From a virus (Duplodnaviria > Caudoviricetes): DNA of 34,478 nt. Both the position numbers and the translations under genes were made by a program. Below are positions 1 through 34,478 of this stretch, one piece after another. Location of the stretch: positions 1-34,478 of the IMG/VR virus record IMGVR_UViG_3300035102_000153, one strand, 5' to 3'. Within the stretch, counting starts at the first letter, position 1; every line of letters begins with the position of its first letter. The notes under the pieces are model-generated. The model saw nothing but the letters and a program-made list of their open reading frames with translations, was not told the DNA's origin and did not search any database.

Positions 1-127
1 AACAATGGAAACGGCATTATTTCATTTACGAAAGCAAGGAAAATTAGAACAATTAGAAAAACAGCTAAAAGACGTTTATGTAGAACGTTTACATAGCAAG
101 TTAATAAATGAATTTGAAAGCTTTTTA
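1..127. repeat. Terminal direct repeat, copy 1 (circular assembly overlap)
   Basis: Bases 1-127 are identical to 34352-34478; 127 is a common assembler k-mer size. Confidence 0.95.
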
Positions 128-427
128 GAAAAAATAAACCTTCCAAACGAATGGTATTTAAAACCTGATGTTTTTTGCTTCCCGGACGGTCTTGAAGAAA
201 ACGATTACCTTTATATTTACTTTGGTAAAGGCAACCGTTTGCCGTTGGTGTCAGCAAGAATAGAAATACATGTGAACTGGGATGAATACGAATTTAGATT
301 GCATCATTGTGTGGTTTCGTTTTCTTATGCTGAATTGAAACTTACACTTTGTCACCCTGAAGACATTGAAAAAATTCTAAGAAACTATGATGATTTTGAT
401 GAAATATTAAGAAAAACGTTTGATTGA
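5..427 (+). CDS. Hypothetical early phage protein (140 aa)
   Basis: ORF whose RBS (AAGGAGGTATAACAATG) is seen at 34342-34358, across the circular junction. Confidence 0.8.
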   Translation: METALFHLRKQGKLEQLEKQLKDVYVERLHSKLINEFESFLEKINLPNEWYLKPDVFCFPDGLEENDYLYIYFGKGNRLPLVSARIEIHVNWDEYEFRLHHCVVSFSYAELKLTLCHPEDIEKILRNYDDFDEILRKTFD

Positions 428-442
428 AGGAGGAGGAATGAA

Positions 443-850
443 ATGGCAGGTAAAGAATGGATTGAACTTATAGAAAAGGAAGAAACTAAGAATAAAATAA
501 AAAGGCTAATAAAAAAAATAATTTTAAAAGCCCTTAAAGAAGATGGAGAGTTGTATACTTTTTGGCTATATATTGATTCTAAAGGAGATCCACACATGAA
601 GCGTACACGAATGGGAGATTGTTTTGAGGAGAATACCGAATATTACATTATCAGAAATTTTGACGTAACTAATACAAACTTTTGTTCTTATTTGAAAAAT
701 CTTGAACAATGCGTTGAATACGATTTAAGGCTAACAGTTGATATGTTGAGACAAAAAATTCATGACACAGAACAAGGAATAAGTTTTTACTGCCCTCGAA
801 GTTTTTCACCTTTACCGGAAAATTTAACAACAAAGGGGGAAAAAGAATGA
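443..850 (+). CDS. Hypothetical early protein, probable paralog of 34020-34343 and 29838-30134
   Basis: GGAGGAGG RBS; N-terminus MAGKEWIELIE resembles MDGKQWVKLIE. Confidence 0.8.
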   Translation: MAGKEWIELIEKEETKNKIKRLIKKIILKALKEDGELYTFWLYIDSKGDPHMKRTRMGDCFEENTEYYIIRNFDVTNTNFCSYLKNLEQCVEYDLRLTVDMLRQKIHDTEQGISFYCPRSFSPLPENLTTKGEKE

Positions 851-1188
851 AAAAAGAAGAATTGAAAGAAATAATAAAAAAGAAAATTGGAAATTCCAAT
901 CTTATGGAAGCAGAAGTTAGTTTAGAAAAGTTAAAAGAAATTGAAATAACAGAATATCAAAGATGGATCGATGAAATTAATGGCTTTGAGAAATGTAGAA
1001 TTCCACAAGAAGACCTAATAAACAACGGAAAAATTCTGTACATATTCAGATTAAACGCTTCATATGTAGAAAGCTATTTGAAATTTGATGGAAAAATATT
1101 TCATGGCGGCAGACGTAAATTTTGGTATAGTTTAGATAGTTGGGAATTAGAAATGTATAGAAAAATTTTAGAACAAACTACTAACTAA
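847..1188 (+). CDS. Hypothetical protein (113 aa)
   Basis: GGGGG RBS at 835-839; start overlaps the upstream stop (ATGA). Confidence 0.75.
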   Translation: MKKEELKEIIKKKIGNSNLMEAEVSLEKLKEIEITEYQRWIDEINGFEKCRIPQEDLINNGKILYIFRLNASYVESYLKFDGKIFHGGRRKFWYSLDSWELEMYRKILEQTTN

Positions 1189-1282
1189 ATGTATATCTCT
1201 TGAAAGTTGGACTGGAATTGTATTCATTCTTGTTGGAGATTATTGGAATTGTAAAAAAGAAAAAAGGAAATAAAAAAGGAGG

Positions 1283-1639
1283 ATGATTAAAATGGTAAGT
1301 ACACTTTTATATATGCTTAGAAAAGACGAATATATTGTTATTAGTAAAACATTAATAAGATCTTTGGGGCTTGAAGCGGCACTTTTATATAGTGAACTAG
1401 TAGAACAAAGAAGGCGTTTTGAACAAAGGCATGAACTTAAAGATCTATACTGGTTTCATGTATCACCACAAGAAATTGAAAAGAACACTGGTTTGACTTT
1501 ACCCGCACAAATGAAAGCTATTGAAACTTTGAAATATTATAACCTTATAAAAACACAAGGTACTACAGATTATATTTACTTCATGGTTATGGACGATGAA
1601 TATACACTTAGAAACGTTTTAGAAGCTGGAAAAGATTAG
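1283..1639 (+). CDS. Winged-helix protein resembling the N-terminal domain of phage replication initiators
   Basis: Pattern YIVISKTLIRSLGLEAALLYSEL...WF...EIEKNTGLT..Q..AIETL; GGAGG RBS (true start may be 1292). Confidence 0.65.
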   Translation: MIKMVSTLLYMLRKDEYIVISKTLIRSLGLEAALLYSELVEQRRRFEQRHELKDLYWFHVSPQEIEKNTGLTLPAQMKAIETLKYYNLIKTQGTTDYIYFMVMDDEYTLRNVLEAGKD

Positions 1640-1652
1640 CAAATAAATTGTT

Positions 1653-1696
1653 GAACCCCTAAATTTGGGGCTTGCAATTCCTACCTTTAGGGGTTC
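1653..1696. repeat. Inverted repeat / hairpin (possible terminator or operator)
   Basis: GAACCCCTAAA (1653-1663) pairs with TTTAGGGGTTC (1686-1696); a nested CCCC-TAAATTT-GGGG hairpin is also possible. Confidence 0.55.
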
Positions 1697-1717
1697 TTGT
1701 TTAAATCTATAAATATA

Positions 1718-1746
1718 TTGACTTTTTTAAATGACCATGTTATAAT
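1718..1746 (+). promoter_or_regulatory. Sigma70/SigA-type promoter of the replication operon
   Basis: TTGACT-17 bp-TATAAT with an extended TGn motif. Confidence 0.8.
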
Positions 1747-1796
1747 ATATAAGAAAGAAAAACTAAAAAAGAATAAAATTAATGGGAGGTAATAAA

Positions 1797-2102
1797 ATGG
1801 CAGTTTTTAAAGCTAACAAAAGCAACGATGTTCTTGTTTTCAACAACGAATTTCTTAAACGTAAAGATCTTAGCTTAAAAGCAAAAGGATTATTGATCTT
1901 CTTATTGTCACTTCCTGAAAACCAAAAAATACATAAGTCAGAATTGAAAAAACATTTTAAAGACGGTCAGACAGCTATTAATACCGCATTCAACGAATTA
2001 GTTGAAAAAGGTTATATAGTTGTACACAAAAAACGAGTTAACGGGCGTTTAGACTATGAATATGACATATACAACATCCCACAAATAAAAGGATGTGAAT
2101 GA
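1797..2102 (+). CDS. Stand-alone helix-turn-helix protein like a phage initiator N-terminal domain
   Basis: NNEFLKRKDLSLKAKGLL..LLSLP...ELVEKGYI motif; GGAGGT RBS precedes ATG 1797. Confidence 0.7.
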   Translation: MAVFKANKSNDVLVFNNEFLKRKDLSLKAKGLLIFLLSLPENQKIHKSELKKHFKDGQTAINTAFNELVEKGYIVVHKKRVNGRLDYEYDIYNIPQIKGCE

Positions 2103-3043
2103 AAATGGCAATAGATGAACTAAATCGACGATTCAATGATGGCTATGGTATTATTTTTAGATCTGTAATGCGGGACACAAGCTTGTCAATAGGTGCTAAG
2201 GCTGTTTATGCTTACCTTTGTACCTTCGCTGGAAATAAAAAAACAGCCTTCCCTTCAAGAAAATTAATGTGTCACGAACTTGGAATAAACAAAGACACTT
2301 TAACAAAATATATGAGGAACTTGCTTGATGCTGGCTATATAAAAAAAGAACAAAAAAAAGTCAGTGGTAAATTTGCACACAATGTTTATACAATTTACGA
2401 CATCCCTGAAAGTCAATCGGTTGAAAATACCGTGTCCGAAAATTTCCGACTCCGAAAATTTCCGACTCCGAAAATTTCGACCACTAATAATAACAGTAAT
2501 TCTAATAATAACATAGATCTAAATAATATATATATAGTCGAAAACGAAAAAACTTCAGAAACAGAACAAATTCCTTACCAAGAAATAGTAGAATACCTTA
2601 ATGAAAAAACCGGTAAACAATATAGGTATACTACACCAAAAACAAGAGAACTAATAAAAGCACGATGGAAAGAAGGTTTTACACTGGAAGATTTTAAGAA
2701 AGTAATTGACAATAAAACGCTATTATGGAAAGGTGAAAAAGAAGAAATTTACCTACGACCTGTAACGCTTTTTGGAACTAAGTTTGAAAGCTACTTAAAT
2801 GAAGACCCAGACATTATTTTGAAAATGAAGAAGAAAGAAAAGCAAAAAGAAGAATTTAATATTCAAGAATTCTTTGATGACCTTGAAATTGATTACATTA
2901 TTGAACTTACTGGGAATGAATATATGGCAAAAAAGCGATTCAATGAATTTGCTGAAAAGTCTGGTGTAGACAAAGATCAAAGAACATTGTTTAAAGAATT
3001 CAGTACATGGTGTAGAAAGCTAAGGGATGGTGAGCGTGTATGA
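2099..3043 (+). CDS. Phage replication initiator (N-terminal HTH plus conserved phage C-terminal domain)
   Basis: LSIGAKAVYAYL...AFPSRK..ELGINK HTH; IVEYLNEKTGK...LIKARWKEGF...YLRPVTLFGTKFESYLN C-terminal motif; immediately upstream of dnaB. Confidence 0.85.
   Translation: MKMAIDELNRRFNDGYGIIFRSVMRDTSLSIGAKAVYAYLCTFAGNKKTAFPSRKLMCHELGINKDTLTKYMRNLLDAGYIKKEQKKVSGKFAHNVYTIYDIPESQSVENTVSENFRLRKFPTPKISTTNNNSNSNNNIDLNNIYIVENEKTSETEQIPYQEIVEYLNEKTGKQYRYTTPKTRELIKARWKEGFTLEDFKKVIDNKTLLWKGEKEEIYLRPVTLFGTKFESYLNEDPDIILKMKKKEKQKEEFNIQEFFDDLEIDYIIELTGNEYMAKKRFNEFAEKSGVDKDQRTLFKEFSTWCRKLRDGERV
2435..2537. repeat. Putative replication origin: three 16-bp iterons plus an AT-rich tract inside the initiator gene
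   Basis: TCCGAAAATTTCCGAC at 2435 and 2451, TCCGAAAATTTCGAC at 2467, followed by a TAATAA/TATATA-rich stretch. Confidence 0.75.
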
Positions 3044-4341
3044 ACGTTATAGAACAAAAGGCAGAACAAATAATAATAGCTTCCATTCTAGCAAAGCCTG
3101 AATTGTTTGATGAAGCAATAAAAAAAATTTCCCCCGAAGACTTCATCAACCAGAAAAACCGTGACATTTTTCAAGCTATGAATGAAGCATTTCTAGGGGG
3201 AAAACTGCCTACTTTCATGAATATTATACCACACATTAAAGCCACTAGTCAAGAATATTTCATAAAATTGATGGAAGTAACACCGATGTATTTGGACTTT
3301 TCGCTGGCTTTGGAAGAAATACGTGAATATAATAAAAAAAGAAAACTGAAAGAAGCGGTCGTAGAATTGAATGCAATGCTTAGCAGAAATGAATTCAAAC
3401 CTGAACAATTGGCAAGCTTGTACAGTGAAAAGCTTGGGAACATAAAAAATGTAGATGAAGAAGAAAGTAACGATGTAACTGAACTTGTTGATGACATTTT
3501 AGAAAGAAAAAGAAAGCTTGAAAATGGTCAAAGTCTTATAGAAATAACTACTGGCTATAACAGTTTGAACTGGCTTACCGATGGCTTCCACAAAACAGAA
3601 TTGACAATTATAGCGGCTAGACCAGCTATGGGAAAAACAAGTGTAATTTTGAACTTTATGTTAAGACAACTTAAAGAAAACATTCCTATTTTATTCTTTT
3701 CTTTAGAAATGTCAAAAAATTCATTGTACAAGCGTCTGTTTTCAATTATTTCAGGTGTAGACGCTGGCAAAATAAACAAAGGTCAATTGAACGAAAGTGA
3801 AGTCAAGAAAATAATAGCAGCTGCGGACTTTCTAGAAAGCAAACGTGACAAACTATTTATAATTGACAAGTCTAGCATAACTATAAATGACATGATCGTT
3901 GAAGCTAAAACAATGAAGAATAAAGGTATACAAGTAATTTATATTGACTATTTACAGCTGTTGAATACAGATAGCGTTTATAAAAATCGTGCGATTGAAA
4001 TGGGTGAAATAAGTAGAAATTTGAAAATACTTGCAAAAGAACTGGACGTTGCTGTTGTAGCCGTAGCACAGTTAAACAGGGAAGTAGAACACAGAACAAA
4101 CAAAAGACCGAATTTAGCCGATTTAAGAGACTCAGGAGAAATTGAGCAAAACGCCGATAACGTCTGGTTCTTGTACAGGGAAGGCTATTACTTAGAACAA
4201 ACTGGCGAACAAAGTAGCAATGACAGTCAAACGGAACTAAGCATAGCAAAGCACAGGAACGGACCTACGGGTGTTGTGAATTTGGTTTTTAGGAAAAATA
4301 CACTTGAATTTTTAGAGGAGTCAACTGCAACCCACGTCTAA
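3040..4341 (+). CDS. dnaB: Replicative DNA helicase DnaB
   Basis: Walker A AARPAMGKT, FFSLEMS, IDYLQL, QLNREVE, DLRDSGEIEQNAD, IAKHRNGPTG. Confidence 0.97.
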   Translation: MNVIEQKAEQIIIASILAKPELFDEAIKKISPEDFINQKNRDIFQAMNEAFLGGKLPTFMNIIPHIKATSQEYFIKLMEVTPMYLDFSLALEEIREYNKKRKLKEAVVELNAMLSRNEFKPEQLASLYSEKLGNIKNVDEEESNDVTELVDDILERKRKLENGQSLIEITTGYNSLNWLTDGFHKTELTIIAARPAMGKTSVILNFMLRQLKENIPILFFSLEMSKNSLYKRLFSIISGVDAGKINKGQLNESEVKKIIAAADFLESKRDKLFIIDKSSITINDMIVEAKTMKNKGIQVIYIDYLQLLNTDSVYKNRAIEMGEISRNLKILAKELDVAVVAVAQLNREVEHRTNKRPNLADLRDSGEIEQNADNVWFLYREGYYLEQTGEQSSNDSQTELSIAKHRNGPTGVVNLVFRKNTLEFLEESTATHV

Positions 4342-4363
4342 AGACTGGGGGAGAGCTTAGACC

Positions 4364-4613
4364 GTCAACTACAACCCACGTCAAAGACGGAGACTTGAAG
4401 CCTCGGAGTTGACCAGCTTCAGCCAGAGCTGAAAAGCTATCGGGCTACGTTATTCTGGTTATGACACCTTGGAATGCTGGAGCCAGTTCCAAGCCCTGTC
4501 GTTCAACATTAAACAGGTTTACGGGGTTTAAAAACCAGTGTGTTGAGCGTAAAAAGCTAGAATAACATTAGCGAGGCTCACTTTAACCCGAAAGGGAGAG
4601 GGAGGTAACTTCC
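4364..4613 (+). ncRNA. omegaRNA (HEARO-like) scaffold of IscB
   Basis: GTCAACT (4364) pairs with AGTTGAC (4407); typical blocks CTACGTT, CTTGGAATGC..GTTCCAAG, TTAAACAG, AACATTAGCGAGG and a CCCGAAAGGG hairpin directly upstream of iscB. Confidence 0.85.
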
Positions 4614-5909
4614 ATGGAAAAGAAATTAGTACAACGAGTTTTTGTGTTAGATAAAAACAAGAAACCACTTATGCCCTGTCATCCTGCTAGGGCAAGAGAA
4701 TTATTAAAGAAAGGTAAAGCTGCTATATTTCGATATTATCCGTTCACTATTATTCTTAAAGAACGTGAAGGTGGTAATGTTCAACCTATGCAGGTTAAAA
4801 TCGATCCTGGAAGTAAATATACTGGAGTTGCTTTAGTAGCAGATTTTAAACGTGGTAAAAAAGTTGTTTGGGCTTCTGTGATTCAACACAGAGGGCATGT
4901 AATTAAGAAGGATTTAGATACCCGTAGGGCTGTAAGACGTTCTCGTAGAAACCGAAAGACAAGATACAGGCAACCGAGATTTTTAAATAGAAAGAGAAAG
5001 GAGGGTTGGTTACCACCTAGTCTCTTAAGTCGTGTAGATAACACTATTACATGGGTTAAACGTATTAGACACTTTGCACCAATTACAGGTATTTCAATGG
5101 AGTTAGTCCGTTTTGATACTCAGAAACTTGAGAACCCAGAGATCAAAGGTGTAGAGTATCAACGAGGAACATTGTATGGATATGAAGTAAAAGAGTATCT
5201 TCTTGAGAAATGGGGTAGAAAATGTGCGTATTGTGGTAAAGAAAATGTACCGTTAGAAATAGAACATATCATACCCAAATCTAAAGGAGGTTCAAACAGA
5301 GTATCAAATCTTACATTAGCTTGTCACGAATGCAATCAAAAGAAAAATAATCAATCTATCGATGAGTTCTTAGCTAATAACCCTAAAAAACTGAACCAAA
5401 TCAAGGCAATAGCAAAGAGCCCACTCAAAGATGCAGCAGCAGTAAACGCAACACGTTGGTATCTATTTAACCAGTTAAAGAAAGAAGGGTTATTTCTTGA
5501 AGTCGGAACAGGAGGGCGTACGAAGTACAATCGCGAAACACAAAATTATCCCAAGGAACATTGGATAGACGCAGCTTGTGTAGGGGAAAGTGGTTCTAAT
5601 GTTCAACTCGAACCTGATATGCAAGTCTTAGAAATTAAAGCAATGGGACATGGGATGCGTAGAATGTGTTCTGTAGATAAATATGGGTTCCCAAAGAGTT
5701 ATCGCCCAAAAGAACGAACATATATGGGGTACAAAACAGGAGACATGGTGTTGGCAAACGTACCAAAAGGGAAAAATAAAGGTATCCATATTGGGCGAAT
5801 TGTAATACGGCATAAGCCAAATTTCAAGGTGAATGATATTGATGGTATAAATCCAAAATATCTTACATTATTACAAAAAAATGACGGTTATGGGTACCAA
5901 ATATCTTAA
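4614..5909 (+). CDS. iscB: RNA-guided endonuclease IscB
   Basis: PLMP motif, RuvC-I IDPGSK, Arg-rich RRSRR bridge helix, RuvC-II ELVRFD, HNH (CAYC..EHIIP..NLTLAC..CN), RuvC-III HWIDA. Confidence 0.96.
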   Translation: MEKKLVQRVFVLDKNKKPLMPCHPARARELLKKGKAAIFRYYPFTIILKEREGGNVQPMQVKIDPGSKYTGVALVADFKRGKKVVWASVIQHRGHVIKKDLDTRRAVRRSRRNRKTRYRQPRFLNRKRKEGWLPPSLLSRVDNTITWVKRIRHFAPITGISMELVRFDTQKLENPEIKGVEYQRGTLYGYEVKEYLLEKWGRKCAYCGKENVPLEIEHIIPKSKGGSNRVSNLTLACHECNQKKNNQSIDEFLANNPKKLNQIKAIAKSPLKDAAAVNATRWYLFNQLKKEGLFLEVGTGGRTKYNRETQNYPKEHWIDAACVGESGSNVQLEPDMQVLEIKAMGHGMRRMCSVDKYGFPKSYRPKERTYMGYKTGDMVLANVPKGKNKGIHIGRIVIRHKPNFKVNDIDGINPKYLTLLQKNDGYGYQIS

Positions 5910-5926
5910 AAATAGGAGGGAAAAGT

Positions 5927-6373
5927 ATGAGTTTCAATAAAGTTATTATGGCAGGTAGGTTGACAAAAGAGCCAGAAAGAAGAGTTTCAGGTGAAGGGAA
6001 AACATTTGTAAATTTCACGTTAGCAGTGAACAGGAACTACAAGTCGAACGAAGCAGACTTTTTTGACTGTGTAGCATTTGGAAATACTGCTGATTACATT
6101 TTAAACTATGTTAGAAAAGGCTATTTAGTGCTTGTGGAAGGCAGTCTACAAATAAACAAGTGGACTGACCGAAACAATGTGAACCATTCAAAGCCTGAAA
6201 TAATCGCAAATGTAGTCAAGAACTTTGAAACTAAGAAGAAAGAAAACGCAGAAGAATATGCAGAAAAAGAAGAAAAAAGTACCAAAACAGAAGAAGAAAA
6301 CGAATTTGAAGAAGAACAGCTTTTTGAAGGTTTGGAACTTGACGACTTGGACGATGGATCACCATTAAGGTAA
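5927..6373 (+). CDS. ssb: Single-stranded DNA-binding protein
   Basis: NKVIMAGRLTKEPE...FTLAVNR...ADFFDCVAFG..A...KG.LVLVEGSLQ; acidic C-terminal tail. Confidence 0.95.
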   Translation: MSFNKVIMAGRLTKEPERRVSGEGKTFVNFTLAVNRNYKSNEADFFDCVAFGNTADYILNYVRKGYLVLVEGSLQINKWTDRNNVNHSKPEIIANVVKNFETKKKENAEEYAEKEEKSTKTEEENEFEEEQLFEGLELDDLDDGSPLR

Positions 6374-6394
6374 ATAAAAAGGGGGTAAAGGAAA

Positions 6395-6781
6395 ATGAAT
6401 GAAAACATGGTAGATATTAACGAATTTTTAGACCAGTTGGCAGATCGTTTTGCTGACAGATTGACAAAAGGGTTAATTGGTGGTGAAAAAAGTAAAGAAA
6501 TTGAAGAACTTGAACAAACAAACCACGAAATTATAGAAAAGAACAAAGCGTTATTAGAAGAAAACAAGAATTTAAGATGGCAATATGAACAAGGGCAGAC
6601 AGAAAAAGACAAACTTATGGAAGAAATTGAAGCTTTAAGGAAGGAAAACGAAAGGTTGAAATGGGCAGAAAGAAAACGGGCTTCTTGGGAAGAAGCGTTT
6701 CATAAAATGTTTATTAAAGCCCAGGCATTGCAAAATAAGTTAGAAACGCTTGAACAAGAAAAAGAAAAAAAGGAATGTTAA
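6395..6781 (+). CDS. Coiled-coil protein, paralog A
   Basis: Heptad-rich; N-terminal ~36 aa nearly identical to 6811-7266. Confidence 0.8.
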   Translation: MNENMVDINEFLDQLADRFADRLTKGLIGGEKSKEIEELEQTNHEIIEKNKALLEENKNLRWQYEQGQTEKDKLMEEIEALRKENERLKWAERKRASWEEAFHKMFIKAQALQNKLETLEQEKEKKEC

Positions 6782-6810
6782 ATAAAAAATTCAATTAAGG
6801 GGGTATTAGA

Positions 6811-7266
6811 ATGAATGAAAACATGGTAGATATTAACGAATTTTTAGACCAGTTGGCAGATCGGTTTGCTGACAGGTTGGCAAAAGGGCTAACTGGTGGC
6901 GAAAAAAGTAAAGAAGTAGAAAAAATTAACCATGCTTATAATGAATTGGTAGCGAAAAACAAAGTGCTTTTACAAGAAAATGAAAGTCTTAGGCATTGGT
7001 ATGAACAGCTTGAAAAAGATGTAGAAGCATTACAAAAAGAAAAGAAAAAGTTAAACGATGTAATTATGCAATATGAAAACCAAAACTTGAAATTGATGGA
7101 AAGTAATAAGTCACTTGTTGAAGAAATAGAAAAATTGAAAAAAGAAAATCAGTTATTAGCAAAAGAAAATAGCTTTCTTGAAGACAATGCTGAACGATTT
7201 AGACTGGAAAACGAAAAATTAAAGAAGATGTTGGACGGTGATTGGAATTTAGGATTTAAAAAATAA
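6811..7266 (+). CDS. Coiled-coil protein, paralog B
   Basis: Heptad-rich; shares its first ~107 nt with 6395-6781. Confidence 0.8.
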   Translation: MNENMVDINEFLDQLADRFADRLAKGLTGGEKSKEVEKINHAYNELVAKNKVLLQENESLRHWYEQLEKDVEALQKEKKKLNDVIMQYENQNLKLMESNKSLVEEIEKLKKENQLLAKENSFLEDNAERFRLENEKLKKMLDGDWNLGFKK

Positions 7267-7364
7267 AAGGGGGTTATAAGATGACTAATTGGAAGTATTT
7301 TAGAAAACATAGACAAAATTGAAAATTTTGGCAAAGAATTTAAAAAAATACTGGAGGTGGGGAA

Positions 7365-7493
7365 ATGAATGGTAACAAAGAAATAGAAGGAAAAACAACT
7401 GTGGTAACTGAAGCAAGGGTATTAGAACAGTTGGAAGTTTTAACGGATGTTTTTTATATGGAACTAAATTATTGGAAGGAACGCAAATTTTAG
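7365..7493 (+). CDS. Small hypothetical protein (42 aa, MNGNKEIEGK...)
   Basis: GGAGGTG RBS and an open frame below the ORF-track size cutoff. Confidence 0.5.
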   Translation: MNGNKEIEGKTTVVTEARVLEQLEVLTDVFYMELNYWKERKF

Positions 7494-7516
7494 AAAGAAC
7501 AAAAGGGGTGAAGTGA

Positions 7517-8047
7517 ATGTTTACTAATGAAGCTGTTATGAAGGCATTTCAGAAGTTGGAAAAGAAATTAGATGATATAGAAAAAAGTATACAAAGTTTA
7601 AAAGAACAATATTCAAGTGAACAGGTATATTTTACAATTGAAAGCAAAAGTATCAAAAATACTGCTAGAATAGACTTGAAACTACACAAGGGTGACGTCG
7701 GGGTAGTAAGACTGCCTATAAAATATATGACGGGGAAAATGCATACAGACAATAACGGTTATTACGTACAAGAATGGAATATTAGCACAATGGCTATTTC
7801 ATCGCCCTTAAAAAAGAAACTCGAAAGCTTTTCTATTACACCCGAAGGTGAAGAAAATTTCTTAAAAGAACACACTTTTTATGATGAAAATAAATTACCA
7901 GATTGGTTTTATGAAACAAAGTTGTATCTGGAAAATGGTACAGTAGTGCCTGTAAGACATGTGGGGTATATAACTTTCGTAATGGACGGGGTTTTTGAAG
8001 AAGGCAAATACTGGAACGTTGATATGAAAGTAGAAGAAATTATTTAA
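7517..8047 (+). CDS. Hypothetical protein (176 aa)
   Basis: GGGGTG RBS; N-terminal coiled coil followed by a beta-rich region. Confidence 0.75.
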   Translation: MFTNEAVMKAFQKLEKKLDDIEKSIQSLKEQYSSEQVYFTIESKSIKNTARIDLKLHKGDVGVVRLPIKYMTGKMHTDNNGYYVQEWNISTMAISSPLKKKLESFSITPEGEENFLKEHTFYDENKLPDWFYETKLYLENGTVVPVRHVGYITFVMDGVFEEGKYWNVDMKVEEII

Positions 8048-8067
8048 AAATTAAAGGGGGAAATAAA

Positions 8068-8307
8068 ATGAATGATGGTAGAAGCCAAGTAAGTGAAGAA
8101 ATAAGAATGTTAGACATGTTGTTGGAACTTATAGACACTAAGCTAAAAAGTTTATTTGCTGAACGGGAACTAATGCAAAGGTTTTATTATTCAAAAGAAA
8201 TGGACTACGAAATGACTAAGGAAATTCTTGAATACCAACGACTGTACAACTACGTTGAAGAATGGAAGGCTGCTATAATGGCTATAGCAAGTGAAAGTGA
8301 CAAATGA
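8068..8307 (+). CDS. Hypothetical helical protein (79 aa)
   Basis: GGGGG RBS; translationally coupled to the next gene. Confidence 0.7.
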   Translation: MNDGRSQVSEEIRMLDMLLELIDTKLKSLFAERELMQRFYYSKEMDYEMTKEILEYQRLYNYVEEWKAAIMAIASESDK

Positions 8308-8642
8308 AAAGCTACAATAAGTACAACAACAGAAAAGTAGAATATGATGGCTATAAGTTTGATAGCAAAAAAGAAGCTGACTTTTATAAGAAGTTGAAAG
8401 CGTTACAAAAGGCAGGTAAAATAAAAAAAATAGAAGTGCATCCGAAGTTTGAATTGCAACCAAGTTTTAAAAAGAATGGAAAGACATATAGGGCAATAAA
8501 TTATTATGGTGACTTTCTTGTAACTTATAACGATGGCAGTATAAGACTATATGACACAAAAGGTAAAAGAACAGAAGTATACAAAATTAAAAAGAAGCTG
8601 TTTGAATACAAATATAAAGATCTAACAATAGAAGAGGTTTAA
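8304..8642 (+). CDS. DUF1064-like PD-(D/E)XK nuclease-family protein
   Basis: NKYNNRKVEYDGYKFDSKKEA...HPKFELQP...YYGDF...DTKG..TEVYKIKKKLF. Confidence 0.85.
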   Translation: MKSYNKYNNRKVEYDGYKFDSKKEADFYKKLKALQKAGKIKKIEVHPKFELQPSFKKNGKTYRAINYYGDFLVTYNDGSIRLYDTKGKRTEVYKIKKKLFEYKYKDLTIEEV

Positions 8643-8660
8643 CAGCCTCTTCTATTTTTT
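8627..8660 (+). terminator. Rho-independent terminator
   Basis: AATAGAAGAGG / CCTCTTCTATT stem followed by a T run. Confidence 0.8.
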
Positions 8661-8662
8661 AT

Positions 8663-8692
8663 TTGCTTTTTATTGTATATATGTGGTATAAT
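8663..8692 (+). promoter_or_regulatory. Putative promoter of the packaging/structural operon
   Basis: TTGCTT-18 bp-TATAAT with an extended TGn motif, upstream of terS. Confidence 0.6.
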
Positions 8693-8797
8693 TGTATATG
8701 AAATATGCAATTGTATAATTTGCATAATTTTGCATCAGAACTTTTCTAACGTTTAGCAACAAAAATATAATGTATTTGTAAACAAGGGGGTATAAAT

Positions 8798-9199
8798 ATG
8801 GCAAGACCAAAATTAAATAAAGAAAAGCATGATCTTGCCGTCAAGCTTGTTGAACAAGGAATAAAAAAAGAATATATATATGGTGCTTTAGGAATTACGA
8901 AAACAACGTATTGGGAATGGCTGAAAAAAGGTAAACAGGCTAAAAGTGGAAAATATAAAGAATTCTATGACGACATAAACAAAGCTGAAAGCAGGGCTAT
9001 ACAGAAGCTTCAAAGGGGTATGTTGGAAACTGGAAAAGATGACTGGCATATGTACAAAGAAGCTTTAGCAATGTTCTGGCGTGATGAATTTGGTGAAAAG
9101 AAGTCCATTGAAGTCGAAGGTGAAAACGGTATAAAAATAGTGATTGAGGAAGTCGATGCAAGTGTCAGAAGCGACCGAACTGAAGGTACAAGCGAATAA
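8798..9199 (+). CDS. terS: Terminase small subunit (putative)
   Basis: MARPKL start, HTH-like segment, position immediately before and overlapping terL. Confidence 0.75.
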   Translation: MARPKLNKEKHDLAVKLVEQGIKKEYIYGALGITKTTYWEWLKKGKQAKSGKYKEFYDDINKAESRAIQKLQRGMLETGKDDWHMYKEALAMFWRDEFGEKKSIEVEGENGIKIVIEEVDASVRSDRTEGTSE

Positions 9200-10349
9200 A
9201 AAAATATATGAATTTCTAAAAAGCACAAATTATAAGATCTACGTAATATATGGTGGTGCTGGCAGTGGGAAGTCGTACACGGTTACACAATTTCTTATTG
9301 CCAGAAGATTATTAAGGTACAAAAACAAACGTCTTTTGGTTACTAGAAAATATAATCCGTCTTTGAAACAAACGGCATATAGCTTGATGTTAGAATGGCT
9401 TCAAAAATTCAAAGTTAAATATGAAGAAAAGAAATCAGAACAACTTATAAATTTACCAAATGGTAGTGAAATTCTTTTTCGTGGAATGGACGACGCTGAA
9501 AAAATTAAGTCAAGTGAATTCAACTATATTTGGATGGAAGAAGCTACAGAATTTACTATGCAGGACTTTTTGCAATTAAGACTACGACTTAGACGTGCTA
9601 ATGCTGGGCAACGTAACCAAATGTTTTTGACGTTCAACCCAGTGTCTTCTTGGGTGACCGACTATTTCTTGAAGCAAGAACAGGAAGACGTTGGAATTCT
9701 ACAGACTACCTACAAAGACAACATACGTTTTCTTGATGATGACTACGTCAAAGCTTTGGAAGGCTTAGCGAACCAAGATCTTAGTTTCTACCAAATTTAT
9801 GCACTTGGACAAGTTGCAGAATTAAAAAATAAAGTGTATAATAATTATGTAGTTGTAAAAGATCTGCCTTCAAGCTATGATGAAATTATTTATGGTGTTG
9901 ACTTTGGTTATAATAATCCGTCAGTTATTTTGGAAATTGGAATAAAAGATGGTAATATATATATAATAAAAGAATTGTACAAAACACATTTGACAAATTC
10001 AGAACTTATAGAAGAAATGAAAACATTTGTACATGCAAATTCAGATGTATATGCAGACAGTGCTGAACCACAGCGTATTAAAGAAATAGAAGAAGCAGGG
10101 TTCAATATATATGCGGCTAAAAAAGAAGTAAAGAATGGAATTGACTTTTTGAAGCGAAAGAAAATATACATTCACGAAAATTGTACAAATACCATAGAAG
10201 AAATAAAAAACTACAAATACAAAGAAGACAGACAAGGGAACGTACTTGAAGAACCGGTAAAATTCAAAGACCACGCTATGGATGCAATGCGTTATGCTGT
10301 ATATACACATGAAACGAAATATGGTGAACCAACGATCAGGTTTATATAG
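9156..10349 (+). CDS. terL: Terminase large subunit, PBSX family
   Basis: GGAGSGKS Walker A, WMEEATE Walker B, TFNP, GVDFGY and DHAMDAMRYA nuclease motifs; GAGGA RBS before ATG 9156. Confidence 0.95.
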   Translation: MQVSEATELKVQANKKIYEFLKSTNYKIYVIYGGAGSGKSYTVTQFLIARRLLRYKNKRLLVTRKYNPSLKQTAYSLMLEWLQKFKVKYEEKKSEQLINLPNGSEILFRGMDDAEKIKSSEFNYIWMEEATEFTMQDFLQLRLRLRRANAGQRNQMFLTFNPVSSWVTDYFLKQEQEDVGILQTTYKDNIRFLDDDYVKALEGLANQDLSFYQIYALGQVAELKNKVYNNYVVVKDLPSSYDEIIYGVDFGYNNPSVILEIGIKDGNIYIIKELYKTHLTNSELIEEMKTFVHANSDVYADSAEPQRIKEIEEAGFNIYAAKKEVKNGIDFLKRKKIYIHENCTNTIEEIKNYKYKEDRQGNVLEEPVKFKDHAMDAMRYAVYTHETKYGEPTIRFI

Positions 10350-10360
10350 GGGGCAGTAGA

Positions 10361-12343
10361 ATGCTGAATATATTTCAGAAATTTTTACAAAGAATAAACC
10401 CTTTCAAACAATACAAAACACCACCGCCTGAATGGTCATGGCAAACGAATTATATGACCGAAGCACCTGCAATGACTACACAAGAACATTTGAACGTGTA
10501 CGGTAAAGTTTCAACCGTGTATTCGTGCGTGCGAATTATTGCACAGACGATCGCAGCAGTAAATTGGAAAATAAAAAAGAATGATCAAGAAATAAAAGAT
10601 CACCTTGCTTTAGAACTTTTCAAAAATCCTGTACCATTCTTAACCAGATGGGAACTATTCTACCTTACCGCACAACACTTGGAACTTACCGGTGAAGCTA
10701 TGTGGTTACTTCTTAAGAATAAGCAAAATAAGATCTTAGGTCTACTTCCGATCAACCCTACTATGTTACAATTAAACATAAACGAAATGAATATGCCTGA
10801 AGCATGGGAATTTCACGGCACACATGGGCGTGTTACTATTGACTTGGAAGACATTCTATTTTTCAAGTACCCGAACCCTGTGAATATATACAGGGGTATG
10901 TCGCCGTTGCAGGCTGCAGCTATGGAAGTAGATGCTACCTACTACGCAAGTCAGTGGAATAAGAACTTTTTCTATAATTCAGCTATGCCGTCGGCAGGGT
11001 TTACTTTTCAAGAAAAGCTTAGCGATCAAGCTTATTTGCGTTTGAAAAAACAAATAACTGAAAATTTTCAAGGCGTGAAGAACGCACACAAATTCATTAT
11101 TCTTGAAGGTGGTGCAGACGTAAAGAACTTGCAACTTTCACAGAAAGACATGGAATTTTTAGAATTGAAGAAATACAGTCGTGAAGAAATAGCATCGACG
11201 TTTGGTGTACCACTTACAAAATTAGGTTTGAACGAAAATTCAAATAAAGCAACGGCATACGTGAATGATCTAACGTTTGCAAAAAATACAATAACACCAC
11301 GTTTAAGAATGATCAAAGAAGTAATGAACAAATATTTTCTTAGTCAGTTTGAAGATGGACTAGAATTTGATTTTGAATCGGTTATACCTACTGATGAAGA
11401 ATTGGAAATTCAGAAAAATGTGCAGTATGTAAATGCTAATATTTTAACAGTGAACGAAGTTAGGGAAAAACTTGGCAAAAAACCAGTTAAATGGGGCGAT
11501 GCACCGCTACAGCCATTGTTGTTTAGTGCTGATGAACAAGGTAAACAAGTTATAACCAAGAAAGTCGATCACGAAGCATATTGGAAAGACTTGACGTCAA
11601 AGAAAAGTAAAGACGAAATATATTTTCAAGGTTGGGTTACCAACCGTTTCACAAAACAGGAAAGACAAACAATTGAAAATTTAAGAAACATAAAAAGCAT
11701 AAGCAAAGCTATTTCAAAGCAGGAAGCCGAAAAAATGGCTGATGAAATATTGAACTTCTTATTGTCAGATGAAGAACTAGAAGCATGGCAAGGCAAATAC
11801 GAAGACGTATTCACTAAGTTAAGTAAAGAAGAACTTGACGACTTTGTTAGCAGGTTTGGTATAGACGTAAATTTCACAGAAGCAGACGGGGCTGTGTTAT
11901 GGAAGCTAACCGAAAACAAACAACGTTTTGCAAAACAAATAAATACTACTACATATACACAATTAAAGAATAGTCTTATTGAAGGCTTTTTTAACGGCGA
12001 AGGCGAAAAAGAAATGGCTAAACGTGTAGAGGAAATAATGACCCTTTCAAAAAGACAACGATCAGCGACAATAGCCAGAACAGAAACCTTCGGTGTTGTG
12101 AACATGGTACACGATGAAGCGATGAAGCATGGAAACGTGCAGTACAAACAATGGTACACGGCACTTGACGAACGTGTTAGACCAGACCATATGGCAGCGC
12201 ATGGGCAAATTGTGAAGGTAACAGATGAATTTCGTGTTGGTGGTGATCTTTTGGAATACCCCGGCGATCCGAATGGTAGACCTGAAAACGTGATCAATTG
12301 TCGTTGTGTGTCGGTACCATACATAAGTGAGGTGAACGCATGA
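10361..12343 (+). CDS. HK97-family portal protein fused to a Mu gpF-like head morphogenesis domain
   Basis: Portal motifs VYSCVRIIA, GMSPL, EEIASTFGVP, LTVNEVREKLG; C-terminal IARTET, KQW...DERVRPDH, YPGDP...NCRC. Confidence 0.92.
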   Translation: MLNIFQKFLQRINPFKQYKTPPPEWSWQTNYMTEAPAMTTQEHLNVYGKVSTVYSCVRIIAQTIAAVNWKIKKNDQEIKDHLALELFKNPVPFLTRWELFYLTAQHLELTGEAMWLLLKNKQNKILGLLPINPTMLQLNINEMNMPEAWEFHGTHGRVTIDLEDILFFKYPNPVNIYRGMSPLQAAAMEVDATYYASQWNKNFFYNSAMPSAGFTFQEKLSDQAYLRLKKQITENFQGVKNAHKFIILEGGADVKNLQLSQKDMEFLELKKYSREEIASTFGVPLTKLGLNENSNKATAYVNDLTFAKNTITPRLRMIKEVMNKYFLSQFEDGLEFDFESVIPTDEELEIQKNVQYVNANILTVNEVREKLGKKPVKWGDAPLQPLLFSADEQGKQVITKKVDHEAYWKDLTSKKSKDEIYFQGWVTNRFTKQERQTIENLRNIKSISKAISKQEAEKMADEILNFLLSDEELEAWQGKYEDVFTKLSKEELDDFVSRFGIDVNFTEADGAVLWKLTENKQRFAKQINTTTYTQLKNSLIEGFFNGEGEKEMAKRVEEIMTLSKRQRSATIARTETFGVVNMVHDEAMKHGNVQYKQWYTALDERVRPDHMAAHGQIVKVTDEFRVGGDLLEYPGDPNGRPENVINCRCVSVPYISEVNA

Positions 12344-14457
12344 AAAACATAATTCAAAAACAGATTGTAGAACTAAAAGCAATAGACGAAGAAAAACGCA
12401 CCATAACAGCAGTTGCAAGCACAGAAACGCCTGACCGTTTTGGCGATGTAGTGAAGTCAAGTGGTTGGCAACTTGACAATTTCAAAAAGAACCCCACCAT
12501 CGTTTGGGGGCATGACTACAAGCAGCTTCCAATAGCCAAGGCAACGGACATCGCAGTACGGAATGATCAGCTAATATTTACCGCAGAATTCCCGGAAGAA
12601 GGGCTTAACCCCCAAGCAGACACTATTTTCAAGTATTTCAAAAACGGTTTTCTTAAGGCTTTCAGCGTAGGCTTTATACCACTGGAATTTGAACGCAATG
12701 AATATGGTGGAACTACATTCTTGAAACAGGAACTACTTGAAATTTCAGCCGTTGTAGTACCTGCCAACCAAGAAGCTTTAGCAATGGCAGTTAAAGCTGT
12801 TGTACCATACCAAGATCTACCACTTGCAGACATGGAACGTGAATGGGATGCAAACGCTGCTGTGAAGCGTGTACGTGACTGGGCTACAACGAATGATGAA
12901 GTAGACTTTGCAAAGTACAGAAGGGCGTTTTTGTGGTATGACAGTGAAAACCCGGAATTGTTGGGATCATACAAACTACCTATTGCCGACGTGATCGATG
13001 GAAGTCTGAAAGCTGTACCACGTGCAATATTTGCAGCTGCTGCAGCTATACAAGGTGCAAGGGGTGGTGTTGACATACCAGACGCAGACAAAGAAAAAAT
13101 AAGAAACGTGCTTTCAAAGTACTACAAAAAGATGGATCGTACACCACCATGGGAAGAAGAAGGCATAAACGAAAATACAACAAATAAAAAAGAAGGGGTG
13201 AATAATATGGAACAAGAAAACAAGAAAGAAACAGAACAACTGGACATAAAGCAAATAATTGAAGAAACATTGAAAGCATATGAACAAAAGAAAGAAGCTG
13301 AAAAGAAAGAAACAAAACAAGAAGAAAACAAAGAAGTTAAGAAAGAAGAAACTAAAGAAGAAAAAAAGGAAGATGAAAGTAAAGAAATGAAAGAAGAAAT
13401 AAAAGAATTTCAAAAAGCTTTTTACACAACGAATGTAAATGGCAAACCACAGAAAAGCGAACTTGATGAAAAAGCAAAGAAAGAAATAAATACATTCATA
13501 AGGGCTATTGTTAACAAAGACAATTCTGTTTTGAAAGATCTTACTGGCGGTGTCGATGCTTCAGGTGGTTACCTTGTACCTGAAACGTTGCAAAGACAAG
13601 TTCTTGACCTTGTTGTAGAAAAATACGGTGTTGTAAGACCAAGGGCATACGTTATACCAAATTTGGGGTCAAAGGTAACCAAATGGACAACGCTAACCGG
13701 AAAACCAAAGCTAACATGGATTGAAGAATACGTTGATGCTTCTAACGAAGCAGCTGCAAAAATACCAGCTGGTCAACCTGACTTTGGTAGACTTACATTA
13801 ACCGTGCATGACGCTGGTTTAATTGTACCTGTTACCAACGATGTATTGTACGACGCAAACATTGATCTTAGTGGACTTATTTCTGGACTTTTTGCTGAAG
13901 CACAAGCGTACGAAGAAGACTTTCAAGCTATACAGGGTACAGGTGCACCATTTACCGGTGTTTTCAACGATGCAAATGTAAACGTGAAAGCGTTAGACGT
14001 TGACAAGCTTGTACACGACATAACTGCTGATGACTTGATTGACTTGATGGCTATGGTACCCGCACGTTATGCGAATGGTGCTATATTCGTTGCAAGCAGA
14101 ACAGTTGCAGCCGTGCTAAAACAAATAAAAGATGCAAGCGGGCGTTATGTCTTTGATCCTGCACAAAACACAATATTTGGCGTACCAATTGTTGAAAGTG
14201 ACGTAATGCCTGATGTAACTGAAGTTGACACTGTTGACACTGATGCTGGCAAACCAATATTGCTTTTCGGAAACCTTGGCGAAATTATGATCGGTGACTA
14301 CCAAAGAATGTCTGTCGCACTTGCTGATCAAGCTTCAGTTGGTGGAAGAAGCTTATTTGAATTCAACGAAAGTGCCTTCAGGGTTATAATCAGACTTGCT
14401 ATGGCTATTAGACAACCAAAAGCCTTTGCAGTACTTAAAACTGGACCTGCTGTTTAG
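12340..14457 (+). CDS. Prohead protease - uncharacterised domain - scaffold - HK97 major capsid protein fusion
   Basis: Protease WGHD, FSVGF, LLEISAVVVPAN; E/K-rich linker; capsid motifs GGYLVPE and IFGVPIVES. Confidence 0.92.
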   Translation: MKNIIQKQIVELKAIDEEKRTITAVASTETPDRFGDVVKSSGWQLDNFKKNPTIVWGHDYKQLPIAKATDIAVRNDQLIFTAEFPEEGLNPQADTIFKYFKNGFLKAFSVGFIPLEFERNEYGGTTFLKQELLEISAVVVPANQEALAMAVKAVVPYQDLPLADMEREWDANAAVKRVRDWATTNDEVDFAKYRRAFLWYDSENPELLGSYKLPIADVIDGSLKAVPRAIFAAAAAIQGARGGVDIPDADKEKIRNVLSKYYKKMDRTPPWEEEGINENTTNKKEGVNNMEQENKKETEQLDIKQIIEETLKAYEQKKEAEKKETKQEENKEVKKEETKEEKKEDESKEMKEEIKEFQKAFYTTNVNGKPQKSELDEKAKKEINTFIRAIVNKDNSVLKDLTGGVDASGGYLVPETLQRQVLDLVVEKYGVVRPRAYVIPNLGSKVTKWTTLTGKPKLTWIEEYVDASNEAAAKIPAGQPDFGRLTLTVHDAGLIVPVTNDVLYDANIDLSGLISGLFAEAQAYEEDFQAIQGTGAPFTGVFNDANVNVKALDVDKLVHDITADDLIDLMAMVPARYANGAIFVASRTVAAVLKQIKDASGRYVFDPAQNTIFGVPIVESDVMPDVTEVDTVDTDAGKPILLFGNLGEIMIGDYQRMSVALADQASVGGRSLFEFNESAFRVIIRLAMAIRQPKAFAVLKTGPAV

Positions 14458-14479
14458 TTAAAATAACGGGGGTGTTACC

Positions 14480-14968
14480 ATGATCGTAACACTGGAAGAA
14501 GTTAAACAATTTCTAAAAATAACAGACACATCACAAGACGCATATTTGACAAAGCTTCAAGAAGGCGCTGAAGCATACATAAAAGAATATTGTGGAAGGC
14601 AATTTGAAAACGGGACACATGAAGCATTGATCTGGGTAGAAAATGAATTCGGTTTTCTACCCGATCCCCCCGTTACTGACGTCACGTCTGTTATAAACGA
14701 AAGTGGCGTTGAACTAACATCGTACACATTTACACCATACGGTACTATTAAAATTGATGGTGTTAACCACGAATTGCTAAGCGTGACTTATACAGGTGGA
14801 AGTGTACCAAGCGACATTAAGTTAGCTGTTTTAAGATTGATCGAATATTTATACCAGAAAGCTGAAGCAATACATAGTCAGAACTTTGAAGGTGTGAACG
14901 TAACGTTTTCGGAAATACCGAACTTTGTGCGTGAAATATTAGACAAGCACAAAGTTAAAAGGTTGTGA
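14480..14968 (+). CDS. Head-tail connector (gp6-like)
   Basis: IVTLEEVKQFLKI...AEAYIKEYCGRQF...YTGG..P.DIKLAVL. Confidence 0.85.
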   Translation: MIVTLEEVKQFLKITDTSQDAYLTKLQEGAEAYIKEYCGRQFENGTHEALIWVENEFGFLPDPPVTDVTSVINESGVELTSYTFTPYGTIKIDGVNHELLSVTYTGGSVPSDIKLAVLRLIEYLYQKAEAIHSQNFEGVNVTFSEIPNFVREILDKHKVKRL

Positions 14969-14972
14969 TGCT

Positions 14973-15308
14973 ATGTTTGACAACAAGGTCGTTCTTGAAT
15001 ACCAGTTTAGACTATTGCCAAAAACACAAATAACGGTGAAAGTACCAAACGGCTATACGTTTGATCCGGTGACACAAGTACAAGTACCAAACTATGTTGA
15101 AACGAATATAGAAGCTTATGTCGGTTGGTTTGACAGTCGGACTATAAACAATTTAAACAACAGGCTTAACGTTGACAGTCGTAAAGTGCTTTTAAAACCG
15201 TTACCGTTGTCATCGGATTCAATAATAGTCATTGATGGCAAAGAATATACAATAACGTACATGCAGGTATATGAAGAAGTCATTGTTTTAGGTGTGAATG
15301 AAAAGTGA
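14973..15308 (+). CDS. Head closure / stopper protein (putative)
   Basis: Synteny; IVIDGKEYTI motif. Confidence 0.6.
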   Translation: MFDNKVVLEYQFRLLPKTQITVKVPNGYTFDPVTQVQVPNYVETNIEAYVGWFDSRTINNLNNRLNVDSRKVLLKPLPLSSDSIIVIDGKEYTITYMQVYEEVIVLGVNEK

Positions 15309-15805
15309 AAGCTAACGACGTAGAAATACAACATAATGTAGATGAACTAAACAAAGCTTTAAAGCGTATAGCAAAGTTACACCCTAATTTAGCAAAAAGC
15401 ATAATAAACAGAATAGCTTGGGGTGTATACGGCGATCTTGTAGAAAAAACACCAATCGACACAGGCACGGCACGACATCACTGGAAAATACAGGCTTTAG
15501 CAGACGGGCTTACTTATGAAATTTCAAACAATGTTGGTTACATTCTTTACCTTGAATACGGTGTTAAAGGTCACCCACTTAGCACAGACTTAGAAAAGCG
15601 TATGAATTCGTTGAAATATATGTTTGCAACTGGTATTCTTGTAAGTGACGGCATGGGCGGTGTAATATATACATATACACCAAAAGAACAGCATCCGGGC
15701 TTTATTCGTGAAACACTGCGTGAATGGCAAACGAAAGGGTTAACAGTCATTAAGAATGAAATAACACAATTTCTTTTGAAGGAAACAAGGGGACTTAGAA
15801 AATGA
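15305..15805 (+). CDS. HK97 gp10-like neck / tail-completion protein
   Basis: TPIDTG..R..W, Y..YLEYG and PGF motifs; GTG start. Confidence 0.8.
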   Translation: MKANDVEIQHNVDELNKALKRIAKLHPNLAKSIINRIAWGVYGDLVEKTPIDTGTARHHWKIQALADGLTYEISNNVGYILYLEYGVKGHPLSTDLEKRMNSLKYMFATGILVSDGMGGVIYTYTPKEQHPGFIRETLREWQTKGLTVIKNEITQFLLKETRGLRK

Positions 15806-16209
15806 CAAAAAACCTGTATTTAAATATTCTATATTCAATACGTTATTTTCTACATGAAATACCTGACTTAAATGTACCGTGGTATTTTACACAAAACATA
15901 CCATTCACAGACGACAGCTTTATTGAAGCCGCCGGGGCAATGATGGACTTTTCACAAGAAATAAACGAATGGAATAGCTTTGCAAACATAAATGTATACA
16001 GCAAAACGCAAGCGAATGAAATAACGGCTGCTATTGTTGATGGGCTTAAAAACATGTATATAACCGTCTATGACTTTGTAAACAGCCAACCAACAGTAAT
16101 AATTGAACATATTGAAATAGAAAGAATTGTAACGACTGCACTTGGACAGTTAGACAGCGGGCATGCTGTTAACAATGTAACTATTTACTACAAGATAATA
16201 AAGAGGTGA
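15802..16209 (+). CDS. Tail terminator (putative)
   Basis: Synteny between the gp10-like gene and the tail tube; INVYSK pattern. Confidence 0.55.
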   Translation: MTKNLYLNILYSIRYFLHEIPDLNVPWYFTQNIPFTDDSFIEAAGAMMDFSQEINEWNSFANINVYSKTQANEITAAIVDGLKNMYITVYDFVNSQPTVIIEHIEIERIVTTALGQLDSGHAVNNVTIYYKIIKR

Positions 16210-16216
16210 ATTTAAA

Positions 16217-16780
16217 ATGGCAAAAGGTTACCCATTACGAAAAACATCAGTACAGTTTTATGATGGTACCACTGGTACCGACACGGCACCTTTACCAGCA
16301 CAAACCTTGGATATAGTTGGATACGCGTCAATACCTGAAATTGGAGACGTGAAGGCTAGAACAAATATAGAACCAAGGCTTGATCGTGGTATGATCAGCC
16401 ATATAGACTACGCTGATGACACGTTGGAACAACCAGAAGTTTCTATGACTGTGGACTTAGTAGACACGTATTTGTCAACATCAAACGACAAAATTTCAGA
16501 ATGGTTTGACGAACATTCACAAGATGGAACACCACTTGTTTCAACGAATGATGGCAACGCACAAGCAAGGGCAGACGATGGAACTTTGAAAAACATCGGC
16601 ATTCCAACAGACATTTTTACCTGTGGAATGAAGCTGACTTTTAACGACATAACAGGTGCTGGAACCATTACACGTGACTACAAATATGTACAACCTGTCA
16701 GCGTAACTATTTCATCAGAAACAACGGGAACGAAAATAAATTTCACCGTAAAGTTATTAGGTACTTATACGACTGCTTAA
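16217..16780 (+). CDS. Major tail tube protein (putative)
   Basis: Position, size and T/D/G-rich beta composition; GAGGTG RBS. Confidence 0.6.
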   Translation: MAKGYPLRKTSVQFYDGTTGTDTAPLPAQTLDIVGYASIPEIGDVKARTNIEPRLDRGMISHIDYADDTLEQPEVSMTVDLVDTYLSTSNDKISEWFDEHSQDGTPLVSTNDGNAQARADDGTLKNIGIPTDIFTCGMKLTFNDITGAGTITRDYKYVQPVSVTISSETTGTKINFTVKLLGTYTTA

Positions 16781-16794
16781 AAGGGGCTTTCTAA

Positions 16795-18516
16795 ATGAAA
16801 ACGATGAACAAACGCTTCATCGATCTTAAAGTCGAAGAAATGCAAAAAGTTAACAGCGGTATACTTGCTGGTTCATTCGATCTAAACCGCTATGGCAAGG
16901 GTGTAGACTATGGCAAGGCAGTTGTAGAAAGTTATACGGTTATAAACCAACTTGGTAGTTTTGGTGACTTTGAAAACGGAAGTGGTCTTGCAAATGGCTG
17001 GAATGAAGCTGATGCCGGGAACGATGCTACACCGACATTGACTACAGCATATAGGCAAAGTGGTTCGTATTCACAGAAATATGAAACCACAAGTGCGACA
17101 TTAAATGCTTCGTATTTGTATAGAAATATTCAGCTAAAGCAAGGCCACGTTTATTTTTTCAAAGGGTATATAAAAACAGCGACAAATAGCGACAACATAA
17201 ACAGCCTTGGCAAAGTAGAAATAGGCGACATAGTTATAAACGCTGCTGGCGTTCAAGACAAGTTTATAGCTACATCATTCACTTTCACGGGTGCAACTGG
17301 AAATTACCCGCTGCGTATTTGGTTGAAAGACGCTACCTGTGAAGCTACAAAAACTTATACATTCTGGGCAGACGCTTTCATGCTAGTAGACTTGACAAAC
17401 ATGGACGTTATGCCGACTGGTTTAAAAGCTTTCTTCAAACCATTAGAAAATTTCACTTTATTAGCTACGTCGGACCCTGTTTTAGCAAATGATGGCAGAA
17501 GCTTTACTGGCAATGAATGGCTAAACGAACTTATGCCATACATAAATAGTGTAAAAACAGTCAATAGTGTAACTACCGCAACGACCGTTATTGAACATGA
17601 AGGCACTTGGGGCAATAGGTTGGAATTCAATTCAGAACTAATTGGCTATTTTGGTGTGTATGACAGGCTAAGTGATGATGGTGAACTTACCAAACGATGG
17701 CAAAAAGAAACCGTAACAATAGCAGCTGGCAGCGGAACTGTTTCAAAAAGTGGGCAAACGAATTGTTTTCTAATTTCGGGTGACGGCTTGTACTATGATG
17801 CTACCATTGCTAATACCAGTATAACAACGACAGCACCCGACGGCAGTTATACGGCTTACTATACACTAACTAACTACGAAATAACAGACGTAGACATTGT
17901 TTCAATGTTGCCGGTTGTAAAAGAAAACCAGAACGTATTTGAAAACTGGCAGTGGATCAAGAACGAATTTATAGCTGATGGAATTGTTAAAACGTTTAAT
18001 TTAAGTCAAACAGCTTCGTTACCTTATTCAGTTTACGTAAACGGCGAAGAAGTAGCCGATCGTGAAGTTACAAAGTTTTCTACAAGTTTCACGTTTACAA
18101 CGGCACCACGAAACGGGGCTATTATACAAGTTTATTATAATAAAAGCTGGGTGCCTGTTTCTATTAGCATGGAACTATATGAACCAACGAAGTTTCAAGA
18201 AACATTGTCGCATTTCACAGAACTGGAAGTTTCAGAAAGAATGGACGTTGAAATGAACGATCTTGAATACGGCTTACAAGAAAAAATTATTTTAAGCAGG
18301 CGTTATGAAGTTTCACTAAACAAAGATCTTATTGAAAACTATGAAAATTTCTTAAAAAAATATAAAGACAAAAAATTCAGGTTAATAATAACAAACTTGC
18401 GTGATGGCAAGGTAGAAATAGCTTCAGTTTGTGAAATTGAAGAAGGAAGTAGCAAGAATTACTTCCGTGGAAACGAACGTGTGAATATATTAGCAACTAA
18501 CTATTATGTGGGGTGA
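16795..18516 (+). CDS. Large tail-associated protein with carbohydrate-binding-like and Ig-like segments
   Basis: NQLGSFGDFE..W...GSYSQK...GHVYFFKGYIK...FWADAFML resembles galactose-binding-like CBM folds; VYVNG...FTFTTAP..G..IQVYY module. Confidence 0.55.
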   Translation: MKTMNKRFIDLKVEEMQKVNSGILAGSFDLNRYGKGVDYGKAVVESYTVINQLGSFGDFENGSGLANGWNEADAGNDATPTLTTAYRQSGSYSQKYETTSATLNASYLYRNIQLKQGHVYFFKGYIKTATNSDNINSLGKVEIGDIVINAAGVQDKFIATSFTFTGATGNYPLRIWLKDATCEATKTYTFWADAFMLVDLTNMDVMPTGLKAFFKPLENFTLLATSDPVLANDGRSFTGNEWLNELMPYINSVKTVNSVTTATTVIEHEGTWGNRLEFNSELIGYFGVYDRLSDDGELTKRWQKETVTIAAGSGTVSKSGQTNCFLISGDGLYYDATIANTSITTTAPDGSYTAYYTLTNYEITDVDIVSMLPVVKENQNVFENWQWIKNEFIADGIVKTFNLSQTASLPYSVYVNGEEVADREVTKFSTSFTFTTAPRNGAIIQVYYNKSWVPVSISMELYEPTKFQETLSHFTELEVSERMDVEMNDLEYGLQEKIILSRRYEVSLNKDLIENYENFLKKYKDKKFRLIITNLRDGKVEIASVCEIEEGSSKNYFRGNERVNILATNYYVG

Positions 18517-18520
18517 AAAT

Positions 18521-19072
18521 ATGGCTAAAAGAATAAATATGAAAGAACTGCTTCATGACAAAGAAAAGGCAAAAGGCTTCTTTGCTTCAAAGGGTTATGC
18601 AAACGTGAAAAGAACATATATTGACGAAAATGGTGAACAACAAGAAGAAATAATTTCAATTGAAATAAAACCATTAGGTGACCATCCACTTAAAAAAGCT
18701 TTTCTTGAAAAGAACCCTATGCCGAAACCGCCTGTTATTAGGGAACTTATAAACATAAACACGGGTGAAACAGCCTACGAAGCAGGTGTTTCAGCGGAAA
18801 CAATAAAGAACGATCCAAACTGGCAATGGAAGCAAATACAAGATGAAACGGATGAAAAATACCAGAAAGAACTTCAAGAATGGCAAAGAAAATTTTTAGC
18901 AATACAAATGATGATCGTTTTTGAAGTAGAAGACGAATTCGGAATTGAAAAAATAGACGAATTTGAACAATTTCTTGAAGACTTGGGACTTTCAGCAAAC
19001 CAAGTGCAGAATATAGCAGAAGCGATTCGTGACCTAGATTTTTTAGAAAGCAACAAGAAGAACAGGAAGTAA
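18521..19072 (+). CDS. Tail assembly chaperone (gpG-like)
   Basis: Located before the tape measure gene; slippery T TTT TTA near its 3' end; GGGGTG RBS. Confidence 0.8.
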   Translation: MAKRINMKELLHDKEKAKGFFASKGYANVKRTYIDENGEQQEEIISIEIKPLGDHPLKKAFLEKNPMPKPPVIRELININTGETAYEAGVSAETIKNDPNWQWKQIQDETDEKYQKELQEWQRKFLAIQMMIVFEVEDEFGIEKIDEFEQFLEDLGLSANQVQNIAEAIRDLDFLESNKKNRK

Positions 19073-19287
19073 AGGACTTCTTTGAATATGAAAAATTTGA
19101 ACAAGACAACGAATACACACCCATGGGTTTCATTGTTATGCGAATTTGTGAAAACTTTGGGTATACGTACCAAGAATGGGAAGAACTTCCAAACGTAGAA
19201 AAGCTTAGACACTTATACTATGAAACTATGAAGGCACGCAAAGAACAGCATGAAATAGACAAAGCTAAAAAACAGTCAAGAAGGTGA
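19039..19287 (+). CDS. -1 frameshift extension of the tail chaperone (gpGT-like)
   Basis: Heptamer T TTT TTA at 19039-19045; the -1 frame is open (RKQQEEQEVKDFF...KKQSRR) to TGA 19287, just before the tape measure start. Confidence 0.85.
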   Translation, partial: FFRKQQEEQEVKDFFEYEKFEQDNEYTPMGFIVMRICENFGYTYQEWEELPNVEKLRHLYYETMKARKEQHEIDKAKKQSRR

Positions 19288-19291
19288 AAAC

Positions 19292-22200
19292 ATGGCTTTG
19301 TTAGGTGACCTGCAATTTAAAGTAGGGCTTCAAGACCAAAACTATACGCAAGGTATGTCAAGAATGCAGAAAAGCACGCAGACGTTTAACAGTGTTTTAG
19401 GTGGGCTTAAAACTACACTTCTTGGCATTTTTGGCACTGCAGGCGTTATGGCAATGGTGCGAAGTAGTACAAAGAACTGGGCTGAACAGGAAACGGCTTT
19501 AGTGAAACTTGACTTTGCTATAAACCAGTTTGCAGGTAGCAACCAAAAACTTAAAAAGGAAATAGTGGACCTTTCAACTGAAATGCAAAGTCTTATAGGT
19601 ATAGGCGATGAACAAGTTCAAAACTTAGCAATGCTTGGACTTTCGTATGGTATACAAGCTGACAAAATACTTGAAGCGACTGAAGCAAGTATTTACTTGT
19701 CAAAAGTAACTGGTACAGATGCGGACACCATTATGCGTGGCTTTGCACAAACGATGGAAGGCACGGTTGGAATATTAGGGCGTTATATTCCTGAAGTACG
19801 TAATTTGTCAGAAGAACAATTGAAGTCAGGTGAAGCAATAGACTTAATAAATGAAAAATTTGAAGGACTTGACAAAACGCTTTCACAGACAACAGAAAGT
19901 TCACTAGCACGTATGAAAGCGTCGATTGGTGACTTGGGCGAAATTATGGGTGAAAAGCTTGCACCTATTGTTAAACGTGTTTCAGACTTTGTTGTAGACT
20001 TCACGGTCGCAGCTGGTGAAAATGGTTCAGTATTGAAAACAGTTGCAGACTATGCAAAGACAGCATTTGACAACATGGGTATATTAGGTAAAGCCGTTAC
20101 AGGTGTTATAAGTGCCTTCTTGACGTTGAAATTCGCAGCTACAGCATGGCATTTACTTGCGGGTGCTTTGGTAAGTGGCGGTAAAATAATGGTAACTATT
20201 TTTCACACAATATTTTCGTGGCCAGCTGCAATAATAGCGTCGGTCTTTATGCTACAAGTAGCTTGGGAACATAACTGGTTTGGTATGCGTGACACGTTAG
20301 TCAGTGCTTGGGACGGCATGAAAGCAAGTTGGAACGGTGCGTATGACAACCTAAAAGAAATTTGGGAAGACCCAGACCTTTCATTCTTGGAACGTGTCGC
20401 TGGTAGTATTGGCCTAATTGTAGGGAAAATTTGGAAAGGTGGCGATGGTTACAGGGGTTTAGGTACAATTTGGTCAGAAGCTTGGAATGAATTGGTGAAA
20501 GTTTGGAAAGACCCAGATCTTTCGTTCATTGAACAAATTGGGAAAACATTTGGAACGGTTGCGAATGCCGTTTGGGAATCGGCTGTAACCATTGGTGCAG
20601 CTTTTACAGAAGCATTTGGGGGTGACGTTCAACAATATTTAGAAACGACTAGAAAGGCTTTAGAAGACATAAAAACAAGCTGGCAAACACTTATACAAGA
20701 AGGCGTTACACCACAACTACGAATAGAAGCAGGCTTTGAATTAGCTGAAGGAATATACGAATTACCTGCTAAATTGGTTCTTTCAGGTTTCATAGTGGAA
20801 GAAGACTTTGACATCACTGCATTAGACAATATTGTCAACATATTAACTGAAACATTAGGTTTGCGTTTAATAACAGGTTCATGGCGTATAGCTATAGGCG
20901 TGTCGCTTTTAACAGACGTTATTTTTGGTGACGGTATTTCAGCAGACAATTGGAAAAACTGGCTATATACGTTTTTAGCAAGTGCCGGGGCGGGTCTAAT
21001 ATTGACAAAAGGCAACCTACTTTCAATACCCATAGCACTAGCTATTACAGAATTCACAATTGCAGCCGCCATGGTAGAAGACATAAAAGAACAGGCATTG
21101 AACATTGAAAAGAATATGTTAATTGCACCCACAGCGGACACGTCAAACTTTGAAAAGGCGTTAAGGTGGGCATTAGGTGAAGAAGCTACTAACGCAGCAG
21201 CAGACGCAGCACAGCAAATATTGAAAATAGCAGAAGACAGTAGTACGAATATTTTTGAAGAAATTTCATTGCTTTTCTATTCAGTTACTTTGCAACTTGA
21301 ATACCATTTGAATTTGTGGGCTAAAGCAATTCAAGACTGGTGGAATAGTTTGTCTAGTAACGAATGGTGGGGTTTTCTTTTTGGCACAGGACCGTCTGAA
21401 GAAGCTATGACTGAACAAGCCGAAGAATACTTACAGCGGTCAGGTAGAATACCGGGCAAACAATCAGGTGGTTTTACAGCCAATGTAGGCGTTGACCAAG
21501 TTGCTGGCGTCGTGCACGGTGGTGAATGGGTTGCACCTGCGTGGATGGTAGACAGACTGCCGTGGCTTTTCAATTTACTTGAAGCACAAAGAAGGCAAGG
21601 TTTTAAAACTGGTGGCTTTGTTGGTTACCAAGCTGGTGGAAGTGTAGACGCTGCCGGTGGGTTAACACTTGCCGGGGCGTGGGAAGATGTGAAAGAAACG
21701 CTACAAAAAGATCTTGACTTCCTTGCAGATTTGGCTGAAAACATTATGGCTGAAGTTGGTGACAGGCTCGGTATAAATACAGATGAACTATTTAGTCAGC
21801 TAAGTGAATCTACAAACAGCGTTGAAGAACAATTCAATGAACTTGGTCAACAATTGAATGACACTGAAACAAAGCTTTACGACTGGCAAGAACTGCTTGT
21901 TGAAAATTCGGAATTGTTTGACGCTGTAGCAGACTATACAATAGGTATAAATGAAGAATTTAGCAATTTAGCAACCGTTGTAGACTGGCTTCAAAATACA
22001 TTCAGTGGGCTTTTAGAAAGAACAAGTGGTTTCACTTCAAGCATAACAACATTTTTACAGCCAGTTACAGGTTTTCTAAATAACTTCGTTTCAAGCGGTG
22101 TAACGCAAATTCTAGGGAACTTGGTTGTCAACCTTTCAAGTGTGAATGCTTTACTTAATCCATTCACAACTATTTTAGGCATGATGGTAACAATGCTTGG

Positions 22201-22702
22201 GCCTGCTATAGACACAGTTTTAAGACCGTTTCTTGACTTTATGATGATCATAGCCAGAACGATGGCAAGCGTATTAAACCCTGCTTTACAATTGCTATAC
22301 GCAGCTTTATACCCACTAATCTGGGTGGTAACTGCAGTAGGTTGGGCTATGGATCAGGCTGTACTAGCAATCGACAGTTTAATTGACAGTATACCATTCA
22401 TGTCAGGCTTCTTAAGTGAGGCACAAAGACGTGAAATGTCGCAAAGCATAGAACAACGTATGGCTGGCTACGAAGCTGGTGAAGAATGGACATTGGAAAC
22501 ACCAGAAGGTTACGAAGGTACTACTGGTGGAACTACATTTCAAGCTGGTTCAACGCAGGCGATCACAAATAATATAAATTTCTATTTCAGTGGAAATACA
22601 ATTCTAAGTGAAGATGATGAAGCAGCCAGACACTTAGCTGAAGTCATAGTAAACACCTTAAGGGAACATAGGTTGACAGTATTTGAACAGGTAAGGATGT
22701 GA
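19292..22702 (+). CDS. Tail tape measure protein
   Basis: 1136 aa, helical with periodic Trp; W.DPDLSF repeats; SGGFT...AGVVHGGEWV motif. Confidence 0.93.
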   Translation: MALLGDLQFKVGLQDQNYTQGMSRMQKSTQTFNSVLGGLKTTLLGIFGTAGVMAMVRSSTKNWAEQETALVKLDFAINQFAGSNQKLKKEIVDLSTEMQSLIGIGDEQVQNLAMLGLSYGIQADKILEATEASIYLSKVTGTDADTIMRGFAQTMEGTVGILGRYIPEVRNLSEEQLKSGEAIDLINEKFEGLDKTLSQTTESSLARMKASIGDLGEIMGEKLAPIVKRVSDFVVDFTVAAGENGSVLKTVADYAKTAFDNMGILGKAVTGVISAFLTLKFAATAWHLLAGALVSGGKIMVTIFHTIFSWPAAIIASVFMLQVAWEHNWFGMRDTLVSAWDGMKASWNGAYDNLKEIWEDPDLSFLERVAGSIGLIVGKIWKGGDGYRGLGTIWSEAWNELVKVWKDPDLSFIEQIGKTFGTVANAVWESAVTIGAAFTEAFGGDVQQYLETTRKALEDIKTSWQTLIQEGVTPQLRIEAGFELAEGIYELPAKLVLSGFIVEEDFDITALDNIVNILTETLGLRLITGSWRIAIGVSLLTDVIFGDGISADNWKNWLYTFLASAGAGLILTKGNLLSIPIALAITEFTIAAAMVEDIKEQALNIEKNMLIAPTADTSNFEKALRWALGEEATNAAADAAQQILKIAEDSSTNIFEEISLLFYSVTLQLEYHLNLWAKAIQDWWNSLSSNEWWGFLFGTGPSEEAMTEQAEEYLQRSGRIPGKQSGGFTANVGVDQVAGVVHGGEWVAPAWMVDRLPWLFNLLEAQRRQGFKTGGFVGYQAGGSVDAAGGLTLAGAWEDVKETLQKDLDFLADLAENIMAEVGDRLGINTDELFSQLSESTNSVEEQFNELGQQLNDTETKLYDWQELLVENSELFDAVADYTIGINEEFSNLATVVDWLQNTFSGLLERTSGFTSSITTFLQPVTGFLNNFVSSGVTQILGNLVVNLSSVNALLNPFTTILGMMVTMLGPAIDTVLRPFLDFMMIIARTMASVLNPALQLLYAALYPLIWVVTAVGWAMDQAVLAIDSLIDSIPFMSGFLSEAQRREMSQSIEQRMAGYEAGEEWTLETPEGYEGTTGGTTFQAGSTQAITNNINFYFSGNTILSEDDEAARHLAEVIVNTLREHRLTVFEQVRM

Positions 22703-22706
22703 TTGC

Positions 22707-23039
22707 GTGCTTATTCAATTTGGAAATGTAAAGCTACATGTGAAGGAAGTACCTGAAACAATAGAAATTAAGCAGAATTTGAACGAAGCTATAGACGGAA
22801 GTACATACGGCTATTACTTCGGGCAAGTAAGAACATGGAACGTTACAACGACGTTCTTTGATGAAGAAACGAAAAAGAAAATAGAAAAAAATATAAAAGA
22901 CAAACATAGGTTGTATTTAGACAACGGAAAATTTTACAACGTGCGTATAGATGGCGAAATAAATTATAATGTCTTTAAAACGGTGCAAGGTGAAAAGACG
23001 TATACAGCACAATTTACTTTGCGGGAAGTGGTTGTATGA
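22707..23039 (+). CDS. Distal tail protein (Dit-like, putative)
   Basis: Small beta-rich ORF directly after the tape measure gene, ending FTLREV. Confidence 0.6.
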   Translation: MLIQFGNVKLHVKEVPETIEIKQNLNEAIDGSTYGYYFGQVRTWNVTTTFFDEETKKKIEKNIKDKHRLYLDNGKFYNVRIDGEINYNVFKTVQGEKTYTAQFTLREVVV

Positions 23040-26000
23040 TCAGTGTTAAACTGAATAATCAAGAATATTCACAATATTTGTTGGACGTCAATATTGACAT
23101 AAACGAAAGTTGGTTGGGAAAACTTGATCCAAATACGGCTACAGTGAAATTAGACAATAGCAATGGACTTTTTTATATAAACCAGTACGGTCAAGTAGTT
23201 GGGCCTAACGATGTTATTTTTCAAGAAGGTATAACAGCTACAATAGACATAGACGGAATAAGAAAGTTCACTGGTTACGTTGACAAACAACCTAAGTTCA
23301 GTATTGACAAAAAGCAAATTTCTTTAAGTTTGAAAGACAAGTGGAAACAGTTTGAAAAAAAGCGTTGTGAAAACAAGGTATATTTAAGTACGGCTTTCTT
23401 GACTGTTTTAAACGACTTAGTTACACAAGCTGGGGAAATAATAGAAAATACCAACTTTGAAAACCCTGAATTGACAATAAATTATTGGTACGTGAATGAA
23501 GAAAAATCAATAACAGACGCCTTGACAGAATTGGTCAAGTCGGTTGGCGGACAGCTATATTACAACGAAAACGGTATTCTAATTTTCAAAGCTGGCTTTA
23601 AGTCTACGTTTACTACCGAAGTTGTAGACACGTTCACAGTTTCAAATATAAGTGGTGACTTTGAATTGTCACCAAACGGTGAAAAATACGAACAGGTGGA
23701 AGTTAGTAACAAAAGAAAAACGCTAAGTAACAAACTTGAATATGTTTACATAGGTGCTACTGAAGATCAACCATTTGAAGTACCACCAGAAGGGTTACCG
23801 CCGGATGCAAACGACAAATTCTTGGCTAAATTTGACGATCCAGTATGGTGGCTTGAATATTATGCGGGTGTAGAATTTGCCGCTGATGCTGGCATTAGTT
23901 TGAATGAAACAAAATATAACGACAATTTTCTTGACCATGCAAACCATATTTTGAAAAATCCGTTTGAATTAGACTTGCGGGTTGACAATACGTCAGGCAT
24001 AACTGGAAATATTACCGATTTCAAAATAAAAGGCAAAAAAGTTGTAGAAGAAGAAGACTATTACCTTTACCCTATTGTTTCAACGAATGAAAAATACACG
24101 TTTGACACAGAATTAATTTCAGACAGAACTTGGGGTGAAAGCCTTGCTAAATGGCTGTATGAAGAAGTACAAGTTAAACCAAAAGTTGAAATAAAAGTTG
24201 CCGATTTTGCAAGTGGTTTAAATTTGAACATAGGTGAAAAAATATTAGTAAAAGACACTGTTTCAGGTATTTCACACAGGTACGTTATTCACCGAATAAA
24301 GATAAATTACAAAAATTCAAGTGTAACTATTAACGCCGTTCAAGACCGTGACGCTTTTGTGTACGACCCTTCAATCGTAAAACAAAGCAAAAGCAGTGCT
24401 AATGCAGAATTACAACCACTTACACAAGACATTTCACAGCTGCAAAGTGACTTAGCTGCTACACAACAACAAGTTACCGAAGTGGACAATAGAACAAGCT
24501 ACTTGGACAGTACGGCACCGTCGACACCAACAAATATTACATTGTCTTCAAACATAGTTGAAGGGCAAAGTACAGTAACCGTTTCTTTTATAGCGTCACC
24601 TGAAGCAGACGTAATTTACTACGAAGTAGCTTATACCTTTGACGGCATACATTGGGAAACAGTGACTACGTCAGACGTTTCAATTACTTTTGAAGCAATA
24701 GCAAACAAAAACGTATGGGTGAAAGTTCGTTCAGTAGACGCTGAAGGGTATTTTTCAGCATGGTCAACAGTGCAAAGTGTACAAGCTGCTAAGGACTTAA
24801 TACCACCCTCGGTACCTGCTGGTCTAACAGTCACAGAATACTTTCAAAAAATACGTGTTTTATGGAATGAAAATACAGAAGAAGACATGAAAGACTATAT
24901 TGTACAAGTGTCTACTTATAGCGACTTTAGTACAAATGTAGAAACTTATTATGTTGACGCTACCTACTTTGTTTATAGTGGTCAAACAAGTACAACGTAC
25001 TATTTCAGGGTGAAAGCACGTGACACAAGCTTGAACGAAAGCGACTGGACGGCTACGGTCAGTGGTACAACAGTAAAGGCATACGATGAAGACATAGAAA
25101 GTGCTATATTAAACCAAGCAGCTGCAGACATAAATACGTTGAACACGGTTACAATACCTGCCTTGCAAACAGACATAGACGCAAAACTTCCTAATGAACC
25201 ACTAGTTATTTCAGAAACGCACATTCAAGACAATGCAATTTCTACAAGAACAATTCAAGCAGAAGCAATTACAGCCAACGAAATAGCAAGCGGAACAATT
25301 ACAGCAGGTAACATCGGTGCAAACCAAATAACGGCTAACCACATCGGTGCAAATGAAATAATTACGAATTCAGCAAATATAGGCACAGCGGTAATTGACA
25401 CGGTACATATAAAGACAGCAGCTATAAAAACAGCACAAATAGCAGACTTGAATGTTACAAATGCAAAAATAGCAGACTTAGCAGTTGACAACGCTAAAAT
25501 TGCAAACTTGGACGCTGCTAAAATAACGTCAGGGTACATTGACGCCGACAGAATAGCAGCAGGCACTATTACAGCTGAAAAGCTTTCAATACAACCACCA
25601 GATGCTTTGCCCAACGGTACTATAGCGTATTGGACAAACTCACTAACAGATGAAATTAACGGTATAGCTTTTGCGGGTATAGAAGAACAACATTTGAACA
25701 ACTGGGTAACACTTACGCCTGAAAACGCACCAGAAGGAAGCATAGTTGGTGAACTATTAGCAGCCGACAAAATTTATGCAAACCATATAGCAGCAGGAAC
25801 TATAACAGCCGACAAACTAACATCAAATTTTACAATAAGTGCTGGTCAATATATTCAAGCTGGCGACGCTAATAGAAATTACAAACTTGATGGAACTCAA
25901 GGACTTATTAGAACGATTGGAAGTAACACATATAATATTTTTAGTTATGTTCTGAGTGGGGAAGCTAACTTTGATGGAACCGTAACATATAAAGATATCG

Positions 26001-26536
26001 ATTTAACAAACTACGGATTAACAGATTACATTGCAATTTTAAATTTTCAACAGACGCAATTTTGGCGTTCAGAATGGACAACAAGCAAAAATTTAACATT
26101 GACATATGAAAAAATTAGCAGCAACATTTTAAGAATATTGGCATATTTTAGTGATGAGGTAGTATGGATTACAAAAACGGGTCCTACAATTAGTTTTACT
26201 TATGGTGATTCTTGGCATACTTTGGTAACTACAGCCGCAGATACAACCGGTGCTCAAGTATATTGGACTGCCACTAGACAAGATCTTACAGAAAGCAATA
26301 CTTTAACACATTATTATAGAATACCGGGAACTTATACAATTAAAGTGCAAGGGAACGGGCACAAAAGAGATTATATAAACATTGATTGGGGCGATGGAAT
26401 TATTACAACTGACGGGCCTTATGTTGCAAGTTGGTTTGCACAACATGATTATTCTGCCAAATATGTTGCCGAAGGCCATAGTGGAAATCCACAGCCTTTA
26501 TGGGGAAAAATAAATTACACAGTTTTAGGCTATTAA
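23036..26536 (+). CDS. Tail hub / central fibre with fibronectin type III domains and 5-residue repeats
   Basis: Hub-like N-terminus; FN3 motifs (APSTPT, YYFRVKARDTSLNESDWT); ITANEIASGTITA-type repeats; divergent C-terminus. Confidence 0.85.
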   Translation: MISVKLNNQEYSQYLLDVNIDINESWLGKLDPNTATVKLDNSNGLFYINQYGQVVGPNDVIFQEGITATIDIDGIRKFTGYVDKQPKFSIDKKQISLSLKDKWKQFEKKRCENKVYLSTAFLTVLNDLVTQAGEIIENTNFENPELTINYWYVNEEKSITDALTELVKSVGGQLYYNENGILIFKAGFKSTFTTEVVDTFTVSNISGDFELSPNGEKYEQVEVSNKRKTLSNKLEYVYIGATEDQPFEVPPEGLPPDANDKFLAKFDDPVWWLEYYAGVEFAADAGISLNETKYNDNFLDHANHILKNPFELDLRVDNTSGITGNITDFKIKGKKVVEEEDYYLYPIVSTNEKYTFDTELISDRTWGESLAKWLYEEVQVKPKVEIKVADFASGLNLNIGEKILVKDTVSGISHRYVIHRIKINYKNSSVTINAVQDRDAFVYDPSIVKQSKSSANAELQPLTQDISQLQSDLAATQQQVTEVDNRTSYLDSTAPSTPTNITLSSNIVEGQSTVTVSFIASPEADVIYYEVAYTFDGIHWETVTTSDVSITFEAIANKNVWVKVRSVDAEGYFSAWSTVQSVQAAKDLIPPSVPAGLTVTEYFQKIRVLWNENTEEDMKDYIVQVSTYSDFSTNVETYYVDATYFVYSGQTSTTYYFRVKARDTSLNESDWTATVSGTTVKAYDEDIESAILNQAAADINTLNTVTIPALQTDIDAKLPNEPLVISETHIQDNAISTRTIQAEAITANEIASGTITAGNIGANQITANHIGANEIITNSANIGTAVIDTVHIKTAAIKTAQIADLNVTNAKIADLAVDNAKIANLDAAKITSGYIDADRIAAGTITAEKLSIQPPDALPNGTIAYWTNSLTDEINGIAFAGIEEQHLNNWVTLTPENAPEGSIVGELLAADKIYANHIAAGTITADKLTSNFTISAGQYIQAGDANRNYKLDGTQGLIRTIGSNTYNIFSYVLSGEANFDGTVTYKDIDLTNYGLTDYIAILNFQQTQFWRSEWTTSKNLTLTYEKISSNILRILAYFSDEVVWITKTGPTISFTYGDSWHTLVTTAADTTGAQVYWTATRQDLTESNTLTHYYRIPGTYTIKVQGNGHKRDYINIDWGDGIITTDGPYVASWFAQHDYSAKYVAEGHSGNPQPLWGKINYTVLGY

Positions 26537-26547
26537 AGGGGGCAAAC

Positions 26548-26853
26548 ATGGAAAATAGCAATGAAATATTGAACGAACTACGTATTGAAGTTGCGAAACA
26601 AAAAGAAAATATTGACAGTCTTAAAACAAGCGTGAACAAGCTTGAAAAGCAATTAAACGAATTTATTTCAACTGTGAAAAACGGTTATATTGACGACCGT
26701 GTTATAAAAGCTATAAAACAGAACGATGAACTTATGGACAAAATTATAGGCGATTCAATAAACAAGAAAGTCGGTAGGTGGTTTATAGGGCTTATATCAG
26801 CCAACGTCATAACACTGGTAACGTTGATACTAACACTTTTGGGAGGCGAATAA
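26548..26853 (+). CDS. Coiled-coil protein with a C-terminal transmembrane helix (XhlA/holin-like)
   Basis: GGGGG RBS before ATG 26548; C-terminal WFIGLISANVITLVTLILTLL. Confidence 0.65.
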   Translation: MENSNEILNELRIEVAKQKENIDSLKTSVNKLEKQLNEFISTVKNGYIDDRVIKAIKQNDELMDKIIGDSINKKVGRWFIGLISANVITLVTLILTLLGGE

Positions 26854-26854
26854 A

Positions 26855-27205
26855 ATGGTATTTTCACAAAAAAAACCAAGTACAATCTATATAATATCAA
26901 CAAATAACGACATTAGAACTGGTACGTTTAAAGTTAAGTATGCTTTCAGGTACAACATTCAACAAGCTACGAGAACAGAAACATACATGGATGACAACGG
27001 TGTAGAACAGACGCAAACTATAGAAGGCTGGGAATATGAAGAGTATATAAATGAACAAGAGTACGAATTGTTTCTAAGACCATCCATAGTTGAAATTTTG
27101 AAAAGCTTATATAATTCCGTTGTCCCAGTTCTTCAGTATTCACAGAATTATGCGAATATAGAAATTCCGAAAGAAATTGAGGTGAATGACAATGGCACAG
27201 CATAA
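26855..27205 (+). CDS. Hypothetical protein, possibly tail-associated
   Basis: GGAGG RBS; ORF coupled to its neighbours. Confidence 0.7.
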   Translation: MVFSQKKPSTIYIISTNNDIRTGTFKVKYAFRYNIQQATRTETYMDDNGVEQTQTIEGWEYEEYINEQEYELFLRPSIVEILKSLYNSVVPVLQYSQNYANIEIPKEIEVNDNGTA

Positions 27206-28457
27206 TACAGACTATGGGTTAGTTTACGACGATGAAGGTAAAATATGTGTAACCAAAAGAACAGATATAATCCCATTTTCGGGTGTAACTTCATATGCGG
27301 TGGAAACTGCAACTACAAACTATTTGGCACCACATGCATGGGAGTTTGATAGTGAACAGACACTGTTTTATCCCAGTGGATTAGCTGAAGGTAAAACATG
27401 GGCTGACTGCTGGGATGAGAAACAAAAAGCATATGTAGGAGGACAAGGTTTAACATGTTGGAATATTGAGACAAGATCTATTGATTTAGGTTCAGTTCAA
27501 GCTGCTGGGACAAAAATAACTTTGTCATGGAAACATAAAGGATATTTATGGTATATTGTTTTATATCATAGTTTAGATAATACAACATTCACTAGCTGGA
27601 ATTCAGCTGATACGCTGGAATTTAAAGGAGATTCTTCACTTAGGAACATTTCAGATGGCTTGTACATTAATATAGATGGAAAAAGTACAGATCGGTATGG
27701 TCAACCTGAACAGCTACTTGATAGATGGTATAATGTAGAAATTACATATACATTGCCATCAGATACAAGATATATCAAACTTACTTGGAATTTTTTCGAG
27801 GCAGATCAAGCTAATGGTGGGCTTGGCGTTTTAGGCTATATCAGACAGCCACAATTGGAAATCAAGCCATTTGCTTCAAGCTTTGTAAACGGTTCTCGAC
27901 CAAATGGCAGGCTTGTGGTTCCATTAGAAAAATTGGGTTTCAATCCCGCAACCGATGATTGGGTTGTGCATTATTGGAAATACCCAGTGGCGACAGACAC
28001 CAATGATTTGACTGGTTACAATTTGTGTTCAATTGGCAGATGGGCGAGTGATAATTTAGAAGGCTACATATGGTGGGGGAAAGAAATCGGTTCTAATGTT
28101 TTTAAAATATATTTAGTTTACAATGACTCAACATTTGCTTCTGTAACATCTCCTAGTTTTGACCCAGCTTGGTATTTCAGAAATTGGCACCACGAAGTTT
28201 TATTAAAACACGGAAGTGAAATGCAATATTGGATTGATGGAACTTTACAAGTACAACTTGCACTTGCAAAACCATTGTTAAATAACTTTGTAGTAGGATT
28301 AACACTCGGTGGTTATGCTACAGCACCTGCTAACAATTCTTACATAGCCAACCTATGTTATGGCAAATATACAGACCAGTGGACACCCGAATTTATACAA
28401 GAAATTTACCAGCAACGAAACGGCTTCTTTGTACCACCGAAGGCTGTTATAGTTTAG
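27192..28457 (+). CDS. Putative receptor-binding protein with a concanavalin A/LamG-like C-terminus
   Basis: AVETATTN motif; C-terminal WHHEVL....YWIDG..Q...LTLGG...NSYIANL; GAGGTG RBS favours ATG 27192. Confidence 0.65.
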   Translation: MAQHNTDYGLVYDDEGKICVTKRTDIIPFSGVTSYAVETATTNYLAPHAWEFDSEQTLFYPSGLAEGKTWADCWDEKQKAYVGGQGLTCWNIETRSIDLGSVQAAGTKITLSWKHKGYLWYIVLYHSLDNTTFTSWNSADTLEFKGDSSLRNISDGLYINIDGKSTDRYGQPEQLLDRWYNVEITYTLPSDTRYIKLTWNFFEADQANGGLGVLGYIRQPQLEIKPFASSFVNGSRPNGRLVVPLEKLGFNPATDDWVVHYWKYPVATDTNDLTGYNLCSIGRWASDNLEGYIWWGKEIGSNVFKIYLVYNDSTFASVTSPSFDPAWYFRNWHHEVLLKHGSEMQYWIDGTLQVQLALAKPLLNNFVVGLTLGGYATAPANNSYIANLCYGKYTDQWTPEFIQEIYQQRNGFFVPPKAVIV

Positions 28458-28468
28458 GAGGTGAAAAT

Positions 28469-28963
28469 ATGGAAAAGCTTGACAGAAAAACTTGCTTTAG
28501 TTATTGTCTTGAAGCAAGCAAAGAAACGGGCTTGGACGCATGTTTAATATATGCACTTATTGAAACCGAAAGCAACCGTGTCGTAGATGCTGTTTCAAAG
28601 ACAGGTGCATGCGGGCTTATGCAAATAACTGACATAGCACGTCAGGAAGTGAATAGCTACTACGGTTTGCATTTCACGAAAGAAGACATGAAATACCCGT
28701 TACCAAATATAAGAATAGGTGCTTTGTATTTAAATAGGTGGTACCAGTATTTTCTTAGCCAAGACTTTGAAAATGGCATGGCTTTGCTATTTGCTTTGAT
28801 GTCGTATAACTGGGGGTATGGCAATATTTTGAAATGGCTTGATGAAGGCATGGAAGACAATCAGCGTATAACAGAATTAATACCCCATGAAAAACTACAG
28901 TATAACGAAGATGTGATGTGGTGGTATGCGTGGGCAAAAAACCATTTAAAGGAGGTTTTATAA
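28469..28963 (+). CDS. Lytic transglycosylase (SLT family) endolysin
   Basis: ALIETES (catalytic Glu), AVSKTGACGLMQI, NIRIGALYL, SYNWGYG; GGAGGTG RBS before ATG 28469. Confidence 0.92.
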   Translation: MEKLDRKTCFSYCLEASKETGLDACLIYALIETESNRVVDAVSKTGACGLMQITDIARQEVNSYYGLHFTKEDMKYPLPNIRIGALYLNRWYQYFLSQDFENGMALLFALMSYNWGYGNILKWLDEGMEDNQRITELIPHEKLQYNEDVMWWYAWAKNHLKEVL

Positions 28964-29245
28964 ATGTCTGAAACATTGGCAGTAGTAATTACTTTAGTAG
29001 TTACTATAGGTATTCAATTATTGAAACCTGAATGGTTTGTCGGCTGGTTTCTTGACTTAACCGACAACAAATTCAAAAATAAAGAACAGTCAAATAAAAT
29101 GCAGAATAGTCTTGGTGAAAAAGCCGTCGAAATAGGTACCAGACTTTTAGAACATAATCCAGACAAACCTGTAATAACCGAAGCAACCAAAACCATAAAA
29201 GAAGCAAATGAAAAAATAAAGAATGAACTAAAAAACCTATTATAG
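28964..29245 (+). CDS. Single-pass membrane protein of the lysis cassette (holin- or i-spanin-like)
   Basis: N-terminal TM helix (LAVVITLVVTIGIQLL) then a helical tail; follows the endolysin; GGAGGT RBS. Confidence 0.7.
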   Translation: MSETLAVVITLVVTIGIQLLKPEWFVGWFLDLTDNKFKNKEQSNKMQNSLGEKAVEIGTRLLEHNPDKPVITEATKTIKEANEKIKNELKNLL

Positions 29246-29517
29246 CCTTACCAAGGGCTATTCTACAGGTAAAGAATGAAATAAACAGCTTTCTAAAGAA
29301 ATACGGTATAATAGTAGAAGTCAAAGAAAATGGAATATTTTTCTACAAAGAACAACAAACCATAAAAATTGACACGGAAGCAAAGATGGAAGAAATAAAC
29401 AAGCAAATATTTGAAATGCTGAAAACAGAAGAAGAAAAGCAAAAAATTGAAACGTGGAATAAACAATTAATACAGTCGTTTGAAGAAATAAAAAATAGAA
29501 ACCAATACCCACCGTAA
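29230..29517 (+). CDS. -1 frame extension of the lysis membrane protein (95 codons)
   Basis: A AAA AAC at 29230-29236; the -1 frame opens right after a TGA (29224) and has no ATG until 29386; stem/pseudoknot 5 nt downstream; terminator follows its stop. Confidence 0.7.
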   Translation, partial: KKPIIALPRAILQVKNEINSFLKKYGIIVEVKENGIFFYKEQQTIKIDTEAKMEEINKQIFEMLKTEEEKQKIETWNKQLIQSFEEIKNRNQYPP

Positions 29518-29541
29518 TCCCCCATAAAACTCCTGGACATT

Positions 29542-29567
29542 ATGCCCCCTTAATGGGGGTATTTTTC
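29542..29567 (+). terminator. Rho-independent terminator ending the late operon
   Basis: ATGCCCCC-TTAAT-GGGGGTAT followed by a T run. Confidence 0.8.
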
Positions 29568-29773
29568 TTATTTAATTACCCCTTCTTTATATACGCCCCT
29601 GTAAGCCTTCGTATTTTCTTCCACGACTAATTATATTCAAAACAGAAAAAAATTCATTCTGGCAAGGCTGGCAAGCAGGCAGCTAGGAAATTTCTTCTTG
29701 GAACTTAACCAAAATTTTAGTATTTCATTATTGAACAGTTATATAATAGCTACATAATATTAACATAAGACTA

Positions 29774-29802
29774 TTGACAAAGCTAAATAAATGGTATATA
29801 AT
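29774..29802 (+). promoter_or_regulatory. Consensus sigma70/SigA early promoter
   Basis: Perfect TTGACA-17 bp-TATAAT. Confidence 0.9.
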
Positions 29803-29837
29803 ACTATTGAACATCAAAAATAAAGGGAGGTAAGAAA

Positions 29838-30134
29838 ATGGAAAATGTAGAATGGATGAAAATGGTAGAAGAAAAGTACGATGAAGCAGTGGAAAAACTA
29901 GAAGAAGCAGTAGAAATAGCAAGGGGTAAAAGTTGGGGTACAGTGGATGTTTTAATGGATCAAGAAGGTTTATTGTACATTGACGAAGAAGCAAGTATAA
30001 ACACGATGGCTGGTGAAGTTTTACAAGGTGAAGCAATTTACATAGCAAGGTTAGACGCTGCAAACATAGATGAAGACACAGAAGTAGACGTTGAAAATTT
30101 AGTAGAAGTCAAGCTAGACGAATTAAATTTTTAA
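29838..30134 (+). CDS. Small, highly acidic early protein
   Basis: GGAGGT RBS; first gene after the consensus promoter; very D/E rich. Confidence 0.8.
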   Translation: MENVEWMKMVEEKYDEAVEKLEEAVEIARGKSWGTVDVLMDQEGLLYIDEEASINTMAGEVLQGEAIYIARLDAANIDEDTEVDVENLVEVKLDELNF

Positions 30135-30147
30135 AGGAGGTGGAAAA

Positions 30148-30387
30148 ATGAAAGAAAAGAAATATTTGACAATGAAAGAAGCTATGGAAGTCTTAGACTT
30201 GACTTATAGGGGCGTACATGAACACATTAGAAAGGGCAATATAAAAGCTATTAGGTCATCGTCAAGAACTTTGTTTATACCAGAAGAAGAAATAAATAAA
30301 TTCTTAGCTACACATAGGTTGGTGGAAAATGGCAGTAGAAAGGTGTACGTAGCTTTACCAAATTCAAAAAAGGAAGGTGAGAAGTAA
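30148..30387 (+). CDS. Excisionase-like / HTH_17 DNA-binding protein
   Basis: YLTMKEAMEVLDLTYRGVHEHIRKGNIKAIR...FIPEEEINKFL. Confidence 0.85.
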   Translation: MKEKKYLTMKEAMEVLDLTYRGVHEHIRKGNIKAIRSSSRTLFIPEEEINKFLATHRLVENGSRKVYVALPNSKKEGEK

Positions 30388-30809
30388 TGGCAAAGAAAAG
30401 CATTGAACAGTTGGTGGATGACATTTTAAAAATTAAGGAAGTTGAACGTGAATTGAAGGAAAAAAGGCAGCAGCTTGAACAACAGCTTTTTGAAAGCGTG
30501 CAAAAACCCGTCGATGGAAAGCCACTTTGGATCGGTGATGACGTGAAAATAGTATGGCGTACTAATGCAAAAATTTCACAGAAGCAGGCACGTATATGGT
30601 TTGAAAAGAACCCAGATCTTTCAAGAAGAATTTTTTCAATGTCGTTCAAACCAAAAATTTCTGAAATTTCAAAGTTAGAAAGAACAGTCGTGTTTGAACC
30701 TGAAAAGTTGCCGGGTTGGATGAAAGACTTTGCTAAAATAAAAGAAGACATTGAAATTGAAGAAAAACCAGCTTTAGAAATAGTGAAAAAGGAAGGTGAG
30801 GAACAATGA
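30387..30809 (+). CDS. Hypothetical recombination-module protein
   Basis: N-terminal coiled coil; translationally coupled to the recombinase gene. Confidence 0.7.
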   Translation: MAKKSIEQLVDDILKIKEVERELKEKRQQLEQQLFESVQKPVDGKPLWIGDDVKIVWRTNAKISQKQARIWFEKNPDLSRRIFSMSFKPKISEISKLERTVVFEPEKLPGWMKDFAKIKEDIEIEEKPALEIVKKEGEEQ

Positions 30810-31726
30810 CTGAAAAGAAAAACGAAATGGAAGCAAAGAAAAACAACGAAGTAGAAAAGAAAGAAGACATCGGGCTTATAAGACGTATGTTTGCAAAGGG
30901 CGCTAACGAAGATGAATTTAGGGTATTTCTAGAGCTGGCAAAACGTTATAACCTTGATCCGTTCAAAAGGCAAATATACCTTCTTAAATCAATCAATTCT
31001 AATGAACCAGCTACAATCATGACCAGCCATGCCGGGCTTATTCACATTGCACATGAAAGTGGGAAATGGGCAGGTATGAAGACGCTGTTGCTGACTAAAA
31101 GTGGTAAGGAAGTTTTGGTTTGTGATCCAGAAGACATAGCCGGTGCGGTGTGTTACATATGGCGTACAGATTGGAAAGAACCATTGGTTCATGCAGTTTC
31201 TTTTGATGAATATTATAGAAGGATGCCCCATGGTAAAAGAAACATATGGGACGAAAAACCTGCTACTATGATCAAGAAAGTTGCTGAAGCAGGTGCCCTG
31301 CGTAGGGCATTTGACTTAGGTGGTTTATATACAGAAGATGAAATGGATGTCAACTATTCACCTGTTGAATATGAAGAAGAAAAAACAGAAAGACCTGTAA
31401 GTCAGAAACCAAATATTAAAAAAGAACTTCCAAAAAACAACATAACGTATTTGGCTTTGCTAAAACGTATTAAAGAAGTTGAAGAACGGTTTGACGTTAA
31501 GAATTTACAAAAGCAATTAGAAAAGAAACTGAATAAGAAATTAGAACAATTTACAGAAAGGCAATTGAAACAAGCGATCAACGCAGTAGACAAGTTGGAA
31601 GCAAAGAAAATAGAAGAAATGCAGCAAAATACATATACAAATGAAGACATTATTGTAGAAGAACCAGAAGGCACCGATGAAATAGATGAAAGGTTAGAAG
31701 AAATAAAACAAATATTTGAAAACTAA
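30806..31726 (+). CDS. bet: Bet/RecT-family single-strand annealing recombinase
   Basis: FLELAKRYNLDPFKRQIY, GAVCYIWR.D, W...PATMIKKVAEAGALRRAF..GGLYTEDEM. Confidence 0.9.
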   Translation: MTEKKNEMEAKKNNEVEKKEDIGLIRRMFAKGANEDEFRVFLELAKRYNLDPFKRQIYLLKSINSNEPATIMTSHAGLIHIAHESGKWAGMKTLLLTKSGKEVLVCDPEDIAGAVCYIWRTDWKEPLVHAVSFDEYYRRMPHGKRNIWDEKPATMIKKVAEAGALRRAFDLGGLYTEDEMDVNYSPVEYEEEKTERPVSQKPNIKKELPKNNITYLALLKRIKEVEERFDVKNLQKQLEKKLNKKLEQFTERQLKQAINAVDKLEAKKIEEMQQNTYTNEDIIVEEPEGTDEIDERLEEIKQIFEN

Positions 31727-31732
31727 TATAGA

Positions 31733-31761
31733 AACAGGCCCGTTTTGGGCCTGTTCTATTT
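31733..31761. terminator. Terminator after bet, potentially bidirectional
   Basis: AACAGGCCC-GTTTT-GGGCCTGTT stem with A/T-rich flanks on both sides. Confidence 0.75.
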
Positions 31762-31819
31762 ACCAAATCTATCATAAAAGGAGGTGAGAAGTGGATGGTG
31801 GCTCCAGATCTTCATTTAT

Positions 31820-31849
31820 ATTATAGCACTTTATTATTGGAAAAGTCAA
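31820..31849 (-). promoter_or_regulatory. Minus-strand sigma70-type promoter
   Basis: Reverse complement reads TTGACT-18 bp-TATAAT with an extended TGn motif. Confidence 0.65.
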
Positions 31850-31915
31850 GTCTTAATAAAAAATAAACTAAAATGTTATATAAAACAAAATAAAATGTTG
31901 TATAATATATTTAGT

Positions 31916-31985
31916 TTAGCAAGGTGGTGAAGATGGCGGTTACTTCGGAGTAGGGAAAATACCGTCATCGGTTGTCCCCCGCTAA
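31916..31985 (+). ncRNA. Short Y RNA-like ncRNA
   Basis: TTAGC/GCTAA closing stem; GATGGCGGT/ACCGTCATC stem; shares GTTACTTCG and AAAATAC with the next RNA; TATAAT at 31901; upstream of Ro60. Confidence 0.7.
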
Positions 31986-31986
31986 C

Positions 31987-32125
31987 GGCCCGTTGGTGTA
32001 ATGAAGAGTTACTTCGCCTGTGGAGCGGGAGGTCGTGGGTTCAAGTCCCACCTGTATGCTTCGGCATGCAGTAGCTCAGTTGGTAGAGCGCCAAAATACT
32101 CTTCATGATGGTTCCACGGGCTTTT
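31987..32125 (+). ncRNA. yrlA: YrlA-like Y RNA with a circularly permuted tRNA-like domain
   Basis: GCCCGT/ACGGGC and ATGAAGAGT/ACTCTTCAT stems enclose an anticodon-like arm, T arm (GTGGG TTCAAGT CCCAC), UUCG-capped acceptor stem and D arm (GCTC AGTTGGTA GAGC); T tail; adjacent to Ro60. Confidence 0.88.
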
Positions 32126-32156
32126 TCTTTTTATATATAAAAAAGGAGGTAATAGC

Positions 32157-33458
32157 ATGAAATTGAACACAAAGGAAAAAGCAAAAGTTACACATGAAGG
32201 TGCACCTGCAATGGAAATAGACGCTTGCCAAGAATTAAAACGTTCATTGATGGCATGCATGCTTTGGGAAGACACTTTTTACGAAAACGGCGTTGAAATT
32301 GCCCAAAGAATTGTAAGATTAGTAGGGCAAGTTAAACCAGAAGAAGCAAAGAATTTAGCAATTGAAGCCAGAGAACAAATGAAGTTAAGACATGCACCAT
32401 TGTGGGTAGCCAGGGCAATGGCACGGCTTCCAGAACATAGAAAATTAGTTGGTGAAACATTAGCAAAAATTATACAACGTCCAGATGAACTTACAGAATT
32501 TTTAGCAATTTATTGGAAGGACGGCAAAGAACCATTAGCTTCACAGGTGAAAAAAGGCTTAGCAAAAGCGTTTACAAAATTTGACGCCTACCAGTTGGCA
32601 AAATATAACAGGGATGGGCAAGTCAAACTAAGAGACGTTATGTTTTTAGTCCATCCAAAGCCTTTAAATACAAAACAAGAACAGACTTGGAAACAATTGG
32701 TAGATGGAACTTTGCCCGCACCAGACACTTGGGAAGTTGCGCTTTCTACTGGCAAGAACAAAAAAGAAACTTGGACACGTTTGTTATTAGAAAAGAAATT
32801 AGGATCACTTGCATTGCTAAGAAACTTAAGAAACATGAAAGAAGTCGGGGTTGATGCGTCACTTATAGCAGAATCAATTAAACAAATGAAAGTTGACAAA
32901 GTTTTGCCGTTTCGTTTTATTTCGGCAGCAAAGTACGCACCTGAATTCGCTGAAGAACTCGAAGCAGCTATGTTGAAAAATTTAGAACGTGAAAGAAAAT
33001 TGCGTGGCAAAACAATATTGTTGATTGACGTGTCAGCTTCAATGGAAGACACATTATCGGGAAGGTCAGAAATGACCAGAATGGATGCAGCGGCTTCGTT
33101 GGCTATTTTGGCTAGGGAACTATGCCGAGTAGAAATATATACGTTTTCAAACGACGTTGTAAAAGTTCCCGACACCAAAGGCTTCAAGCTTGTTGATGCT
33201 ATTTTGAACAGCCAGTACCATAGCGGAACGTATTTGGGGAAAGCCGTAGAAGAAATGAATTACAAAGAATACGACAGACTAATAGTTTTCACTGATGAAC
33301 AGTCCCACGACTATGTACCACAATCAAGAGGACGTGGTTATATGATCAACGTAGCTAACTATGAAAATGGTGTTGGCTATGGTGAATGGGTACACATCGA
33401 CGGCTTTTCTGAAAATATTCTAAAATATATTCAAGAATTGGAAAACTTCACATATTAA
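32157..33458 (+). CDS. rsr: Ro60/Rsr (TROVE plus vWA domain) RNA-binding protein
   Basis: THEGAPA, FDAYQLAKY, TWEVALS, ALLRNLRN, LPFRF; MIDAS DVSASM, GTYLG, FTDEQ. Confidence 0.93.
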   Translation: MKLNTKEKAKVTHEGAPAMEIDACQELKRSLMACMLWEDTFYENGVEIAQRIVRLVGQVKPEEAKNLAIEAREQMKLRHAPLWVARAMARLPEHRKLVGETLAKIIQRPDELTEFLAIYWKDGKEPLASQVKKGLAKAFTKFDAYQLAKYNRDGQVKLRDVMFLVHPKPLNTKQEQTWKQLVDGTLPAPDTWEVALSTGKNKKETWTRLLLEKKLGSLALLRNLRNMKEVGVDASLIAESIKQMKVDKVLPFRFISAAKYAPEFAEELEAAMLKNLERERKLRGKTILLIDVSASMEDTLSGRSEMTRMDAAASLAILARELCRVEIYTFSNDVVKVPDTKGFKLVDAILNSQYHSGTYLGKAVEEMNYKEYDRLIVFTDEQSHDYVPQSRGRGYMINVANYENGVGYGEWVHIDGFSENILKYIQELENFTY

Positions 33459-33464
33459 CAAAAT

Positions 33465-33495
33465 AGTCGGAGGCTTAAATAGCCTTCGGCTTTTT
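33465..33495 (+). terminator. Rho-independent terminator after Ro60
   Basis: AGTCGGAGGCT-TAAAT-AGCCTTCGGCT followed by TTTT. Confidence 0.8.
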
Positions 33496-33520
33496 ATTAT
33501 AAATTAAAAGAGGTGATCAT

Positions 33521-33679
33521 ATGAAATATAGCAAGTTAATGTCTGTGCGTATGGAAGAAGATTTTCGGAGAAAAATAAAAGCAGAAGCAGCTTTGCGTGG
33601 TATAAGCATGGCTGAATTAATTAGGGAAGCTGTTGAAGAATGGATTAAAAACCACCCAAGAACAGAAAAGGAGAGTTGA
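33521..33679 (+). CDS. Ribbon-helix-helix (CopG/ParG-like) regulator, 52 aa
   Basis: MKYSKLMSVRMEEDFRRKIKAEAALRGISMAELIREAVEEWIK...; GAGGTG RBS; below the ORF-track cutoff. Confidence 0.85.
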   Translation: MKYSKLMSVRMEEDFRRKIKAEAALRGISMAELIREAVEEWIKNHPRTEKES

Positions 33680-33751
33680 AAAAATGGAAAATTATAAAAT
33701 TAAATACAGTGAATTTGTAAAATAAATTAATTTAAAAAAGGAGGTATAACA

Positions 33752-34006
33752 ATGAAAAACTTAGGTATAGTCTTAATTGTACTTGGTTTCTTTAGCTTGC
33801 TAATATTTGGAATGTCAAGCATTGTGGTGAATTCAGCTTTTGGCTTTGCAGCTACACTATTTTGGTCAGGTTTGTTTGTCATAGTTGGTGTTATTTTCTT
33901 TTCAATAGGCAATTTGCTGGAAGCTAAAAGGCGTGAAGCAGAAGCAAAAGAAAAATACTATGAAATGAAAGCCGACATTGAACGGCATAAAAACGACGAA
34001 AAATGA
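33752..34006 (+). CDS. Small two-TM membrane protein
   Basis: Two hydrophobic helices and a charged C-terminal tail; AAGGAGGT RBS. Confidence 0.75.
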   Translation: MKNLGIVLIVLGFFSLLIFGMSSIVVNSAFGFAATLFWSGLFVIVGVIFFSIGNLLEAKRREAEAKEKYYEMKADIERHKNDEK

Positions 34007-34019
34007 AGGAGGTATAACT

Positions 34020-34343
34020 ATGGACGGTAAGCAGTGGGTAAAATTAATTGAAAGCAACCGTGGACCATTAAAACGAACTATGGAAAGAATGATTTCTAAG
34101 GCATTTCAATTGAAAAAAGGTATATTCGAGGTAATTCTTGACAAGGATGGTGAAATTAGAACGAAAATATATTTTTCAAAACCTTACCAAGACGGTAAAA
34201 CAATTATAAGGGAAGCCATTCCAATTATGCGTGTGTATGGGCAAAGGGTTAAGAACCTTGATGAAAATTCATACCAAGAAGTGTGTGAAAATCTTGATTA
34301 TTTCATTGAAATAGCAGAAGATTACGTAAAAAAATATTATTAA
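34020..34343 (+). CDS. Hypothetical early protein, probable paralog of 443-850
   Basis: AAGGAGGT RBS before ATG 34020; MDGKQWVKLIE start. Confidence 0.8.
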   Translation: MDGKQWVKLIESNRGPLKRTMERMISKAFQLKKGIFEVILDKDGEIRTKIYFSKPYQDGKTIIREAIPIMRVYGQRVKNLDENSYQEVCENLDYFIEIAEDYVKKYY

Positions 34344-34351
34344 GGAGGTAT

Positions 34352-34478
34352 AACAATGGAAACGGCATTATTTCATTTACGAAAGCAAGGAAAATTAGAA
34401 CAATTAGAAAAACAGCTAAAAGACGTTTATGTAGAACGTTTACATAGCAAGTTAATAAATGAATTTGAAAGCTTTTTA
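34352..34478. repeat. Terminal direct repeat, copy 2
   Basis: Identical to bases 1-127. Confidence 0.95.

Follow-up and report, generated by a model that had tools for sequence, protein, structure and literature searches.

Near-complete loss of GAG/CTC and GATA/TATC from the core genome of a Petrotoga siphophage

Avoidance of restriction sites is known for palindromes of 4-6 bp. The phage genome analyzed here raises the question of what would lead a phage to lose an asymmetric three-letter word from both of its strands. The stretch examined (34,478 nucleotides, hereafter the window) belongs to a siphophage without an integrase whose host genus is Petrotoga, an oil-field bacterium. The genome is circular, as indicated by a 127-bp repeat at both ends of the contig. 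With regard to a temperate or virulent habit, no tyrosine integrase was found in five related records. The features referred to below are the following.

1..127 and again 34352-34478, no strand: terminal repeat of 127 bp
443..850, plus strand: small early gene, unpurged (GAG+CTC 20/kb)
2099..4341, plus strand: replication initiator and DnaB helicase, mostly purged (GAG+CTC 4.9/kb)
4364..5921, plus strand: IscB element with HEARO RNA, unpurged internal control (38 GAG/CTC, 24 GATA/TATC)
5927..8797, plus strand: ssb-to-DUF1064 resolvase block, purged (GAG+CTC 2.4/kb)
8798..25880, no strand: purged core, terminase genes through the N-terminal 950 codons of the tail hub (GAG+CTC 0.5/kb, GATA+TATC 0.2/kb)
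12340..14457, plus strand: prohead protease-major capsid fusion, without GAG, CTC, GATA or TATC
25881..28457, plus strand: distal tail region, intermediate word content
28469..34351, plus strand: lysis genes, early genes, RecT, YrlA-like RNA and TROVE, purged for the most part (GAG+CTC 5.4/kb)

Extent and limits of the word loss

An earlier note on this DNA had described the core as nearly purged of GAG/CTC and GATA/TATC, and the counts on both strands of 8798-25880 agreed with it: 9 GAG/CTC were observed vs. 282 expected (Markov observed/expected ratio, O/E, 0.03) and 4 GATA/TATC vs. 78. GATT/AATC was found 32 times vs. 89 expected, and GATC and GATG were near expectation. About 97% of the three-letter GAG words of core genes, on both strands, had been removed by silent changes, leaving core densities of 0.35 GAG and 0.18 CTC per kb (17.8 and 7.9 in the unpurged relative G152; GAG+CTC in the unpurged relative used for comparison with the purged blocks, 25.7/kb). 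The deficit persisted under a codon-aware null model (200 shuffles of synonymous codons within 14 core genes), in which out-of-frame GAG was observed 4 times vs. 81 and out-of-frame CTC 4 times vs. 64, GATA 6 vs. 69 and TATC 1 vs. 44, while the palindrome GATC was enriched (52 vs. 26). The effect was, as proposed, independent of frame and strand and larger than codon bias. Likewise, the capsid gene held GATT 3, AATC 1, GATC 10 and GATG 16 times, the tape measure contained a single GAG and a single CTC, Glu was nearly always GAA (GAA 447 : GAG 4), and Asp switched to GAC before A or T (GAT 7 : GAC 141, vs. 199 : 70 in relatives).

All four GAGN contexts in the core and all four NCTC contexts had O/E values of 0.01-0.08; relative to the codon null, values were 0.01-0.04 for three of the four NGAG contexts examined. 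A search for a longer gapped word yielded no gapped three-letter pattern with O/E < 0.6. TTTC and TGTC were abundant (zero-order O/E 1.94 and 1.29), spared as the note had claimed. Three of the nine core GAGs lay in ribosome-binding sites (9146, 12329 and 16203), as did many of the residual GAGs of 28469..34351, others of which fell within structured RNA. Avoidance of Shine-Dalgarno sequences was ruled out as the cause, since coding-strand CTC and TATC were purged as well.

The limits first set for the purge, 8798..25880, proved too narrow, as the three further blocks at 2099-4341, 5927-8797 and 28469-34351 were also purged. Free use of the words, ascribed at first to three regions, was confirmed only for the iscB element (24.4 GAG+CTC/kb), the first 1.6 kb and the distal tail being intermediate (8.8 and 8.1, respectively). 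Whole-genome leftovers amounted to 137 GAG/CTC and 64 GATA/TATC. The IscB element shared 87% identity with the copy in G084 and 81% with that in G083. Imported genes come in unpurged. Seven of the eight GAG/CTC/GATA words of dnaB were located within the final 145 codons of the gene, a patch that was likely recombined; the gene at 443..850, missing from the purged relative L006, is likely a recent import; and the distal tail is likely a swapped module, because contigs from four runs covering the core mostly ended coverage at ~25966. A homology search with the tape measure found no relatives, and ESM Atlas returned nothing of use for 29838-30131 or for capsid residues 150-285.

Selection and its maintenance

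The loss of words is the result of selection and not of mutation, because many different silent changes removed them and their absence persists in a relative diverged by 10%. At aligned sites the routes of loss included G>A, A>T, A>C and T>C changes and two-base codon switches. Before C, Tyr was encoded by TAT 0 : TAC 18 (30 : 1 in relatives), and after ATG or TGG, AGN codons accounted for 0/13 Ser/Arg (14/20 in relatives) and ATC for 8/9 Ile (2/19 in relatives). Erosion by context-dependent mutation (deamination or a mutator) in the absence of selection is extremely unlikely. GAG to GAA was indeed the most frequent single change (57 of 77 in-frame sites), yet many losses were directed toward GC (GAT>GAC, TAT>TAC) or were transversions or two-base codon switches, and the base altered depended on what is silent in each frame; this direction and frame dependence largely refutes the mutational account. 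Moreover, erosion was seen neither in sister phages of the same cells nor in host DNA, for which the suggested check showed no bias (69,007 bases of G082 and G083; GAG 1.04, GATA 0.97).

The comparison with L006 covered 3161 shared codons with 612 silent differences. A neutral simulation predicted 43 GAG/CTC and 17 GATA/TATC, vs. 5 and 3 observed in the window and 12 and 3 in L006. The purge is still maintained after the split from L006. Fitted log penalties for the purged words were -3.7, -4.3 and -2.0, equivalent to deficits of ~40-, 70- and 7-fold, which, assuming equilibrium, would imply weak selection on each site. The long-term selection against a very short, non-palindromic word put forward in the earlier note, acting alike on both strands, was thus upheld, while a host defence as its agent is something we infer.

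Sister phages, host arrays and candidate readers

Of the 62 loci whose relatedness rests on capsid or terminase, purging was confined to L001, L002/L006 and a single block of the mosaic L005. The purged lineage was the commonest identified spacer target in Petrotoga arrays (256 of 1518 unique spacers), and a sister lineage matched by the same arrays retained the words. The observations thus comprise a selective and continuing purge, a host genus, and sister phages that infect the same hosts and keep the words. Separate hosts for the two lineages are contradicted by 34 arrays holding spacers to both, interleaved with those matching only the purged (13) or only the unpurged (8) lineage. A test of heterogeneity among arrays was uninformative, as they merged into a single linked group. 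On the purged structural module, 131 of 136 spacers were free of all four words, vs. 26% of 89 on the sister module. The 1001 unmatched spacers resembled the host (34% word-free vs. 33%), and the purged lineage was the only purged pool seen among spacers, which a general host barrier does not predict.

That spacer pressure stripped the words because they serve as CRISPR PAMs, one of the candidates raised at the outset, has a negligible probability. Spacer pressure on the lineage is heavy, but GAG, CTC and ATC were not among the flanks listed. At ≤2 mismatches the protospacer 5' flanks were TTA (61), TTG (56), TCA (19) and CTA (12), a PAM common to the purged and sister lineages, which refutes this explanation as far as the type I-B arrays studied are concerned. 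In a single array with a second type of repeat no shared flank emerged, and no other Cas type with a CTC or ATC PAM was found.

A cassette of ParB and a PF20691 TAGT glycosyltransferase was located just before terS in both terminally repeated (complete) sister genomes, G152 and G157, and also in G159, L009 and L013; the corresponding position in the window is the 3' end of the ssb-DUF1064 block. The cassette was absent from the window and from purged L006. The mosaics L003 and L005 had no cassette at that place and kept their words with no incipient loss (190 vs. 180 and 175 vs. 174), and several remoter unpurged loci, with hosts not identified, likewise lacked TAGT. Only 1 of the 110 spacers on G152 fell within the cassette, vs. 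~5 expected from its length, so many sister phages may be without it. G159, the closest unpurged phage with the head-tail module of the window, had no spacer matches at ≤4 mismatches, and its host is therefore probably different. The scanned ORFs of the sister phages included no dioxygenase or methyltransferase of the sort that would supply TAGT with its usual substrate. The AlphaFold model of the glycosyltransferase (pLDDT 38) was too low for use, and no matches were obtained against PDB sequences. ParB beside a TAGT-family glycosyltransferase before the terminase also occurs in Lactobacillus phage phi jlb1 and E. coli phage ON470590.

Host genomes were searched family by family, for named families only. 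DarT was found in 0/6 Petrotoga genomes, and each genus genome carried one macrodomain frame of housekeeping size (183-207 aa). A phosphorothioate-type PAPS reductase (PF01507, E 1e-7) was absent from 6 genus genomes and present in 1/26 family genomes (G079, a 299-aa frame of CysD size); weak PF01507 matches occurred in 4/5 genus genomes, and the one inspected was LarE-like. BREX, another early candidate, is disfavoured by the absence of PglZ from five genus genomes (3/26 family genomes positive). GmrSD/SspE-type DUF262 and Card1/Can2 were each found in 0/5 genus genomes, and a second TGT (DpdA) in 0/6, with one PF01702 match per genome, although a divergent DpdA could escape the profile. For Cap4, which may have a 3-bp preference, and DUF6602 (0/26) the controls were silent too, and these zeros are no evidence of absence. 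Dam-like D12 methyltransferases (0/5) and C5 methyltransferases (1/5) provided no MnlI-like pair, and Mrr-profile matches in 3/6 genus genomes were ATPase proteins of 465-470 aa. An intact orphan PglX, the BREX-1 methyltransferase (NF033452, 508 bits, cut-off 500), was matched in 24/26 host-family genomes, with identical specificity loops across the 13 loci listed. It carries Lys at the position equivalent to Salmonella T802 (phmmer alignment), and Lys802 of PglX pairs with C at -1 (PMC11341690). By this one-residue rule C is predicted before its adenine, and not the G that a GAG/GATW reader would need. No report was found in the literature on GAG/GATW avoidance, a Petrotoga methylome or a two-gene ParB-TAGT cassette, and the supplements of Blow 2016 included no Petrotogaceae among the genera searched and no GAG, GATA or GATW motif.

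A DarT-like ADP-ribosyltransferase, or another infection-triggered DNA toxin of a known family, might mark the T of CTC/WATC at replication forks. Such a toxin needs no self-marking by the host and is compatible with a short, graded motif and with host DNA that is not depleted, and DarT is present in 25/151 Thermotogota and 5/26 host-family genomes. We consider it very unlikely all the same, as known DarT2, in the accessible part of PMC12170906, requires T at positions 1 and 3, while here ACTC, CCTC, GCTC and AATC were purged and TTTC and TGTC were not. This motif mismatch and the search result in the host genus disqualify the DarT2 candidate of the earlier note.

A stack of ordinary restriction-modification systems (Type III, IIS or IIG) with 4-5 bp sites sharing a GAG/GATW core, met successively across strains, is an unlikely cause. 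In its favour, Type I, IIG, III and small Type II-like systems were present in host genomes in sets that differ between genomes, the PMC4752239 supplements list a Type III enzyme that recognizes GGAG, a 4-bp site, and the phage also avoids CCWGG (0 vs. 10), TCGAA (4 vs. 30), GCGC, GGCC, CGCG and CTAG. However, the depletion across GAGN and NGAG contexts would demand at least four matched enzymes held for long, the accessible part of PMC6286503 reports avoidance as absent for Type I/IIG sites and rare for Type III, and sister phages would meet the same enzymes. Because a phage can escape inverted-pair systems of the Type III/MANTIS kind through changes on a single strand, the purging of both strands here matches them poorly.

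Equally unlikely is an agent encoded by phages, that is, a nuclease or modifier of the purged lineage that attacks host or competitor DNA and spares its own (or one made by a sister phage). It would explain why only one purged pool was seen among the elements that target these hosts, and why no host gene was found. Nevertheless, the 40 window proteins included no methyltransferase or ADP-ribosyltransferase, and no nuclease besides IscB and DUF1064, several small genes having no family; IscB is missing from purged L006, and DUF1064 relatives occur in unpurged L023, L027 and L028 and also in L005. Furthermore, 38 other TROVE-bearing phage loci were unpurged (GAG O/E 0.63-1.06), as was the same head-tail module in G159, and ~200 sites persist in the genome, 62 of them within iscB.

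A proposed host reader and known systems

The explanation we favour, somewhat better than an even bet, is that a strain-variable host enzyme reads GAG and GATW on phage DNA at a small cost per site. An enzyme in some Petrotoga strains would likely read GAG/CTC, GATA/TATC and GATT/AATC on unmodified phage DNA, each copy carrying a slight risk of nicking, of a lesion or of a block. Survival would then drop with each added site, so that single removals would be selectable and the leftover sites tolerated. The reader may be a partial, shape-reading self-marking system, such as BREX-4 at NCTC, or a DNA effector triggered by infection, and it may be missing from the six reference genomes or belong to a family outside those searched; that no candidate gene appeared in the host genus for the families searched counts against a host enzyme. 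More speculatively, the sister lineage might protect itself from the same enzyme through ParB-TAGT glycosylation of its DNA while the purged lineage rewrites its own, a "modify or purge" pair. The fuller proposal, an undescribed Petrotoga defence against a three-letter word (GAG/CTC, with GATW as near-cognates) that phages answer by oxygen-independent ParB-TAGT glycosylation or by rewriting about a thousand sites, is tentative, and we rather doubt it than believe it.

A 97% loss of an asymmetric 3-mer points to a reader of words shorter than ordinary restriction sites. With cultured species in the host genus, the commonest identified spacer target and a sister lineage in the same arrays as a natural, unpurged control, this reader is directly searchable, and the system would give a first test of a widespread two-gene ParB-glycosyltransferase cassette.

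Non-temperate dsDNA phages avoid restriction sites, mostly of orthodox Type II systems (Rusinov et al. 2018; PMC6286503, accessible part); the same study sets coliphages that carry a base-modifying gene against those that lack one. The phages described there resemble the present one in a near-complete loss of words on both strands and in the lack of an integrase, whereas here the word is of 3 bp and asymmetric, with graded near-cognates GATA/GATT and no enzyme known. GAG, GATA and GATT also differ from orthodox Type IIP sites, which are palindromes of 4-8 bp. In MANTIS/Type III systems (bioRxiv 10.64898/2026.09.23.753747), the site is likewise asymmetric and depleted in virulent phages, but it is of 6 bp and depleted on one strand, as opposed to 3-4 bp on both strands here. 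DarTG2 of Thermus aquaticus (TCTC/TNTC; PMC12170906, accessible part) shares a short T-centred motif, an anti-phage role and no need for self-methylation, and TCTC and TATC are purged in the window; in contrast, T at position 1 is dispensable here, TTTC and TGTC abound, and none of the six host genomes has the gene. Clusters of ParB with GT-A/TAGT hypermodification genes (PMC13229309; bioRxiv 2023.12.21.572611) recall the ParB next to TAGT in the sister phages, but they include a dioxygenase or a thymidylate-synthase homolog, neither of which turned up in the scanned sister ORFs, and any activity of the two genes alone is putative. Synthases of the Ssp, Dnd and BREX-4 types (BrxP, SspD, DndC, TdpC) had no match in the genus at E 1e-7 among six reference genomes. 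By analogy, the closest known system is BREX-4 phosphorothioation at NCTC. In Bacteroides salyersiae, BREX-4 places phosphorothioates at N(ps)CTC, with ACTC, CCTC and TCTC partially modified, which is ascribed to DNA shape (PMC12914056, accessible part). BREX-4 differs from the present case in its BrxP-type PAPS reductase (0/6 in Petrotoga) and PglZ (0/5), and the accessible text of PMC12914056 neither reports WATC as a target nor describes avoidance of the motif by phages; both cases share, in effect, the CTC/GAG word, and a short motif that is graded.

Word deficit in the window genome

The window, which spans its entire virus record, carries a 127-bp terminal repeat and is therefore a circular genome of 34.35 kb. 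Among its 40 proteins, Pfam and PHROGs named a replication initiator, DnaB, IscB, SSB, a DUF1064 resolvase, terminase, portal-MuF, protease-capsid, tail, lysin, RecT and TROVE, and neither an integrase nor a methyltransferase. The sequencing runs holding it were mostly oil-field and subsurface metagenomes, and its core was covered, with variants, in four runs from four studies.

8798..25880: core
12790..13190: unnamed domain in the protease/capsid interval, which elsewhere occurs in fusions with 2H phosphoesterases and with other head proteins
32005..32118: YrlA-like Y RNA (Rfam E 2.6e-4, under the gathering score), directly upstream of the next feature; this arrangement was present in the purged relative L006 and not seen in the sister phage G152
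32157..33458: TROVE/Ro60 gene

Counts in the core bore out the near-purge described in the earlier note, with 9 GAG/CTC (282 expected) and 4 GATA/TATC (78 expected); GATT/AATC reached 32 of 89 expected. Its claim of frame and strand independence also held: with protein and codon usage fixed, deficits persisted for out-of-frame GAG (4 vs 81 expected) and CTC (4 vs 64), GATA (6 vs 69) and TATC (1 vs 44), and GATC was enriched. Since every named gene is encoded on the same strand and CTC and TATC were also lost, the effect is on DNA rather than on mRNA or ribosomes. A model combining codon weights with three word penalties put the latter at -3.7 for GAG, -4.3 for GATA and -2.0 for GATT, leaving milder residual deficits in AGGA (0.42), TCGAA (0.13), CCWGG (0 of 10), CTAG, GCGC, GGCC and CGCG; no gapped word was involved.

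Most of the genome was purged. Free use of the words, noted earlier for three regions, was found in full only in the iscB element, the first 1.6 kb and the distal tail being intermediate. Word counts of the iscB element equalled those of host copies 81-87% identical, as would be expected of a recent arrival.

Ribosome-binding sites in the core (gene starts 8798-23036) were mostly GGGG or GGTG, replacing GGAG, and many early genes retained AGGAGG. TAA/TTA, which includes the chief type I-B PAM, TTA, was mildly low in the core (0.84 after the fit), but the host sample is similarly low (0.85), so the deficit need not reflect PAM avoidance. At the distant phage locus L040 (45% terminase identity), AGAG/CTCT was absent and GAG stood at 0.6.

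Continuing selection and a proposed cost per site

Codon choice in the window tracks the adjacent base. Before A/T, Asp was encoded by GAT 7 and GAC 141 times (199 and 70 in relatives), and before C, Tyr was TAT 0 and TAC 18 times (30 and 1 in relatives); after Met or Trp the phage chooses CGN, TCN and ATC. The purge is selection, and it continues: between the window and L006, which differ by 612 silent single-base codon differences among 3161 codons, neutral drift along one branch would have yielded about 43 GAG/CTC and 17 GATA/TATC, and instead 5 and 3 were seen in the window and 12 and 3 in L006.

Mutation or a PAM is a highly improbable source of the purge. At aligned sites, words of unpurged homologues were lost through G>A, A>T, A>C and T>C changes as well as two-base switches, a pattern that no single mutator gives, and the PAM observed was TTA/TTG/TCA/CTA. 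As about 200 strong sites are left in the genome, the agent is not all-or-none restriction. Stacked ordinary restriction systems appear unlikely; an agent made by the phage itself is rated equally unlikely. A small cost per site would explain the gradual purging, the graded tiers, the words that survive in ribosome-binding sites and the tolerated imports. We lean towards a host enzyme that varies between strains and reads GAG and GATW (GATA and GATT).

Host, spacers and the sister lineage

Spacers from the host-genus genomes G081-G083 and G086 match the window phage, and G083 and G084 proteins fall in clusters whose named members belong to Petrotoga. A type I-B repeat scan gave 82 metagenome loci, to which four genome loci were added (83 arrays, 1518 unique spacers). 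Best matches fell on the purged lineage for 256 spacers (92 exact), on the unpurged sister lineage for 174, on both for 18 and on other phages for 39; 34 arrays carried spacers to both lineages, interleaved. The host bias check proposed earlier gave no depletion of the purged words in 69,007 bases of host DNA. Spacers to the purged structural module lacked the four words in 131 of 136 cases, and the 1001 unmatched spacers had host-like word content; the purged lineage is thus the only purged pool visible, and shares its hosts with unpurged phages.

Both lineages have a common early-gene architecture and have exchanged blocks: in mosaic locus L005 the replication block is purged but the structural module attached to it is unpurged, and ssb is unpurged in L006. 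A gene pair, ParB and a PF20691 TAGT glycosyltransferase, lies directly upstream of terS in the terminally repeated sister genomes G152 and G157, in G159 (the closest unpurged phage sharing the window's head-tail module) and in loci L009 and L013, and is absent from the window and L006. Phages of Lactobacillus and E. coli likewise carry this pair upstream of terminase. A simple account setting cassette against purge is countered by the mosaics L003 and L005, which lack the pair upstream of terS and display no incipient purge, by the single one of 110 G152 spacers hitting the cassette, and by more distant unpurged loci that also lack it. Locus L036 did display a slight incipient purge (135 vs 172, p 0.04). 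A DUF1599 nucleotide-modification-associated gene, with homologues in the sister lineage, had a weak match in L005. The host of the cassette-bearing sister phages is known to be a strict anaerobe. TAGT cassettes usually come with a hydroxylating partner, according to PMC13229309 and bioRxiv 2023.12.21.572611; none was seen in the sister-phage ORFs scanned.

L238:16120-17728 (G152), L447, L453, L455, L456: two-gene cassette upstream of terS, no dioxygenase seen, from phages of the anaerobic host and phages infecting Lactobacillus, E. coli or Salmonella
L244:6658-7686, L239:18701-19759, L452:540-1598: tail-region reverse transcriptase gene of the sister lineage, probably a diversity-generating retroelement
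L451:232-7615 (G157): about 7.6 kb of integrase-like, primase-like and small genes inside or beside the phage record, satellite-like by its look

Candidate readers and known systems

The search for an enzyme reading the purged words covered six reference genomes of the host genus, not strains living with the phage. DarT, phosphorothioate synthases, PglZ, DUF262 and Card1 were not found among named families in up to six of them (five in many contigs), nor were a second TGT, Cap4 and DUF6602 (Cap4 and DUF6602 controls silent). The absence of DarT from these genomes speaks against a DarT-like toxin, which we regard as quite unlikely.

L184:8172-11582, L180:9616-13074, orthologues L213-L232: orphan BREX-1-type PglX without PglZ, conserved in most host-family genomes with invariant specificity loops; in the host genus a short repeat is present in it several times, in frame and in variable numbers
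L185:10665-14987 (G083): N4/N6 methyltransferase, HerA and a NurA-named gene; the first two share a cluster, one member of which is a 991-aa fusion

The orphan PglX is possibly a domesticated Dam/CcrM-like methylase. It has Lys at the T802 position, which, by the residue rule in PMC11341690, predicts C before the adenine; therefore it is probably not the reader.

Avoidance of restriction sites by phages is already known (PMC6286503, in part), and a literature search that left most subscription papers outside found no report of a GAG/GATW purge or of a Petrotoga methylome. Though no reader gene was identified, host and controls are in hand and the purge is testable. Inverted-pair systems, by the criterion in the MANTIS preprint (bioRxiv 10.64898/2026.09.23.753747), are disfavoured because the words were lost on both strands. 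Although the gene content of the host genus falls outside BREX-4, the agent would work most like BREX-4 phosphorothioation at NCTC, as described in PMC12914056.

Follow-up and report, generated by a model that had tools for sequence, protein, structure and literature searches.

The DNA analysed here (the window, 34,478 nt at its full length) is the 34.5-kb genome of a tailed phage, with genes for terminase, portal, capsid, tape measure, RecT and DnaB and with direct terminal repeats in its record, and metagenomes from oil fields and the subsurface contain its sequence. Two Y-like RNA genes, a short one and one of 136 nt, lie directly 5′ of rsr, the product of which reaches just 40-52% identity in its best matches to cultured-phage proteins (Table 1). 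The rsr start lies 35 nt 3′ of the end of the 136-nt RNA on the same strand, and hence within the ≤4 kb of a Ro60/TROVE gene that is expected for YrlA RNAs. The short RNA folds with a z of only -1.25 against shuffles and is kept in relatives with variants, its central hairpin being the most variable part among close relatives. A promoter scan of the window listed no site on the + strand, the TATAAT of Table 1 included, and the contigs of the one RNA run contained no evidence of a Y RNA transcript. At the gathering threshold, HEARO is the sole Rfam match in the whole window, and an ARAGORN tRNA search of the window returned 0 genes.

Table 1. Predicted features of the Y RNA and rsr locus, and the HEARO element, with the basis of each assignment.
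Feature	Positions	Strand	Basis
HEARO RNA	4364-4586		137 bits
HNH endonuclease gene, following HEARO	4614-5909		
TATAAT, candidate -10 for both RNAs and rsr	31901-31906	+	seen by sequence; retained in L001, a near twin of the window
Short second Y-like RNA	31923-31983	+	sequence; stem design and GUUACUUC motif (31939) as in the long RNA, without the tRNA domain
YrlA-type Y RNA gene (predicted ends), followed by a U-run	31987-32122	+	Rfam RF02553, 35.5 bits; fold z -3.2
5′ strand of long terminal stem (predicted Ro60-binding), partner 32097-32122	31987-32009	+	minimum free energy; compensatory 32009 T>A / 32098 A>T in relatives
Linker GUUACUU (Chen's YUAY), running into nt 29	32008-32014	+	7-mer before nt 29 in 98/171 homologs, a count partly forced by the search patterns
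Anticodon stem-loop: nts 29-31, 32015-17; loop 32-38 CU-GUG-GA, 32018-24 (GUG anticodon 32020-22); nts 39-43, 32025-29	32015-32029	+	29:41 Watson-Crick in 154/171; loop statistics
Variable region AGGUC, 5 nt (A44, C48)	32030-32034	+	26:44 and Levitt 15:48 covariation in 171 homologs
T arm	32035-32051	+	sequence, Rfam alignment; compensatory 32036/32050 and 32037/32049 in relatives
Sealed acceptor hairpin: 7 bp plus C73 (32059):G-1 (32064), UUCG loop	32052-32071	+	sequence, fold; C-G pair also in Asn-loop twin L001
U8-A9 and D arm (D arm itself 32074-89)	32072-32089	+	sequence, Rfam alignment
G26, C27, C28, finishing the anticodon stem in trans (C32091-G32029, C32092-G32028)	32090-32092	+	covariation in 171 homologs
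rsr (Ro60/TROVE protein, 433 aa)	32157-33458	+	Pfam TROVE, E 5.6e-21, plus vWA; PHROG 850

The ends of the 136-nt RNA were deduced from its terminal stem. The Rfam YrlA model RF02553 matches positions 32005-32118 over the full model length (E 4.5e-6), with a score under its gathering score of 69; an anticodon hairpin is missing from the model, which aligns the 5′ part of the RNA wrongly. T arm, closed acceptor hairpin and D arm follow each other in the YrlA order with tRNA-invariant bases, and the YUAY linker reads UUAC (32009-12). The acceptor is closed by the UUCG loop and the RNA has no CCA end, so that a free 3′ CCA, a free 5′ G-1 and the standard gene order of a tRNA are all lacking. At the Ro-binding motif GNCGAAN0-1G the 5′ strand of the window reads GGUGUAAUG, with two mismatches; among homologs the strict form occurs in 12/171 and a relaxed form, GNYGNAR, in 80 compared with 28 when shuffled. 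On its predicted fold, the 136-nt RNA is a YrlA-type Y RNA, namely a permuted and sealed tRNA mimic which carries all four arms. A preliminary description of this DNA had proposed such a four-armed permuted mimic from the letters of the window, and the elements that it listed (loop, GUG, AGGUC, T arm, acceptor, UA, D arm and the missing CCA) are correct in sequence and coordinates.

Homologs were collected by scans in which the hairpin was unconstrained, covering rsr neighbours (39 loci), a viral pattern (122 of ~1600 loci) and genomes (123 of ~4900 loci). Once 37 matches had been removed for containing a second whole tRNA, 32 for lacking the linker, 16 as duplicates and 8 for lying at edges, 188 YrlA cores remained. 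Stem covariation was assessed on 171 loop-bearing RNAs pooled from all scans, with pairs 30:40 and 31:39, which define the class, not counted as evidence. In a further scan, which fixed the stem but left each of the seven loop bases open, 58 loci were obtained, 55 of them distinct and five later found to be un-permuted. A TROVE gene lies ≤2.5 kb away in 26 of 27 loci tested with three Rsr queries, two of which were taken from these loci; with the window Rsr as the lone tblastn query, TROVE was found in 17/27.

The preliminary description had placed the break of the permutation between the D and anticodon arms, with an anticodon stem formed in cis that included two G-U pairs (U32013 and U32014 with G32029 and G32028). 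The partners at these positions are Watson-Crick in 57 and 23 of the 171 homologs and do not covary. Nucleotides 28 and 42, by comparison, form Watson-Crick pairs in 166/171 (U-A 70, C-G 54, G-C 32, A-U 10) with a mutual information of 1.62 against a shuffle maximum of 0.12, while slid partners for nt 28 reach 27-60/171. The 27:43 pair is likewise Watson-Crick in 166/171, yet it is the weaker evidence, since nt 27 is mostly C and its slid partners reach values of up to 140/171. Five Watson-Crick pairs are formed by two trans and three cis pairs in 148/171 and by cis pairs alone in 3/171; in the window they are C27-G43, C28-G42, C29-G41, G30-C40 and C31-G39. By covariation, the predicted break falls within the anticodon stem, at 28/29, where the Ro stem is grafted and two stem pairs come from 3′ of the D arm. 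The neighbouring contacts agree with tRNA, with 26:44 being G-A in 76/171 and A-U in 38/171, and the Levitt pair 15:48 (G15:C48 in the window RNA) G-C in 119 and A-U in 45, a total of 164/171.

The same junction recurs in eight un-permuted relatives (L062, L154, L185, L200, L205, L212, L217, L256), whose parts stand in full tRNA order, interrupted by a Ro-type hairpin between nts 28 and 29, and in which 27:43 and 28:42 are Watson-Crick in 8/8. An NCCA end is present in 5/8 of them; L154 has G-1, C73, CCA and the loop CU-AUG-GA, and there are two Leu-loop copies and one Lys-loop copy with A73. The un-permuted relatives could be chargeable. A ninth un-permuted match, L203, was rejected as a tandem artefact. 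In L237, L247, L309, L322 and L343 the strand following the D arm supplies three to five anticodon-stem pairs, forming a continuum to the loop-less Salmonella type. Tandem YrlA units occur in single loci (L071, L074, L081, L087, L121, L124, L254), and the units usually differ in loop, or one has a loop and one does not.

Folding energies rank the structures differently from covariation. The whole Y RNA is more stable than its shuffles (z -3.2, 1/200 as good), and the 17-nt anticodon hairpin alone is no better than its own (z -0.4, 70/200). The ViennaRNA minimum, at -56.4 kcal/mol, is a rival fold in which the linker ACUUC pairs with GAGGU; the fold of the preliminary description has -51.4 and the corrected split-stem fold -48.9 kcal/mol, so that nearest-neighbour energy places the cis stem, which covariation rules out, above the corrected one. 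Anticodon-stem pair probabilities are 0-3% in ViennaRNA, a model that leaves tertiary contacts outside. The corrected fold lies 7.5 kcal/mol above the minimum; tertiary contacts or a protein would be required for it. In the rival, more stable predicted fold the conserved linker (32011-32015) can pair with 32029-32033 (G43-U47), and this linker/variable-region pairing could represent an off state.

The hairpin 5′ of the T arm follows tRNA rules across the homologs. Two closing pairs and a 7-nt loop which ends exactly 10 nt 5′ of the T arm, i.e., at the tRNA register, are present in 119/188 cores, and 69/188 have no loop at this register. U33 is found at the tRNA register in 109/119 loops, and U33 together with purine 37 in 106/119, against 0-19 at eight shifted registers. 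In the free-loop scan, U33 occurs in 54/55 and A38 in 50/55, U36 is accompanied by A37 in 31/31 and G36 by G37 in 19/20; the anticodon survey that had been proposed to tell random from non-random loops thus came out on the non-random side. Positions 36-38 read UAA, GG or AAA in 95/119 loops, compared with a mean of 60 and a maximum of 75 after shuffling. GG loops comprise 12 anticodons on 11 stem types, and over 30 anticodons are sampled in total. On a weak tree of 131 rows, the 36/37 coupling comprises 30 changes for 38 GG, with five supported independent pairs (sign test p 0.25). G36 is needed by TrmD, and U36 is accompanied by t6A37 in tRNA (PMC11199890). The U36-A37 and G36-G37 coupling in these RNAs is, as far as sequences can tell, the tRNA modification (TrmD/t6A) rule. 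With a 5-bp stem, a 7-nt loop, U33, purine 37 and the 36/37 coupling, the fourth hairpin is a predicted anticodon arm, in which U33, A38 and 36/37 are kept and 34/35 vary freely.

The use of these loops departs from that of real tRNAs. When kinship is ignored, G36 is followed by G37 in 25/31 YrlA loops compared with 54/99 real tRNAs of the same loci (p 0.011), and, again with kinship ignored, A34 outside ACG occurs in 8/109 loops compared with 7/448 real tRNAs of the same loci (p 0.003); this excess of A34 implies that decoding is seemingly relaxed while 36/37 are kept. N36 is U in 72, G in 31, A in 9 and C in 7 of the YrlA loops, compared with 128, 99, 106 and 115, respectively, in real tRNAs. 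A32 is also unusually common (20/119 loops and 3/448 real tRNAs), often alongside G36-G37. The differences bear on the explanation that the loop is a functionless, neutral relic of ancestral tRNA genes or was repeatedly captured from host tRNAs by recombination. A tRNA-dimer origin has been proposed for YrlA (10.1101/312249), a real phage tRNA-His (L167) carries the same CU-GUG-GA loop, and capture would bring the 36/37 coupling along. However, compensatory changes in the stem, U33 kept as counted above, stems common to different anticodons, the rarity of A34 loops in real tRNAs and the different N36 usage all speak against a relic, which we consider the least probable of the explanations weighed here.

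The literal tRNA-His features noted in the preliminary description, i.e., GUG, G37 and C73:G-1, are all present in the window, yet they are neither conserved nor linked to each other. The near twin L001, with 95% Rsr identity, has four differences in the RNA, namely positions 36 and 37 (giving GUU-AA) and two acceptor bases, and it retains C73:G-1. Related phage contigs have GUU-AA in 7/8 runs from 8 studies (8 of 20 listed runs were examined) with the same C-G closing pair, and 32022 and 32023 always change together among relatives. GUG-GA is also found in L357 and in one run, X7, which makes an assembly error at 32022-23 unlikely, although the two may have one source. L180, a more distant relative with a nearly identical acceptor, has the loop AUU-AA, so that GG is probably derived, and we infer that GUU-AA was recently replaced by GUG-GA. 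When all viral contigs were scanned specifically for GUG, 10 loci were obtained, and His accounts for only 6 of 109 loops, after Asn (18), Thr (17), Ser (14), Leu (8), Met (8) and Pro (7). In L001, YrlA and rsr are further separated by a tRNA-Glu(UUC) gene (L001:1749-1825) that is absent from the window, and runs X14 and X20 have a 91-nt insert at its position.

These relatives also bear on whether the RNA is a precursor of a chargeable tRNA-His-like molecule, the acceptor of which would be opened by RNase P, trimmed and provided with CCA, so that HisRS would engage G-1:C73 and GUG. In Mycobacterium smegmatis, RNase P cleaves the YrlA, whose acceptor has 7 bp, and CCA is added to it (PMC4201824). 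The window acceptor is built likewise of 7 bp plus C73/G-1, and the un-permuted relatives offer NCCA ends and, in L154, G-1 and C73 with an AUG loop. A weak association of nt 73 with the amino acid (p 0.012 from 2000 shuffles, one of three tests and uncorrected) also favors a precursor, and it is out of line with known identity rules. Against it, C73:G-1 is not enriched in His types (5/12 compared with 25/104 other RNAs, p 0.29), G73 is found in just 6/22 Asn types, and 1:72 and 2:71 have no association with the amino acid. C73:G-1 is older than the GUG loop and closes a stable UUCG loop, and a Ro stem inserted at 28/29 would probably be an obstacle to decoding. A chargeable precursor is hence very improbable, if marginally less so than a relic. 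The specific tRNA-His mimic, including the engagement of HisRS, is not supported in view of L001, the GUU-AA runs and the lack of a link between C73:G-1 and His, and His identity as an aminoacylation signal appears to be incidental.

The sealed acceptor and the free position 34 argue against decoding, while the kept U33, A38 and 36/37 suggest that a protein reads the loop as that of a mature tRNA. A decoy, or a ligand of modifying enzymes, fits the data best among the functions considered, and in its specific form the Y RNA, itself not chargeable, would bait host enzymes recognizing the anticodon loops of tRNAs or compete for them, a role to which we give an even chance. The RNA would be co-expressed with rsr and bound through its stem by the neighboring Ro60 protein, which would hold and stabilize it. 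G37 of the GUG-GA loop would be methylated by host TrmD, and the GUU-AA relatives would carry t6A37; with position 37 modified, the loop would resemble that of a mature tRNA, so that an anticodon nuclease may bind or cut the bait in place of the real tRNA, and the GUU-AA to GUG-GA switch would retarget it. YrlA has previously been proposed to be a competitive inhibitor (Hughes 2020, PMC7790460). PrrC prefers t6A37 (PMC13191261), and AriB cuts Lys, Thr, Asn and possibly His and Pro tRNAs, with competition by viral tRNAs being possible (PMC12409363); these targets overlap the commonest YrlA loop types. However, AriB is independent of tRNA modifications, which counts against a modified bait (PMC12409363), as does the fact that Salmonella YrlA functions without the loop. 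No nuclease or RtcB recurs as a neighbor among the 93 of 114 neighbor ORFs scanned. In bacterial chromosomes 39/74 cores carry the loop class, hence its role is not solely phage counter-defense.

The latter frequency equally suits the ordinary role of YrlA, in which the RNA links Rsr via the tRNA elbow to a partner in the decay or repair of RNA (PNPase, ligase) and the anticodon arm serves only for acceptance or stabilization by tRNA-binding or modifying proteins or the ribosome. Conservation is highest in the D and T arms, YrlA co-purifies with Rsr and PNPase (PMC4201824, 10.1101/312249), and a modification-driven 36/37 coupling fits a tether just as well, but it leaves unexplained the joint 36/37 switch between near-identical phages and the more than 30 anticodons, and the loop is lacking in many YrlA, hence we consider a mere tether rather doubtful. 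The loop could also be meant for cutting, the nicked RNA with its cyclic-phosphate end, held by Rsr, signaling a ribotoxin to a regulator or repair ligase. tRNA halves activate RtcR, which controls rsr-yrlBA-rtcBA (PMC7790460), and WYL genes adjoin 2/27 loci. Nonetheless, Salmonella YrlA is not a substrate, and rtcB, rtcR and WYL are absent among the window proteins scanned, a subset of the ORFs, making a damage sensor improbable.

Extending the bait to the family, most phage and many bacterial YrlA might mimic tRNA completely, with an anticodon loop that can be modified and exchanged and that has been misread as a variable arm. Ro60 RNPs would then constitute a programmable anti-ribotoxin system, in which the phage, by changing both 36 and 37 (from Asn/t6A to His/m1G here), redirects the bait to suit the anticodon nucleases of the host, and RNase P would perhaps open some members, yielding chargeable tRNAs tethered to Ro. 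This wider proposal is tentative, and doubt prevails somewhat over confidence. The role of the YrlA tRNA-like domain has been sought since 2014, and supposing that roughly six of every ten YrlA cores have an anticodon arm that obeys the rules of tRNA modification, a partner would read the anticodon loop. With two bases of difference in the loop, the window and L001 form a natural control pair, and the YrlA of M. smegmatis, which has been studied before, appears to be part of the anticodon-arm class, with the loop CU-UCU-AA in the Chen seed alignment by eye; the seed rows of M. smegmatis, Gordonia, Streptosporangium and phage ET08 fit, by eye, the 2+3 stem with a 7-nt loop.

YrlA has been described to mimic the D, T and acceptor arms, with its variable arm seen in a fourth hairpin that lies 5′ of the T arm and is less conserved (Chen 2014, PMC4201824), and as circularly permuted without an anticodon loop (Wang 2018, 10.1101/312249, whose structure is that of Salmonella YrlA). 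In the literature searched, in which reviews are partially covered and an earlier notice is possible, we found no description of an anticodon-bearing YrlA; in the accessible parts of a 2026 preprint on tRNA mimics YrlA is named once, and those of a jumbo-phage review note TROVE with a tRNA-like partner and nothing more. The permutation and the fourth hairpin are therefore already published, and what would be new is the predicted reading of the hairpin as an anticodon arm, which re-reads much of the YrlA family. The window RNA resembles published YrlA in adjoining rsr on the same strand, in its T arm 5′ of the D arm, sealed acceptor and YUAY linker, and further in its Levitt covariation, fourth hairpin 5′ of the T arm and nearby short Y-like RNA, but differs in that this hairpin is predicted to be an anticodon stem-loop, that the variable region is a distinct 5-nt stretch 3′ of it, and that the Ro stem is grafted at 28/29. 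Yrn1 of Deinococcus radiodurans is likewise a Y RNA modelled with a possible anticodon arm (PMC4201824), yet it has a 6-nt loop, the D arm before the T arm and no D modification, and belongs to a separate lineage (Chen 2014). Permuted algal and archaeal tRNA genes also have a closed acceptor loop and 5′ and 3′ ends that meet in the anticodon stem region, but the splicing endonuclease turns them into real tRNAs (Wang 2018), whereas the acceptor identity of the window RNA is independent of its anticodon and its terminal stem is a Ro60-type handle. Like the anti-nuclease tRNAs of phages, it is a phage-encoded tRNA shape from a class with variable anticodon loops, with a proposed place in the conflict with host tRNA nucleases (PMC10264068, PMC12409363); those tRNAs, however, are described as chargeable, cleavage-resistant replacements, while the sealed window RNA would act by competition.
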